From assembly GCA_034530875.2 (NCBI GenBank), contig JAVRCJ020000021.1, forward strand, positions 84,499 to 148,498: DNA of 64,000 bases, written 5' to 3'. Below the pieces are notes generated by a model. That model was given only the letters and a program-made list of their open reading frames with translations, was not told where the DNA came from and did no database searches. This document shows, in pieces, positions 1 to 64,000 of the stretch (the stretch's first letter is position 1; each line of letters opens with the position of its first letter). The stretch comes from Nostoc sp. DedSLP01 (GTDB lineage: Bacteria; Cyanobacteriota; Cyanobacteriia; Cyanobacteriales; Nostocaceae). Both the position numbers and the translations under genes were made by a program.

Positions 1-1611
1 CAGTCAAAGTTTAATAATGTTTCTCCCAGTCGCTCAACAATTTACTCTCGCATCAACCTTGCGAAAAGTTTAGTGAAACTGGGAACTCAAGAAAACACTG
101 CATCTGCTAAACTACTGGCAACAGCAATTCAAGAAGCTGAAAATTTAAGCGATCGCCAAGCACAGTCTTATGCTTTGGGTTATCTAGGCGGACTCTACGA
201 ACAAACCGAGCAGTGGTCAAATGCTCAAGATTTAACCCAGCAGGCTTTGCAAATAGCTCAAGCCATTAATGCGCCACATATTGCTTATCAATGGCAATGG
301 CAATTAGGACGGATTTTAAAAGCCCAAGGTGCAATCAAGCAAGCAACATCAGCTTATGAAGTCGCCTTTACAACATTAAAATCTCTGCGCAGCGATTTAG
401 TGGCGATTAACAGTGACATTCAATTTTCCTTCCGGGAAGCTGTAGAGCCTGTATATCGCGAATACGTACAATTACTTTTAAATCAAGATCCTAGCCAGGA
501 GCAACTAAAACAAGCGCGTCAAGTAATTGAATCGCTACAATTAGCAGAACTTGACAACTTTTTTCGTTCAGCTTGTCTCCAAGGACAGATAGTACCGATT
601 GACCAAATTCAACAGTCGGCAGCAGCAGTCATTTATCCCATCATTTTGCCAGACCGACTAGAGGTAATTCTCAGTTTACCTCAGCAAGGACTACGCCACT
701 ATGCCACGAAAATAAGCCAAGCTGAAGTAGAAGAAGTCATACAGCAACTCAGAGAAAATTTAGAAAAACCCTTCACAACTCCTGAGGGAAAATTATTATC
801 TACAAAAGTTTATGACTGGTTAATTCGCCCTGTGGAAGCAGAACTAGCTGAAAATGAGGTGAAAACATTGGTTTTTGTCTTAGATGGTGCATTGCGGAAC
901 GTGGCGATCGCAGCTTTGTATGATGGTAATAATTATTTGGTAGAAAAATACAGCATAGCCCTAACACCCGGCTTAGAGCTATTAGGGCCGCGTCCTTTGC
1001 GTCAAAGCAAGCTAAAAACTTTGGCTGCTGGACTCACAGAAGCACGACATGGATTTACTTCCTTACCAAATGTCAGCGACGAATTAAAAACAATTGAGTC
1101 GGAAGTCCCTAGCGAAGTTCTCCTGAATCAGACATTTACTAGTTCAGCGCTACGAAAACTCATTGACTCAGTACCGTTTTCTGTGGTGCACCTAGCAACT
1201 CACGGTCAATTTAGTTCCAATGCCGATGAAACCTTTGTGTTGGCTTGGGATAAACCAATTAAACTCAACGAATTAAAAGACTTGCTTCGCAGCAGAGAGC
1301 AAACTACACCTGAGCCAATTGAATTACTCGTTCTTAGTGCTTGCGAAACTGCCGATGGAGACAAACGCGCCGCTTTAGGGCTGGCTGGTATGGCAATTCA
1401 AGCAGGCGCACGCAGTACCTTAGCCTCTCTTTGGAGTTTAGATGATGAATCTGGCGCGCGTCTAATTAGCCAATTTTATAAAGAGCTAGCGACTAAGCAA
1501 GTGACAAAGGCAGAAGCTTTGCGACAAGCGCAACTCTCACTGTTAAAAGACCCAGATTATCGCCATCCGGTGCATTGGGCGGCTTACGTTTTGCTGGGAA
1601 ATTGGCTGTAG
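1..1611 (+). CDS. TPR + CHAT (caspase-like) domain protein, 5'-partial
   Basis: Frame is open from base 1. TPR-like helices (SYALGYLGGLYE, YQWQWQLGRIL) are followed by CHAT motifs VHLATHGQF (His), LVLSACET (Cys), ASLWS and HWAAYVLLGNWL. Confidence 0.9.
   Translation, partial: QSKFNNVSPSRSTIYSRINLAKSLVKLGTQENTASAKLLATAIQEAENLSDRQAQSYALGYLGGLYEQTEQWSNAQDLTQQALQIAQAINAPHIAYQWQWQLGRILKAQGAIKQATSAYEVAFTTLKSLRSDLVAINSDIQFSFREAVEPVYREYVQLLLNQDPSQEQLKQARQVIESLQLAELDNFFRSACLQGQIVPIDQIQQSAAAVIYPIILPDRLEVILSLPQQGLRHYATKISQAEVEEVIQQLRENLEKPFTTPEGKLLSTKVYDWLIRPVEAELAENEVKTLVFVLDGALRNVAIAALYDGNNYLVEKYSIALTPGLELLGPRPLRQSKLKTLAAGLTEARHGFTSLPNVSDELKTIESEVPSEVLLNQTFTSSALRKLIDSVPFSVVHLATHGQFSSNADETFVLAWDKPIKLNELKDLLRSREQTTPEPIELLVLSACETADGDKRAALGLAGMAIQAGARSTLASLWSLDDESGARLISQFYKELATKQVTKAEALRQAQLSLLKDPDYRHPVHWAAYVLLGNWL
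149..156. repeat. HIP1 octamer GCGATCGC (one example of many copies across the window)
   Basis: The palindromic octamer recurs throughout coding and non-coding DNA, a cyanobacterial hallmark. Confidence 0.95.
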
Positions 1612-1669
1612 TAAAAATAATTTTTTATATCACGCAGAGTCGCACAGGCAAGGCAGCGACGGGTACGCA

Positions 1670-1696
1670 GGGGGTTTCCCCCATGAGCGACTGCCG
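1670..1696 (+). repeat. Small dispersed repeat (second copy at 46259-46285)
   Basis: GGGGGTTTCCCCCAYGAGCRACTGCCG, 25/27 identical between the two loci. Confidence 0.75.
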
Positions 1697-1797
1697 CGCA
1701 AAGAAGAGAACGCAAAGAAGGACTTTTGCAAGAGGTCTAATGAGCGTGGCGCGTCTGAATCCTCCACGCTCAAGATTGCTGAATTCTGTATTCTTCT

Positions 1798-2190
1798 TTA
1801 TGTCGTCTTTGTAGCGCCGGGTTTTGCATCTGCGTTTGATTTTAACCGCGTGATGAGAGCTTTACGAACGCGATCGCTTTTCCTTACCGCACCTGCTAGT
1901 TCGTATTCCCGGCTATCTTTGCCATACTTTGACGCTACACCACTAACTAAGCGTTCTGAAGTCTCGCGCATGTTCTTTTCCAGGGCTTCTATTTTCCCCT
2001 TTGCCGAATCGAGGGTGTTTAGTAACTGATTATATTGCTTGAGTTCGTTACGTAGTTCCGCAGTTAACTCGTTCAAATACTGCAAACTGACAGAATCACC
2101 AAAATCGAGGCTAGGATCGATTGATTGCAACCCGATTGTCTGCTGTTCTATTTTTTCGAGTACGGAAGAAGTTTTTTTGGGGCGTGGCAT
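1798..2190 (-). CDS. Conserved-looking hypothetical helical/coiled-coil protein (~130 aa)
   Basis: Likely start MPRPKK at 2190. Motifs SIDPSLDFG and KYGKDSREYELAGAVRKS resemble a cyanobacterial hypothetical family. Confidence 0.7.
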   Translation of the reverse strand: MPRPKKTSSVLEKIEQQTIGLQSIDPSLDFGDSVSLQYLNELTAELRNELKQYNQLLNTLDSAKGKIEALEKNMRETSERLVSGVASKYGKDSREYELAGAVRKSDRVRKALITRLKSNADAKPGATKTT

Positions 2191-2334
2191 CAATACATAC
2201 CTTTTGCTTAACTTTATTCTTCTAGCGTCTCTCAAAAATATAAGTAGTTGGTTCAGTGAAAATAGCCAAAATCAAGCATTTTTTCCCAAAAAAATTTAAT
2301 GAATAGTTCAGTAATTGCCGTAAAATAATTTACT

Positions 2335-2553
2335 TTGTTAACCAAAGTGCTTGGTTTGTTAAACAAAGTGTTTGTCTTGTTAACGAAAGTGCTTGGTTTA
2401 TTAAACAAAGTGCTTGCCTTGTTAACCAAAGTGCTTAGTTTATTAAACAAAGTGTTTGTCTTGTTAACGAAAGTGCTTGGTTTGTTAAACAAAGTGCTTG
2501 CCTTGTTAATCAAAGTGCTTAGTTTATTAACCAAAGTGCTTGCCTTGTTAAAC
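2335..2553. repeat. Tandem array of ten 21-bp units plus a partial unit
   Basis: Unit TTRTTAAHSAAAGTGYTTRBY in exact 21-bp register from 2335 to 2544, then a partial TTGTTAAAC. Confidence 0.95.
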
Positions 2554-2648
2554 AGCGATCGCACATATTATCTGTTAGCTTAAAATTACGGCATTGCTTT
2601 TATTACACCGTTTTTCATCTATTTGAACCACTTGAACCACAATTTTCG

Positions 2649-2860
2649 GTAGGGGCTTTACAGCGTTCAAACTCTTGCCCCACAATCGTTTTACCCCACC
2701 CCCAACCCCTCCCCTTGGCAAGGGGAGGGGCGATTTTGGCTTTAGACAAAATCGGGGTGGGGTAACGCGGATTTTGATGGTAAGTGAGATAGCTGAATAT
2801 CACATCTTTACAAGGGTTTCGCGTTAAGTTGACACCAATGCACAGCTGTAAAGCCCCTAC
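2649..2860. mobile_element. REP-like palindrome split by a nested MITE-like insert
   Basis: Perfect 16-bp inverted repeat GTAGGGGCTTTACAGC (2649-2664) / GCTGTAAAGCCCCTAC (2845-2860). The insert ends TTAAGTTGACACCAATG, and ACAGC is duplicated at both junctions. Confidence 0.65.
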
Positions 2861-2991
2861 AACGTGGTCTACTCAACTGAAAACTGCTGTAGGGACACAA
2901 AACCAGTTTTTCTCTTGCCCTCTGCCTCCCTCGCGAAGCGAGATAAACTCCAGTAAATGGGTTGCTAAAAAATTTTTTTGGCTTTGTTGTG

Positions 2992-3030
2992 ATTTGAGTG
3001 CATAAACCTCAAAAGTGAAACGTGTAACTC
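2992..3030 (+). promoter_or_regulatory. Shared upstream motif, copy 1 (candidate promoter/operator)
   Basis: ATTTGAGTGCATAAACCTCAAAAGTGAAACGTGTAACTC, 36/39 identical to 5507-5545, ending 63 bp before the RTX gene start. Confidence 0.7.
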
Positions 3031-3093
3031 AGCAAGAAGTTCAAAGGCTAACACCAGACTTCATTACACACACAACACGAGGTTTATAGGAAT

Positions 3094-5211
3094 ATGGGAA
3101 TTTATACTGGCGACAACGGCAATAATATCTTTCTGGGAACTAATGGTGAATCTTGGACACTCAACGGACAAGATGGCAATGACAATCTAACTGGTGCAGA
3201 TCGAGACGACCTAATTACTGGTGGAGCTGGTAACGACAATTTGCTTGGTGCTGCTGGTAATGATTATCTTTATGGTAATGCTGGCTATGACTACTTGTAT
3301 GGTAACGGCGGCGATGACAAGTTAATTGACGAAGATGGTTATGTAGATGGTGGTGCAGGCATTGATACGCTAGTAGCTAACTACGGTGCCTACGGAAGTC
3401 CCAGTCTTGGTGTAATCGTAGGATCTGATAGTATCACCAATATTTACCCAGGATTCTTAGGACTCAAGTTCACTAATATTGAAAAATTTCTCATCATAGG
3501 CTCACAATTGCTAGATACCCTGCGTGGTGGTGCTAATAGTGATAGCCTGTATGGTGAAGGTGGTAACGATCGAATTGAAGGTGGCGCTGGTCTTGATTAT
3601 CTTTATGGTGGCGCTGGTGATGATACCGTAATTGATACAGATGGTTCTGTAGATGGTGGTGCAGGTATTGACACATTAATAGCCAACTACAGTGTGTTGA
3701 ATAATGGTGCTGGTGTAGAAATGAAACCAAGCGCTATTGTTAACCGGGCGAATAATAATCCACTACTCAATTATACTAATTTTGAGAAATTTAACGTTAC
3801 AGGCACACAATACGCAGATATTCTGCGTGGTGGTGCTAGCAGTGATATCCTTAAAGGCGGTGCTGGTAAAGATCAAATTGAGGGTGGCGCTGGCTTTGAT
3901 TATCTTTATGGTGAGGCTGGGGATGATACCTTAATCGATACAGATGGTTCTGTAGATGGTGGTGCAGATGTTGACACACTAGTAGCCAACTACGCTGATT
4001 TGAATAGTGGTGCTGGCGTACACGTAGGATATTTGGGACAAAGTGCCATTTTCAGCCGGCAAACAGGATTATCACTACTCAATTACACTAGTATTGAACA
4101 ATTTAACATCACAGGTACACAATACGCAGATGTCTTAAGCGGCGGTGCTAAGGGTGATACCCTCAAAGGCGGTGCTGGTAACGATCAAATTGAGGGTGGC
4201 GCTGGCTATGATTATCTTTATGGTGAAGCTGGGGATGATACTATTATTGATTCAGATGGTCTTGGTTATGTAGATGGTGGTGCAGGTTTTGACACATTAA
4301 TAGCTGACTACACTAATTTAAATAATGGTGCTGGTGTAGACGTGAGAGAAAATGGCATCTTTAGCCGCCTGAATAATAATCCACTACTTAGTTACACTGG
4401 TATTGAAAAACTCGATATCACAGGCACACAATACGCAGACACTCTCCGTGGTGGTGCTGGCAATGATTTCCTCTACGGCGCTGCTGGCAACGATAGCCTC
4501 AATGGCGGTGCTGGCAATGATATCCTCAAAGGCGGTACTGGCAATGATACCCTCAACGGCGGTAGTGGCTATGATGTTGTTAACTATGAAGGAAATTATA
4601 CAGACTATGCAATCTCTTTTCTGAGCAATGGCGATTTACAAGTAATTGATAAGGTCACTACTAATGGTAACGAAGGTATCGATATTCTCAGTGGTGTAGA
4701 ATTCATTACTGCACAAGACGGAAATTTTGCAGTCCTTACAGGTGGTACAGGCAATGATGTGCTAACGGTGGTAGCACCAAACTATTGGGCTTTCCTCTTC
4801 GGTGGTGACGGAGCCGATAGCCTAACTGGTGGAACTGGCTACGATAACCTCACTGGCGGCAATGGTAATGATACTTTAGTAGGTGGCAATGGTAATGATA
4901 CTCTAGTAGGCGGTGCTGGCAACGATATTCTTAATGGTGGTGCTGGCAATGATATTCTTACTGGCGGTTTAGGTGCAGATAAATTTGTGTTTAACTCGAA
5001 GGTAGAAGGCTTAGACATCATCAAAGACTTTAGTATGGTTGAAGGTGACAAGATTCAGATTTCTAAAGCTGGTTTTGGTGGTATCGCTGACTTCAAGAAT
5101 TTCAGCTACAACGATGCTACTGGTGCTTTGTTGTTCCAAGGAACTCAATTCGCCACCATTGAGAATAAGCCTGCTAATTTTGCAATCAGTACAGATATTC
5201 AGCTTGTTTAA
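3094..5211 (+). CDS. RTX / hemolysin-type calcium-binding repeat protein (likely secreted)
   Basis: Many GGxGxDxL nonapeptides, internal ~100-aa repeats, and a C-terminal GADKFVFN...DIIKDF motif typical of these proteins. Confidence 0.9.
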   Translation: MGIYTGDNGNNIFLGTNGESWTLNGQDGNDNLTGADRDDLITGGAGNDNLLGAAGNDYLYGNAGYDYLYGNGGDDKLIDEDGYVDGGAGIDTLVANYGAYGSPSLGVIVGSDSITNIYPGFLGLKFTNIEKFLIIGSQLLDTLRGGANSDSLYGEGGNDRIEGGAGLDYLYGGAGDDTVIDTDGSVDGGAGIDTLIANYSVLNNGAGVEMKPSAIVNRANNNPLLNYTNFEKFNVTGTQYADILRGGASSDILKGGAGKDQIEGGAGFDYLYGEAGDDTLIDTDGSVDGGADVDTLVANYADLNSGAGVHVGYLGQSAIFSRQTGLSLLNYTSIEQFNITGTQYADVLSGGAKGDTLKGGAGNDQIEGGAGYDYLYGEAGDDTIIDSDGLGYVDGGAGFDTLIADYTNLNNGAGVDVRENGIFSRLNNNPLLSYTGIEKLDITGTQYADTLRGGAGNDFLYGAAGNDSLNGGAGNDILKGGTGNDTLNGGSGYDVVNYEGNYTDYAISFLSNGDLQVIDKVTTNGNEGIDILSGVEFITAQDGNFAVLTGGTGNDVLTVVAPNYWAFLFGGDGADSLTGGTGYDNLTGGNGNDTLVGGNGNDTLVGGAGNDILNGGAGNDILTGGLGADKFVFNSKVEGLDIIKDFSMVEGDKIQISKAGFGGIADFKNFSYNDATGALLFQGTQFATIENKPANFAISTDIQLV

Positions 5212-5254
5212 AATTCTCTACAGATTAGTCTAAAAATTTAATCATATCAATTAT

Positions 5255-5285
5255 CAGCCCTTACTTTGGTGAAGGGCTGGTTTTT
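5255..5285 (+). terminator. Intrinsic terminator of the RTX gene
   Basis: CAGCCCTT...AAGGGCTG stem followed by a T tract. Confidence 0.65.
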
Positions 5286-5414
5286 ACATTTAGGGAAAAG
5301 AAGCTGGCAGATAAGGAACACAGAGGCAGGAAGCTTTTTTATCATCTCCCTATCCCCTTCTCCCTATTCCTAGTAGACATCTCCATAAATTAACTCTACG
5401 TTACCCAAAACCCA

Positions 5415-5445
5415 TGTAGAGACGTAGCAATGCTACGTCTCTACA
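5415..5445. repeat. REP-like palindrome (GTAGAGACG family)
   Basis: TGTAGAGACGTAGCAATGCTACGTCTCTACA, with related copies near 12685, 22037, 30467 and 35378. Confidence 0.8.
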
Positions 5446-5506
5446 TTGATTTTCACTCCTATGTCTAATAGACATCTCCAAAAAAAAAATTTTTCGGTTC
5501 ATTGCT

Positions 5507-5545
5507 ATTTGAGTGCATAAAGTTCAAAAGTCAAACGTGTAACTC
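5507..5545 (+). promoter_or_regulatory. Shared upstream motif, copy 2
   Basis: ATTTGAGTGCATAAAGTTCAAAAGTCAAACGTGTAACTC. Like copy 1 it is preceded by an A-tract/T-tract, and it lies upstream of the secreted repeat protein. Confidence 0.7.
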
Positions 5546-5851
5546 TGTGGAGGGTAAAGTAAATAATCCCAACCAACAAACTGGAGGTTGGAGTCATCGA
5601 AACTACTTTAAATACTCTCCACCAAAGTTGAAGCTAGGGAGTTATTATTTCTGCTCCATGCAGATGTGTATTGGTAGTAAATCATCAGCACTATGAACAA
5701 TTTAACTACTAATTTTGCCTAGCTCAACAGCAAGTCAGTTTATCAACAATTATACCGTTAACTACTCAACACAGAAACCTAAAACATGACTACTAATTAC
5801 ACTTCTAAGTCTGCTTTTTCATCTCAACAATCTACTCGTAAGGAAAAATTT

Positions 5852-6490
5852 ATGTCCCGCAAACCATTAAGTTTAATTGCAACACTGATTGGTGTTAGCG
5901 TACCAGTATTTTCATTAAATTTTGCTCAACCTGCAATGGCACAAGATTACACTAATTGCAGAAAAGTTGATGGCGTAAATGTATGTGCCCAAAAAACATT
6001 TGCTGGTTACGAACTTTATGCCAGTAATCCTTCTCAACCAAGCCAAAATCCCAACGCTTTAGGTCAATACCAATTGTTTTGGGATGGAGTGCAAGTTGGT
6101 ATGGAACCGAGTTGGACACTGCAACAAGCGATCGCTAATTTAGAATTTAATAAGAAAAGCTATCCTAACAAGAAAGTTGAAGGCTTATTTAACGGTCAAA
6201 AAGTCGGCTACGAATTACTCTGGGATGGCGTGCGAGTAGGGTTTGAACCCGGTTGGACATTGCAACAAGCGATCGCTAATTTAGAATTTAATAAGAAAAG
6301 CTATCCCAACAAGAAAGTTGAAGGCTTATTTAACGGTCAAAAAGTCGGCTACGAATTACTCTGGGATGGCGTGCGAGTAGGGTTTGAGCCAGGTTGGACA
6401 CTGCAACAAGCGATCGCTAATTTAGAATTTAATAAGCAAAGCTATCCCAATAAGAAAGTTGAAGGCTTATTCAACGGTAAACAACTGTAA
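5852..6490 (+). CDS. Secreted protein with three 46-aa tandem repeats
   Basis: AAGGA RBS before ATG 5852 (ORF extends to 5786). Signal peptide ends AQPAMA. Repeat unit YELLWDGVRVGFEPGWTLQQAIANLEFNKKSYPNKKVEGLFNGQKVG. Confidence 0.8.
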   Translation: MSRKPLSLIATLIGVSVPVFSLNFAQPAMAQDYTNCRKVDGVNVCAQKTFAGYELYASNPSQPSQNPNALGQYQLFWDGVQVGMEPSWTLQQAIANLEFNKKSYPNKKVEGLFNGQKVGYELLWDGVRVGFEPGWTLQQAIANLEFNKKSYPNKKVEGLFNGQKVGYELLWDGVRVGFEPGWTLQQAIANLEFNKQSYPNKKVEGLFNGKQL

Positions 6491-6515
6491 TCAAAATTGA
6501 TGCGATAATCAATAA

Positions 6516-6549
6516 AAAACAGCCCTAGTAAAATTACTAGGGCTGTTTT
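6516..6549. terminator. Bidirectional terminator-like hairpin
   Basis: AAAACAGCCCTAGTAA / TTACTAGGGCTGTTTT inverted repeat between convergent genes. Confidence 0.75.
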
Positions 6550-6798
6550 AATGTACTGAAAAAATTGCCTTATATAGCAAGTAACTATGGACTGGAGAGA
6601 AAATAAATGTAGCGACTGTCTTGAAAGTCAAGACAGTCGCTACACCTGCTAATGATAAGTACTCAACTGGACATCATATAAAACTCATATTTGAATTCTG
6701 AAAAAAATCAGTACACCCAAACAAGACTTCTTTCCTACTCCCCACTCCCTACTCCCTGTCTACGCAAGTAAATTCACAAATCAAACCAGATTCCTATA

Positions 6799-7581
6799 TT
6801 ATTTAGCAACACAACAAGATGCGATCGCATCTGTACCAACCTGAACTAAATTAACTTGTTTGAGTAGCTCAATCCAAGCTGATGCAATTTTTGGATCTTT
6901 GTCTTTGGTATTTTGTAAACTTTCTCCTAAACTTGTTAAAGCATCAAACCAAACACCATGTTGTGCAAAAAAACTTGCTTTTGCTAATGGTGTTTTAGCT
7001 GCTGCAAGTTGTTGTTGCCATGATGGGCTGATAGCTACTTGTGTCATTGAACCTTGCACGTAAACAGCAGATGACGCCTTATCAGGATCGCAATAAATCG
7101 AAAAAGTCCAACGATAAGATTTACCAGCAATTAAGGGTTTTGTAGGTTGTACGGGTATGCTAAAAATTCCCGATCGCGTTTCTGGTGGATTAAATTTTGT
7201 ATGATAAACGTAATTATCTGCTTCGTCTTGAATTACAAATTCTATAGGGAGTTTGGGTGTTAATTTATCAGGGACAAAAAACCAAAATGTCGGGGTTTGA
7301 GATGCCGATTGTCCCCATACTAAATCTTTATTTCCTGTCTTAGTTATAGGTACTAAAGCTGTCAGCGTTTCATACTGCTTACAGGAACCACGACTACCTC
7401 CACCTCTACGCCTACCTGTGGGTTCTCCTGGCTTTTCCTGCGCTCTTGGTGCAATATATGTGATTTTGCCTGTAGGTGTTAGGGTTTGAGCCTGTACATA
7501 CCAATTTCCAGATGGGTTAAAAATACTCAAGGTAAGCGCAGATATCAGGGTGGTAGTATGAAACCAAAGTACCTTTTTCAT
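6799..7581 (-). CDS. DUF928 domain protein (exported)
   Basis: Signal-like N-terminus plus family motifs RRRGGGSRG.C, PTFWFFVP, YRWTFSIYC, GVWFDAL and W.ELL.QV.L. Confidence 0.85.
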   Translation of the reverse strand: MKKVLWFHTTTLISALTLSIFNPSGNWYVQAQTLTPTGKITYIAPRAQEKPGEPTGRRRGGGSRGSCKQYETLTALVPITKTGNKDLVWGQSASQTPTFWFFVPDKLTPKLPIEFVIQDEADNYVYHTKFNPPETRSGIFSIPVQPTKPLIAGKSYRWTFSIYCDPDKASSAVYVQGSMTQVAISPSWQQQLAAAKTPLAKASFFAQHGVWFDALTSLGESLQNTKDKDPKIASAWIELLKQVNLVQVGTDAIASCCVAK

Positions 7582-7672
7582 AATAGAAATTAATTAGCGA
7601 TCGCCAAAGTAACTTATTAGGATTTTTAATTTTTGAGGATTAACACCTAATTTATTACTACACTTCACTTGC

Positions 7673-10012
7673 CTATAATTTCTGGAATTTTTTGCTGATA
7701 AAGATAAATATAGTACTACTCAGTAGCAAAGAAATCATTGGTGGTACTAAGGGTATCCAGCCGCCTTGAGTTAATAGAATTAAGCAAAATCCAAATAACG
7801 TAACTGATGCTGCGATTACAGAAATACTGATGTAAGCTATTTTGCGAAGATACCAAGCTAGTAGGCTACCTGTCAAAGACCATACCCAAACCCAGCAAAT
7901 ATCAGCCCATTGCCTCCAAACCCATAACATGGGTCTTTGGTCTAAAGCAGCACTGAGTATTTCACTGACCATTTGTGCCTGAATTATTACGCCTGGAATG
8001 ATATCTGAAGGGTTTTTTCCATCTGGTGTATACCAGTAATCGCTACTACTGTTACTGGTGACGCCAATCAGAATAATCCGGTTTTTCAGGGCATTTGGAT
8101 TAACTTGTCCGTTCAAGACTTGGCTGAGGGTGACTTGGGGTGCGATCGCTTGCACGGAGGGCGAAAAACGGTAATTTAGTAAAATCTGACTACCTTGGGC
8201 ATCTATGGACTGATAACCGCCAGCCCGATTTTGTAACTGTGGGAAAGTTTTATTTCCCAGTTGCAAATCCCAATTTTCGGTAAATTTGGCTGTAATTCCC
8301 TGTTTTTTCAAGTAGAGAAATGCTAGCTGCACGCTAAAGGCAGAAGCAGCAGTACAAGTTGACGAAATTGGGTTGGGAGTCATCGCCAACAAATGACGGC
8401 GCAGTACGCTATCGTTGTCTTCCACAAAATCGCTAAAACCTAACCGTGTTTCTGGTATTTCCGGCGGGGGTGCAATGCCTGTGGGGTCGTATTTGGGATC
8501 GGCACGTTTACAAATTGCAAAAAAGCGATCGCTTTTTTGCATCCGCTTGGCTAGTTCTGGGTAGTTGGCGCTGACTGGAAAATCTCGGTATATATCTAAA
8601 CCTATAGCTGCTGGCTGGTATTGTTCCAGTTTAGTTAGTAAGAGATTGAAATACTTGTCGGATAACGAACCTTGCCGCGGTTCTTGTCCTTGCGCTTGAA
8701 TATCCTGGTCGGTGACAGTTATTACCAAAAGCCGCGAGTCCGGTTGTTCTTTTGGTCGCAGTTGCATTAATTGGTCGAATGCATCTAATTCTAGGGCTTG
8801 CAGCCCACCGAATAACCGTATGAATACGACAATTAAACTCACGCTGAAGCTATTAAAAAAAACTAGCGGTAACTGCCTCAAATTCGGACGCGGCAGATAT
8901 AAACCCAACCTCTGACCGCAGATATCCTGCCAAGTGGGGGAAATTTCTGCTGGGTTTTGGCAAATCACAGGTAGCCAAGTAGCGCAGGGAAAATCATGTT
9001 CTAGAGATTGTAATCTTTCTCTGGCTTCCCTAACGGCTGCATATAAAGTTTTACCCTGGGAAAAAAGTGCCAAAAAGTGCTTCAAAAATTCCTGTGCTAC
9101 CCCGTCTGGTACGGGTTCGCGCATGACAATTACCTGGGGTAAATGCAAATCGGCTAAATCTTGCGCTAATCCCAAACCATCGCAAGAGTTAAAAATTGCT
9201 AATTGCAAACCTTGAGCGATCGCCTTTTGTAAACCATACTTTAATTGGTCAATAGTTAAACTTTCCCCAGAATTGAGCATCATTCGCCCTTTGCCTTGGC
9301 TGGAACTATGCCCCGCAAAAAAAAGAATGTCCCAGCCTGACTTCCATAATTGTTCTGTGAGTTGGGAACGGTTGGGTTCGACTAAAAACTTGAGTTCCGT
9401 ATGAGGTAATTGTCGCAGTAAATTTTGGTCTTTTTCGATATCGATACCGTGGCGATCGCCTAAAATTGCTAAAATCCTGACTTTACCTTTACTCTTTTGA
9501 GGATTTGTCTTCACAGAACGCGTATATTCTGGCGGACTCAGGGCAATTTCAGCTTGTGGATAATCGCTAAAAAAATGCCACAGACACCAAGGAAGCTTTA
9601 AAACCTGCTCAGATTCAGCAGTAATTATGCAGCGGATTTCTTCTTTTGGTGAAAGTTGAGTGCGTAGTTTGCGGTCAATATTGAGAAACAGCGAACTATT
9701 TAGCCATGTATTTAGACTGTCTTGTAATTCTTGGCAGAGGTTGTCAAACTCTGCTTGGGAAATATGCGTAACATCTTCTTCATCAATTTCAAAGTCTGCA
9801 ATATTGCCACTGCGCCAACCCAAACTAGCATACAAAGCTGTATACATTTGTTGCCAACGTTGATAAAGATACTCCAATTGTGGTGCAGCAGGCAATCCAC
9901 CTGTAAACTGCATGGGAGTAGGAGTATCCGTTTGCCAAAGTTGAGCTGTGACCGTGGGAAAGCCTTGGCGTAAGTTTCCTTTTCCTAAGTTAAGGACGAT
10001 TTGTTTACTCAT
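7673..10012 (-). CDS. CHAT protease - TM - CHASE2 sensor - 3 TM receptor
   Basis: N-terminal CHAT with FFAGHSSS and AIFNSCDG. After one TM comes CHASE2 (DSRLLVITVTDQDI, AIGLDIYRD, PGVIIQAQMVSEIL), then three C-terminal TM helices and no further domain. Confidence 0.88.
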   Translation of the reverse strand: MSKQIVLNLGKGNLRQGFPTVTAQLWQTDTPTPMQFTGGLPAAPQLEYLYQRWQQMYTALYASLGWRSGNIADFEIDEEDVTHISQAEFDNLCQELQDSLNTWLNSSLFLNIDRKLRTQLSPKEEIRCIITAESEQVLKLPWCLWHFFSDYPQAEIALSPPEYTRSVKTNPQKSKGKVRILAILGDRHGIDIEKDQNLLRQLPHTELKFLVEPNRSQLTEQLWKSGWDILFFAGHSSSQGKGRMMLNSGESLTIDQLKYGLQKAIAQGLQLAIFNSCDGLGLAQDLADLHLPQVIVMREPVPDGVAQEFLKHFLALFSQGKTLYAAVREARERLQSLEHDFPCATWLPVICQNPAEISPTWQDICGQRLGLYLPRPNLRQLPLVFFNSFSVSLIVVFIRLFGGLQALELDAFDQLMQLRPKEQPDSRLLVITVTDQDIQAQGQEPRQGSLSDKYFNLLLTKLEQYQPAAIGLDIYRDFPVSANYPELAKRMQKSDRFFAICKRADPKYDPTGIAPPPEIPETRLGFSDFVEDNDSVLRRHLLAMTPNPISSTCTAASAFSVQLAFLYLKKQGITAKFTENWDLQLGNKTFPQLQNRAGGYQSIDAQGSQILLNYRFSPSVQAIAPQVTLSQVLNGQVNPNALKNRIILIGVTSNSSSDYWYTPDGKNPSDIIPGVIIQAQMVSEILSAALDQRPMLWVWRQWADICWVWVWSLTGSLLAWYLRKIAYISISVIAASVTLFGFCLILLTQGGWIPLVPPMISLLLSSTIFIFISKKFQKL

Positions 10013-10193
10013 AATTTATGTCACGCAGAGACGCTCCAGACGCAGAGAGTAAGAGTTGAGGAGAGTTTATTTTTGAGTTTCTGAGCAACGTCAAAACTCT
10101 TTATCCTCTTTGCGCCTCTCTCTTGAAAAGTTCAGATCGCCGGAAGCCGGCGCTCCGACTTTTCGCTGCGTCTCTGCGTGAAACAATACCCAT

Positions 10194-11339
10194 TTAACTT
10201 TCAAACTCCTCCATAAAATTGAAATCATCTAAAACAACCTGAAGACTAAACCGTGTATTTTGAGGACATTTAAATCGTTTGAGTTGAATTGAATTATCTG
10301 TTTCCCTTGCTTGCACTGACTGCACAATTTCTCCGGAAGCAGAAATCAATGCCAAACTAATATTTCTAGGGAGATAGAAATTGCGTTCTTTAGGATACAG
10401 TTGAGCGCGGATTCCTACTCTACCATCTATTTCTGCCGTCAATGTCAACATTAACACTACAGCTTGATTGTTATTTGGTAACTCAATTTCCCTAACTCGT
10501 TGGATTGACTGCTCAGCTGTATCGTTAACCTGACGGAAGCTAAAGGCAAAATCTGGTTGCGTACCCAAGTAACTTTCTATTGTTTGCCAGCTATCTGCAA
10601 CTATATTTTGCAACCACTGACGCAAGTTAACAAGTGCTGGCTTCTGTGTAGTAAATCTTTGCGGCCAGTCTTCCCTATTTAATAAGGCTCCCCAAATTTC
10701 AAAAGGCAATTCCAAGCGAGGATTAGTAATTGTTGGACTTGTTAATCTTTGCCAGAGATTTTCTACTTGAGTAGCTGATAAAACAGGTAAAGGAGCCAGA
10801 GCTGTTTGTGTTTGTTCTTCAGGATATAGTTGACGTACTACCCAAAGCACATTTAAATCCTCAATCATTTGAGTAGCATCTAATGAGTAAGTCCGTTCTT
10901 GGTAATCGTAGCTACCTTGATTTTTTAATTGTTCGTGGGTAGTATAGCCCCAAATTCTCATCCACTCACCATCGGGATTAACTTGTACTGCTAAATAATA
11001 ATCTCCTACCCATCGAGGAATATCTATCCATTCTTGGGGTACAGAAAATTCTCTAGTTTCTAAACTTTTATCTGGAATTAAAATTAAACGTTTTGTATCG
11101 ATATTTATAGCAGTGCCGTTGACCAATTCCCAACTGATTGGCAATGTGTCAATAGTAGCTTCTGGTACGTATTCTGCTTGCAACCAAGGCAAAAAAGTAC
11201 TGAGGCATACTTGATTGAGAAAAACATTCCAACGGCTACGGGGACTAACGCTAGACTGGCTTTGCTGCCAAGATTGATTTTGAACTTCAGGAGATACCTC
11301 CAACCACAGCTGAGTCGGGGGAACACAAAATGATGACAT
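10194..11339 (-). CDS. DUF1822-family protein
   Basis: Motifs WELVNGTAI, VPQEWIDIP.W.GDYYLAVQV, IWGYTTH and VNLRQWLQN, with a beta-rich C-terminal domain. Confidence 0.8.
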   Translation of the reverse strand: MSSFCVPPTQLWLEVSPEVQNQSWQQSQSSVSPRSRWNVFLNQVCLSTFLPWLQAEYVPEATIDTLPISWELVNGTAINIDTKRLILIPDKSLETREFSVPQEWIDIPRWVGDYYLAVQVNPDGEWMRIWGYTTHEQLKNQGSYDYQERTYSLDATQMIEDLNVLWVVRQLYPEEQTQTALAPLPVLSATQVENLWQRLTSPTITNPRLELPFEIWGALLNREDWPQRFTTQKPALVNLRQWLQNIVADSWQTIESYLGTQPDFAFSFRQVNDTAEQSIQRVREIELPNNNQAVVLMLTLTAEIDGRVGIRAQLYPKERNFYLPRNISLALISASGEIVQSVQARETDNSIQLKRFKCPQNTRFSLQVVLDDFNFMEEFES

Positions 11340-11341
11340 AA

Positions 11342-12559
11342 CTACTGCTCCTTTGAGGGCTGAGGTTGCAAATTACTGAAATAATTTTGTAACCATTCCT
11401 CTAATACTGCACTAATATGTTTAACCACGTTGGAAGTCGGAGAAATATGCATTGTTTCTTGACTCCATTTGGCGATCGCTAGTAATAAAGATTCTCTCGT
11501 TTTCGCCAATTGCCGCGATACTTGATATTGCTGGATTTGCTGTTGTTTGGCAATTTGTTGTTGAGTCAGACCTTGTTGATAGTACAATTGCAGCAATTCT
11601 TGCGATTGTGGAGGCAACTTTCCCAAGGTAGTAATTAATAAATTCTGGATTTCTTGTTGTTGATTTTTTTGAGTTTCCGCTTCTTCTTTAGCGATTAAAT
11701 CTGCCAGTAAAGATTCATTTTGAGTAGTATCTGGTAAATCATCTTGTAATTCACTATCAGCTTGACCTGTTTTCGGCGCGTTGAGTGAAGAAACCACAGG
11801 ATATAAATAAGAACGTGCGTGTTTTGCGGATAACAGCAGCCATTTTTCTAGAGTTTGGGCGTTGGATTCTGTGCTTGGTGGGTTAAGTTGCGTTAAGCGG
11901 TCGCGGTTGTAGAGTTGAGCAATTGCTTCCCAGGTATCTTGGTTTGGTCTTTGCAACTTCCGCACACCTGGCGATTTCCCCAAAATGTAACCATCGACAA
12001 AACATTTCCAAGCTAACAAGTAACAAGCAATAGTTTCATCTGTTAGCCCAGCATTTTGCAAAGATTCCTGTAGTCGTTTGCGGCTTAACTTCAGTAATAA
12101 TGCCCAATCGTTACAAAAATCTATTTCTTGTTTTTGCCGCAAAGCATCACGAATTACATTGCCAAAAGCCACATTGCTGTAGCTTTTGAGACTGGCTTTT
12201 TGGTCAGGATCGCAGGCTTTGAGGATTTTTGGTAGTTCTGCGATCGCTATTTGAAAACAATCAGACAAGGTACACTGGACGCTAGCAATTTGAGGAATCG
12301 TCCTTGTTGCTGACCAATAACAAGTTTCTTGCAAATAAGCTGATAGATGTGCCTCAGCTAGAGAGTTAGGCTGATTTTGCCAATTTTTATGCCAGTAAAT
12401 TGCCCAAAAATTTTCTGAGTTTTTCGTTTCTGATATCTGTAGCAAGCGATTTTGGATACTGCGCCGTAGTTTGGCATCATATACCCAACAGTTAAAGCGA
12501 TCGGCTTCAAATTGAATAAAGGTTGAAAATATTTCTAAGATTTTCTGGCGAGGACGCAT
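11342..12559 (-). CDS. Sigma-70 family (HetZ-related) RNA polymerase sigma-like factor
   Basis: Likely start MRPRQKILEIFSTF. HLSAYLQETCYW, a region-2-like DCFQIAI..L..I and a region-4 HTH LLQLYYQQGLTQQQIAK...QYQVSRQL. Confidence 0.8.
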   Translation of the reverse strand: MRPRQKILEIFSTFIQFEADRFNCWVYDAKLRRSIQNRLLQISETKNSENFWAIYWHKNWQNQPNSLAEAHLSAYLQETCYWSATRTIPQIASVQCTLSDCFQIAIAELPKILKACDPDQKASLKSYSNVAFGNVIRDALRQKQEIDFCNDWALLLKLSRKRLQESLQNAGLTDETIACYLLAWKCFVDGYILGKSPGVRKLQRPNQDTWEAIAQLYNRDRLTQLNPPSTESNAQTLEKWLLLSAKHARSYLYPVVSSLNAPKTGQADSELQDDLPDTTQNESLLADLIAKEEAETQKNQQQEIQNLLITTLGKLPPQSQELLQLYYQQGLTQQQIAKQQQIQQYQVSRQLAKTRESLLLAIAKWSQETMHISPTSNVVKHISAVLEEWLQNYFSNLQPQPSKEQ

Positions 12560-12734
12560 GAATTCAAAAGGATAAACCTTCAAAAACAAGTATACTTGTT
12601 ACTTTCGCTCGTGAGTTCGCTAGGCCATCTCATGTCCAGTTGCAGAGGTTCGTGAAGACTGACACGGAGAGTATGAATCCAAATGTAGAGACGTTGCAAT
12701 GCAACGTCTCTCCGATTTACCCGTGAAAAATGCC

Positions 12735-13103
12735 TTACAACTTCCGCATATTTTGACTGATGGGGTCAAAACCTTTAGAAAAGCGGGTACTTTCATCGTA
12801 ATAAGCACCAGTCAAATCTGCTCCATACAACTTGGCATATTTGAGTTTGGCTCCCCGAAGATTTGCTTCATTAAGTTTGACACCACTCAAATTTGCTCTG
12901 GTCAAATTTGCTCTGGCTAAATTAGCTCTACTCAAATCTGCTCCCCAGAGTTTGGCTTTAGCTAGATTAGCTCCAGTCAAATCAGATCCCCATAAATTAA
13001 TTCCAGGAAAGTGGACTCCAATCAACCTGTACCGACTCAAGTTGAGGGCTGGAAAATATCTTTCCCCTGCGGCATAACGCCTTTTCAATTCCTCAGCATC
13101 CAT
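12735..13103 (-). CDS. Pentapeptide repeat protein
   Basis: MDAEELKRRYAAGER N-terminus followed by A(N/D/K)Lxx repeats. Confidence 0.9.
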   Translation of the reverse strand: MDAEELKRRYAAGERYFPALNLSRYRLIGVHFPGINLWGSDLTGANLAKAKLWGADLSRANLARANLTRANLSGVKLNEANLRGAKLKYAKLYGADLTGAYYDESTRFSKGFDPISQNMRKL

Positions 13104-13416
13104 GCATCACATTCACCTTTTTCAGTAATACAGAAGTAATTTGTTCCCATTCTTGATTTAACCCTCCTGCAAACTCTTGCTGGCCGCTGCGCCGATACCA
13201 GTAACGCGCGTTGTTCAAATCGCCTTCTTTGCGGTGCAGGTAAGCATGAACCCAAGCACTATCACTATCGCTGGCATTTTGAACTATTTCATGAGCTTTA
13301 CTCCAATCACCTTTTTGGTCATGCCACATTGCTTGCAGCGCTTTTGGCAATGTCTGAGGACATGGGCGCTGTTTTTCCATCAATCGCAAGAATTCTTCTG
13401 TATTCACGATCGCCAC
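13093..13416 (-). CDS. Conserved hypothetical protein
   Basis: Motif AWVHAYLHRKEGDLNNARYWYRR; overlaps the start of the pentapeptide gene. Confidence 0.8.
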   Translation of the reverse strand: MAIVNTEEFLRLMEKQRPCPQTLPKALQAMWHDQKGDWSKAHEIVQNASDSDSAWVHAYLHRKEGDLNNARYWYRRSGQQEFAGGLNQEWEQITSVLLKKVNVMHGC

Positions 13417-13461
13417 CCAACGAAAATCAAACTTCTATTTCTAAGATACTCCTCAGGGGGG

Positions 13462-13592
13462 TAGGGGAAGCAGGAGGTGTGGGAGGTGTGGGAGGTGTGG
13501 GAGGATGGGGAAGAAATCTTTCCCCCCACACTCCCCCATCTCCTCATCTCCCCATCTCCCCACCCCTCCTGCTTCCCCAATGCCCAATGCCC
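13462..13592. repeat. STRR-type short tandem repeat cluster
   Basis: GGGAGGTGT x3 and CCCCATCT / CCCAATG units. A similar element lies at 59800-59890. Confidence 0.8.
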
Positions 13593-13594
13593 TT

Positions 13595-14194
13595 TCATAT
13601 CCGCTTGACTGGAATAACTTCAAACTCGAAAGTATTAATTAAACGGTCATTAACATAGACCTCTATTTTATATTTACCAAGCGGATCGCCAGGAGCGATC
13701 GTCCAAAAATTCTCGATAGTGCCGTCGGGAGCAGACTCTGTGCGCCGCGTGGTAGATGTAGTACCATCTGCTGAAATTGAGAAGTCTTCGCCATTATCTG
13801 TACCCCAAGTTTGTGGAGGTTTTGGCAAACGTAAGACTTCGCGCCACTTAACTTCACCTTGGTAATCTTTCAGTTTCATTCGCCACCCGTAAGCGATTCC
13901 TTCCTGGAGTGGCACTGTTTTTGTCTGCAAAATGGTAACGTTACCTTTGGCGTCAACTCTCTTCAACCCGAACTCAGCGTTACTGATAATAATCGGTTTG
14001 CTATTTCTTGGTGCAAGCGTAGGTGTAGGAAATGGTGTGATATTTTGTACAACAATAGAATTAGCGTTGATTGGCTTAGAAGTTATGATTCCAAATATTA
14101 GCCAAGAAGCAGCTAGCACAGCAGTAGTAGCCAAAATTCTCATGAGTATGGTTTTCCTGTCAGACGTTTGGTACTTATTCAAGTAATCTGACAT
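13595..14194 (-). CDS. Hypothetical exported protein (Ig-like)
   Basis: Hydrophobic N-terminal segment and a beta-rich domain ending WTIAPGDPLGKYKIEVYVN. Confidence 0.7.
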   Translation of the reverse strand: MSDYLNKYQTSDRKTILMRILATTAVLAASWLIFGIITSKPINANSIVVQNITPFPTPTLAPRNSKPIIISNAEFGLKRVDAKGNVTILQTKTVPLQEGIAYGWRMKLKDYQGEVKWREVLRLPKPPQTWGTDNGEDFSISADGTTSTTRRTESAPDGTIENFWTIAPGDPLGKYKIEVYVNDRLINTFEFEVIPVKRI

Positions 14195-14446
14195 ATTTTC
14201 CGGCTCAAAGATACTTCTAATTCGACAAAATACTTTTCCTAACTACTAGCAATGGCAATAATATAAACCTATATTCAGAACGCTATTCTCAATCCAAAAT
14301 CTAAAATCCGTCTTGAAAAGTTTGAATCAATGTTTCCTTTGCATTGGGTTAACAGCTTGGTTGCATAAAAACAACCTACTGTTTTTAATTTAGAGTTTTA
14401 ATGATGTTATAGTAATAATTATTACAAATATTTTATACACTTCAAA

Positions 14447-15127
14447 ATGTCTATTTTTAATTCTTTAAAAAAATTACTAATAATTTTGGTATATTTTGGA
14501 ATGACAGGTACTTCATTTGCTTCTGAAGATTCAAAATGTCAAGTAATGGGTTACTTGTTTCTCAAAAAAAATTACTACAATAAAAATATTTCTAATTTTT
14601 TGGTAATAAATGAAATTCGTACCCCTAAAATAATAAATCGCGTTATGCAAGACTTAAAACTAAGTAATATTAATGCTCAGTCTATTTCACCAGAAGAGTT
14701 GATGATAAATTTGAAGGTTGAAAAGCTTCAAAGTCTTGAATATAGCGAGATTTTCAAGATTTCATATTCCCATACAGATTTGAATTTAGCAGCAGAAGTT
14801 ATTAAGAGTGTAATGCACAACTATATTGAAGAATCTACGCTTCAATTTAAACAAAAAGCTCCAATCTCAAAAAGATTAATTGAAAATGATTTAGTTGTAA
14901 AAAAAGAACAAATAAGGATTGTCCAACAAGAACTTAGGAAGTTATGCGAATCGAGATATCCAAATAAAAACCAAATGTCTAAGTATTCAACTAATTTAAA
15001 CCAGCTTCATATAGAATATGCAAATTTATTGACTAGGTTGCAAGAAATAATTGTTGCAGAAAATCAATCACTTGGAAACAAGTTTATCGACAGAAAATGC
15101 TCAAATTCTCGTTCTAGCAGATTATAA
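14447..15127 (+). CDS. Hypothetical protein resembling the Wzz/GumC periplasmic segment
   Basis: Signal-like N-terminus, ISYSHTDLNLAAEVIKSVMHNY followed by a coiled coil; very AT-rich. Confidence 0.55.
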   Translation: MSIFNSLKKLLIILVYFGMTGTSFASEDSKCQVMGYLFLKKNYYNKNISNFLVINEIRTPKIINRVMQDLKLSNINAQSISPEELMINLKVEKLQSLEYSEIFKISYSHTDLNLAAEVIKSVMHNYIEESTLQFKQKAPISKRLIENDLVVKKEQIRIVQQELRKLCESRYPNKNQMSKYSTNLNQLHIEYANLLTRLQEIIVAENQSLGNKFIDRKCSNSRSSRL

Positions 15128-15263
15128 ATATAATAAATAATTAGTTGACTCCAAAATAAAAAATATTGTGAGCCAGGATTACAGTTAATTATAAGCTGCT
15201 AAAAATTAAAAGCAAAAACTAGCAGATGACTTAATGAAAACTAGTTTGGTTTCTACAATTCTA

Positions 15264-15860
15264 TTAATGAATAATAGATTTTGAGTTAGAATTAATCATG
15301 TTTGATGCATCACAACCTTTTTCAATCGTGTGATAACTTCTTCGCCATTTTTCTAGATAATCTATAGATATCGATCTAGATGTCACATTCACCCCATTTC
15401 CTCGCCAAGCCACTTCTGGATCTGTTGTGAAAACGCCGCATTCTAAGTGATCCAGCCTAATATTCCAATATTCACTAAAACGGCCTTTTAAAGTAATAAC
15501 TTGCTCAAATACCTTATTTCTGTGTTTATTTCTTCTTTTTCTTTCTGTTGCTCCTGTTGCTTCTGTATCAATAAATTTAGTTTCAATTAAAAACAAAGTA
15601 CCTTTATACGTCAGGTAAACAAAATCGCACTTTCCTAAATCTGTATAATCAGATATTGGCGATTTTTCAAATAACAATAATTCAGCGCACGAGGGAAACA
15701 AGTCTTTAATATTCAAAAATAAATAAGCTTGCAACAGGAGTTCTTTATCATAAGGAAATAACAGCACCCCTTCAAAAAATTTCTTAATGTCCTCGTGAGT
15801 TTGGGGTTGAATTCTTTTGCAGTATGAAACAAATTTATGTAGCTCGTTAACGGTCATCAA
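15264..15860 (-). CDS. Hypothetical protein with a PD-(D/E)xK-like nuclease motif
   Basis: E...GKCDFVYL...LFLIETK pattern followed by a helix containing EQ. Confidence 0.6.
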   Translation of the reverse strand: MMTVNELHKFVSYCKRIQPQTHEDIKKFFEGVLLFPYDKELLLQAYLFLNIKDLFPSCAELLLFEKSPISDYTDLGKCDFVYLTYKGTLFLIETKFIDTEATGATERKRRNKHRNKVFEQVITLKGRFSEYWNIRLDHLECGVFTTDPEVAWRGNGVNVTSRSISIDYLEKWRRSYHTIEKGCDASNMINSNSKSIIH

Positions 15861-16058
15861 GTTTTAACTCCTTCCCCCTGTCGCAGCCTCAAGGCCTATG
15901 GCATAAAAAGATACCATCTACTTCAGAAAAATTTCATCCGCATAAGTAACTAAAAAAACTTGCAAAATCGTAAATACTTAAGGCAATCTACTGTTGACAG
16001 TCGAGTAAAACTGCTAACTAAATAGCTTTCAGTACTGCTGGAATTTTTACTTTTTAAA

Positions 16059-17411
16059 TCAGCTACCAGTCAGTGATTTTATATGAGCAGAAAATCTAGC
16101 GTTTTGTAAAGCTTGAACGGTGATTCTAGAATCTTGTACGCAAAATTGCCAACCCAAGCGAACAAGTTTACGCGAATTTTCAGTTTGAATAATTCCGATA
16201 ACTGGCATTTTTGCCTTTTCTTTATCTGGTGAATGCTCTTGCAAAATTGTTTTTAAGCGATGTAATTCTTCGATATTAACTGCTTGCTGGGGATTTAATT
16301 CGACCATCACCATTTGTACTGTTTCCACTGGTTCTGCATCTTCAAGAATAAATTGAGTTTGCTCATCACGTCGGTCTACTTTTCCCCAAACAATTAATCT
16401 AGTATCAACTTGCAGTAGCGAGCTAATACGTTCGTAGATTTTGGGAAAAACTACCGCTTCTACTTGTGTAGTTAAGTCTTCTATTTGTAAAATTGCCATC
16501 GGGTCGCCTTTTTTAGTAACGACTTTTTTGACATTATTCAACATGACAACTGCACAAAGTCTTGTATCGTCCCTTTGTTCGCCAAGCTGTGAAAGGTTAA
16601 TCGGGGTCAAAAGTGGTGCTATTTGCCGTAAAGATTTTAGTGGATGATCTGATACATAAAAGCCTAATAGTTCCTTCTCCATTTGTAATTTTTTCTGTGG
16701 AGGAAAATCCAGCACAGGTTTAGCTTTAGGAGCAATTTCAAAGGCATTATTTGCTCTTTTATTTGGAGTTGCAGAAAATCCGTCGCCTAATAAATCAAAA
16801 AGATTCCCTTGACCGCTGGCTCTATCTTTAGCGCGAGATTGTGCCCAATCATATACTAATTCTAAGTCATTAATCAATTGTTGGCGGTTGGGTTCAAGTT
16901 TATCAAATGCTCCACAGTAAATGAGCGATTCGAGAGTCCGGCGGTTAACTGCACGTAAATCCACGCGATCGCAAAAATCAGCTAAAGACTTAAACTCTCC
17001 TCCTTCATTTCTGGCTGATAAAATATTGGCGATCGCATTTTGTCCTACATTACGTACCGCCGAAAATCCAAACAAAATCTTTCCTGCTGTCGGTGTAAAA
17101 TCAACACCAGAACGGTTAATATCTGGCGGATCTATGGGGATACCCATATTTGTACAGTTAGTGATATATTTCTGTACTTTATCTGTATCGCCACTGTTAG
17201 CCGTTAACAGTGCCGCCATATATTCCAATGGATAATTAGCTTTTAAATATGCTGTTTGATAAGTTACATAACCGTAGGCAGTAGAATGGGATTTATTGAA
17301 ACAATTGGAAGCAATTAAACCATTTGCGATCGCAAAATTATGGTCGCGTTCTACCCCAATATCATAGACATTTTGTCTGCCTAAATATTTGCGTGTCACT
17401 ATTTTTACCAT
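16059..17411 (-). CDS. dnaE: DNA polymerase III alpha, C-terminal part, with split intein C-fragment
   Basis: 36-aa IntC MVKIVTRKYLGRQNVYDIGVERDHNFAIANGLIASN, then extein CFNKSHSTAY and an OB-fold C-terminus. Confidence 0.97.
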   Translation of the reverse strand: MVKIVTRKYLGRQNVYDIGVERDHNFAIANGLIASNCFNKSHSTAYGYVTYQTAYLKANYPLEYMAALLTANSGDTDKVQKYITNCTNMGIPIDPPDINRSGVDFTPTAGKILFGFSAVRNVGQNAIANILSARNEGGEFKSLADFCDRVDLRAVNRRTLESLIYCGAFDKLEPNRQQLINDLELVYDWAQSRAKDRASGQGNLFDLLGDGFSATPNKRANNAFEIAPKAKPVLDFPPQKKLQMEKELLGFYVSDHPLKSLRQIAPLLTPINLSQLGEQRDDTRLCAVVMLNNVKKVVTKKGDPMAILQIEDLTTQVEAVVFPKIYERISSLLQVDTRLIVWGKVDRRDEQTQFILEDAEPVETVQMVMVELNPQQAVNIEELHRLKTILQEHSPDKEKAKMPVIGIIQTENSRKLVRLGWQFCVQDSRITVQALQNARFSAHIKSLTGS

Positions 17412-17659
17412 CCTACCCCCCTCGTAGAAGCAAATTCCGCAAACAAAATTAATTGGTAATAATGATGAAAATTGTAGATTGAGTATTACTGATAATACAA
17501 GTCCTCAACAAACAAAACATTGATATACTCTTACACAAAATTAATCACAATATATCAAAAGTTTAATAAACAAATAACCAAACAGTTAATAGCTATATAA
17601 CTGAGGTTTTAAAGACACATTAAACATATTTCAATATATAGGAATCTGCTTAGTCCGGG

Positions 17660-17702
17660 CATTAGTCATTAGTCATTAAGTCATCAGTCATTAGTCATTA
17701 GT
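17660..17702. repeat. STRR heptamer repeat (CATTAGT)
   Basis: Tandem CATTAGT-like units; the same family occurs at 39767-39820 and 52546-52650. Confidence 0.8.
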
Positions 17703-17797
17703 TTTCCCCTGCCTCCTGCCCTCTGCCCCCAATACCCCATACCCAATCAAGTCAATATGTACTAAAATCAAGGACTTGAGTCACAAAGAGAGCAGTC

Positions 17798-19258
17798 ATG
17801 GCATCCATCCGCGAGTTGCACGAACAGCTGGTTACAAAACAACGTTCTGCTGTTGAAATTACCCAAGAAGCTTTAGAACGCATTCAAGCATTAGAGCCGA
17901 AATTACACAGCTTTTTATGTGTCACGGCAGAACGGGCATTAGAGCAGGCGGCTAATGTGGATGCCAAAATTGCTGCGGGAGAAGAAATTGGGCTGTTAGC
18001 AGGGATTCCTGTTGGCATTAAGGACAATATGTGTACCAAGGGGATTCCTACTACTTGCGGCTCCCGGATTTTGGAAAATTTTGTACCGCCTTATGAATCA
18101 ACGGTAACGCAAAAACTGGCGGATGCCGGGGCGGTTATGGTGGGTAAAACCAACTTGGATGAGTTTGCGATGGGTAGTTCCACAGAAAACTCTGCCTACC
18201 AAGTCACAGCTAATCCTTGGGACTTGTCGCGAGTTCCGGGTGGTTCTTCTGGTGGTTCCGCAGCAGCCGTAGCAGCCAAAGAATGTGTAGTTGCTCTCGG
18301 TTCTGATACGGGGGGTTCGATTCGCCAACCTGCCTCTTTCTGCGGTGTTGTGGGGATGAAACCAACTTATGGTTTGGTTTCGCGTTATGGTTTGGTGGCT
18401 TATGCTTCGTCTTTAGACCAAATTGGGCCGTTTGGAGGCACAGTAGAAGATGCTGCTATCTTGTTAAGTGCGATCGCAGGTTACGACCCCAAAGACTCCA
18501 CCAGCCTCAAAGTTCCCATTCCTGACTACGCTGCTAACTTAAGACCAGACTTTAAACCCAGAGGTCTGTTAAGAATTGGTGTTATTAAAGAAACTTTTGG
18601 TGAAGGTTTAGACTCCGTAGTGGAAGATGCTGTTACCAAAGCAGTAGATCGACTACAAAGTTTAGGAGCAGAGATTCATATAGTTTCCTGTCCCCGCTTT
18701 CGCTATGGCTTACCTACTTACTACATCATCGCCCCATCGGAAGCATCAGCGAACCTAGCTCGTTATGATGGCGTTAAATACGGTTACCGCGCTGCTGATG
18801 CCGATAATCTGCTATCGATGTACACTCGTACCCGCGCCAGTGGTTTTGGTACAGAAGTAAAACGCCGGATTATGATCGGCACTTACGCACTTTCGGCTGG
18901 TTATTATGACGCTTACTACCTGAAAGCCCAAAAAGTCCGGACGCTGATTAAACAAGACTTTGAAAAGGCTTTTGCCGCAGTTGATGTGTTAGTTTGTCCC
19001 ACATCTCCCACTACAGCATTTAAAGCAGGGGAAAAAACTACTGACCCCTTAAGTATGTATTTAAATGATTTAATGACTATTCCCGTAAATCTTGCTGGTT
19101 TACCTAGTTTAAGCGTGCCATGTGGTTTTGACGAGCAAGGACTACCCATAGGATTACAGCTAATTGGTAACGTGCTGCGAGAAGACCAACTTTTTCAAAT
19201 AGCCTATGCCTACGAGCAATCAACTACTTGGCATCTGCGTAAACCGCAAATATCTTGA
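17798..19258 (+). CDS. gatA: Asp-tRNA(Asn)/Glu-tRNA(Gln) amidotransferase subunit A
   Basis: Amidase signature [23 protein letters not shown] and [11 protein letters not shown]. Confidence 0.97.
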
Positions 19259-19262
19259 AAAT

Positions 19263-19425
19263 TGGGGACTGGGGACTGGTGACTAGGAGACTCTTAAGAC
19301 ACAGAGAGAATAACTCCTAACTCAACACTCAACAGCCACTTATTAGTTTCTTGATTAAAAAATCAAGCGCTTTCTGCAATTCCCCAGTCCCCAGTCTCCA
19401 GTCACCAGTCACCAGTCCCCAGTCA
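19263..19425. repeat. Inverted STRR heptamer blocks (GGGGACT / AGTCCCC)
   Basis: TGGGGAC units after gatA face CCAGTCC/CCAGTCA units before the next stop codon. A similar block lies at 55500-55530. Confidence 0.75.
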
Positions 19426-19929
19426 CTTATTAGTCTGATTACTGACTATCGACTGTTGATTGTTATCTTCTGGAGTTATGGATTGAGCTGTAAGCGGTGC
19501 ATTAAGTGTATAAAGAAGACCAGCGGATGCACTTGCTAATAATAAGATATAGGTCAAAAGCAGAGGTATATGTATATTTCGTTTTTTATCTAAATTCTTA
19601 TGAGTATTTTTAGAACTTTGGCGGATAACATTGTTGGTTATCAGCATGTGCGATAAAGTATTGCCATCTAACCCTAAAGCGTCTCCATAGCGACGGATGA
19701 ATCCTTGAAGAAAAATAGGCTCAGGCAATTCATCAAATCGCTCTTGTTCTAATGCTTGCAAAACGCCTAATCGAATCATGGTTTGAGCAGCAATTTCTTC
19801 GATGCGTATAGATTTTTCTTCTCTTACTTGTCGTAAGTGGGTGCTTATTTCTTTTAATTGCTCTAGTTGAGCTTCGTTTAAGGGCGTCACAACTTTGTCT
19901 TCTCCTGTGTGGGCTAATTCTACTTTCAT
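19423..19929 (-). CDS. RodZ-like HTH protein with a TM helix
   Basis: LRQVREEKSI.IEEIA..T.I....LQALE...FDELPEPIFLQGFIRRYG followed by a TM. The true start may be GTG 19890. Confidence 0.8.
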   Translation of the reverse strand: MKVELAHTGEDKVVTPLNEAQLEQLKEISTHLRQVREEKSIRIEEIAAQTMIRLGVLQALEQERFDELPEPIFLQGFIRRYGDALGLDGNTLSHMLITNNVIRQSSKNTHKNLDKKRNIHIPLLLTYILLLASASAGLLYTLNAPLTAQSITPEDNNQQSIVSNQTNK

Positions 19930-20088
19930 TGAGAAGGCTTAAAGATGCATACGTAAATTTACTCGATATTTGATTTTTGAATAAATTTTTTTCACGATAA
20001 CTTAATGCTCGATTTTTAAATGCTGAGGCAGATAGAACTCAGTATTTTTTTGTTATAATACATACCTAAAAAATTAAAAAGTTCGAGC

Positions 20089-20985
20089 ATGAAAATTAAT
20101 AGTCTGCAATTTTTGATACCAGTATTTTTGCGGTTACTATTCTGGGCTGGGATAATTGCAGCATTTGCCTACTTTGCAATCTGTATATTTCTGTATATTC
20201 AACAAACTCGGTTCATTTTCTTTCCCTCTGTTGTTATCGAAAAGACGCCAGAGTTTTTTAATCTGCCTTACGAAGAGGTTTGGTTACCTGTAACTGCTAA
20301 AACAGGCAAGGTAGAACGCATTCATGGCTGGTGGATAAAAGCCAAGCAGCCCAATGCCAAGGTGTTGCTATATTTACACGGCAACGGTATCAATATTGGC
20401 GCAAATGTAGCTCATGCCAATCGGTTTCATCAGTTAGGGTTTTCGGTATTGCTGATTGATTATCGGGGTTATGGCCGCAGTGAGGGTTCGTTTCCAAATG
20501 AAAAGCGGGTTTATGAGGATGCAGTTACAGCTTGGAATTATTTGGTACGCCAACAACAGATTCCACCCAGCCAAATTTTTATTTATGGGCATTCTTTAGG
20601 CGGTGCCATCGCCATTGATTTAGCAGTGAAACATCCACAAGCTGCTGGTTTAATCGTGGAAAGCTCTTTTACCTCCATCCGCGATTTAATCGCTTATCGA
20701 AATATGTTTTGGATGTTTCCTGTAGATTTAATCTTGACACAGCGCTTTGAGTCGATTAAAAAATTGCCAAACTTAAAAATGCCCGTTTTATTCATTCATG
20801 GCACTGTCGATTCAGCTATACCCGCTTTCATGAGCCAAAAACTTTATGCAGCTGCTCCCGAACCAAAGCAACTATTATTGGTTCCAGGAGCAGACCATAA
20901 TGACACCGCTGTAGTTGGCGGTTCACAATATTTGCAATGGGTAGAGTCTTTTGTTCAACAAACTGTGGCAAGCCATAACTTCTAA
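20089..20985 (+). CDS. Alpha/beta hydrolase
   Basis: LHGNG, DYRGYGRS, GHSLGG nucleophile, HGTVD and GADHN. Confidence 0.92.
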   Translation: MKINSLQFLIPVFLRLLFWAGIIAAFAYFAICIFLYIQQTRFIFFPSVVIEKTPEFFNLPYEEVWLPVTAKTGKVERIHGWWIKAKQPNAKVLLYLHGNGINIGANVAHANRFHQLGFSVLLIDYRGYGRSEGSFPNEKRVYEDAVTAWNYLVRQQQIPPSQIFIYGHSLGGAIAIDLAVKHPQAAGLIVESSFTSIRDLIAYRNMFWMFPVDLILTQRFESIKKLPNLKMPVLFIHGTVDSAIPAFMSQKLYAAAPEPKQLLLVPGADHNDTAVVGGSQYLQWVESFVQQTVASHNF

Positions 20986-20994
20986 CGTTGTCTT

Positions 20995-21270
20995 ACACGT
21001 TTGCTCGACCTACAAATCAGGGTAGCGAAACGGGCGGTTAGAAACCGCGTCTACACAAACAAAACCCACCTGCCTGGGTTTCAACACTTTGATTTTTTAT
21101 TAGTCCGCGCACCATCCGGACGAAAGCTTGTGTAGCTAAGCCACTGCGCCCTTGCGGTTTCCCGACTTGTTCGCCCTTGGCGTTCCCGTTCCCTCGGAGA
21201 GGGTTCCCGTAGGGTAGGGTAGCAAGTGGCGCGCGAATTCCATTCGCCAAGGCTTAAGTTGACACGTATA
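20995..21270. mobile_element. Composite non-autonomous repeat element with nested small repeats
   Basis: GC-rich non-coding island ending TTAAGTTGACAC, the same end seen at 2824-2835. Confidence 0.5.
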
Positions 21271-21339
21271 CACAGCTACGATGTATATGTAACGGGTATT
21301 TCGCCAAATAGTATCAATTCATAAATCTTCATCAAAATT

Positions 21340-21381
21340 ATATTCCGATATATCGCGATATATTCCGATATATCGTATAGT
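21340..21381 (+). promoter_or_regulatory. Tandem CGATATATCG palindromes plus -10 box (probable PadR auto-operator)
   Basis: ATATTCCGATATATCG repeated with a 20-bp period (21340, 21360), followed immediately by TATAGT (21376-21381). Confidence 0.7.
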
Positions 21382-21407
21382 AGAGAAAGTTGATTGGAAA
21401 TTGATTT

Positions 21408-22034
21408 ATGTTTAGACACTTTAAATCGCACTTTAGGAAACCTGCATGGGCTGGAGTTAGCGAAGATGATTTTGTGTTTGTCAAGTCTTGGTTTGAGCAT
21501 CGCAAGCATCATGGTAGACATGAGGACAAACACTTTGGTGATGAAATGTTTGGTCGTGGTTGGGGAGAGGAATATCGGACTCGTAGAGGTGATATCAAGT
21601 TCATCTTGCTGGAGTTGTTATCCGAGCATCCGAGTCATGGTTACGACCTGATTAAAGAGATGGAAACTCGTTATGGTGGTTTCCGTCGTCTCAGTCCTGG
21701 CTCAGTCTATCCAACATTGCAATTGTTGGAGGAAGGCGGTTATTTAATTAGTTCCCAGGAAGGCGGTAAGCGGATTTACACAATTACAGATGAAGGTAGA
21801 CAACTTTTAAGAGAACGTACCCAACAAGAAACTTCAGATTCTCCTTGGGATACCTTCAAAAGTTTCATCAAAGGTAAACCCCAAGAGTTTCTTGAGTTGC
21901 GGAATGCTGCAACAGAATTAGCTGCTGTGGTGGTGCAGGTTGCTCGCAGTGGTAATGTAGAGCGAATAAATAGAGTGCGTGGGCTTTTAGAGGAAGTTAA
22001 ACGGGAAATTTACGCGATTTTGGCTGAAAAATAA
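21408..22034 (+). CDS. PadR-family transcriptional regulator (YqjI-like, His-rich N-terminus)
   Basis: RGDIKFILLELLSEHPSHGYDLIK and SPGSVYPTLQLLEE; N-terminal HRKHHGRHEDKH. Confidence 0.92.
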   Translation: MFRHFKSHFRKPAWAGVSEDDFVFVKSWFEHRKHHGRHEDKHFGDEMFGRGWGEEYRTRRGDIKFILLELLSEHPSHGYDLIKEMETRYGGFRRLSPGSVYPTLQLLEEGGYLISSQEGGKRIYTITDEGRQLLRERTQQETSDSPWDTFKSFIKGKPQEFLELRNAATELAAVVVQVARSGNVERINRVRGLLEEVKREIYAILAEK

Positions 22035-22089
22035 AATAGAGACGCTAAATTATGTAGCGTCTCTATTCTTGAAATGCTCAGTCTTGCCC

Positions 22090-22776
22090 TCAAACATTAG
22101 ATGCGATCGCGGTTAAATCTGGCTCAATGAGTGAGTTCAAGAATGTCCACAACTGCAAATCAGTAAAATCTGGTATTGCCATAAATGCGCCGATTTCCCG
22201 TAAGAGTTGGGGATTGTGAGTGGAGGCTATACCAATAGTGCGGATCTGTGCGCCTACCGCAGCGCGAATTCCAGAAGGAGAATCTTCTAGAGCGATCGCT
22301 TCCTCTGCTTGAATTCCCAAGTTATTTAAGGCAACTTTGTAGGGTGCAGGGTCGGGTTTACCTGCTATACAATCATCTGCTAAAACAATTGTATGGAAAG
22401 CTTCTTTTATCCCCAAAACTTCTAGCATAAATTCTGCATTTAATCTCGGAGCATTAGTTACTAATGCACGTTTTAACTGATGCTTTTCTGTCCATGCTAG
22501 TAGTTCCGAAAATCCACTTAGTGGTTGTAGATTGGAGGCAAGTTTGCGAAAAAGTGCCTCTTTTTCATCTGCAAATTTTTCCCCTTCTAATAGTGATAAT
22601 TGTGGCAGAATATCTCGCACAATTTCTGGATTTAGTCGCCCACTAATTCGGGATTTATAAAATGCTTCGTCAATTTCGATAGCGAAATTTGACAGCATTT
22701 CTTTCCAAGCTCGGTAGTGTATAGGATCGCTATTGACAATAGTGCCATCTAGGTCAAAGAGAATTGCAGCCAACAT
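22090..22776 (-). CDS. HAD-IA family hydrolase
   Basis: FDLDGT, KPDPAPY and LEDSPSG motifs; likely start MLAAILF at 22776. Confidence 0.92.
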   Translation of the reverse strand: MLAAILFDLDGTIVNSDPIHYRAWKEMLSNFAIEIDEAFYKSRISGRLNPEIVRDILPQLSLLEGEKFADEKEALFRKLASNLQPLSGFSELLAWTEKHQLKRALVTNAPRLNAEFMLEVLGIKEAFHTIVLADDCIAGKPDPAPYKVALNNLGIQAEEAIALEDSPSGIRAAVGAQIRTIGIASTHNPQLLREIGAFMAIPDFTDLQLWTFLNSLIEPDLTAIASNV

Positions 22777-22788
22777 AATTTTTTTGGT

Positions 22789-22823
22789 ACTATGTAAATA
22801 ATTGTTAACTTTATTTACATAGT
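22789..22823. promoter_or_regulatory. 13-bp perfect inverted repeat (candidate operator)
   Basis: ACTATGTAAATAA-N9-TTATTTACATAGT, 12 bp upstream of the HAD start. Confidence 0.5.
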
Positions 22824-22915
22824 TTACATTGTTTTTGTCCTTTAGCGATCGTTCTGTCAATATAGGGGACTGAGGAAGAAATTCGCTGACGAAAGATGGG
22901 ATTTGAACCAAATCT

Positions 22916-23084
22916 TAAGACGTTGTTTGAAAAGTGTTTTGCTGTGATTTTAGGCACGTTTAGATCCCCCCTAACCCCCCTTAAAAAGGGGGGAACCGGA
23001 ATCAAAGTCTCCCTTTTTAAGGGAGATTTAGAGGGATCTAGAACTTTTCGATACCAACAATAGGACTTTTCAAACATCCTCTAA
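22916..23084. mobile_element. MITE-like element with terminal inverted repeats
   Basis: Ends TAAGACGTTGTTTGAAAAGT / ACTTTTCAAACATCCTCTAA, with internal CCCCCCTTAAAAAGGGGGG hairpins. Confidence 0.75.
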
Positions 23085-23249
23085 GAGTCGCAAATTAATC
23101 TGCTAAATCTTAAACTCTATCTTCTATAACTGGATAAGACATGTAAAGGTACACAAGTACAGTCTCTTGAGTAATCAGTTAACAGCGAAAAATTGTTAAC
23201 GGATTACTGTTTTAAGTAAATTCCACATTATTGATAACCTTGTAACTAA

Positions 23250-24020
23250 ATGTTAGGTGCTACAAACTTTTTTCGCGTTGACGAGCTATTAGTGGAGATT
23301 TACAACTCTGAAGTTGAAATGGCCTTCTCAGTTGCAGAAATCACCCAAAAGTATTTACAGCAAGTTCTCAACGAACAAGATACAGCCACTGTTTTGTTAG
23401 CAACAGGTAACTCCCAACTAAAATTTCTTGATGCTTTGATTAAATTGGGCGGTGTAGATTGGTCGCGGATTACTTTGTTTCATCTAGATGAATATTTGGG
23501 AATTAGTGCCTATCATTCTGCCAGTTTCCGGCGTTATCTGCGAGAGCGTGTAGAAAAACGGATTGAGCCTCAGAAATTTCACTATATAGAAGGCGATACA
23601 TTGCAACCAGTTGGAGAATGCGATCGCTACACAAAATTATTACAAGCACAACCAATTGATTTGTGTTGTCTTGGTCTTGGCGAAAATGGACATTTGGCTT
23701 TTAACGATCCGACTGTAGCAAATTTTCAAGATCCTTACAGCGTCAAGCTAGTTAAACTAGATAAAGTTAACCGTCAGCAACAAGTAAACACCGGTCAGTT
23801 TCCAGATATTGAAGCTGTTCCCCAGTATGCGTTTACTGTTACGATTCCGATGATTTGTTCTGCGAAAAAAATTATTTGTCTTGCTCCAGAAATACGTAAA
23901 GCAAATGTGGTTAAAGAGATGTTACAAGGAGCTATAAGGACAGATTGTCCGGCTTCTATTCTTCGCCAACAATCCCAAGCAACGTTATTTTTGGATGTTA
24001 ATTCTTCTAGTCTACTTTAA
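23250..24020 (+). CDS. nagB: Glucosamine-6-phosphate deaminase family protein
   Basis: LATGNS, FHLDEY, GLGENGHLAFNDP and CPASILR. Confidence 0.8.
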   Translation: MLGATNFFRVDELLVEIYNSEVEMAFSVAEITQKYLQQVLNEQDTATVLLATGNSQLKFLDALIKLGGVDWSRITLFHLDEYLGISAYHSASFRRYLRERVEKRIEPQKFHYIEGDTLQPVGECDRYTKLLQAQPIDLCCLGLGENGHLAFNDPTVANFQDPYSVKLVKLDKVNRQQQVNTGQFPDIEAVPQYAFTVTIPMICSAKKIICLAPEIRKANVVKEMLQGAIRTDCPASILRQQSQATLFLDVNSSSLL

Positions 24021-24069
24021 GTTGTAAACTCATCTGTATCTAAATTTTTTCTTTCGTTCAGACTCTTGA

Positions 24070-24161
24070 TATAGGAGGAGGCAGAAGGCAGGAGGTAAAA
24101 CTATTATCATTCCTAGCATTCACGCTTGTCATTATGTCCTAACATATCTGACTACAGCTAT
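24070..24161. repeat. Dispersed ~90-bp element (inverted copy at 37640-37726)
   Basis: GCAGGAGGTAAAA...TTCCTAGCATT...GCTTGTCATTATGTCCTAACATATCTG matches the reverse complement of 37640-37726. Confidence 0.75.
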
Positions 24162-24448
24162 ATTACCAAAATTTAGAAAGATACAAGCCCTTTTTTGAGA
24201 AAAATAAAAGCAGCGGAAACCGCTACTCTGAGTTTAACGCTAATTTTCTGGAGAAGAAAAAATGCGAGGCAAGATAAATTTAAATCACAGGATTTATTCG
24301 CAGAGTATTCAACTTTGAATTTTGAGTTGATGGTAATTGGTCATTTGTCCTTTAAAAATATAAATGACTTATGACCAATGACAAAGAAAGAATTTAACAG
24401 CCTCTAACATCCTAAAATCAAAACTTGAGGCACGATCGGACGATTAGC

Positions 24449-25333
24449 TTATCTATAGCGAGAACCTGTTACTTCATTAGGATCGCTATAGGCTTTGGGT
24501 TTTTCGCGATTACGAGCCAGACCTGCTAAACCAGCTAGACCAAGCAAACCTAACCAACCCCAATTAGAATTGCGATCGCGATTGTCTTGGTAAGTTGTGA
24601 CACCTGTATTCCTGTTATTACCTGTGGTGTCACTATCTGGAACTGTAGTAGTACCAGTGCCCGTACCATCGCTTCCTGTAATACCAGTACCTGTACCATC
24701 TGTAGTCGTACCAGTGCCACTGCCACTACCTGTTGTACCAGTACCACCTGTGCCAGTACCTGTTGCGCCAGTACCTGTTGTATCAGTACCTGTTGTACCA
24801 GTGCCACTTGTACCACTTGTGCCTGTACCACCAATACCACTACCACCTGTGCCACTTGTGCCTGTACTACCAGTACCACTTGTGCCTGTACCACCTGTGC
24901 CAGTGCCACCAATACCACTACCACCAGTGCCACTTGTGCCTGTACCACCAATACCATCTGTACCAGTGCCACTTGTGCCTGTACCTGTTATGCCGCTACC
25001 ACCTGTGCCACTTGTGCCAGTGCCACCAATACCACCTGTACCAGTGCCACTTGTGCCTGTACCTGTTATACCGCTACCACCAGTGCCACTTGTGCCTGTA
25101 CCACCAATACCACCAGTACCACTTGTGCCTGTACCTGTTATGCCGCTACCACCAGTACCACTTGTGCCTGTACCTGTACTACCACTTGTGCCAGTTGTGG
25201 AAGTACTTCCAGAGCCAGAGCCACTACCAGAGGATCCGCTTTGGGCAGAAACAGAAATTGGTAAGGATGCAGAAGCAAAACTGATAGCAAAAAGACTAGC
25301 TAAAACAGTTTTAGATAAATCAGAAGGTCTCAT
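24449..25333 (-). CDS. WGxxGxxG-CTERM protein with a long Gly/Thr/Ser repeat
   Basis: Signal peptide, GTGTSGTGGSGI-type repeats and C-terminal NWGWLGLLGLAGLAGL followed by basic residues. Confidence 0.88.
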   Translation of the reverse strand: MRPSDLSKTVLASLFAISFASASLPISVSAQSGSSGSGSGSGSTSTTGTSGSTGTGTSGTGGSGITGTGTSGTGGIGGTGTSGTGGSGITGTGTSGTGTGGIGGTGTSGTGGSGITGTGTSGTGTDGIGGTGTSGTGGSGIGGTGTGGTGTSGTGSTGTSGTGGSGIGGTGTSGTSGTGTTGTDTTGTGATGTGTGGTGTTGSGSGTGTTTDGTGTGITGSDGTGTGTTTVPDSDTTGNNRNTGVTTYQDNRDRNSNWGWLGLLGLAGLAGLARNREKPKAYSDPNEVTGSRYR

Positions 25334-25828
25334 GATTATGGTTCCTTGTATGTTCTAGAATTGTTGCGTTTTGTTGATTCTCAAAACCGATATTACCTAC
25401 TCAACCTGCTACTTAATAGAGGTATTTTTTGGATAAACAAATTGATGAGCTTTTCACCTCAATCGAAATGTTAAAAAAACATCTGATTGGTAGAGATGAA
25501 ACTCAAAATAATCTTGGAGAGTTTTCAGCGACATTTAGAAAAATTTATAACTGTGTTTCCAAGAATGTTTTTTATTGAAAAATCATACTTTCCGCACAAT
25601 TTTAAATTATTTGCAGGCAGAATGACATAAGTGCAAGAAATCATTGACTTGGCATCCCTGTGCTTTCAAATTTACAGATTTATTGTTTATTGAATTCACT
25701 ATTAATTAGATTATATGCTGCTGTTTTTTTAAACTTCTATCATAAGAAGAAAATAAATTATATCTAAGGGTTTAATTTATTCTTGATATTCTTTTTTTTG
25801 TTATTACAATAATCATAAAAATAGCATT

Positions 25829-26050
25829 TTAGCGTTTGAAATTAGATAAGCAAGCCTCAAGATATATACAATCCTCGCATTGGATATTTTGCCCTGGATT
25901 GTTACATCCACAAGGTGGATTAATATAACATTCAGAAACATTTTTAGGTGTCGAAGACTTATTAAATATGAAGTATAAAGCTGCCTCTCGTAAGCAAAAA
26001 ATCAAATCTTGCACCATGTTATTTTGCTGCGATTGTATTTCAAGTAACAA
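25829..26050 (-). CDS. Possible small Cys-rich protein
   Basis: C-terminal CYINPPCGC...CEDCIYLEAC; start uncertain. Confidence 0.3.
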   Translation of the reverse strand: MLLEIQSQQNNMVQDLIFCLREAALYFIFNKSSTPKNVSECYINPPCGCNNPGQNIQCEDCIYLEACLSNFKR

Positions 26051-27350
26051 ATTTGCAGATACTGACTAGAAAAAACATAAAACTCTAAACAGCAAGATAC
26101 TGCTAACTGTTGAAAGTCTATGAAATATCACTTGTATATCTTCTTTCAGTTGGGAACTTATAACTTCATACTCCAGGGGTGCATTACTTTAGACTCAAGG
26201 AATATTTTTATTGTCGATTAGGTTGCAACCAAGGATATATGACAACGAACTTTAATTGCCGACTGTTAAAGATATCGCGAATATAGCAATCCGATTTGAT
26301 TGAGCGAACTTACTTGTCTGGTGCGCAAAGCGAAGCGCAAGGGCGATACACAGGTAACAGGAAGAAAATAAGCGATCGAGGTGTACTTAGTTGTTTCAAC
26401 AATAAAATATGAATTCTAAGTAGGAGGCAGGAGGCAGGAGGCAGAAGGTAAAACCCTGAATAGTAAAAGGTTTCGCTCCTTTAGATTTTATATTTAATTA
26501 TGTCCGCCTACTTATATTATTGTTTAATTCTCTTATATTAAGCCTATTAGCAAACTTCTCTAACTAGATCGCCAGTTTACTTCTGAATTCTGCGATAACC
26601 ACACCACTATCTAAAACTCTTTTGTTGTAAGCAAGCATTAAGATGCTACAATTCCGTTGCTTTGCTAATTCCTGCATCCGTAGGTTTCTGAGTGGGCTGG
26701 TTTTCTATGTATAACATAACCTTAATACTATAGTAATCGAATTTGCTTCTTGAATCAGTGGTAAAGAAAGGAAAGAAGGAACAGGGAACGGGGAACAGCA
26801 AAAAAGTGTACTTAGCTTTGCAAAAATAAAGTAGGAGTTCTACATTTGGCAAAGTATGAGATTTTCAACTGCTTACCCTGCCTTCGTCGGGTTGGGATTT
26901 GGTCTGATTGCTGTTAAGTTTTTAGAGAACCCCTCAGACTCAACCAATGCCTGAGACTAAAAATAATTTTAATTGGAATCATTATCATCTCAGGTTCTAA
27001 ATTTATCGAACTCAATTTCCTATTGCTGCAATTTCAAATCCCCAGTTTCTTAGCAAAAGTCAGGATTTGATTTTTTAACAATGATTTCACATATCTGATA
27101 TATCAATTAGAAAGCTTATTTCAGAAGATCTACGGTAACAATAACCAAAGAGATCGCGGTATTTTAATCTCAAGAAATTTCATAGATCAGCTTACAAAAC
27201 TCAAAAAGTACGATGAATTGGGGATGTAGAAGCTTTTGCGAACCTCCAGCCACCTTCTTGGTGTCTGTACCTCTACAGAAACTACCCAGAAAATTTGTTG
27301 CTTGAGATTCTAGCTTTGATGAAGATTTGTGCAGTATATAGGTTTTAATA

Positions 27351-28916
27351 GTGGAATTTTTAAATAATTTTTTATTTAGCAACCAATTTATTCCTCACGG
27401 ACATTGCTATCTCTGGAAACCGGGATTGGTATTGTTGCATCTGCTTTCAGATGTCCTAACTGGACTTGCTTATTATTCCATTCCAGTCATGCTAGTTTAT
27501 TTTGTTCGCAAACGGCGCGATGTGCCTTTTGACTGGATGTTCCTGATGTTTAGCACATTTATTGTTGCTTGTGGCACAACCCATTTAATGGATGTGTGGA
27601 CGCTTTGGTATCCTACCTATTGGCTATCAGGGTTAATTAAAGCTATCACTGCTTTTGTCTCAGTAGTTACCGCTTTAGAACTTATACCTTTAATACCCCA
27701 GGCTTTAGTTTTACCTAGTCCTGCCCAACTAGAGACAGCCAACTCCCAACTCGCAACAGAAATTGCCGAACGCAAACGGACTGAGGAGATTTTAAGGGAA
27801 AGCGAACAACGCCTTGAAAGTATGGTTGAGGAACGGACGGCAGAATTAACAAAAATTAATCAATCACTACAGGCAGAAATTACTCAACGCCAGCGAATAG
27901 AAGTAGCATTGCGGGAAAGCGAACAGCGATTTCGGTCTGCATTCGATCAAGCTGCTGTTGGCATTGCTCATGTGGGAATAGATGGAAGATGGTTGTTAGT
28001 TAATCAGAGGCTTTGCGATATTGTGGGTTACACGCCTAAAGAACTACAATCGCTCACTTTTCAAGATATTACCCACCCAGACGATTTAGAAACTGACCTG
28101 AAATATGTTGAGTATATTTTAGCAGATCGGATTCAAACTTTCTCAATGGAAAAACGTTATTTTCGCAAAGATACTTCTATTGTTTGGGTTAATCTTACGG
28201 TATCTTTAATCCGCGAATCTAGCAAAGAGCCAAAGTATTTGATTGCTGTGATTGAAGATATTAGCGATCGCAAACGCTCGCAGGAGCAAATCAAAGCATC
28301 TCTTTTAGAAAAGGAGGTGTTATTAAAAGAAATTTATCATCGCGTAAAAAATAATTTACAGGTGATTTCCAGTTTGCTAAATTTGCAATCTGCATACATC
28401 AAAAACCAAGATGATTTAGCCATATTCCAACAAAGTCAGCAGCGAATTGCATCAATAGCTTTGATTCACGAAAAATTGTATCAGTCTCAAGACTTAGCAA
28501 GAGTTAATTTCCGTGAGTATATTCAAGATTTAGTAGCCAGCTTATTTACTGCTTATGAAGTCAGTGAAGAGGCGATCGCTGTATCAATTGATATTGATGA
28601 GGATGTTTTTCTAGGCTTGGATACAGCGATTCCTTGTAGCTTAATTATCCATGAACTTGTATCCAATTCTTTAAAATATGCATTTCCAGCAGGGAGAAAT
28701 GGTTCAATTTTTATTCACCTTCATCGCAGCAGCGACAATAATTTTATCCTGAAAGTTAGCGATGACGGTATTGGTTTACCTTCAAATTTTGATTTACAAA
28801 AAATATCATCCTTAGGTTTGCAGTTAGTAGATGCTCTTACCTATCAACTATCAGGAAGCATTCAGATAAAAGGTGATATGGGAGTAGAATCTCAGTTGAC
28901 ATTTCCAATTATATAA
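27351..28916 (+). CDS. Sensor histidine kinase: ethylene-receptor-like TM domain, PAS, HisKA_2/HATPase
   Basis: SD...LAYYSIP and FIVACGTTH in the TM domain; PAS ITHPDD; H-box EIYHRVKNNLQ; HELVSNSLKYAF; DDGIG. Confidence 0.92.
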   Translation: MEFLNNFLFSNQFIPHGHCYLWKPGLVLLHLLSDVLTGLAYYSIPVMLVYFVRKRRDVPFDWMFLMFSTFIVACGTTHLMDVWTLWYPTYWLSGLIKAITAFVSVVTALELIPLIPQALVLPSPAQLETANSQLATEIAERKRTEEILRESEQRLESMVEERTAELTKINQSLQAEITQRQRIEVALRESEQRFRSAFDQAAVGIAHVGIDGRWLLVNQRLCDIVGYTPKELQSLTFQDITHPDDLETDLKYVEYILADRIQTFSMEKRYFRKDTSIVWVNLTVSLIRESSKEPKYLIAVIEDISDRKRSQEQIKASLLEKEVLLKEIYHRVKNNLQVISSLLNLQSAYIKNQDDLAIFQQSQQRIASIALIHEKLYQSQDLARVNFREYIQDLVASLFTAYEVSEEAIAVSIDIDEDVFLGLDTAIPCSLIIHELVSNSLKYAFPAGRNGSIFIHLHRSSDNNFILKVSDDGIGLPSNFDLQKISSLGLQLVDALTYQLSGSIQIKGDMGVESQLTFPII

Positions 28917-28944
28917 GTATAAATAATAAAATAAACATCCAAGT

Positions 28945-30459
28945 ATGACAAGTGCAAAAATTTTAGTTGTCGAAGATGAAGCTATTGTCGCCAAAGACTT
29001 ACAATATCGGCTAAATAAATTTGGTTATACGGTTCCTATTATAGCTTCTTCAGGAGAAGAAGCTATTAATAAAGCAGTAGAAATTTCACCAGATTTGGTG
29101 CTTATGGATATTAAGCTCAAAGGTAAAATGGATGGAATAGAAGCTGCTCAAGAAATCTCCAAACGTTTGGATATTCCAGTCATTTATTTGACCGCTTATG
29201 CAGACGATAATACATTAGAAAGAGCTAAGATAACTGAGCCATTTGGTTATCTACTTAAACCTTTTAAAGAAAAGGAACTAAAAACCAATATTGAAATAGC
29301 TCTAATTAAACATCGTTTAGAAAAGCAACTGAAAGCAAATAAAAAATGGCTGGACGCACTTCTCAAAAGTATCAGTGATGGTGTAATTGCTAGCGACCTA
29401 CAACAATTGGTAACTTTTATGAATCCTGTGGCGGAAAATCTCACAGGATGGAAACAGGAAGAAGCTTGCGGTAGAAATTCATCGGAAGTATTTAATATTG
29501 CCGACGCAGAAACTCATACTCCTCTAGAAAATCCGATAACAAAAGTTATTCAAGATGGTAATATTGTTCACCTTCCCATAGACACGATTTTGATTGCAAA
29601 AGATGGCGCGACAATACCAATTAATGATAGTGCTGCACCAATTAAAGATGAGAAAGATCGGATTACGGGTGCTGTGGTAATCTTTCGGGATATTACCGAG
29701 CAAAAACAAGCAATTGAAGCACGTAAAAAGCAAATTGAGCAGGAGCAACTTGTGAGTCAATTAGAAGAAATAAATGAACTCAAAAATGACTTCTTGAGTT
29801 TAGTTTCTCATGAATTGCGATCGCCTCTGAGTAATATTAAAGTCATGATTCAGTTGTTACAAACTTCTACAGCGATGGAGGAAACTCAGCACTATCTAGA
29901 ACTAATGGATGCCGAGTGCGATCGCGAGCTAGAATTAATCGACGATTTACTAGACTTACAACGCCTAGAAAGCTTATCCGACCCGATTATTACACCAGAT
30001 GCCTTGTTGTTACAACAATGGCTACCTTGGGTAATTGAGCCATTTCAAATCCGTATTCAAGAACACCAGCAAATTTTACAGGTAAATCTTCCAGCAAATC
30101 TGCCGCCACTTTCCTCAGACGGCACTACCTTAGAACGAATTTTAGTAGAATTGCTCAATAATGCCTGTAAATACACACCAGCTCGTGGTGAAATTGTCCT
30201 CAGCGTAAGTCACGATTCTTCACAAACCCCCGCAAGAACTATTATCACTATCAGTAATTCAGTAGAAATTCCCGCAACAGAATTACCACGAATCTTTGAA
30301 AAATTTTATCGTATCCGTAACGCAGACATTTGGAATCAAGGTGGTTCGGGATTAGGTTTACCCATAGTAGAAAAATTAGTCCAACAACTGCAAGGAAACA
30401 TTCAAGTAGAAAGCAGCAACGGATGGACGACTTTCATCCTCACGTTACCTGATTTATAG
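28945..30459 (+). CDS. Hybrid receiver-PAS-histidine kinase
   Basis: REC domain (ILVVEDE, LMDI, KPF), PAS, SHELRSPL, ELLNNACKYT and GSGLGL. Confidence 0.92.
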   Translation: MTSAKILVVEDEAIVAKDLQYRLNKFGYTVPIIASSGEEAINKAVEISPDLVLMDIKLKGKMDGIEAAQEISKRLDIPVIYLTAYADDNTLERAKITEPFGYLLKPFKEKELKTNIEIALIKHRLEKQLKANKKWLDALLKSISDGVIASDLQQLVTFMNPVAENLTGWKQEEACGRNSSEVFNIADAETHTPLENPITKVIQDGNIVHLPIDTILIAKDGATIPINDSAAPIKDEKDRITGAVVIFRDITEQKQAIEARKKQIEQEQLVSQLEEINELKNDFLSLVSHELRSPLSNIKVMIQLLQTSTAMEETQHYLELMDAECDRELELIDDLLDLQRLESLSDPIITPDALLLQQWLPWVIEPFQIRIQEHQQILQVNLPANLPPLSSDGTTLERILVELLNNACKYTPARGEIVLSVSHDSSQTPARTIITISNSVEIPATELPRIFEKFYRIRNADIWNQGGSGLGLPIVEKLVQQLQGNIQVESSNGWTTFILTLPDL

Positions 30460-30893
30460 TATTCCTGAGACACGATTAATCGCGTCTCAGTACAAAACTT
30501 ATTCTCTCCCGACTTCGCCACAGCCTTAAATTTGACACAGGCACAGTTTTGTATTACGCTGTGCTACAATCTCCTTAGTTAGACTAAAGATTTCTCCCAA
30601 CTAGCTGGTTCCAAGTGAGAAAGAGAGTGCATTTACAGCCTTTATTATCTATCTAGCTTGATTACTGACAATTTGAATTGCAACAAGGAGTTAATGACAA
30701 AGAATTTGGCAGGTTGGCGCAGCAGTGGCTATTTGTAAAAAGTGTATATTCATTTACCAGTGTAATTGTTGCAATTAATCTACACTTTTGCTGTGGCGAC
30801 TTGTGCGTAATTGGTTTATATTACGAGAAAACTTTTGTACAACCTCCTACATCATCACCAAGTAACTAGATAACGCTACATAAATAGATAAAT

Positions 30894-32096
30894 ATGGACT
30901 TTGACTATTATAGAAGTAATGATGGCACTCCTACGAATAATACTCGTCAAAGCTTACTTGCTAGCGGTTGGCGGCCGTTTCACCGAGAATTAGACTGGAA
31001 TTTTGTATGGGATCTAGTATCTCATGATTCACGCGAACTAACTCAAAAAAGTTTGAATTTAGCAAGTAATATTGCTGAGATTTTGGGGCGAAATAATTAT
31101 TCTTGGTGGGCAAATTTATTAAATGTCGTATCTGATAATACGCGTTACGAAATTGAAAAATTTTGGAATTACATTACACCAGATCCTCAATCACCGGATC
31201 ATCGCTACAAAGATGTTTTGAGTACAGAAACACCGATTGTTCAATTCGTCAGTCGGAGCAGTATTCCCATTGATTACGTTCTTAACCGATTGCAAGAAAT
31301 TACTGTATTGCGAGTTTTACATTTGTTAGCTCGTCCTGATATTATTACTCAATATTATTCAGAAAGAGATTTTTACTTTCCTGTAGAAAAGTTTTTTAGC
31401 TGGGAACGGTTAGATGTAATTAATACTGTTTATGCTTACTGGGCTAAAGAAGACGTTTGGTTGCAAATTGACCCTTACGATCGCGGACGACGACAATATA
31501 CTTTAATGGCGAGAAATTTAGCGCCATTAATTAACAAAGGAACTTACGACTTAGCAGTAATGCTGAGTGGATATCAAAGTCGTGTCGGCAAAGTTCACAG
31601 TCAATTTCCTATTCGCACATTTCCAGAAGATATCCAAAACTTTACTGATTCTGTACAGCAAGCAATTCTCAATCAAAATCAGTTAGCAGTTCTCGTACAT
31701 GGAGAACCAGGAACGGGTAAAACAGCTTGGACGCAAGCAGTAGCAAAAGAAATTCTCGTACCTTTAGGTTTTGTAATTTTTATTTTAGATCACGATGCGA
31801 TCGCCAATTTTGTCCCGCCTACTTACTTAGAACGGATTTGTATCGTCATCAACGAAGCTGATAATCTAGCGCAAAATCGTGCATCGGAAGTAGCGCAATA
31901 CAACAATAAAACCGAACACATTCTCAGTTTGTTGGATGGCACTTTGTATCAAAGCGTAATTGATGACTCTGGCATTCAGATGCAGCAAAGGTTAGTTGTC
32001 TTAATGACTTGCAATACAACTGAAAGATTAGATCCAGCCATGTTACGTAAAGGTAGAGTGGATTTAATGTATGAGTTTACGCAATTGTTTGTGTAA
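30894..32096 (+). CDS. AAA-family ATPase with a variant Walker B
   Basis: Walker A GEPGTGKT, IVINEAD at Walker B, SRH TCNTTERLDPAMLRKGRVD. Confidence 0.85.
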   Translation: MDFDYYRSNDGTPTNNTRQSLLASGWRPFHRELDWNFVWDLVSHDSRELTQKSLNLASNIAEILGRNNYSWWANLLNVVSDNTRYEIEKFWNYITPDPQSPDHRYKDVLSTETPIVQFVSRSSIPIDYVLNRLQEITVLRVLHLLARPDIITQYYSERDFYFPVEKFFSWERLDVINTVYAYWAKEDVWLQIDPYDRGRRQYTLMARNLAPLINKGTYDLAVMLSGYQSRVGKVHSQFPIRTFPEDIQNFTDSVQQAILNQNQLAVLVHGEPGTGKTAWTQAVAKEILVPLGFVIFILDHDAIANFVPPTYLERICIVINEADNLAQNRASEVAQYNNKTEHILSLLDGTLYQSVIDDSGIQMQQRLVVLMTCNTTERLDPAMLRKGRVDLMYEFTQLFV

Positions 32097-32124
32097 GAAG
32101 TAGAAGGCAGAAGGAAAAATAACT

Positions 32125-33345
32125 GTGAAAATTCAACAACTAATTACAGAAGCACTTAGTTTACCTAATAATGCGATCGCTTATCATATCAGTCAGGAAT
32201 TAGCAGCAATTTATCCCCATAAAGGATTGGTAGAGGGTAACGATCCTACATTCAATTTGGAGAGATATACCCAGGTAAATCTATGCAGTCTCGAACAGAA
32301 TACCTTTATCCACAACCAGATTTTAACTAGCTGGGATGGGATGGAGCAAGAAATTTACCACCATACCGAAAATGCCAGTTTTGAAGTTGCATGGCAAGGA
32401 CACCAACTCGATATCCTTTTAATGAGTTGGCAAGAAGGTTATTGTAAAACTCGATATTATTGGATTTTGGCTGATACCAAACAAATAGCTGAAGAATTTT
32501 TTGTTGCTGTTTGTGAGTGGAATTCCGAAATTCGTGAGGAAGTTTTAGTATTTGAAGATGGTTATTGGGAAAAAGATGAAGACTTATTCCAATCAATTCA
32601 AGGTGCTACTTTTGAGAATCTGATTTTGCACGGTAATCTCAAAGAAGATATTCAAGATGACTTGAATGCATTCTTTGCATCCCGTGAAACTTACGCAGCT
32701 TATGGCGTACCTTGGAAGCGGGGTATTTTATTCATTGGTTCGCCAGGAAATGGCAAAACCCACACAGTAAAAGCATTGATTAATCAAATGCAACAACCTT
32801 GCTTGTACGTGAAAAGCTTCAAATCTGAATATGACACCGATAGCGAAAATATTCGGAAAGTCTTCAAACAAGCTAGGCAATCAGCACCTTGTATTTTAGT
32901 ATTAGAAGATATCGATTCTCTGTTAACTGATGAAAATCGTTCCTTCTTTTTAAACGAACTGGATGGCTTCGCCTTAAACGAAGGAATTATCACCATTGCA
33001 ACTACAAATCATCCAGAACGTTTAGATTCAGCAATTAGCGATCGCCCCAGCCGGTTTGACCGCAAATATCACTTTGAGTTACCAGATGTTCTAGTTAGAC
33101 AAGCTTATATCACATTGTGGAATCATAAATTAAAAACTGCAATGCAGTTGTCTGACGAAACTATAAATCGGATAGTGACATTAACAGATGGCTTTTCTTT
33201 CGCCTATCTCAAAGAACTATTTCTCTCATCGATGATTCGCTGGATGGCAACCTTAGAAGCAGGGGCAATGGAAAAAATTATGCTTTCTCAAGTTGCAGTT
33301 TTGCGAGAACAAATGAGCAGTACAACTATTAGTAGTGAAGCCTAA
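32125..33345 (+). CDS. AAA-family ATPase (BCS1-like)
   Basis: GVPWKRGILFIGSPGNGKT, LVLEDID, TTNHPERLDSAISDRPSRFD. Confidence 0.9.
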   Translation: MKIQQLITEALSLPNNAIAYHISQELAAIYPHKGLVEGNDPTFNLERYTQVNLCSLEQNTFIHNQILTSWDGMEQEIYHHTENASFEVAWQGHQLDILLMSWQEGYCKTRYYWILADTKQIAEEFFVAVCEWNSEIREEVLVFEDGYWEKDEDLFQSIQGATFENLILHGNLKEDIQDDLNAFFASRETYAAYGVPWKRGILFIGSPGNGKTHTVKALINQMQQPCLYVKSFKSEYDTDSENIRKVFKQARQSAPCILVLEDIDSLLTDENRSFFLNELDGFALNEGIITIATTNHPERLDSAISDRPSRFDRKYHFELPDVLVRQAYITLWNHKLKTAMQLSDETINRIVTLTDGFSFAYLKELFLSSMIRWMATLEAGAMEKIMLSQVAVLREQMSSTTISSEA

Positions 33346-33372
33346 GGAAACTAGGAGATACTGCTTACCTTT

Positions 33373-33496
33373 ATATCCCCCTAAATTCCCCTTAAAAAGG
33401 GGTACTTTAAGAAGCTTTCCCCCATTTTTAAGGGGGGCTTGGGGGGATCGACAAGTGCCTAAAATCACAGCTAACCACTTTTCAAACAACCTCTTA
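33373..33496. mobile_element. Partial inverted copy of the 22916-23084 MITE
   Basis: GTGCCTAAAATCACAGC...ACTTTTCAAACAACCTCTTA is the reverse complement of that element's left end; same internal hairpins. Confidence 0.7.
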
Positions 33497-33565
33497 GTGT
33501 AACTGACGCTGTTGGTGGTTTAACTGGTTTTTAGAAAGGTTTTTGACTCTAACTGAGCCTATTGA

Positions 33566-33766
33566 TTAATAACCTTCTATTTTAAAACCAGCGGATTGAA
33601 TTATCTGTTTAATTGACTCTTCAGAAGCCGCAGTGTCTACAGTTACAGTTTTAGAATCAACGTTCACGTCTACTTTGGCATCAGATTCCATAGTCTGAAT
33701 AGATTGAGTTATTTTTTTGGCGCAATCATTACCTTTAATATTCGGAACTTTCAATTGAATTGTCAT
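33566..33766 (-). CDS. Heavy-metal-associated (CopZ/Atx1-like) domain protein
   Basis: HMA fold pattern MTIQLKVPNI...CAKKI...VDVNVDSKTVTV...AGF. Confidence 0.8.
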   Translation of the reverse strand: MTIQLKVPNIKGNDCAKKITQSIQTMESDAKVDVNVDSKTVTVDTAASEESIKQIIQSAGFKIEGY

Positions 33767-34392
33767 TACTTCCTCGCTAAATCGAATAGAATTTTTATTT
33801 CACAAATATAATAAAGGTTGAGATAGCAAGTACACATCTTACTATAGTGAGGTAATTGTGCATCCTCAAGATAGTTATAAATAATATTTCTACTTCAATA
33901 GTTTTTCTGAGAATTGTGGAACAGGAAAAGAAAATAAAATACCAAAATATATAAATTTTATTTGTGAAAATATACTTAGTAATACTAACTTCTAAAAAGT
34001 AACTGATTGAGTTAGGAATGAAGACTATACTAGAGATTGTAGATTTTGCTATCGGCGTTTTTGTGCTGCATAGTTTTTCTTGCAGCACTGCCCGAAGATA
34101 TAAATATTTATACGTAAGGCACGAAGCTTTTTATCTGTAATTTTTAACTGTTTTTATGCTTTAGCTACTTCTGTTTAACTCTTAGAGCATATATATATCC
34201 AAAAACAGCTACCTTGTGGCATATATCTGTTGATTGCAGCAGTTTATTGAAATTAATATACTGTTGCCCTTGGACAAAGAGGAGTTTTGCTCAACCATAT
34301 TATTGAAAATAATTTAGTTAAATCGCCCAGATTGACGTATTTACCTGTAGCATCATCAATAAATAAGAGCAAGAATATTTAACTCATCATCA

Positions 34393-35364
34393 ATGCCACA
34401 GCAGGATTCCGTAACCATAACTGATATCCAAGCAGCACAAGCGCGACTTTTAGGAATTGCCCACCGTACACCCGTGCTGACTTCTAGAACTGTTAACGAT
34501 CGCACTCATAGCCAAGTGTTTTTTAAATGCGAAAATTTTCAACGTACTGGTTCGTTTAAATTTCGAGGTGCTTACAACGCTTTAGCACAACTCTCAGCAG
34601 CACAAAAACAAGCAGGCGTCGTCACTTTTTCATCGGGAAATCATGCCCAAGCGATCGCCTTAGCTGGAAAATTACTAAATATTCCTGCTACTATTGTTAT
34701 GCCTGATGATGCGCCAGCTGTTAAGCAAACTGCTACTCGCAGTTATGGTGCAGAGATAATTTTGTACAATCGCCAAACAACCAACCGCGAAGAATTAGCC
34801 CAAAATTTAGCAAGCGACAAGAATCTCACACTGATTCCACCATACGATCGTCCTCATATAATCGCAGGACAAGGCACAGCAGCTTTAGAACTAATTCAAG
34901 AAGTTGGGGAATTGGACTTAGTGTTAGTTTGTTGTGGCGGTGGTGGGTTACTTTCTGGTAATGCGATCGCTACCAAAGCACTTTTACCTGATTGTAAAGT
35001 AATCGGCGTCGAACCAACACTTGCCGACGATGCTACCCGTTCCTTTCACAGTAAAACCCTGCAAACTGTAAAAAATCCCAATACCATCGCAGACGGTGCC
35101 CGCACTCCTAGCCTTGGTAAAATTACTTTTCCCCTAGTGTTGCGCTACGTCGATGATATGGCAACCGTATCTGAAGAAGCCATTGTTCGCACCATGTTTT
35201 TCTTGTGGGAACGTCTGAAAATTGTCGTGGAACCAACTGGAGTACTCGCCGCCGCAGCCTTACTCGAAGGTGTCGTCACAGCACCACAAGCAAAGGTTGG
35301 TGTCATCATCAGCGGTGGAAACGTAGATTTGGCACAAGTTAGTAAATTGTTTTCTCAGTGTTGA
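34393..35364 (+). CDS. PLP-dependent serine/threonine dehydratase family (threo-3-hydroxyaspartate ammonia-lyase-like)
   Basis: KCENFQRTGSFKFRGA, SSGNHAQ, GGGGLLSG and ISGGNVD. Confidence 0.9.
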   Translation: MPQQDSVTITDIQAAQARLLGIAHRTPVLTSRTVNDRTHSQVFFKCENFQRTGSFKFRGAYNALAQLSAAQKQAGVVTFSSGNHAQAIALAGKLLNIPATIVMPDDAPAVKQTATRSYGAEIILYNRQTTNREELAQNLASDKNLTLIPPYDRPHIIAGQGTAALELIQEVGELDLVLVCCGGGGLLSGNAIATKALLPDCKVIGVEPTLADDATRSFHSKTLQTVKNPNTIADGARTPSLGKITFPLVLRYVDDMATVSEEAIVRTMFFLWERLKIVVEPTGVLAAAALLEGVVTAPQAKVGVIISGGNVDLAQVSKLFSQC

Positions 35365-35493
35365 TGAAAATATACAAGAGACGTTGCAATGCAACGTTTC
35401 TACTGATTGTTTTGCACCAAATCGTAGATTTGGTGGGGGTCTTAAACCCAGTTATTCAGACGCTACGCTCGAATACTCGCTAACGCTGCGCTA

Positions 35494-35523
35494 TCGCGGA
35501 CACGGCGAATCGCTGCTCTATCC
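35494..35523 (+). repeat. Small dispersed repeat (identical copy at 40057-40086)
   Basis: TCGCGGACACGGCGAATCGCTGCTCTATCC, 30/30 identical. Confidence 0.85.
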
Positions 35524-35672
35524 GCCAGTCGTACAGGATTCATACTGAATTCTGACTCCTGAATTCTATCTTGATAAAATTAGCAATACCGGAATTCTTC
35601 TGTTTCCCTTTCTCTGTTCAGAAAGTAAACTAGGGTTTTGCTAAAATACTTTACATATATTAAGAAATTTAA

Positions 35673-37004
35673 ATGCAATTACTCAATATCACCTTTATGA
35701 AGGCTGTTCTTAAAGATTCAGAGCAACCAACTAGGTTCTTTTCTCACCTGAGATTTGATGGAAATAAGCTCAATCATCAACCAGGTAGTGTATTGGGAAG
35801 CACAGCATTGATTGCGGGAACTACGGTAGGTGCGGGAATTCTGGCTCTACCAGCCGTCACCCTGCCGTCAGGAATTTTGCCATCTACATTTGGGTTGATT
35901 GCTGTTTGGCTTTACGCTTTAGTTTCAGGTTTATTAATTGCAGAGGTGACTTTAAACACCATACGTCTAGAAGGACGCCCGAGTATAGGTCTGTTGGGAG
36001 TTGTGGAAAAGACGCTGGGAAAGTTGGGGGCGCGATTTGCTAGCGGCGCATATTTATTTATGCACTACGCTCTGTTGGTAGCATACATTACCCAAGGCGG
36101 AGAAATTTTAGGAACTGCGATCGCCAAACTTTGGGGCGTGGAAAACTTCTTGCCTGCGTGGGTGGGTACAACAACCTTCACGCTAATCTTTGGCGGTATT
36201 ATGTATCTTGGGCGAGAAAAGTTTATTGAGAAATTAAATAGCGCCTTTGTCGGAATTGTCATTGTTTCCTTTTTGGGATTGCTATTACTAGCAGCAGGGC
36301 AAGTTAAGAGTAGCCAATTATTAATTCAGAATTGGAGTGCCCTCGGTAGTGCGGTTTCGGTGATGTGTGTAGCGCTATTTTATCAAAACGTTGTGCCGGT
36401 AGTTGTGACGCAACTTGAAGGAGATGCCCGCAAAATTCGCCAGTCTATTTTTATTGGTTCGTTGATTCCCCTAATCATGTTCTTGGCGTGGAATGCTGTA
36501 ATTTTGGCAAGCGTTAATCCCGATATACTACACAGCGCTGGGGGTAAAACTGTTTTTGACCCACTGCAAATTTTGCGAGCTGGTGGTGCGGGAGAATGGT
36601 TAGGAGTGTTAGTATCAGTGTTTTCAGAGTTTGCGATCGCCACATCATTCATTGGATTTGTATACGGATTATTAGATCTATTCAAAGATATTTTTCTGAT
36701 TGCACAAACTAAAATTTCTAGTCGCCTACCCCTGTATTCGCTGGTGCTTTTTCCTCCAATGACCCTTGGTACCCTCAATCCCAGCATCTTTTTTACTGCC
36801 CTAGATTACACTGGAACCTTCAGCATCTCAGTTCTAGGTGGAATTATTCCAGCATTAATGACTTGGAAGCAACGTCAACAGCAAAAAAACTCGCTTCACA
36901 TCAATCAACCACTCGTTCCGGGTGGTCAGGTTACACTCATGGCGATGATTGCAGTGGCATTAGTCTTGATAGTCAGACAGATTACCTCAATTTACACAAA
37001 TTAA
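35673..37004 (+). CDS. Aromatic amino acid permease (TyrP/Mtr family)
   Basis: LIAGTTVGAGILALP, YALLVAYI and ATSFIG, with multiple TM helices. Confidence 0.88.
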   Translation: MQLLNITFMKAVLKDSEQPTRFFSHLRFDGNKLNHQPGSVLGSTALIAGTTVGAGILALPAVTLPSGILPSTFGLIAVWLYALVSGLLIAEVTLNTIRLEGRPSIGLLGVVEKTLGKLGARFASGAYLFMHYALLVAYITQGGEILGTAIAKLWGVENFLPAWVGTTTFTLIFGGIMYLGREKFIEKLNSAFVGIVIVSFLGLLLLAAGQVKSSQLLIQNWSALGSAVSVMCVALFYQNVVPVVVTQLEGDARKIRQSIFIGSLIPLIMFLAWNAVILASVNPDILHSAGGKTVFDPLQILRAGGAGEWLGVLVSVFSEFAIATSFIGFVYGLLDLFKDIFLIAQTKISSRLPLYSLVLFPPMTLGTLNPSIFFTALDYTGTFSISVLGGIIPALMTWKQRQQQKNSLHINQPLVPGGQVTLMAMIAVALVLIVRQITSIYTN

Positions 37005-37076
37005 AGCTATCAATCAAGATTGTGATGTAGTATTCCAGTGTAATATTGTAGTATTCAACATCGTAATCAGAATCAA

Positions 37077-37622
37077 ATGAGCGATCCTCGAGTTATAAAA
37101 ATTAGTAAATATCTGAGCAAATATCTGCGACACACGCCGGAGGAAATTGGCATTGAACTTGCTCCTGGTGGTTGGGTTGCGGTTGAAAAACTACTTACAG
37201 CTTGTGCTAAAAACAAGTTTCTCATTAGCCGTCAGGAATTACAACTAGTAGTTGAATCTAACGATAAACAACGCTTTTCTTTTGATTCCACAGGTACTTT
37301 GATTCGTGCTAATCAAGGACATAGTGTGGAAGTTGATTTGCAATTAGAAGCTGTTGTACCGCCAGATTTGCTTTATCACGGTACGGGACATAAATCTGTA
37401 GAGTCAATTTTAGAAAAAGGACTTTGCAAAATGTCGCGTCACCACGTTCATTTATCGAGGGATATTGCTACAGCTCAAAAAGTAGGAGCAAGGCATGGAA
37501 AACCAGTAGTTTTTATTGTAGATGCTGCGGCAATGCATCAGGCAGGTTATATCTTTTATTGTTCTGATAATGGTGTTTGGTTAGTGGATAGCGTGCCAAC
37601 TGAATATTTACAACAAATTTAA
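37077..37622 (+). CDS. kptA: RNA 2'-phosphotransferase (Tpt1/KptA)
   Basis: SKYLRH, KQRF, IRANQGHS, LYHGT, MSRHHVHLS and NGVWL. Confidence 0.93.
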   Translation: MSDPRVIKISKYLSKYLRHTPEEIGIELAPGGWVAVEKLLTACAKNKFLISRQELQLVVESNDKQRFSFDSTGTLIRANQGHSVEVDLQLEAVVPPDLLYHGTGHKSVESILEKGLCKMSRHHVHLSRDIATAQKVGARHGKPVVFIVDAAAMHQAGYIFYCSDNGVWLVDSVPTEYLQQI

Positions 37623-37856
37623 ACTCAAAAAATACATATATATAGTGGTAGCCAGATATGTTAGGACATAATGACAAGCTTAAATGCTAGGAATAGTAAT
37701 ACTTTTACCTCCTGCCTCCTGCTATAAAACTCATATTTAATTTTTGAAATAGACACATCTAAAAACTCCACTAATTAAAAATTAGTGGAGTAATTCATAT
37801 TAAACTATGTTCAATCAATCCTTATGAAAATTACGATTTACATCACACAAGCTAAA

Positions 37857-38039
37857 CTAGTCTATAGCTTTCTTGATTTCATCTTTGATGTTTTCTACAA
37901 CATGAATACCTTGGGCTTCAGCTTGTTTTGATTGTCCTTCAACTTTATCTTGGGGATTACCAGTTACTTCACCCACAACCTCTTGAATTTTTCCTTCAAT
38001 ATTTTTTACAGTCGCTTCGATTCTTTTTTCAGCACTCAT
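37857..38039 (-). CDS. CsbD-family stress protein
   Basis: KNIEGKIQEVVGEVTGNPQDKVEGQSKQ. Confidence 0.85.
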   Translation of the reverse strand: MSAEKRIEATVKNIEGKIQEVVGEVTGNPQDKVEGQSKQAEAQGIHVVENIKDEIKKAID

Positions 38040-38475
38040 GGTTTTTTCTCCGATTTGTAGTTGGTTAAGCTATTAATTAATTTACTGGCAATGTACGTTT
38101 TTTTACTTCCATCAAGTGAACTAAAAATTAGGTAAATAATAGTATCTTCAGATAGATGCACAATGGCGCACCAGCATATAGTCTAAAAAATGAAAGCGTT
38201 ATAAATAAAATATATATATCTTAAAGAAGAAGTCCAAATACTATCAGTAGATAGATATGTAGGGGCGTACAACTGTTATTGGTGCCAACTTCAGCCTTGC
38301 CGTATAGAATTCGCAGCTATACAAACAAAATAGTTTGGTGCGGACTACTGTAAAATTAAGGTTTTTAACCCGGGTCGGTGCGCTTTGTTTGTATAAAAAC
38401 GGTTTATAACCGCCTATTTCGCTTTGGTAATTGTAATGATATAAACAAAATTTCAAGAATAAGGAAAGTCAAGGA

Positions 38476-39363
38476 GTGGCAAAAAAACGTCATAAAAAAG
38501 TCTGGAAAAGTGAGATTAATGACATCATTCGCGGTGCTTGTGGAGGTTTTTTATTTGGTATACCTTTGCTGTATACAATGGAAGTTTGGTGGATTGGCTC
38601 GTTGGCAAAACCACAACAGATGATGATAGCGATCGCTCTGATGTTTATTGTAGTTTTCCTACTAAATCAAACAGAAGGTTTTCGCAAACGCAGATATACT
38701 TGGCAAGCCGGTCAAGCTGCAATGGATACCGTAGAAGCAATAGCGATCGGCATAGCTTGCTCTGCATTTATTCTATTACTATTACGAGAAATAACCCTAG
38801 AAACTTCCCTGAGGGAATCTTTAGGAAAAATCATCTTTGAAAGTGTACCCTTTACTCTCGGCGTCGCATTAGCTAACCAGTTTTTGGGAGATACTAGAAA
38901 CGACAATGGTAACGAGCAAACAACACCTGCCAAAAATAATGGAGCGAAGAATCAGCAAAATGAAATAGACGCTACTTTAGCTGATATAGGTGCAACCGTA
39001 ATTGGTGCGATCGTGATTGCATTTAACATTGCGCCAACAGATGAAATTACAATGTTAGCAGCCGCAGCTTCACCAGCTTGGGAATTGGCAATTATCGCTG
39101 CATCATTGCTAATTTCTTATGGCATCGTATTTCAGGCAGGCTTTTCCGACCAAAAAAAGCGAAGACAGCAAAAAGGCATTTTTCAAAGGCCATCTAGCGA
39201 AACTATCGTGTCTTATTTAGTGTCGCTATTAGCAGGCGCTTTTATGCTGTGGTTCTTTCAAAAAGTGACTTTTAGCGACCCTTGGACAATGTGGTTAGAC
39301 CACACATTAATGTTAGGTTTACCTGCAACTATTGGTGGTGCAGCTGGTAGGTTAGCGATATGA
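38476..39363 (+). CDS. TIGR02587-family (DUF2391) membrane protein
   Basis: GGFLFGIPLLYTMEVWWIG, AFNIAPTDEI and IGGAAGRLAI. Confidence 0.85.
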   Translation: MAKKRHKKVWKSEINDIIRGACGGFLFGIPLLYTMEVWWIGSLAKPQQMMIAIALMFIVVFLLNQTEGFRKRRYTWQAGQAAMDTVEAIAIGIACSAFILLLLREITLETSLRESLGKIIFESVPFTLGVALANQFLGDTRNDNGNEQTTPAKNNGAKNQQNEIDATLADIGATVIGAIVIAFNIAPTDEITMLAAAASPAWELAIIAASLLISYGIVFQAGFSDQKKRRQQKGIFQRPSSETIVSYLVSLLAGAFMLWFFQKVTFSDPWTMWLDHTLMLGLPATIGGAAGRLAI

Positions 39364-39764
39364 CTAAAGCAGAACAATCAGAACAACCAAAGCGTTCTCT
39401 TGCTGAGTGGGTGACATTTAGCATCGCCTCATTTATCCTAGCAATTATTGTGGGCTTGGTAGGCTACACTTGGCTGAACGAAAAAAATCAACCTCCTATC
39501 ATTTCTGTCAGCAAAAAAGAAACGATTCGGGAAATTGATGGACAATTTTATGTACCTTTTGAAGTCGTCAATACTGGAGGAGAAACAGCCGAGTCAGTTC
39601 AAATTATGGCTGAGTTAATAATTGACGGTAAAGTTGCAGAATCAGGAGAACAACAAATTGACTTTTTATCTCGTGGCGAAACTGAAGAAGGCGCATTTTT
39701 ATTCAGCCAAAATCCCGGTCAGGGTAAGTTAAATCTGCGTATTGCTAGCTATAAATCACCATAA
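39360..39764 (+). CDS. TIGR02588-family protein
   Basis: AEWVTF, FYVPFEVVNTGGETAESVQI and IDFLS; 4-bp overlap with the upstream gene. Confidence 0.85.
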   Translation: MTKAEQSEQPKRSLAEWVTFSIASFILAIIVGLVGYTWLNEKNQPPIISVSKKETIREIDGQFYVPFEVVNTGGETAESVQIMAELIIDGKVAESGEQQIDFLSRGETEEGAFLFSQNPGQGKLNLRIASYKSP

Positions 39765-39833
39765 TGTCATTAGTCATTGGCAAAGTATAAAAGGCTAATG
39801 ACTAATGACTAATAACTAATCACGATCGCCAGC

Positions 39834-40056
39834 TCAAGCTTTTACTTTAGCTTTTGACCAAACACCGTTTTCATCTTCATCATATTGCTGGTGAATCGTA
39901 TCCCAAGCAGCTTGCTCGGCTCTAAACTCATCACTTTTTTCATTGAGTACGGCATTATAGCGATCGATGAATGTACGCTGAGCTTCGCTAAAAAGATGAG
40001 CGCGAACTTCAGGAGACAAGTCTTCTGGGCTGTTGCATACTCCTGGGCAAGGACGC
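39834..40056 (-). pseudogene. C-terminal remnant of a ChaB-domain protein
   Basis: Frame reads [32 protein letters not shown]...[10 protein letters not shown]. Upstream it runs into a dispersed repeat and an in-frame stop, with no ATG. Confidence 0.65.
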
Positions 40057-40350
40057 TCGCGGACACGGCGAATCGCTGCTCTATCCTGCCTCCTGCCTCA
40101 AAACCATTAACTCTCTACCTCATGCAAATCAAAACTGCTGTAATACGTCACCTTAGCGTTACGCCAAGGGAACTTGAGGGGGTAAAGGTAAAAGGGAAAA
40201 GGTTTTATCCCTTCCCCTCTAACATCAACCCTATTTCCCAGACCCAATTGAGCAATATTAGCTTGGCAGGTTGCTACTAGAGGGAAGAATAAATCTTCCC
40301 TCAAACTAGCTATATAGACTACCTCGTTAAAATCGGACATTTTCGGTTGG

Positions 40351-40890
40351 CTACACACCTATAGGAGTTTTAGTTTCTGTTGCTGGCTGTGTACCGTTTG
40401 CCTCTATTGCTTGTCCTTCAATAAACGAACGCAGCATCCAAGCCATCTCTTCATGTTCTTCCATTAATCCAGTCAAAAAGTCTGCTGTTCCTTGATCGTG
40501 GAAACTTTCACCAGAGCGATCTACATGATCTCTGAGGTTGCGAATAATCTGCTCGTGATCTTCAACCAAATTAGCTACCATTCCCGTTGCCGTGGGAACA
40601 TCACCAGCATGTTCCTTGAGAGTGGCAATCTTGAGAAATCCTTCCATTGAGCCAACTGGGTAACCACCCAAAGCACGAACTCGCTCTGCCAAAGCATCAA
40701 TATTTACTGTTAGTTTTTCGTAGTGTTCTTCCCAAAGCTGGTGCAAAGAACGAAACTGAGGGCCGACGACATCCCAATGATACTTTTTGGTTTTTACTAA
40801 CAGTAGATAGGCATCTGCCAAATCTTGATTCAATAGATCGACTACACCTTGACGCTGTTCATCTGTTAGACCAATATTTATTCGACGCAT
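40351..40890 (-). CDS. dps: Dps / DNA starvation-stationary phase protection ferritin
   Basis: KKYHWDVVGPQFRSLHQLWEEHY...DALAERVRALG and HEEMAWMLRS. Confidence 0.95.
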   Translation of the reverse strand: MRRINIGLTDEQRQGVVDLLNQDLADAYLLLVKTKKYHWDVVGPQFRSLHQLWEEHYEKLTVNIDALAERVRALGGYPVGSMEGFLKIATLKEHAGDVPTATGMVANLVEDHEQIIRNLRDHVDRSGESFHDQGTADFLTGLMEEHEEMAWMLRSFIEGQAIEANGTQPATETKTPIGV

Positions 40891-41351
40891 TGTTCTCCAT
40901 CCTAAACAAACTTATTAATTATTAACATCACAAAATTACAACATAATCCACATCAACCAAAAGAAACATTGTGAGTTGAAATTAATTTCTACATTTTTCA
41001 TTCTGTCTATGTCTTAATAGGTATTATTCAACCCAAATTACTTATTTGGTCATCAAATATGTAATTTAATATACTGAATTATCCGCTAGATAAAACAATA
41101 AACAATGCGTGTAGTTACAAATAGGGAAATTTCTTTAAAAAAATTCGATGAAATGTATATAAAAATTTGATGATGCGTGCGGGAAAAGACTTACTAACAG
41201 TTTTTGTACGTTGAATGAGTCTGTATTTACCACGAACTAAAATTAAATCTTGAAAACAGTAATATTTACCTGTAAAAAATATTGACTATTGGGCAATATT
41301 AGAACATCAGAGTGTGTCTCCCATGACCTAATTGAGATTCATGGAGGCTAT

Positions 41352-41654
41352 ATGATTTTACTGAAAACTTCAAAATCTGCAACAAATATTCGGTGGAATC
41401 AGCAAAATAAGAAATTACAGACATATACTAATACTTTGTTGTTATCTGCATTGTCAATAACCACTATTTTTTGTACTGGTGCTATTTTGGCAGCCATTTG
41501 GCCATTCCTGATGTCTGTTGTATCTGCTCAGAGTTCGACTTCATTTAATCCTACATCAATTCCCTGGATACATAGTAAATTTGATTGCGAATATAGCGGA
41601 CGCGATTGGTCAAATAATCAATGTTGGGATAAAGAACATAGTCCTATGTTTTGA
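41352..41654 (+). CDS. Hypothetical membrane-anchored protein
   Basis: GGAGG RBS before ATG 41352, a TM segment and C-terminal C..SGR.W....CWD.EHSPMF. Confidence 0.6.
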   Translation: MILLKTSKSATNIRWNQQNKKLQTYTNTLLLSALSITTIFCTGAILAAIWPFLMSVVSAQSSTSFNPTSIPWIHSKFDCEYSGRDWSNNQCWDKEHSPMF

Positions 41655-41840
41655 TTAATCTGATTGTTTTAGGACTGATGTATTTATTAAACAGCATTAC
41701 AAAAATGCTTGAAAATTTGCAATTTGCAAAGATTATCAAATTGAATTTACTGTGTACGATTACCAATTAATAATGGGCGATCGCCTAAAATCAATCGCCC
41801 ATTATTACTAAAAAATTACCAAAGTCAAGTATTAATTACG

Positions 41841-42197
41841 TTACTTACCTGTAACTTTATCCAATACATTCTTGATGCTTTCTTCTACTGAGGTTGCGTT
41901 TTGTGAATTTTCAGGACGCTTTTGTTTGTCGAAGTCAGCAGCTCCTTGAACTTCATTGAGTCCTTCGTTAGACTTTCTTTGAACTTCTTCAAGTCCAGCG
42001 GGTGGTTTTCTAGCGTCTTCATCAGTTTGAGCCTGAATATCCAGCAGTTGTGTTTCGCCTTCGGTAGGCTTACTTTGGTAGCTGTCGATCGCAAAAGCAG
42101 GAAAAGCGTTAGATAATAATACTAAGGCACAAGTAAAAGCGACAACTAGAAAGCGTACTGGACGTAAGTTAGATAAAACAGAAGAAATAAGTTTCAT
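41841..42197 (-). CDS. Exported low-temperature/desiccation-induced-like protein
   Basis: Signal peptide ending PAFA; GLNEVQGAADFDKQKRPENSQ motif. Confidence 0.7.
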   Translation of the reverse strand: MKLISSVLSNLRPVRFLVVAFTCALVLLSNAFPAFAIDSYQSKPTEGETQLLDIQAQTDEDARKPPAGLEEVQRKSNEGLNEVQGAADFDKQKRPENSQNATSVEESIKNVLDKVTGK

Positions 42198-42683
42198 TTG
42201 AAATCCTCGATAACAGCGTTAACTACGCAACAAATTTACTCAACGGGCAAAGCTTATGCTCTTATTCGGTAAACTTTACCAATAAAACTAGTGAGCGATG
42301 TTCCAATATTGATGTTACTGAAAAATAAACTTGAAGGAATTACCTTTGTATTTGTACATCGACCCATAAATGGTTAACGAGCAAGTACTCTTGGTAAGTT
42401 CTTCATTCAATTTGGAACTGATTTATTTTTACTTTGCAAACTATAAGGCATACATCAATCTGTAGAATGAAGTTATTCCTATCTACAGTTAGAAAAAAAA
42501 TCACTCTCTAGGTATATCGACTTAATATACTATTGGTAGGTCAATAGTTTTGAGCTACTTGCTGTTGCAGCAACTCTATTTGATTTGTGAAATTTATACT
42601 GTCCGAATACCCTACTTATTAAATAAGTCGGGTATCTAACTTTGCATGGATAATTTAGTATGACTCTATGATGAAAATTACTC

Positions 42684-44015
42684 TCAAGACCTAGAGGTGT
42701 TAAAAATTTGATTGAAGATAATTTCACCTATAGTATTTTGGTAGATCCAAACACCATTAATTTGACCTTTGAAAGTTTTCTCTCCACTTAATTTTTCTGA
42801 ATATTTAAACCCAGCACCTAAACCAGTTACTAAAACATTGGGTAAAGAACTTCCATCTTTGAGAAGTACCCTACCATTATCATCTATTCTCGCCCCTCGA
42901 GAATCACAAAGCAATTCCATCTCATTACCTTCAGAGTCATAAATTGGAATTATATTTGCATCGTATCCGCAAGCATAAATAATCAGTGAGGTTTCATCTA
43001 AGTAAGTTTCTAAATTTTTCCATTTTTCGCTACTTAAAGGTATTTCTACTAAATTAATTCGTTTTTCTTGTTTTTCTTGACTCCATCCCATCACTTGTAT
43101 AAATAGTTCCCTGGAATCAGTACGCAGTCCTCCCAAACGATAGACTTTGTGAGTTGTTGGACAAATATCTTCTTCAGTAAAATCTGTATATCCATCTTCA
43201 AAGGCTTCTTGCCGAGAGTTATAGCATAACTTAATCCTACTCCGATGCAGAATTATAATATCACCATCACAAAAACTTACTTCTGTAACTTTATTTAAAA
43301 GACACCATGCAGCAGCAAATGCACTATGAGATCCCCCAATAATAACCACTTTTTTTGAACTACTATTACGTAGCCTTTTTTGCATTTCATCTACACCAGG
43401 TTGCGTCAAGACAAAATCGCTCAAAAGTACCTTTTCAAGAAAGTAGTTAGAATAATTTAAATTTGCAAAAATTGTGTCACTAGTTAAATTTTGCTGGTGT
43501 TGTTTAGCTCCTAAAGCAAGTACAAGATTCTGTGAATTAAATTTTTGCTGAATAATCAAATTGTCAGTTAGATATGTAATTGCATCAGTATTAATAGTTC
43601 CATCGGCTAACACTTGTAAAGAACGCGCTTCTGTTTGCGGAAAAAATTTACTAATGGGGTGACTATCAATAACAGTTTGCAAAGCATTGCCTACTTCATT
43701 TAAGAATTTTCCAACAAGTATTAACGGTGCATTTGTATGACGGTATTTCTCTAGAGCTTGTGTAATTTCTGAAGAAACTACCTTCTCTAAAATTCCACCT
43801 TTTTCTTGACCTTGTAAACACTCTAAAAAAACATTAGTATAGGTATCACTATTAACAATATAGTTGCCAATACAACCAGATCCCATTTGAGTGCCTTTGT
43901 CCAGAATTGCAACTCCCAAATCCAAAAATTCTTGTAACTTATTTTTTCGTGCTGCAAAGATAAGAGGCCCCGTACCTGCCGAGCCAGCACCTACAATTAG
44001 CGTGTTATAAATCAT
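42684..44015 (-). CDS. FAD/NAD(P)-dependent oxidoreductase of unknown function
   Basis: Rossmann motifs IVGAGSAG and IIGGSHSA, plus LVLALGA and IIYACGY. ATG 44015 lies 2 nt after the mutL stop. Confidence 0.75.
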   Translation of the reverse strand: MIYNTLIVGAGSAGTGPLIFAARKNKLQEFLDLGVAILDKGTQMGSGCIGNYIVNSDTYTNVFLECLQGQEKGGILEKVVSSEITQALEKYRHTNAPLILVGKFLNEVGNALQTVIDSHPISKFFPQTEARSLQVLADGTINTDAITYLTDNLIIQQKFNSQNLVLALGAKQHQQNLTSDTIFANLNYSNYFLEKVLLSDFVLTQPGVDEMQKRLRNSSSKKVVIIGGSHSAFAAAWCLLNKVTEVSFCDGDIIILHRSRIKLCYNSRQEAFEDGYTDFTEEDICPTTHKVYRLGGLRTDSRELFIQVMGWSQEKQEKRINLVEIPLSSEKWKNLETYLDETSLIIYACGYDANIIPIYDSEGNEMELLCDSRGARIDDNGRVLLKDGSSLPNVLVTGLGAGFKYSEKLSGEKTFKGQINGVWIYQNTIGEIIFNQIFNTSRS

Positions 44016-44017
44016 TT

Positions 44018-45739
44018 TCAAATTCCATGACTTTTGCCAATGACCCAATTACGTCGGAAAAATCTGGCTAAAGCTGACTCTTCTAGCGATAAATAAATTG
44101 GGCGTCCGTGGGGGCAGGTGCGGGGGTTACGAGTGCGTTGCCAATTATCTAAAAGTGTCTGCATTTCTTGTAGATTCATTGGCGTACCATTACGAATCGC
44201 ACTGCGACAAGCAACAGCTACTTGCGCTGTTTGTAAGTCACCACCCAAACTCAATTCTAAAATTGCTTGGGCACAATCTTCGCGCTGCTGCAACATTGCG
44301 GGTAGGTTCCGAACTGCCCAAAGTTGTTCGCCAAAGGGTTCTATATCTAAACCGATGCGTTGCAATTGCGATACTTGCGCTGGCGACAATTGATAAAGAA
44401 TAATTGGCGGTTCGACACAAATGAGTTGCCAATTATCGCATAATTGCTCGTACAAAACTCGCTCGTGGGCAATGTGCTGTTCCACTAACCACATTCCACC
44501 AGAATGTTCGGCAACAATATAAGTATTACTCACTTGTGCCACAGCTTTTAGAGAGTTAGGAGTAGAGACGCGATAACCCTTGTCTGTACAAGAGTCAGGA
44601 GTTTTGTCATCTCCATTGGAGTTTTGAGGATTGAAGTTGTAGCTGCCTTTTGCTTCTCCGGCTTTGAGTAATTTACTAACTCGTGTTGTGTGGACAGTTT
44701 CTTTTAAATTAGCAGCAGAAATTCGCAGTGCTTGGTTAATTCCTTGAAGAATTTGCTCTTGCCAATAAGTGATTTCATTAAGGTAAATTTCTGTTTTTGC
44801 TGGATTGCGATTCCAGTTAATTTGATCTGGTGAAATGACAAGATGAAGAAAACAAATTGGATAGCGATCGCGCGGTAATGTTTTGTGAAATGCTGATAAT
44901 ATTGTTTGCTCTAATTCCGCTGATTTAATCATCCGTCCGTTAATCGCCACACGCACCCAATCTGGACGATGACGATGACAGCGATCGGGTAATCCTACCA
45001 CTAAGTTGACTGCTGAATTCTGAATTCTGTCTTCTGCTTTTACCGGGTTGGGTACTTCGAGTTTGACTTCTTGCAAATCCCCCTGTCGGACTTGGGGTAA
45101 AATCTGCGGGAGTAGTTGTCCTGTTGTAGCTGCGGGGGAAATGGTGAACCATTGACGGTCATTTTGCCAAATCTGCCAGGTGACGCGGGGATGACATAAG
45201 GCAATTTGGTGAATTGTTGCTTGCACTGCTTTCATTTGCTGTGCTAGTGTCGGCAAGCCTTGACGACGAGACGAACAGTTACCGAAAAGATTAGAAACTG
45301 TGACTACTGTACCAGGTGCGATCGCAGTTGCTTGAACTTGTGCAACTTTCCCGCCATAGCCATAGACAACTTGCCATCCTAATTTTCCATCCACAGGACG
45401 ACTCAAAATTTCCAAATCTGCCAGAGTTGTTAAGCTATGTAACGCCTCACCACGAAAACCTAAGCTGTTAATTTTCCACAAATCGCTACTAGAGCGAATT
45501 TTACTGGTACTGTGTGCGGTGGCTGCTTGTTGCAAATCATCTAGGTTCATTCCACAACCATTGTCAGCCACACGAATTCGCCATTGCTGCGGCCATAGAG
45601 AAACTATAATTCGCGTTGCACCTGCGTCTAGGGAATTTTCTACCAATTCCCGCACTACAGAGGCTAAAGAGTCGATGACCTCTCCAGCTGTAATCAGATA
45701 TACAACTTCTGTTGGTAGAGCTTGAATAGTAGATGCCAT
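44018..45739 (-). CDS. mutL: DNA mismatch repair endonuclease MutL
   Basis: AGEVID, RELVENSLDAGA, GFRGEAL, EQHIAHERVLYE, ACRSAI and CPHGRP. Confidence 0.97.
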   Translation of the reverse strand: MASTIQALPTEVVYLITAGEVIDSLASVVRELVENSLDAGATRIIVSLWPQQWRIRVADNGCGMNLDDLQQAATAHSTSKIRSSSDLWKINSLGFRGEALHSLTTLADLEILSRPVDGKLGWQVVYGYGGKVAQVQATAIAPGTVVTVSNLFGNCSSRRQGLPTLAQQMKAVQATIHQIALCHPRVTWQIWQNDRQWFTISPAATTGQLLPQILPQVRQGDLQEVKLEVPNPVKAEDRIQNSAVNLVVGLPDRCHRHRPDWVRVAINGRMIKSAELEQTILSAFHKTLPRDRYPICFLHLVISPDQINWNRNPAKTEIYLNEITYWQEQILQGINQALRISAANLKETVHTTRVSKLLKAGEAKGSYNFNPQNSNGDDKTPDSCTDKGYRVSTPNSLKAVAQVSNTYIVAEHSGGMWLVEQHIAHERVLYEQLCDNWQLICVEPPIILYQLSPAQVSQLQRIGLDIEPFGEQLWAVRNLPAMLQQREDCAQAILELSLGGDLQTAQVAVACRSAIRNGTPMNLQEMQTLLDNWQRTRNPRTCPHGRPIYLSLEESALARFFRRNWVIGKSHGI

Positions 45740-45876
45740 AACTTATAGTTTATAGCTTCTGGCGACAGGAAGATAAAGGAGCGAACTCAGCAGAAATTTT
45801 TATTAATTGTAAAGAAATCTCAATTAAAAAGCTATTTTTGATAGATTGCTTTTTAGGTTCTAAGCGAAAAAAGTCT

Positions 45877-46212
45877 ATGACTACTAAATTAGCGGCTAAT
45901 GCTCACGATTTGAAGTCTCTTTTAGATTGGGGTCAACCAAATTTAACAATTATTGATGTGCGCGATCGCCAAACTTACAATCAAGGTCGCATCACCGGCG
46001 CAATATCGATTCCATTAGCAGATTTGGCATCTAGAGCCAAATCTGCTTTACATACAGAACGCCATATCTATGTTTATGGCGACAGTGACGAAAATACAGC
46101 TTCAGCTGTACAACTTCTCAAAGGTCAAGGGTTTGCTCACGTAGCAGAAATTCCAGGCGGTCTTGCAGCTTGGGTTTCAAACGGTGGTGCTACAGAAGGT
46201 GCGGTCGCGTAA
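45877..46212 (+). CDS. Rhodanese-like domain protein
   Basis: IIDVR, GRITGAISIP and GGLAAW; the active-site position reads YVYG (no Cys). Confidence 0.85.
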   Translation: MTTKLAANAHDLKSLLDWGQPNLTIIDVRDRQTYNQGRITGAISIPLADLASRAKSALHTERHIYVYGDSDENTASAVQLLKGQGFAHVAEIPGGLAAWVSNGGATEGAVA

Positions 46213-46446
46213 ACTTCACCCAGATACCACAGAATTCAGGAGGAGGCAGTGCGGTCTTGGGGGTTTCCCCCACGAGCAACTGCCGTTCATAATTCAGGAG
46301 TCAAAACTGGTGAAATTCTGTTAACGGCTGGTGGCTCTAGCCTGCTTATTGATTCGAGCATAAACAGGTTTAACTCCTGGACTAAATTAATTCTGTTAGC
46401 GTAGCGGGGCGTAGCCCATTCTGAATTCCGAATTCTGAGTTCTTCT

Positions 46447-47496
46447 TCAATTAGTTTCGCTCATTGCCAAAACTTTAGGCGATTCAAGTTTGAGCAACCC
46501 ATTCAACAGCGATGCGGGACGTTGGTTGTAAGGCCAAGCAAAAGCATGACGAAAAGCTGCATCCTGACAAGCTTGGAGTTGTTGAAAACTAATAATGTCG
46601 TAAGTCAAGAGATTTTCATATTCCCAAGGCAAACGCACATTGTGTAAACCAGCATTATCAGTACAAATAGCGATATCGACCCCAGCATCAAAACAACGGT
46701 CAAAAACTAATTTGAGTTGGCGTATATCCTGTAAAGTACCAGTTTTCAAGTAAGTTGTCGGGCAAACCTCCAAACACTGCCCGCGTCTAGCTACATCGTT
46801 AAGTAATTCTGGATACAGTAAAGGAATTTGGATGCCGTGACCAATTCGCATCAGGTAGGGTAACAGTTCTGGGTAACAGCCAGCAGTAGTTTCAAATAAG
46901 TGTCCTGTGGTGTTGACATCGAGCGATCGCGCATGATCGTATAGACTAATCCATTCATCAAGGCGATCGGCATAATAGCGATCGCCCCCGGCTACATCTA
47001 CTCCACAGACATACTGCTTATTTTGTGCCGCCAAATCGATAATTGCTTTGTTCACCTCGTAAGGCAAACGCGTATGCATACAAAGAATTTGGCTCGTCAC
47101 AATCGGATATTCTGGCAAATGACTAGCTTTTCCTACTACTTGCACAATTTCTGCCATCTTATCAATTCTGTCTGATTGACTCAGATGCTCCGGCGTCCGT
47201 AAGTAAGGAGTGTAGCGCAGTTCCAGATAAGCTAAATTTTCAAAAATATAAGCACCGCGCAGCAAGCGATATATAAAGTAAGGCAAAGTCTCGGCAGTTT
47301 GTACGCTTTCTACCAAGGTGTGCAATTCTAGATACTCGTCTAGGGTATTGCGCGGACGAGTGTAAAAATCTTCAAATTCTGAATAGTCAGCAAAGCGGGA
47401 AATCAACTCCGAAGAATGTCGCTCGAAATATCGCCACAATACTCGGGGTACGACCGAACCGCCTAGATGTCTATGTAATTCAGCATATAAAGCCAT
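46447..47496 (-). CDS. Adenosine deaminase family protein
   Basis: ELHRHLGG, YLELR, GVDVAG, RIGHG, LEVCPT and CTDN. Confidence 0.9.
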   Translation of the reverse strand: MALYAELHRHLGGSVVPRVLWRYFERHSSELISRFADYSEFEDFYTRPRNTLDEYLELHTLVESVQTAETLPYFIYRLLRGAYIFENLAYLELRYTPYLRTPEHLSQSDRIDKMAEIVQVVGKASHLPEYPIVTSQILCMHTRLPYEVNKAIIDLAAQNKQYVCGVDVAGGDRYYADRLDEWISLYDHARSLDVNTTGHLFETTAGCYPELLPYLMRIGHGIQIPLLYPELLNDVARRGQCLEVCPTTYLKTGTLQDIRQLKLVFDRCFDAGVDIAICTDNAGLHNVRLPWEYENLLTYDIISFQQLQACQDAAFRHAFAWPYNQRPASLLNGLLKLESPKVLAMSETN

Positions 47497-47649
47497 AGCG
47501 GTATTTTTAGGGAAAAAATTTCACTAATTGTAACAAAAACATCGAGAAAAAAATCTCTACTTTCAGCAAAATTCTGTAAATCTACGTTAATTCATGCTAA
47601 ATTTTGCACCACTTTTTGTAAAAAATCCTTTTTAGTCAGGGTTTTAAGC

Positions 47650-47834
47650 AAAATACCTAATACCAATGTCAGCAAATGCCGCAATATTTTGCTCTGACAA
47701 CAGGAAACTACTGACGTTAATTTTTACAAGTTTTTTTAAACACTTCTTCAAAATCAGATCTTTCTCATTCCTGCACTCCCCAATTAACCCTCTCCAGCTG
47801 CTGTTAAAATTCGTCGCTGCATTACAACAGAAAA
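47650..47834 (+). promoter_or_regulatory. Putative CRISPR leader
   Basis: AT-rich non-coding region abutting repeat 1, with imperfect inverted repeat AATGTCAGCA (47665-47674) / TACTGACGTT (47709-47718). Confidence 0.45.
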
Positions 47835-47982
47835 GTTGCAAAAGACTTTCTTCCTCACAAGGGATTAAAACCTATTTCTGGTATACGCTTAGTAGAATTA
47901 AAATAAGGAGTTGCAAAACACTTTCTTCCTCACAAGGGATTGAAACGCTTGATATTTACTAGATCCCTTTAGGGATTCAAAT
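47835..47982 (+). CRISPR. Orphan CRISPR mini-array: two 37-nt repeats, one 38-nt spacer and a degenerate third repeat
   Basis: GTTGCAAAASACTTTCTTCCTCACAAGGGATTRAAAC at 47835-47871 and 47910-47946 (35/37 identical), with a TTCCT-CACA-AGGGA hairpin and an ATTGAAAC 3' handle. A degenerate repeat ending ATCCCTTTAGGGATTCAAAT follows at 47947-47982. No cas genes in the window. Confidence 0.8.
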
Positions 47983-47989
47983 TAAGGCT

Positions 47990-48310
47990 ATGTTGGAAAC
48001 CACAAACCTGAAAAATATCTCCAAAAAATTCGCTATAGCCAGAAATTCTGCTTCTTCTCAAGAAAATGAGGCAATGAGAGCTATCGCATATAGTATGGAT
48101 TTACTAATACCTGGTTTGTATATATGGGTACTTGGTTTTAGTTTTCGCATTGGTGGAAGCATACCAGATGATATGCCCTATAAATATCCTGGTAAAATTC
48201 ATAGCTTAACTGGAATTACTTTAGTATTACCAGGATATAGAATTTTTACGACTTATCGGGGTAGCTATGACCCTAAACAAACATCAGATACAGGGGTTAA
48301 CAACTTTTAA
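47990..48310 (+). CDS. Hypothetical protein (106 aa)
   Basis: ATG 7 nt after the degenerate repeat, preceded by TAAGG; no recognised family. Confidence 0.6.
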   Translation: MLETTNLKNISKKFAIARNSASSQENEAMRAIAYSMDLLIPGLYIWVLGFSFRIGGSIPDDMPYKYPGKIHSLTGITLVLPGYRIFTTYRGSYDPKQTSDTGVNNF

Positions 48311-48497
48311 TTGTACGGTTATCGACTCAAATACTTTTGAAACCTTGATGACTCAGGCGGGGTATTCAATCTCAGGTAGCGCACCTGCACAGTCTAATAG
48401 AATAAAAGTATGGTGGACTCATAACGCATACCCAAGAGTCGAGTCTGTATATAGTCCAGACAAAAGAATAGTGATAACCGCATATCATGTTAACTAA
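48267..48497 (+). CDS. Hypothetical small protein (76 aa)
   Basis: Overlaps the upstream ORF by 44 bp; helix + beta pattern ending RVESVYSPDKRIVITAYH. Confidence 0.6.
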   Translation: MTLNKHQIQGLTTFNCTVIDSNTFETLMTQAGYSISGSAPAQSNRIKVWWTHNAYPRVESVYSPDKRIVITAYHVN

Positions 48498-48587
48498 ATA
48501 TTTTCTATTAACCAATTTACAACGTTAGCAGAAAGTTTTGGTTAATAAGATTTTTCTAGTTTGTAATACTTTCACTACCCAAATCAA

Positions 48588-50411
48588 TTAACCCTCTCCT
48601 GTAACTGATTCTAGTTCCTGGGAAACCGGAAGGGTTTGTGTCGATGTTAGCGCAGGAAAGTACACCGTGAATTGAGTACCTCTACCCGCTTGACTGTAAA
48701 GATTGACAAAACCCCCGTGATTCTTAATAATGTCCAACGTCGTAGAAAGCCCTAAACCTGTACCTTTGTTGACATCTTTGGTGGTGAAAAACGGTTCAAA
48801 AATCCGTTGTTGGACTTCAGAAGACATACCAATACCAGTATCAGCCACCACGATCGCAATATAAGACCCCACTTTAGCATCAATATTAATCTGGGCAGAA
48901 TGTTCGCTAATTACGACATTTTCCGCTACAATCCTTAAGATACCGCCATTGGGCATGGCGTCGCGGGCGTTGACTACTAAATTCATTAGTACTTGATGCA
49001 GTTGAGTTGCATCTCCTCGGACGTGCCAGAGATTTTTAGGAATATGTATCTGGCAGATAATAGAATCAGGAAATGTTTGAGCGATGATTTGCTCGATTTC
49101 TGCCATTAGAGGCTGAAGTTCAACAATTGTCCGTTTGCTTTCGATGCCGCGTGCAAAAATCAAGATTTGCTTGAGTAAATTAGCACCACGTTTAACATTA
49201 TTTTCTAAGGTTTGTAGTACTTTCTGGCTTTGGTTATCAGGGAATTTTTTCTGTAAGAATTGAACTGAAAGTAAAGTCGGCGATAGTAGATTATTCAGGT
49301 CATGGACGATACTACTAGTTAGAGTACCGATACTTTCCAAACGTTGCGATCGCAAAAGTTGAAATTCTGATTGTTTCTGCTGGGTAATTTCGGTGTTGGC
49401 ACTCAAAATTGATTTAGGTTCCCCATTCTCATCTCGTAACAATATCCACCGACTTGCAACAATAATTTCTTTACCTTCTTTTGTCAGTTGATGCAATTCA
49501 CCCTGCCACTCACCAGTATCGATCGCACTTAAATAAGCATCTTCTAATTGTGGTGAATTTTCTTGATATAAAAGTTGCAAAATATTCTTACCTACAGCTT
49601 CCTCAACTTTCCAACCGTAGAGATTCTGGGCACCTTGATTCCAAAATAAGATTTGATTGTCGATATTACGCTCTATAATGGCATCCTTTACTATATCTAA
49701 CATCAAGCCTTGTTCGCTAATTTGGGATTTTGCTTGGTGAAGTTCTTTAATGTAATATCCCAGGAATTTGTACAGGAAAAATACCAGTAATAAATGTACA
49801 AAAACAGCAATCAAAAATGTGACTAGACCTTTTTGTAAAATTGCTTGAGAATCATTTATCTGTTGCTGTAACAATTTTTGTTCTATTTTGATATAATTGT
49901 GAATTAGCTCTTCAATCTCTTTGCCCAGTTCTTTGTCTTGTTTGGACAAAATTAGCTGTTCAATTGCTGATAATCTCTGGTTTTGCCTTAAGTAAATCTC
50001 TTGTTGTAGAGTATCTAGTCTGCGATTAATTTTTTTGTTTAATAAAGAAAACCACTGCTGGTTTTGAGAATTATTAGTAGTTAATTTACTGAGTGTCTGA
50101 AGATTGCGATCGCTCTGTTTATACGCCCTTTGATAGATTTGCAAAGCGTCTACATCAGATGTAATTAAGTAATTGCGTTGTGCAGTTTCAAGAACTTGGA
50201 GCGTAGCTTGTATACTTTGAATTTGAGTAATAATTTCCCGAGATGATGTCACATATTGCTGGTTATTAACCAGCTTAATAGTAATATTATAGGAAATGAA
50301 AGTATTACTAAATACAACTACCAACACTAAGATGAATATTACTTTGTGCTTTTGGAATTTAAACCATTTTTTTCTCATGCGATCGTCCTTATTGCTGCCT
50401 ATGCCCTCCAT
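48588..50411 (-). CDS. CHASE3-PAS histidine kinase, ending where a receiver domain would begin
   Basis: CHASE3 LETAQRNYLIT, PAS FWNQGAQNLYGW, HDLNNLL, NLVVNARDAMP and PFFTTK..KGTGLGL. Confidence 0.9.
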   Translation of the reverse strand: MEGIGSNKDDRMRKKWFKFQKHKVIFILVLVVVFSNTFISYNITIKLVNNQQYVTSSREIITQIQSIQATLQVLETAQRNYLITSDVDALQIYQRAYKQSDRNLQTLSKLTTNNSQNQQWFSLLNKKINRRLDTLQQEIYLRQNQRLSAIEQLILSKQDKELGKEIEELIHNYIKIEQKLLQQQINDSQAILQKGLVTFLIAVFVHLLLVFFLYKFLGYYIKELHQAKSQISEQGLMLDIVKDAIIERNIDNQILFWNQGAQNLYGWKVEEAVGKNILQLLYQENSPQLEDAYLSAIDTGEWQGELHQLTKEGKEIIVASRWILLRDENGEPKSILSANTEITQQKQSEFQLLRSQRLESIGTLTSSIVHDLNNLLSPTLLSVQFLQKKFPDNQSQKVLQTLENNVKRGANLLKQILIFARGIESKRTIVELQPLMAEIEQIIAQTFPDSIICQIHIPKNLWHVRGDATQLHQVLMNLVVNARDAMPNGGILRIVAENVVISEHSAQINIDAKVGSYIAIVVADTGIGMSSEVQQRIFEPFFTTKDVNKGTGLGLSTTLDIIKNHGGFVNLYSQAGRGTQFTVYFPALTSTQTLPVSQELESVTGEG

Positions 50412-51133
50412 TACTTACAAATCATTAAATACTAAATATAAATACTGAAAGTATTTGCAAAATTTTGACGGCGGAATTAAGAAAATACAATCTGTTAAAG
50501 TTGTAAATATATGGATTTTTAGGATAATCATCTATACATAATAGTTAGCAACTAACCCGCCAATTTTTAATATAGATTCATTTTTGAGGTTCCTGTCTGC
50601 CATCAGTTTTGGTAGATAATCAATGCCAAATTTAACCAGAAATATCTATAAACATAAGCATAATTGAAGAACTTTCGCATCAGGATATGAAGTGACGAAC
50701 AGAGTATTCTGTTATAGCAGGCAGCAAATAAACAAGTGCCTCCTTAACGTTCCTGCAAGGAAGCAACTGTACCAAGTCTAAGAGCAACAAGCTTGAAAGT
50801 CCCATGGTGTCGGAGTTTGACGATTAGTCTATGTCCTCAACTATGTAAACAAACCAAAAATAGCCTATCCTTAGCAGACGGCGTGATTTCTTGTTATGAC
50901 AAAGATTTAAAACTGTTGAAATGAGTTAGAGTTTAGCAATTATCCCGATACAGTTTGTAAAATTCGTCATTGGTAACTTTGACCTTGTTATTAAAGTTGA
51001 TGTCATAGCAATTGGTATAGATGCGATTAATCGCGTTTATTAAACGAGTCGGGTATATTGCTTGCTCATCTTTAGTTATGAGATTTTATCGGGAATAACT
51101 CAATTAAAAAGAGCTAAATTGTTTGGCAATAGC

Positions 51134-51163
51134 TTGACATTTTTTCCAAAATATGTTGATAAT
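51134..51163 (+). promoter_or_regulatory. Candidate sigma-70 promoter of purA
   Basis: TTGACA-N18-GATAAT, 37 bp before the start. Confidence 0.5.
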
Positions 51164-51191
51164 TAGAGTTTGTGGAAACTTTACCTCATAA

Positions 51192-52544
<1,353 letters not shown>

Positions 52545-52660
52545 ATTAGTCATTAGTCATTAGTTATTAGTCATTAGTAAATCACAAATGACAAAGGGCA
52601 AATGACAACTGACAAATGACAACTGACCAATGACAACTGACAAAGGACAATTCAATTTCT

Positions 52661-53257
52661 ATGGCTATTACAGTCGAATGTCAAAAACGGCCAGAGGGTA
52701 GCAAGCCCAAAGCTTTGCGCCGTTCTGGAGAAATCCCGGCAAATTTGTACGGTCACAAGGGCACAGAATCAATCTCTTTGACCATTAATGCCAAAACTGT
52801 TGAGCGCTTGCTCAAAAGAGCTTCTGTCAACAATACTTTAATCGATTTAAACATTACTGATATACCTTGGCGCGGCAATGCTCTAATACGCGAACTGCAA
52901 GTTCACCCAGCAAAGGGTACGCCTTACCACCTGAGCTTTTTTGCGGTTGCTGGTCATGGCGACACAAATGTAGAAGTGCGGCTGCGTTTTGTGGGAGACC
53001 CCGTTGGTGTTAAACAAGAAGGTGGCGTCTTAGACACCGTTGTTACCGAATTGCAGGTGAGCTGTGCGCCTGAGAACATCCCAGAGTTCATTGAAATCGA
53101 TGTCTCTAACCTGAAAATTGGAGACAACTTACAGATCAGTGATATATCCTTTCCTGAGGGCGTGACACCTTTAGCTGAATCAGAGCGAGTTATTGTCAGC
53201 GTATTACCACCCCAAATTAACGCTGCTGCCGAAGAAGAGAGCGAAGCTGCTTCTTAA
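52661..53257 (+). CDS. rplY: 50S ribosomal protein L25 / general stress protein Ctc
   Basis: [31 protein letters not shown] and [14 protein letters not shown]. Confidence 0.95.
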
Positions 53258-53380
53258 GAGACGCGATTAACCCTTGTCTGTACAAGAGTAGAGAGTGGGG
53301 AGTTAAAAGTTATTCTCCCCCTGCTGCTCCTCCGCCCTACTCCGAACTCATTGATAAACTATGTAATAATTTTTGATGTC

Positions 53381-53407
53381 ACCAGGAGGAAACTCCTGGT
53401 TTTTTTT
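53381..53407 (+). terminator. Intrinsic terminator
   Basis: ACCAGGAG-GAAA-CTCCTGGT followed by a T run. Confidence 0.75.
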
Positions 53408-53432
53408 ATATTGGAACCGCAGAGGCTAACAG

Positions 53433-54977
53433 ATGACAGAAGTGACTCTTCCAGCTTTAATTGAGCAAATGTTGCAGCCTGGATTTTATCCCCATGAGGT
53501 AACAGAATCTATTCAACTCATTCAAACTCACATTTCTTATGTGTTGCTGACTGGGGATTACGCTTATAAATTGAAAAAGCCAGTTAATTTCGGATTTTTG
53601 GACTTTTCGACTTTAGAGAAGCGGCAGCATTTTTCTCAGGAAGAGTTACGGTTAAATCAGCGAGGAGCAGCTGAACTGTATTTAGAAGTTTTACCAATCA
53701 CTTTAATAGGTGAGCAATATCAGCTAGATGGAACAGGAGAGGCGGTAGAATATGTCCTGAAAATGCGTCAGTTTCCCCAAGAGTCACTATTAAGCACACT
53801 TTTTGAACAAGGCAAGTTAAATGAGGCAGATTTAGATGAGTTAGGACGGGTAGTGGCTGAGTATCATGCCCAAGCTCAGACAAATGATTATATTCGCAGT
53901 TTTGGTGAAGTACCAAATGTCCGAGCTGCTTTTGATGAGAATTACGAGCAAACTGAAAAATATATCGGTGGCCCCCAAACTCAGGCGCAGTTTACAGAAA
54001 CAAAGGAATATACAGATAAGTTTTTTGCCGAACGTTCGGAATTATTTACTAACAGAATTGACAACGACTATATTCGTGAATGTCACGGGGATTTACACCT
54101 GAGAAATATTGCTTTGTGGAACGATAAACTCTTGCTGTTTGATTGCATTGAGTTTAATGAGCCGTTTCGCTTTGTGGATGTAATGTATGATGTGGCTTTC
54201 ACCGTGATGGATTTGGAAGCGCGAGGGCGCAAAGACTTGGGTAATGCGTTTTTGAATGCTTACATTGAGCAAACAGGAGACTGGGAAGGTTTACAAGTCC
54301 TGCCTTTGTATTTAAGCCGTCAAGCTTATGTCCGAGCAAAAGTCACTTCATTTTTACTAGACGATCCTGGCGTACCTGCGGCGGTAAAGGAAGAAGCGAC
54401 AAAAACCGCTGCTGGCTATTACCAACAGGCTTGGGAGTACACTAAACCAAACCAGGGACAACTGATTTTGATGTCGGGGTTGTCTGGTTCTGGTAAAAGT
54501 ACAACAGCAAGACTTTTAGCCCGTAAACTAGGAGCAATTCACCTTCGTTCTGATGCAGTGCGGAAGCATTTAGGGGGAATTCCTCTGTGGGAAAGGGGTA
54601 GCGATGATTTGTATACCCCTGAAATGACCGAAAAAACTTACACGCGGTTGTTATCATTGGGGATTCTACTAGCTAATCAAGGTTTTCCTGTGATTTTAGA
54701 TGCTAAGTATGATAAACAACAGCTACGGCAAGAAGCGATCGCTCAAGCTACAAAACACCAACTTCCTCTTGAGATTATTCAATGCACGGCACCGCTAGAA
54801 GTGTTACAAGAACGCTTAAATAAACGTACTGGTGATATTGCTGATGCCACTGCCGATTTATTAGACTCACAATTCAAACAAGCTGAACCCTTCACTGACG
54901 AAGAACAAAAATACGTAAAGATTTTGGATACAACTCAACCACAAGAGACACAATTAAAAGCAGTAATTCCCCAATAG
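53433..54977 (+). CDS. Bifunctional aminoglycoside-phosphotransferase-like / AAA_33 P-loop kinase
   Basis: QTHISYV, AYKLKK, ECHGDLHLRNI, FDCIEFN and GLSGSGKST. Confidence 0.9.
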   Translation: MTEVTLPALIEQMLQPGFYPHEVTESIQLIQTHISYVLLTGDYAYKLKKPVNFGFLDFSTLEKRQHFSQEELRLNQRGAAELYLEVLPITLIGEQYQLDGTGEAVEYVLKMRQFPQESLLSTLFEQGKLNEADLDELGRVVAEYHAQAQTNDYIRSFGEVPNVRAAFDENYEQTEKYIGGPQTQAQFTETKEYTDKFFAERSELFTNRIDNDYIRECHGDLHLRNIALWNDKLLLFDCIEFNEPFRFVDVMYDVAFTVMDLEARGRKDLGNAFLNAYIEQTGDWEGLQVLPLYLSRQAYVRAKVTSFLLDDPGVPAAVKEEATKTAAGYYQQAWEYTKPNQGQLILMSGLSGSGKSTTARLLARKLGAIHLRSDAVRKHLGGIPLWERGSDDLYTPEMTEKTYTRLLSLGILLANQGFPVILDAKYDKQQLRQEAIAQATKHQLPLEIIQCTAPLEVLQERLNKRTGDIADATADLLDSQFKQAEPFTDEEQKYVKILDTTQPQETQLKAVIPQ

Positions 54978-54990
54978 CTTTTTTTACTTT

Positions 54991-55494
54991 ATGGCAGACA
55001 AAAAGAACGACTTTTTCGCTTTTTCTCCCACCTTCTTTTCTCAACTATTATTTGGGGCTTTTTTAACATTTATATTAGTCATGACCGGCTCGGCAGTACC
55101 CCTGAGTATCTTCTTAGGAATTTTAGGGGGTTTCATCTTAAGCTGGATTACAAGTGCAACCGATAATAGCCCCCAAGCGCCAAGTGTATCCTCTTCTGAT
55201 GGCGTTGAGACAGGACTAAAATACTGGTTAGTTTTCATGCTTGGCTTTGTAGCTTTGGGTTATCCTGCACCTATGAGTATCTTGCTAGGTGGAATGGCTG
55301 CTTTAGGTGGAGGTTGGATTAGTGCTTGGTGGGGAAGTAAAGAAGAAACTAAAACTCAATTGCAAGTTGAAGACTCACAAGAAGCTGAAATCGAACAACC
55401 CAACGAGAGAATCAATAAACGCCAAAGAAGAAGACCCACCCGCCGTTCCCGTCGTAGTAGTGGAAGTGTTAATTTCAGGTTTTGGCAAAGGTAG
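54991..55494 (+). CDS. Hypothetical membrane protein
   Basis: Two duplicated TM hairpins and an Arg-rich C-terminus. Confidence 0.75.
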   Translation: MADKKNDFFAFSPTFFSQLLFGAFLTFILVMTGSAVPLSIFLGILGGFILSWITSATDNSPQAPSVSSSDGVETGLKYWLVFMLGFVALGYPAPMSILLGGMAALGGGWISAWWGSKEETKTQLQVEDSQEAEIEQPNERINKRQRRRPTRRSRRSSGSVNFRFWQR

Positions 55495-55719
55495 ATGTTG
55501 GGGACTGGGGACTGGTGACTGGGGATTAGGGAAGAGTTTTACCAGTACCCGATACTTAATAGCCAGTCTCTTACAAATGTAGGAATTTTGTATTCGATCG
55601 TTTTTTGCTGTTTCAACCAATGCTTAAACTCTGAAATAACCAAACCACCTTAAACAATTGAGAAAATTCTCAATTGTTTTTGATATTTTAAAAAACCTAC
55701 CCAGTCCCCAGTCCCCAAT

Positions 55720-56511
55720 ATGTTTTTATATCTCTCAAAATTATTGCCACTATTTTTTTATCCACTAGGGCTGGCTTGTGTGAGTTTGGTAGTAGCATTA
55801 GTCACCTTGTGGAAAAGACCCCGGATTGCAGCGATCGCCATTACTCTAGCACTAACCTTACTTTTGTTTTGCAGCAATGCTTGGATTGCTAAATCCCTAG
55901 TGCGATCGCTAGAATGGCAAAACCTCCCAGCTGGGGAAATACCTAATGCAGAAGCGATTGTGGTTTTGGGTGGCGCAACGAAATCAGCTTTTCCTCCAAG
56001 ACCTACCGTCGATTTGAGTGAATCAGGCGATCGCGTCATCTATGCCGCCCAACTGTATCGCCAAAAAAAAGCGCCGATAATCATCCTCAGCGGTGGTCGT
56101 ATCGATTGGCGTGGTAGCGGTTCGCCAGAATCGGCAGATATGGCAACAATACTCACATCTATTGGTATTCCATCCGAAGCCATTGTCCAAGAACCTGATT
56201 CCCTCAACACTTATCAAAATGCGATAAATGTCCGTAAAATTTTGGAAAACCGGGGCATTAAAAAAGTATTATTGATAACTTCGGCAATGCATATACCGCG
56301 ATCGCTCAAGATTTTTCAACGTCAAGGAATTAATGTTATTCCTGCACCGACTGATTTTCTCGTTAGTCAGGGCGAACTGGCAGAACTTGGCAGCACTCCC
56401 AAAGCCGCTATACTAAATTTATTACCCGATACCGATAATCTCCACCAATTTACCACCGCTTTAAAAGAGTATATTGGTTCTTTTATCTATCGCCTGCGCG
56501 GTTGGCTGTAG
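55720..56511 (+). CDS. YdcF / DUF218 family protein
   Basis: IVVLGG, ILSGG, SLNTYQNA, ITSAMHIPR and KEYIG. Confidence 0.9.
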   Translation: MFLYLSKLLPLFFYPLGLACVSLVVALVTLWKRPRIAAIAITLALTLLLFCSNAWIAKSLVRSLEWQNLPAGEIPNAEAIVVLGGATKSAFPPRPTVDLSESGDRVIYAAQLYRQKKAPIIILSGGRIDWRGSGSPESADMATILTSIGIPSEAIVQEPDSLNTYQNAINVRKILENRGIKKVLLITSAMHIPRSLKIFQRQGINVIPAPTDFLVSQGELAELGSTPKAAILNLLPDTDNLHQFTTALKEYIGSFIYRLRGWL

Positions 56512-56616
56512 TTAATTTATTAGTTATGAGGTTTAGTAATTGCCGCAATTCCAAACTCTAAATTCTTCACTTGCAACTCCTCATTCCTAACTCTTCATTC
56601 CTATATTTTTAAAATT

Positions 56617-56838
56617 ATGTCTAAAAATTTACCTTATATTATTCCATCGCCTCCACCCCAAATTGACGAGGGTTTTGCCGTTTACCAAACAACGCATCAG
56701 TTTTATCATGAAGTTCAGACGCGGGCAGAGTTTCGGCGTTATTGTGAATGGTACTATACTACAGCAGAACGTAACCGCCAAGACTTACAAAAAATGCGCG
56801 GCGAACTGAATATTTTCCAGTGGTTTCGCCGCCGATGA
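56617..56838 (+). CDS. Hypothetical protein
   Basis: Natural-looking 73-aa ORF (FY.EVQ.R.EF.RYC.WY); no function recognised. Confidence 0.65.
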   Translation: MSKNLPYIIPSPPPQIDEGFAVYQTTHQFYHEVQTRAEFRRYCEWYYTTAERNRQDLQKMRGELNIFQWFRRR

Positions 56839-56843
56839 ATGAA

Positions 56844-57065
56844 TTAAATGATTTCTAATTCATTCTCACGTAAATGAGCTTTAAATTTTTTAGTAAACTG
56901 GACTAAAATCGGCAGATTAGCGCTTACAGGTCTACCTTGCCATTGAGTGACAATACCTATGACTTCACCTTCTGTGCCTTTGAGGTCAAAAGCCTGATTT
57001 CGATGTTCTGGATGATGATAGACTACCACCGAATCTTTAACCCGCACGCGATCGCCAACTTTCAT
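56844..57065 (-). CDS. ftrV: Ferredoxin-thioredoxin reductase variable chain
   Basis: MKVGDRVRV..SVVVYHHPEHR, WQGRPVSANLP and FKAHL. Confidence 0.95.
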   Translation of the reverse strand: MKVGDRVRVKDSVVVYHHPEHRNQAFDLKGTEGEVIGIVTQWQGRPVSANLPILVQFTKKFKAHLRENELEII

Positions 57066-57704
57066 AACAACATTTACACCTAGCATTTGCTTTTCCACAA
57101 GTATCTGCTACAAAATATATGATTAAACCGCCCCAAGGTTGATTTAACCAGCTATTTCTTGACGCTTCACAGGGGTGCGATGGCGCATTGAACCCTCCGC
57201 GTCCAGGCACGTTTTAGCCATCCGTGCATACTTCTCTAATTGTTTTTTGCCGCGTTAATATCTATCGCCTTCACTCTTTGCTTTTACCCCAAAATTGGGG
57301 AAACGAAATAAAATCAAGCGATATTTCAGATGCCCTTAGCTAATTTGGCAAGAGATATAACCTTTTTATCTTCAGGGTAACTGAAACTCTAAGTCAAGAA
57401 ATTTTACACAACTCAGCAAATAGTAAGGTTTACAACCCAACTCATCAGCTTGCTTTGGATGGGCTTGCTACCTAACAACTTTGGGTTGTGTTCGCTGACA
57501 TTAGCTTTGAGCGATTCAGAGTAGTTAATCAATTCCTTGGTGAGTCCATTTTCTGGTAAGGTTCTGGCTTCCACACTGATTAAAACACACTTCCACAGGC
57601 TCATTCAGCTTAGGAATGACCGCTAGCCTTTTCTACAAGCTCATCTCTCAACTTTTCTCAAATTTTAGCGATTGGCGTTGCATCCCTATCCACTCATACC
57701 ATTT

Positions 57705-58349
57705 TCAAGTCCCAGGTTTAGCAAAAATCGTTAGCAACACAGGGCCTAATAAATAATGGTGATTCCAACACAATAGCCCAGCAGAGGAACCTAAAAGCTG
57801 ACGTTGATTGGGGCTGTAGAGTCTAATTCCCAAGGGAGAGACTGGCAGTAGTTGAAGTTCTGCCTCTTTTTTGTAAGTAAAATCAACCAAGTAAAAACGT
57901 CCACCGGGAGAAAGTACCCGTGAGATTTCACTAATCACCTGTCTAGGTTCCAAGTAATGCAAAAAGCTGATAGTGCTAAAAACAGCGTCAAATTGACCAT
58001 CAGCAAAAGGAAGAGACTCAGCTTTGCCTTCAACATAAATCAAGCGTGGATGGTGGCGATTGCTCAGTCTCGCCATCCGCAACATATTTGCAGATAAATC
58101 TAATCCAGTGCCTCGCAGATCGGGAAATTTAGTAGCCAGGCGCTCAAGTAAGCGTCCAGTACCACAGCCGATATCGAGTATATTTGCTCGCTCTGGTAAA
58201 TTGACGTACTCTAGCAATCGTTTGTGGATGGCTCGATAAAACACCGAAGGAAGCAACCAATCATAGGTTGGTGCCCAGCGATCGAAAAGGAACTTTTTGT
58301 TACGCAAAAAGTCATAGTTATTAGTTTTCACAGTATCTCTGAAACTCAA
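57705..58349 (-). CDS. Class I SAM-dependent methyltransferase
   Basis: FDRWAPTYD, LDIGCGTG, LPFADGQFD and LSPGG; start uncertain. Confidence 0.9.
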   Translation of the reverse strand: MSFRDTVKTNNYDFLRNKKFLFDRWAPTYDWLLPSVFYRAIHKRLLEYVNLPERANILDIGCGTGRLLERLATKFPDLRGTGLDLSANMLRMARLSNRHHPRLIYVEGKAESLPFADGQFDAVFSTISFLHYLEPRQVISEISRVLSPGGRFYLVDFTYKKEAELQLLPVSPLGIRLYSPNQRQLLGSSAGLLCWNHHYLLGPVLLTIFAKPGT

Positions 58350-58640
58350 TGCTTTTTTAGCGTCGGTAGCTCGCCTCGAACAAGTTGGTTAACTATAGTT
58401 TCGCAGTCCGCCAATATCTAGCCTAACCTTTAGCAAAACACTTCTGCTTACCTTGGCAAATTATCCGGAATTTTGGCAATTGAATATGTAGTTAACAGTG
58501 TTCCAACAGACGAATGTTATCTCTGGAGAAAACCAAAAAACTAGCGATCGCTGCATAAAACTATCACGTCTGACCGTATCTATATATAGAGGTTCCAATA
58601 CTAAAAACCCATCTATTTTAAAATTATTAGGAGATTTATT

Positions 58641-58928
58641 ATGTTCAGCTTTATTCAAATTAACTTACACAACGATTTACTACACCCAGTCCGCGAGTGG
58701 TTGGAAACTATAGAAGTTCATAACTCTAAATTGGCTCATTTCCTCTGCAAAGCTATTCCTGCTCAATGCCCATTTGAACGAGATATTACTTTATTTGGTC
58801 GCAAGCTACTTCATATTCCACCGATGTGTAAATTAAATCCTCTGTACGAACAAGTGGTGGGATTGCGTTTTAGAGCGCTCTGTTATCTTGCTGATGAATG
58901 CGGTGAAGACATCACAGTATATTGTTAA
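58641..58928 (+). CDS. Mo-dependent nitrogenase C-terminal domain protein
   Basis: LCKAIPAQCPFER, HIPPMCKLNPLYEQ and LRFRALCYLADECGED. Confidence 0.88.
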   Translation: MFSFIQINLHNDLLHPVREWLETIEVHNSKLAHFLCKAIPAQCPFERDITLFGRKLLHIPPMCKLNPLYEQVVGLRFRALCYLADECGEDITVYC

Positions 58929-59120
58929 TACTCAGTTGGATTGTTCTTCGATTGAGCAGCCATTGGTAATTGTAAACTTACGGTTGATACTTGATTAGAT
59001 TTATACTAAGCTAGCGTACATCTAATTAGATGTCTGGCTATTTAGTTTCTCAAATCTCGCTCAAGTGTTTCCAGACTGGATTGTTGCTTACCATACCCTG
59101 CTGAAATCATAAACATCATC

Positions 59121-59795
59121 ATGACGCACATCTTACTGATTGAAGATGAAGTCAAACTGGCACGCTTTATCGAATCGGAGTTGAATTACGAAGGTTATCA
59201 AGTTAGCATAGCCTACGATGGATTAACCGCATTTACCGCAGCACAAGAGTTACATCTGGATCTAGTGATTTTAGACTTGATGCTAACTGGTTTGTCAGGG
59301 TTGGAAATTTGCCGCCGTCTGCGAAGTATTGGCAATCAAGTGCCAATAATTTTATTAACCATCAAAGATGAACTAAGCGATCGCATTATAGGCTTAGACA
59401 TTGGTGCTGATGATTATGTACTGAAACCCTTCAGCATTGATGAATTATTAACCAGAGTCCGCATTCATCTGCAAAGAAGAGATCGAGCAGACACCGCAGA
59501 TATTTTAGAATTTGAAGACCTGAATTTAAATCGTCGCACGCGCCAAGTGTACCGATGTCAGCGGTTAATTGAATTAACAGCTAAAGAATTTGATTTACTA
59601 GAATATTTTCTTACCCATCCTCGACAAATAATTACATGCGATCGTATTTTAGAGGAAGTCTGGGGTTACGACTTCATAGCTGATGCCAACGTCATCGACC
59701 CTTACATCCGCTACCTGCGGCTAAAACTTGAAGCTAATAACGAAAAATGCCTGATTCAAAGCGTCAACGGTGTCGGCTACACATTATGTAGTTAG
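59121..59795 (+). CDS. OmpR-family response regulator
   Basis: ILLIEDE, VILD, GADDYVLKPF and winged helix LTAKEFDLL...YIRYLRLKL. Confidence 0.93.
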   Translation: MTHILLIEDEVKLARFIESELNYEGYQVSIAYDGLTAFTAAQELHLDLVILDLMLTGLSGLEICRRLRSIGNQVPIILLTIKDELSDRIIGLDIGADDYVLKPFSIDELLTRVRIHLQRRDRADTADILEFEDLNLNRRTRQVYRCQRLIELTAKEFDLLEYFLTHPRQIITCDRILEEVWGYDFIADANVIDPYIRYLRLKLEANNEKCLIQSVNGVGYTLCS

Positions 59796-60047
59796 TGGGT
59801 ATGGGGCATTGGACAAACAGGGAGGTGTGAGAGGATGGCGAAGAAATGTTTCCCCCCACACTCCCCCATCTCTCCTTGTCCCCGCCTCCCTGCGTCTTCC
59901 ATTATCTTCGCCACTCTTCAATAACACTGAAATCCCAAATTTTTCTATCTTAGGAGAATTTGGGTTTTTTGGCAATTTCGTCAGCAACTCATGCAACTCA
60001 AGGTTAATTATATTAGGATGCACAAAGCTGTCATCATCTAAAACTCA

Positions 60048-61016
60048 ATGACCTATTTAGAAACAGCGGCGCAATTTTACCGCGAAGTTGCCGAAACCCC
60101 AGAAGTTGGACTTTGTTGCGTGCAAAGCGCACCCTTGCAGCTACCAGGGTTAAAAATTCCTTTGCCAATGCAAGAAATGAACTATGGTTGTGGTACCACT
60201 GTTCACCCAACTGAACTAGCAAAACAACCTACTGTGCTGTATGTAGGTGTTGGCGGTGGTTTAGAAGCCTTACAATTCGCTTATTTTTCTCGCTATGCAG
60301 GTGCTGTAATTGCCGTTGAACCAGTTGCGGCTATGCGAGAAGCCGCCGCACGCAACCTAGAAATTGCTGCTCAAGAAAATCCCTGGTTTAACACCAGTTT
60401 TGTAGAAATCAGGGAAGGCGATGCTTTTAACCTACCCGTTGCTGATGCTAGTGTTGATATCGTTGCACAGAATTGCCTCTTCAACATTTTTGAACCAGAA
60501 GATCTAACTCGTGCTTTAAAAGAAGCATATCGGGTATTAAAACCAGGCGGACGCTTGCAGATGAGCGATCCCATTGCAACTCGTTCAATTCCAGTACATC
60601 TCCAACAAGATGAGCGACTCAGAGCTATGTGTTTGTCAGGAGCACTCACATATCAAGAGTATACTGAACGGATTATAAATGCTGGCTTTGGTCAAGTTGA
60701 AATTCGTACCCGTCGTCCTTACCGTCTACTAGATTCCCAGACTTATAATTTGGCAGAAAATCTACTTTTAGAAAGCCTGGATTCTGTTTGTTTTAAGGTT
60801 GCTATTCCAGAAGATGGTGCTTGTATTTTTACAGGAAAAACAGCAATTTATGCTGGTTCAGAACCTTTCTTCGATGATTCAGCAGGCCATATACTTCAGC
60901 GAGGTATTCCCGCAGCTGTGTGTGATAAAACCGCTGCTAAACTTGCAGCAATCAACCCAGTAGAAATAATTATTACCGATTCAACCTGGCATTATAGCGG
61001 TGGCGGCTGCTGTTAG
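60048..61016 (+). CDS. arsM: Arsenite methyltransferase, arsenosugar-pathway type
   Basis: GLCC, NYGCG, YVGVGGG, QNCLFN, MCLSGA, VCDKT and a terminal GGGCC. Confidence 0.85.
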   Translation: MTYLETAAQFYREVAETPEVGLCCVQSAPLQLPGLKIPLPMQEMNYGCGTTVHPTELAKQPTVLYVGVGGGLEALQFAYFSRYAGAVIAVEPVAAMREAAARNLEIAAQENPWFNTSFVEIREGDAFNLPVADASVDIVAQNCLFNIFEPEDLTRALKEAYRVLKPGGRLQMSDPIATRSIPVHLQQDERLRAMCLSGALTYQEYTERIINAGFGQVEIRTRRPYRLLDSQTYNLAENLLLESLDSVCFKVAIPEDGACIFTGKTAIYAGSEPFFDDSAGHILQRGIPAAVCDKTAAKLAAINPVEIIITDSTWHYSGGGCC

Positions 61017-61146
61017 TTTATTAAAAAATAGTCCAGATGTCAGAACCAGAATTCAGAATAATTCTGTGTGACTGCAAATGAATAGAAAATTTACATAGTC
61101 AACTAACTGGATTCTGGATTTTGACTGTTTATTTATAAATTCCCAA

Positions 61147-62106
61147 ATGTTGTTAATTAGTTTATTTTTAGTGACGCTGTTTTTAGCATATTCTAATGGG
61201 GCAAATGATAATTTTAAAGCTGTAGCAACGCTTTTCGGTAGTCGGACAACTAGCTATCAAACAGCAATTTTGTGGGCAACTTTTACAACTTTTGCGGGTG
61301 CAGTTGCTGCAACTTTTTTAGCAAGTAAATTAATTAAGAATTTTTCTGGTCAAGGACTAGTGCCAAATGCGATCGCCAATACACCAGAGTTTCATTTAGC
61401 AGTGGCGATCGCTGCTGGTTTAACTGTACTCATCGCCACTTTGACGGGATTTCCTATTTCCACAACTCATAGTTTAATTGGTGCTATTGTTGGTGCCGGG
61501 TTAATAGCAGTGGGACTCAAAGTTAACTTTGCAGCTTTGCTAACTTCCTTTTTTTTGCCTTTATTATTCAGTCCTATTATCGCTATTTTATTTGCAGGAA
61601 TAATTTACAGCTTATTTAACTATATTAATTCTCAATTTCACCTAGCAATTACCCCAAAAATTGTTGATACTTGTCATTTTATCAGCGCTGGAATTGTCAG
61701 TTTTGCTAGAGGATTCAATTATACTCCCAAGATTATGTCACTCATTTTAATTATAGAGTATTTTTCAATTCAGGGAGGAACGATAACTATAGCGATCGCA
61801 ATGGCACTTGGTGGCTTACTCAACTCACAAAAAGTCGCAATAACCATAAGTGAAAAAATTACTTCAATGACTCATATTCAAGCTTTATCAGCCAATATAG
61901 TTACAGGGGTTATAATTATTTCAACTAGTCAATTTGGCTTTCCAGTTTCCACTACTCATATTTGTGTTGGTTCTATTTTTGGAGTTGGATTAATTTCCAA
62001 AAAATATAATCTACGTGTTTTCTATCAAATACTATTATCGTGGATTTTAACTTTACCTACTGCCGCAGTTATTAGTGGAATAGCCTATAGATTATTACAA
62101 GGCTAA
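61147..62106 (+). CDS. PiT-family inorganic phosphate transporter
   Basis: NGANDNFK and two P(I/V)STTH motifs. Confidence 0.9.
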   Translation: MLLISLFLVTLFLAYSNGANDNFKAVATLFGSRTTSYQTAILWATFTTFAGAVAATFLASKLIKNFSGQGLVPNAIANTPEFHLAVAIAAGLTVLIATLTGFPISTTHSLIGAIVGAGLIAVGLKVNFAALLTSFFLPLLFSPIIAILFAGIIYSLFNYINSQFHLAITPKIVDTCHFISAGIVSFARGFNYTPKIMSLILIIEYFSIQGGTITIAIAMALGGLLNSQKVAITISEKITSMTHIQALSANIVTGVIIISTSQFGFPVSTTHICVGSIFGVGLISKKYNLRVFYQILLSWILTLPTAAVISGIAYRLLQG

Positions 62107-62147
62107 AACTATGAATATATTTTGTTTACTCCAAGGAGTAGTAACTA

Positions 62148-63155
62148 ATGCAAACTCAATCATCAAATACGCTAAATACATCTATTACCTCATTCAAACA
62201 CAAACTTAATTCTCATTTAACAAAAAAAGAAATTAATGTTTTACAAATCAATCTTGGAAAGCGTTGTAATCTTGCTTGTACGCACTGTCACGTAGAAGCT
62301 AGTCCAAAACGTACAGAAGAACTTTCCCCAGAAATTTGCGAACAATTGATTTCATTAATCCATAGATTTTCGGAAATTAAGATTGTGGATTTAACTGGTG
62401 GTGCACCTGAAATGAATTATGGATTTAAACCACTGGTAGAAGCAGCAAAATTAACGGGTAAACAGGTAATTGTTCGGTCTAACTTAACCATTTATTTTGA
62501 AAATGGGTTTGGCGATCTACCAGAATACTGTGCTAAACATCAAATAAGAATTGTAGCTTCTCTTCCCTGCTACTTAGCAGATAATGTTGATAAAATGCGT
62601 GGTTCTGGTGTCTTCGATAGTTCAATCAAAGCTTTACAGTGGCTGAACAAACTCGGCTATGGTGTAGAGCCAAAGTTAATTTTGGACTTGGTATTTAATC
62701 CCCAGTTACCTCAAAGTGAAAAATTTTCTTTAGCTCCAGAACAGAGCAATCTAGAACGAGATTACAAAATATTCTTACAAGAACATTTTAATATCGTGTT
62801 TAACAATCTCTTCACCATTACCAATCTGCCAGTTGGTAGAACTAAAATGCATTTAGAACGAAGAAAACTGTATACCGCCTATTTAGAGTTTTTAGAATCG
62901 CATTTTAATCCCAACACAATTGAACATTTAATGTGCCGTGATGAACTATCAATTGATTATCTGGGCAATGTATATGATTGTGACTTTAACCAGATGATGA
63001 ATTTACCTGCGAAAACTCATAAAGGTGAAAACTTAACTATTGCCAAATTGCTCGAAGCTGGTAGTTTAGACCTGATTAGTGAAGTACAAACTGCTGCTTA
63101 TTGCTATGGTTGTACTGCTGGCTGCGGTTCTAGTTGTGGTGGTGCTTTGCTCTAA
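62148..63155 (+). CDS. arsS: Radical SAM / Cys-rich protein of arsenosugar biosynthesis
   Basis: LQINLGKRCNLACTHCHV, DLTGGAPE, YDCDFNQ and CYGCTAGCGSSCGG. Confidence 0.88.
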   Translation: MQTQSSNTLNTSITSFKHKLNSHLTKKEINVLQINLGKRCNLACTHCHVEASPKRTEELSPEICEQLISLIHRFSEIKIVDLTGGAPEMNYGFKPLVEAAKLTGKQVIVRSNLTIYFENGFGDLPEYCAKHQIRIVASLPCYLADNVDKMRGSGVFDSSIKALQWLNKLGYGVEPKLILDLVFNPQLPQSEKFSLAPEQSNLERDYKIFLQEHFNIVFNNLFTITNLPVGRTKMHLERRKLYTAYLEFLESHFNPNTIEHLMCRDELSIDYLGNVYDCDFNQMMNLPAKTHKGENLTIAKLLEAGSLDLISEVQTAAYCYGCTAGCGSSCGGALL

Positions 63156-63274
63156 ATCAAATAAAAACATCACGTAATTATAAATTACGGCTACTTCAAG
63201 TCATCAAAGGACAATTTTGTTACAAATTACATTCGGTATGTATCACATTACTCTGATGGGTTTATGATAATAAT

Positions 63275-63346
63275 TACTTAAGTCTCCTTACACCACACTA
63301 AAAAGCCGTGGAATTATCTAAATTTCCACGGCCTTTACTTTTTTTA
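63275..63346 (+). ncRNA. Candidate Yfr1-like small RNA
   Basis: CTCCTTACACCACACT, then a 9-bp stem GCCGTGGAA/TTCCACGGC and a T run, preceded by TGATAAT. Confidence 0.35.
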
Positions 63347-63407
63347 AATCTAAATTTAGTATTTATAGTCACAGTGGTAGATCGAAATACTAAACACAGA
63401 TAAACAA

Positions 63408-63443
63408 AAACCCCCAAGCAAATTGAAGAAGGCAAGGGGGTTT
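63408..63443 (-). terminator. rRNA operon terminator
   Basis: AAACCCCC...GGGGGTTT stem just downstream of 5S on the minus strand. Confidence 0.55.
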
Positions 63444-63459
63444 AAGTTGGAAAAATTAA

Positions 63460-63577
63460 CCTGGCATCGAGCTATTTTAGCGTAGGGCAACCCCTAAACT
63501 ATCGTTGCCGCAGCAGCGTTTCACCTCTGAGTTCGGGAAGGTTTCAGTGTGGTTCCACCGCGCAATAGACACCAGGA
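63460..63577 (-). rRNA. rrf: 5S rRNA
   Basis: Reverse complement reads TCCTGGTGTC...CCGAACTCAGAGGTGAAAC...GATGCCAGG, 118 nt with paired ends. Confidence 0.97.
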
Positions 63578-63687
63578 AAGAATTCAAAATTCAAAATTCA
63601 AAATTCAAAAAAGAATTAAGAATTTTCAATTCGAGGGTTCAAAACCCTGAAGACTGCAAGGAATGCGAAATTGCCAAATTATTGTAG

Positions 63688-64000
<313 letters not shown>

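Follow-up and report, generated by a model that had tools for sequence, protein, structure and literature searches.

A locus at the start of the analysed window (64,000 nucleotides of the 8.57-Mb genome of Nostoc sp. DedSLP01) is predicted to encode a transmembrane signalling circuit based on proteolysis. An outside signal would likely activate the intact caspase of a membrane receptor, this caspase would likely cut DUF1822, the predicted anti-sigma, after Arg269, the neighbouring sigma factor would thereby be freed, and the freed sigma would transcribe two secreted-protein genes from common predicted TGCATA-N16-CGTG promoters. Judged by comparative sequence analysis, this chain as a whole is on balance probable, and the predicted promoter together with the predicted cut site makes it directly testable. 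The features concerned are the following.

1..1611, plus strand: TPR-CHAT protease, 3' part of an 866-aa gene, with motifs HLATHG and LSACET
2999..3027, plus strand: predicted promoter 1, TGCATA (2999-3004), 16-nt spacer, CGTG(TAA) (3021-3027), A/T tract upstream
3094..5211, plus strand: predicted target 1, a 705-aa RTX calcium-binding repeat protein (Pfam HemolysinCabind only)
5514..5542, plus strand: predicted promoter 2, TGCATA (5514-5519), 16-nt spacer, CGTG(TAA) (5536-5542)
5786..6490, plus strand: predicted target 2, 234 aa; its N-terminus resembles a signal peptide, and a 47-aa unit is present in 2.8 copies
6799..7581, minus strand: DUF928 protein (Pfam, E 1e-48), predicted to be exported; a candidate for the periplasmic partner of CHASE2
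7673..10012, minus strand: receptor with EACC2 and caspase (CHAT), TM helix, CHASE2 and C-terminal TM helices (Pfam, paralogue alignment, hydropathy)
10194..11339, minus strand: 381-aa DUF1822 protein, predicted to be an anti-sigma and the substrate of the protease (Pfam, model, fold searches, alignment, relatives)
10533..10535, minus strand: Arg269 codon, candidate scissile P1 residue (FAFSFR/Q), cleavage predicted from invariance and linker position
11342..12559, minus strand: ECF-like sigma-70-family factor, 405 aa from ATG (NCBIfam, profiles, model, fold search)

By ORF coordinates, the sigma, DUF1822, receptor and DUF928 genes form one minus-strand run, with a gap of 2 nt between DUF1822 and the sigma stop, and the TPR-CHAT, RTX-repeat and repeat-protein genes lie on the plus strand. 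All genes named in a preliminary description of this DNA lie where it had placed them, and its calls of DUF1822, CHASE2, CHAT, DUF928 and sigma are supported by Pfam and NCBIfam. In the same scan, neither the 15 proteins scanned from window positions 1-19258 nor four upstream genes matched any cas family.

The product of 11342-12559 has the sigma2 and sigma4 folds of the sigma-70/ECF type. It scores 109.5 bits with NCBIfam sigma70-ECF (cut-off 42.9), matches sigma70 r4 in Pfam, and aligns by profile with the sigma2 and sigma4 domains of sigma factors of known structure. The best Foldseek and VIA matches of its structure model (pLDDT 80.3) are sigma factors: sigma2 (residues ~49-146) is matched with Z 8-10 and rmsd 2-3, and sigma4 (~296-368) matches SigmaE with Z 8.0 and rmsd 1.4 over 69 residues. 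Between them lies an inserted helical domain (~148-259), and the protein begins with a β-hairpin and ends with a C-terminal extension. The HetZ families NF037963 and NF037965 of NCBIfam did not match this sigma, and its alignment with a HetZ profile covers 42 columns of one HTH only.

The upstream motif common to the two secreted-protein genes, reported in the preliminary description, proved real: the copies at 2993-3030 and 5508-5545 share 35 of 38 bases, and no third copy was found in the 8.57-Mb host genome with 9 mismatches allowed. TGCATA-N16-CGTG is a candidate ECF-type promoter, and its distribution suggests that the sigma of the locus very probably reads it. A strict pattern, TGCATAAA-N14-CGTGTAA, has seven matches in 5 of 151 genomes (reversed control: 0), and these five are exactly the genomes with a sigma of the window's clade, the other 146 having neither clade nor match; the loci scored had themselves contributed in part to the promoter patterns, and three of the four clade sigmas in the genome sample other than the window's own were already among the 79 loci. 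Six of the seven matches lie within ~10 kb of a clade sigma and one on another contig. When the spacer was varied at distant loci, spacer 14 gave 36 matches in 32 of 58 loci and 11 other spacers gave 1-17 each; the whole-genome background over spacers was flat (23-44 matches). A paralogous locus on contig C69 carries three copies with the identical -35 box and spacing and a different -10 box. More generally, the -10 variants track the sigma tree and the -35 box stays constant. On a tree of 80 tips, 44 of them labelled, the three -10 types CGTG, CCTA and TCGTA require 2 changes (shuffled minimum 12), a test that overstates the association because kin share labels. Residues Q344, S348 and R349 of the sigma4 recognition helix are invariant across the sigma loci, constant like the -35 box. 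The CGTG-type site is missing from the retrieved DNA of 16 of 35 clade members, and near the long-sigma loci C7 and C62, two of the four in the host genome, none of the three -10 types was found. Among the ORFs behind such sites, 53 of 60 look exported and belong to unrelated families (a raw count, with no background rate).

The motif might instead be a duplicated leader, or the operator of another regulator inherited with its cargo, the sigma acting elsewhere or not at all. The identity of the two copies includes the spacer and goes beyond what a promoter needs, and the related loci have common ancestry, both of which fit such an origin. Across loci, however, conservation is limited to the two boxes and the distance between them, in front of unrelated genes, the -10 box shifts with the sigma clade, and the strict pattern is absent where the clade is absent; we therefore consider this explanation highly unlikely.

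The protein that would hold the sigma in check is a clear member of its family (Pfam DUF1822, E 2e-107). Its model (pLDDT 83.8) and fold searches reveal a nuclease-like N-domain, a helical middle part and an Ig-like C-terminal beta-sandwich. Residues 11-176 match DpnI (Z 7.2, rmsd 3.6, 141 aligned), followed by I-Ssp6803I (Z 6.8), Hjc (6.7), D212 (6.3) and NhoI (5.6), and the protein also matches a phage 'restriction endonuclease' at E 7e-5. The modelled N-domain has the PD-(D/E)xK fold, an assignment resting on agreement across the matches, since every single Z is middling. In the alignment, the catalytic D...(D/E)xK is absent from long DUF1822 forms, which have G-T and L-I-P instead (G75-T76 and L87-I88-P89 in the window's protein); relatives carry D74, D83 and R85 at those positions, and a D...(D/E)xR motif is retained in short forms and distant relatives. 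The account of Kaur et al. 2021 (eLife, PMC8195603), where it treats this family, labels DUF1822 as TPR or TRADD-N plus TPR. The TPR label is contradicted here, as Pfam reports no TPR family and the model, alpha/beta plus beta-sandwich, contains no helical repeat array; TRADD-N is not among the fold matches listed for the whole-protein model. Gene-level membership is unaffected.

It is quite probable, from gene order and relatives, that DUF1822 binds and inhibits the sigma. Of 76 loci long enough to show it, 72 have DUF1822 after the sigma gene, as do 33 of the 34 sigma loci in the genome sample. Such tight coupling to a sigma gene is typical of anti-sigma genes. In a distant family of the same phylum, the DUF1822 N-domain forms the N-terminal part of a single-pass membrane protein, and an ECF sigma gene comes after it (5/5 loci). 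The segment behind this domain has RsiW as its best PDB match (E 0.19), and zf-HC2 is matched there in 1 of 29 distant relatives (3.5e-6), which suggests that the N-domain is fused to an anti-sigma-like segment, perhaps with helices of a class I (zinc/ASD) anti-sigma domain, in a membrane anti-sigma layout. A search of the window's DUF1822 for this segment did not detect it (best score 0.4 bits). The nuclease-like fold with its phage matches, the D...(D/E)xR of short forms and distant relatives, the lack of a detected anti-sigma domain in the window's protein and one DUF1822 locus without a sigma would all suit another role: DUF1822 might assist the sigma as co-activator or chaperone, or be a nucleic-acid-binding effector activated by cleavage; the protease may then process the sigma itself. 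Such a role appears decidedly unlikely, given that those acidic and basic residues are missing from the window's protein, that relatives show the membrane anti-sigma layout next to an ECF sigma, and that DUF1822 is so tightly coupled to the sigma gene.

The receptor contains CHASE2 at residues 393-716 (Pfam, E 5e-65) and CHAT (E 9e-17), with hydropathy peaks at 382, 730 and 756; a third C-terminal helix was read by eye from the sequence. As previously described, Pfam finds no kinase or cyclase domain in it and the His/Cys dyad is intact: AGHS/NSCD corresponds to His235/Cys277, invariant in all six receptor paralogues of the host genome; 42 of 44 related receptors match it, the remaining two having been missed by the positional pattern. 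By sequence the caspase is a CHAT/clan CD cysteine protease with an intact dyad, and proteolysis is predicted. CHAT had been taken for the sole cytoplasmic domain; it is indeed there, but a conserved alpha+beta region (~1-175) precedes it in the six paralogues, which we label EACC2 after the description in Kaur et al. 2021.

Cleavage of DUF1822 by this caspase at R269 seems fairly likely. The arginine is invariant (51/51) among variable neighbouring columns and lies in segment 261-275, modelled with pLDDT<50. By analogy, this candidate cut site resembles that of PatU, whose arginine is kept in 29 of 30 homologues. The receptor caspase could alternatively process itself, the released EACC2/caspase then binding uncut DUF1822 and freeing the sigma by partner switching. 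An autopeptidase model was put forward in PMC8195603, autoproteolysis was suggested for DdvA (PMC11506125), EACC2 is a constant cytoplasmic domain without an assigned role, and R269 could serve as a docking residue. We nevertheless regard self-processing as unlikely, because the invariance of the Arg and its place in a linker modelled with low confidence suit a scissile bond, HetF, the tested cyanobacterial CHAT, cuts an anti-sigma in trans after Arg, and another caspase type replaces the receptor in some receptor-less loci.

Conserved linkage of the four genes, as originally proposed, holds for the window's sigma clade, where it is seen in 32 of 35 tips (contig ends cut the other three). It does not extend to the family as a whole: the retrieved DNA of 32 of 76 sigma loci contains no EACC2-caspase (it is under 18 kb in 11 of the 32), and a Peptidase_C14 caspase takes its place in only 5 of these 32. 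Among the CCTA-type loci only 2 of 19 carry a receptor, and at E<=1e-25 no receptor was found in 2 of 18 long-sigma genomes. EACC2-caspases occur in 40 of 151 genomes, all 40 with DUF1822 and only 16 with a long sigma. In the host genome, DUF1822 lies at most 2 kb away from each of the six caspase receptors and from none of the eight other CHASE2 proteins; one of its seven DUF1822 genes has receptor and DUF928 without an adjacent sigma.

The proposed cleavage circuit gains comparative support from the match of promoter and sigma clade, the invariant linker Arg and the anti-sigma layout of relatives; its novelty as phosphorylation-free signalling had been overstated. The gene core of EACC2-caspase, ECF sigma and DUF1822 was described in silico in PMC8195603, with constant N-terminal EACC2 and caspase and a variable C-terminal sensor that includes CHASE2 with TM helices. 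The locus shows these gene-level traits of an EACC2-caspase system, CHASE2-TM sensor and neighbouring ECF sigma and DUF1822 included. That account proposes autopeptidase activation, whereas we favour DUF1822 cleavage; promoter, target genes and cut site are not given for these systems in the parts of PMC8195603 considered here, and DUF928 is absent from its main text and 12 of 13 supplementary files.

A phosphorylation-free path from CHAT protease through anti-sigma to sigma is, moreover, already established in cyanobacteria: HetF cleaves PatU3 after R117 (PMC9457339), and PatU3 inhibits sigma-HetZ (PMC13342950). As far as these papers describe it, the HetF system is by analogy closer to the locus than Csx29/Csx30. 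Both have a membrane-anchored cytoplasmic CHAT with an extracytoplasmic domain and adjacent sigma and anti-sigma genes; in the HetF system a cut after Arg frees an ECF-type sigma of ~400 aa with insertions, as predicted for the locus, and the promoter has two boxes with a 16-17-nt spacer. They differ in sensor (CHASE2 versus TPR), promoter (predicted TGCATA/CGTG versus TCCGGA/TGnA for HetZ) and regulon (two predicted genes versus hundreds), with no detectable homology beyond the caspase and one HTH. DUF1822 and PatU align with an hhalign probability of 0.4% over 31 columns (65.6% for a known distant homologue in the same tool), and the host genome encodes hetF, hetZ and patU separately from the locus. 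In type III-E CASP, a CHAT protease likewise cleaves the inhibitor of an ECF-like sigma, and CASP-sigma binding sites lie mainly inside the own locus (PMC10028731), as predicted here; the Csx29-Csx30-CASP-sigma system is, however, RNA-triggered and cytoplasmic, with Cas7-11 and no membrane sensor, and Csx30 is absent from the fold-search matches of DUF1822. DdvA-DdvS of Myxococcus xanthus also couples CHAT across the membrane to ECF sigma release (PMC11506125). The TPR-CHAT of DdvA lies in the periplasm, its active site is incomplete and it belongs to the anti-sigma itself, in contrast to the cytoplasmic, intact-dyad, separate caspase of the locus.

Of the predicted targets, the 705-aa protein has no detected signal peptide, enzymatic or toxin domain and falls far under the cut-off of all NCBIfam RTX-type families; its gene contains an internal 303-nt repeat. 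The gene of the second contains a 141-nt tandem repeat; this protein has no significant Pfam match and belongs to a cyanobacterial family whose 47 homologues are nearly all unnamed or hypothetical. Because the output consists of interchangeable exported proteins, the most likely function of the circuit is to remodel the cell surface or to release proteins for antagonism or adhesion, the trigger being most likely an envelope or neighbour cue.

On the input side, the second TPR-CHAT of the preliminary description is present with its His/Cys motifs, but the window holds only its 3' part; a 1070-aa TPS-domain gene precedes it outside the window. Since the 866-aa protein carries an N-terminal hydrophobic signal, it is predicted to be exported rather than cytoplasmic and to act as an extracytoplasmic input protease. 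DUF928, whose N-terminus has a weak hydrophobic stretch, might be the ligand or adaptor of CHASE2, perhaps after processing by this TPR-CHAT, a role we propose tentatively. Of 40 loci that encode a caspase receptor with CHASE2, 37 also contain DUF928; in the host genome it lies near 10 of the 14 CHASE2 genes, and together with TPR-CHAT it accompanies CHASE2 receptors of several output types.

The locus is real and conserved, and it belongs to a family that has been described computationally. All of its genes were found at the places assigned to them in the preliminary description:

1-1611, plus strand: TPR-CHAT gene
3094-5211, plus strand: RTX-repeat gene
5786-6490, plus strand: repeat-protein gene
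6799-7581, minus strand: DUF928 gene
7673-10012, minus strand: EACC2-caspase-CHASE2 receptor gene
10194-11339, minus strand: DUF1822 gene
11342-12559, minus strand: sigma factor gene

Searches with Pfam and NCBIfam profiles identified DUF1822, CHAT plus CHASE2, DUF928, TPR-CHAT and the RTX-repeat protein, and the sigma factor matched the sigma-70/ECF superfamily above the NCBIfam cut-off. The receptor dyad was intact, as had been claimed: H235 and C277 are invariant in the six paralogues of this genome, and the pattern was matched in 42 of 44 related receptors. The CHAT caspase is indeed cytoplasmic but is not the only cytoplasmic domain, a conserved region of 175 residues preceding it.

The sections of Kaur et al. 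2021 that deal with this family (PMC8195603) define EACC2+caspase proteins with variable C-termini, including CHASE2 with transmembrane helices, and note ECF sigma and DUF1822 genes as their neighbours; activation is proposed there to be by autopeptidase action, and DUF1822 is described as TPR or TRADD-N+TPR. Portions of other reports describe cleavage of PatU3 after R117 by HetF, a CHAT protease in the membrane (Xing et al. 2022, PMC9457339), inhibition of sigma-HetZ by PatU3 (PMC13342950) and further CHAT-sigma couplings, Csx29/Csx30/CASP-sigma (PMC10028731) and DdvA/DdvS (PMC11506125). Because of these precedents, the novelty implied earlier had to be given up for both the gene core and the signalling logic. 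In the literature covered, which leaves out most subscription journals, we found no experimental work on the EACC2-caspase module. The locus most likely works like HetF-PatU3-HetZ with other parts, a view towards which we lean slightly when the whole chain is meant.

The sigma gene is followed by the DUF1822 gene in 72 of the 76 loci with room. In the genome sample, DUF1822 stands behind sigma at 33 of 34 loci (the other is a gene fragment), and it is present in all 40 genomes with a caspase receptor. Within this genome it lies beside 6/6 caspase receptors and 0/8 other CHASE2 proteins; four of its seven copies follow a long (window-type, ~400-aa) sigma, two follow a short sigma-like gene and one follows none. 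Of the 151 genomes sampled from the phylum, 40 have EACC2-caspase receptors, the largest number of matches in one genome being 10. The proposed linkage of the four genes holds within the clade of the window sigma, where the receptor accompanies 32 of 35 tips (the remaining 3 are cut by contig ends), but not family-wide: 32 of 76 sigma loci are without a receptor in the fetched DNA, 5 of them carrying a Peptidase_C14 caspase. A receptor was absent at the threshold used from 2 of 18 long-sigma genomes. For the receptor-less pairs, either cutting at arginine is done in trans by other proteases or regulation differs in some of them. A stand-alone 527-aa CHAT gene, followed by a 215-aa gene that by eye resembles the PatU N-terminus, was seen at G000:C4:203748-206121 (G numbers denote sampled genomes, G000 being this one, C numbers contigs and L numbers fetched loci); L057 and L062, both without DUF1822, have a similar CHAT of 562 aa upstream of their sigma.

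The upstream motif said to be common to the two predicted target genes proved genuine, with 35 of 38 bases identical; a search of the 8.57 Mb that allowed as many as 9 mismatches found no further copy. When the upstream regions of paralogous loci were compared, the C69 locus showed the same TGCATAAA box at the same spacing with a different second box, and a third copy of this C69-type promoter occurs further along the contig. In 79 related loci, the genes behind the window version are RTX genes, the repeat gene and an unrelated gene of 151 aa. The window motif, TGCATA-16 nt-CGTG, has what is at the sequence level the geometry of ECF promoters, shared by the B. subtilis SigW promoter (TGAAAC-N16-CGTA). 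In 58 distant loci, TGCATAAn followed after 14 nt by YSTR gave 36 matches in 32 loci, while 11 other spacers gave 1-17 matches each and the genome background had no such peak; since the pattern was partly read from the same loci, this spacer test is not fully independent. The sigma-HetZ promoter, as described in PMC13342950, is a further example of the ECF geometry.

Three -10 types (CGTG, CCTA and TCGTA) require 2 changes on the sigma tree, against a shuffled minimum of 12, with 44 of 80 tips labelled; the test overstates, because kin carry the same labels. The strict window-type pattern gave 7 sites in 5 of 151 genomes and 0 in the reversed control, and these 5 are the genomes with a sigma of the window's clade. 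As 3 of the 4 clade sigmas other than the window's own were already among the 79 loci, the new information lies mainly in the absence of sites from the other 146 genomes. A looser CCTA-type pattern was rejected as far less specific (19 matches in 13 of 151 genomes, 5 control matches), several of its matches falling in genomes without the sigma. A scan for housekeeping sigma-70 promoters stayed at chance level (32 vs 28.4 ± 6.5), with no site at the motif. In the DNA examined, 16 of 35 clade members had no window-type site, this genome's C7 and C62 loci had none of the three types nearby, and the window's sigma operon has none of these promoter sites of its own. Two sigma types with different -10 boxes coexist in this genome. 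At CCTA-type loci, the divergent promoter overlaps the sigma start, its -35 box reading as the reverse complement of the region at the gene's own start codon (ATG CA):

G000:C69:13162-13190 (L002): -35/start overlap
L049, L051, L054, L061, L063-L065, L076, L081 and L083: -35/start overlap

A perfect window-type promoter was also seen on a contig other than that of the sigma (L173, G032:C68:12020), ahead of a 246-aa unnamed gene that is a possible target in trans.

Genomes of Nostoc and Desmonostoc encode the closest relatives of the sigma factor, at 90-95% identity. A profile built from 51 homologues matches sigma2 and sigma4 of solved sigma factors, the model has a pLDDT of 80.3, and the top of both fold searches consists of sigma factors throughout. 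Besides terminal extensions, the fold searches place the domains as follows:

residues ~49-146: sigma2
between sigma2 and sigma4: inserted helical domain
residues ~296-368: sigma4

The recognition helix of sigma4 is nearly constant across relatives, as a common -35 box would require. A search for residues separating the three -10 types returned position 86 only (R vs K), and thus no specificity determinant is identified. Assignment to the HetZ family was rejected, the alignment being limited to 42 HTH columns; hetF, hetZ and patU are encoded elsewhere in this genome. A second family of short sigma-like proteins, about 210-280 aa and unnamed by Pfam, was also noticed in G000:

C40:16135-16770: short sigma-like gene
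C34:43270-44019: short sigma-like gene
C19:51539-52378: short sigma-like gene
C31:58974-59642: short sigma-like gene

Two of these genes sit before short DUF1822 genes and caspase receptors, and one of the proteins matches SigK weakly (1e-5). In addition, C40:41115-41435 is a short fragment of a long sigma.

An ORF lies downstream at 60 of the 67 candidate promoter sites listed, and 53 of the 60 look exported (33 by signal-peptide-like hydropathy, 19 as RTX, 1 by a double-glycine-like leader), raw counts in which 4 of the 60 are duplicates. A scan of 33 proteins, all but one of them cargo (32), turned up jacalin lectins, DUF4360 and a large number of unnamed families. Identity of the window RTX gene with a known RTX toxin was rejected, all such families scoring far below cut-off. 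For the 47-aa repeat protein (window 5786-6490; L014, L030), the ESM Atlas gave no usable match; the protein has 47 homologues, nearly all unnamed, and close relatives measure 234, 350 and 446 aa, a spread consistent with change in repeat number. At C69:14122-17044 (L002), a CCTA-type promoter is followed by a gene for a small secreted or precursor protein and by one resembling ATP-grasp RiPP maturases, with a Peptidase_C14 + nSTAND1 gene as neighbour. Inside the C62 module, the stretch C62:9208-15234 (L003, L004) encodes three small proteins with leaders, two of which carry beta/gamma-crystallin domains, together with a C39 peptidase ABC exporter and HlyD; the long upstream repeats common to them match none of the promoter types identified. 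The module is adjoined at C62:25710-26303 by a truncated gene for HetZ-related protein 2.

The DUF1822 model (pLDDT 83.8) is without a TPR array, in contrast to the TPR label in the sections of Kaur et al. on this family (PMC8195603). Residues 11-176 align with five PD-(D/E)xK nucleases (Z 5.6-7.2), and 274-381 form an Ig-like sandwich according to the model and fold searches. The catalytic positions are gone in the long forms, while D...(D/E)xR is kept in short forms and distant relatives. A PDB sequence search with the DUF1822 profile returned nothing significant, and the ESM Atlas had no usable match for the N-domain. The candidate cut site, R269, is invariant in 51 of 51 rows among varying neighbouring columns and sits in a linker of pLDDT<50 ahead of the sandwich; the scissile arginine of PatU is kept in 29 of 30 homologues. 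Homology of DUF1822 to PatU was not detected; local hhalign runs, insensitive at 1.1% even for a known homologue, were not used for verdicts.

Distant relatives of DUF1822 occur in 58 of 61 genomes of one small-genome family of the phylum, in which caspase receptor and long sigma were found in 0 of 50 genomes. Their homology to the window DUF1822 spans 186 columns at a probability of 65.6%, with Pfam DUF1822 matched in 27 of 29. Here the DUF1822-N domain heads a protein of ~1000 aa with one TM helix in 135 of 137 long members and an end that is TonB_C-like in 4 of 5 scanned, mostly below cut-off, and a 190-aa ECF sigma gene lies directly 3' in 5 of 5 loci. The segment behind DUF1822-N has RsiW as best PDB match (E 0.19). 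zf-HC2 was matched in 1 of 29 members; a search of 5 genomes with this family gave no match to the anti-sigma-like segment in any. The HxxxCxxC motif was absent from all 150 representatives and present in 1 of 29 aligned rows, and the segment is undetectable in the window's DUF1822. Judged from sequence, the layout of these relatives lends independent, indirect support to a putative anti-sigma role of DUF1822. The operon is near-universal and single-copy in the small-genome family (f22; L135-L139, L140-L169; e.g. G102:C1:133127-136590); its first gene encodes DUF1822-N, the anti-sigma-like segment, an acidic linker, the TM helix and the TonB_C-like end, and the genes for the 190-aa ECF sigma and for a zinc-ribbon/ATPase/TPR protein come next. 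D74, D83 and R85 are invariant in the nuclease-like domain of f22.

On the input side, DUF928 accompanies the CHASE2 caspase receptor at 37 of the 40 loci that have one. In this genome, 5 of the 6 caspase receptors have DUF928 nearby, as do 5 of the 8 remaining CHASE2 proteins; these latter 5, with cyclase, histidine-kinase and AAA outputs among them, all have a signal-bearing TPR-CHAT within 5 kb as well. This pattern suggests that DUF928 and the exported TPR-CHAT form a general input module for CHASE2, in the window apparently plugged into a caspase output. The second TPR-CHAT does lie alongside, as described before, although its gene starts outside the window, behind a TPS-domain gene; because the 866-aa protein bears an N-terminal hydrophobic signal, it is predicted to work outside the cytoplasm, and a role as cytoplasmic activator was rejected.

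A joint reading, tentative and with every step included rather improbable, is that of a cyanobacterial family of insulated, phosphorylation-free two-protease relays across the inner membrane. The exported TPR-CHAT would process a periplasmic partner, DUF928 or the TPS protein, and CHASE2 would read the product. The cytoplasmic caspase would then cut, at one arginine, an anti-sigma of a new class, derived from a membrane anti-sigma and based on an inactivated restriction-nuclease fold. Paralogous sigmas would share the -35 box TGCATA and read private -10 boxes, so that a single cell could run several relays, each in charge of exchangeable secreted cargo. A signalling design general among cyanobacteria would then include the control of heterocysts by HetF-PatU-HetZ as one of its instances. 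If the chain proposed for the locus is right, DUF1822 and DUF928 gain a function, CHASE2 sensors a ligand route, and cyanobacterial caspase-like proteases a signalling role beyond HetF, and orthogonal protease-gated sigma/promoter pairs become available for engineering. The architecture itself is unsurprising, but the family is opened to direct tests by its promoter code, by a candidate site of cleavage and by the corrected anatomy of DUF1822. With a named promoter, a named cut site and two sigma/-10 types in one genome, an in-silico gene list becomes experimentally tractable.

Some minor features of the window were also noted. A 21-bp tandem array at 2334-2551 (10.4 copies, 77% matches) gives rise to two spurious-looking low-complexity ORFs and adjoins a 145-aa unnamed ORF (1798-2235, minus strand), to which an ORF in L065 is similar by eye. 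The C-terminal half of a split DnaE lies at 16059-17411 and bears the C-terminal motif of an intein, as is usual in cyanobacteria; gatA comes next.
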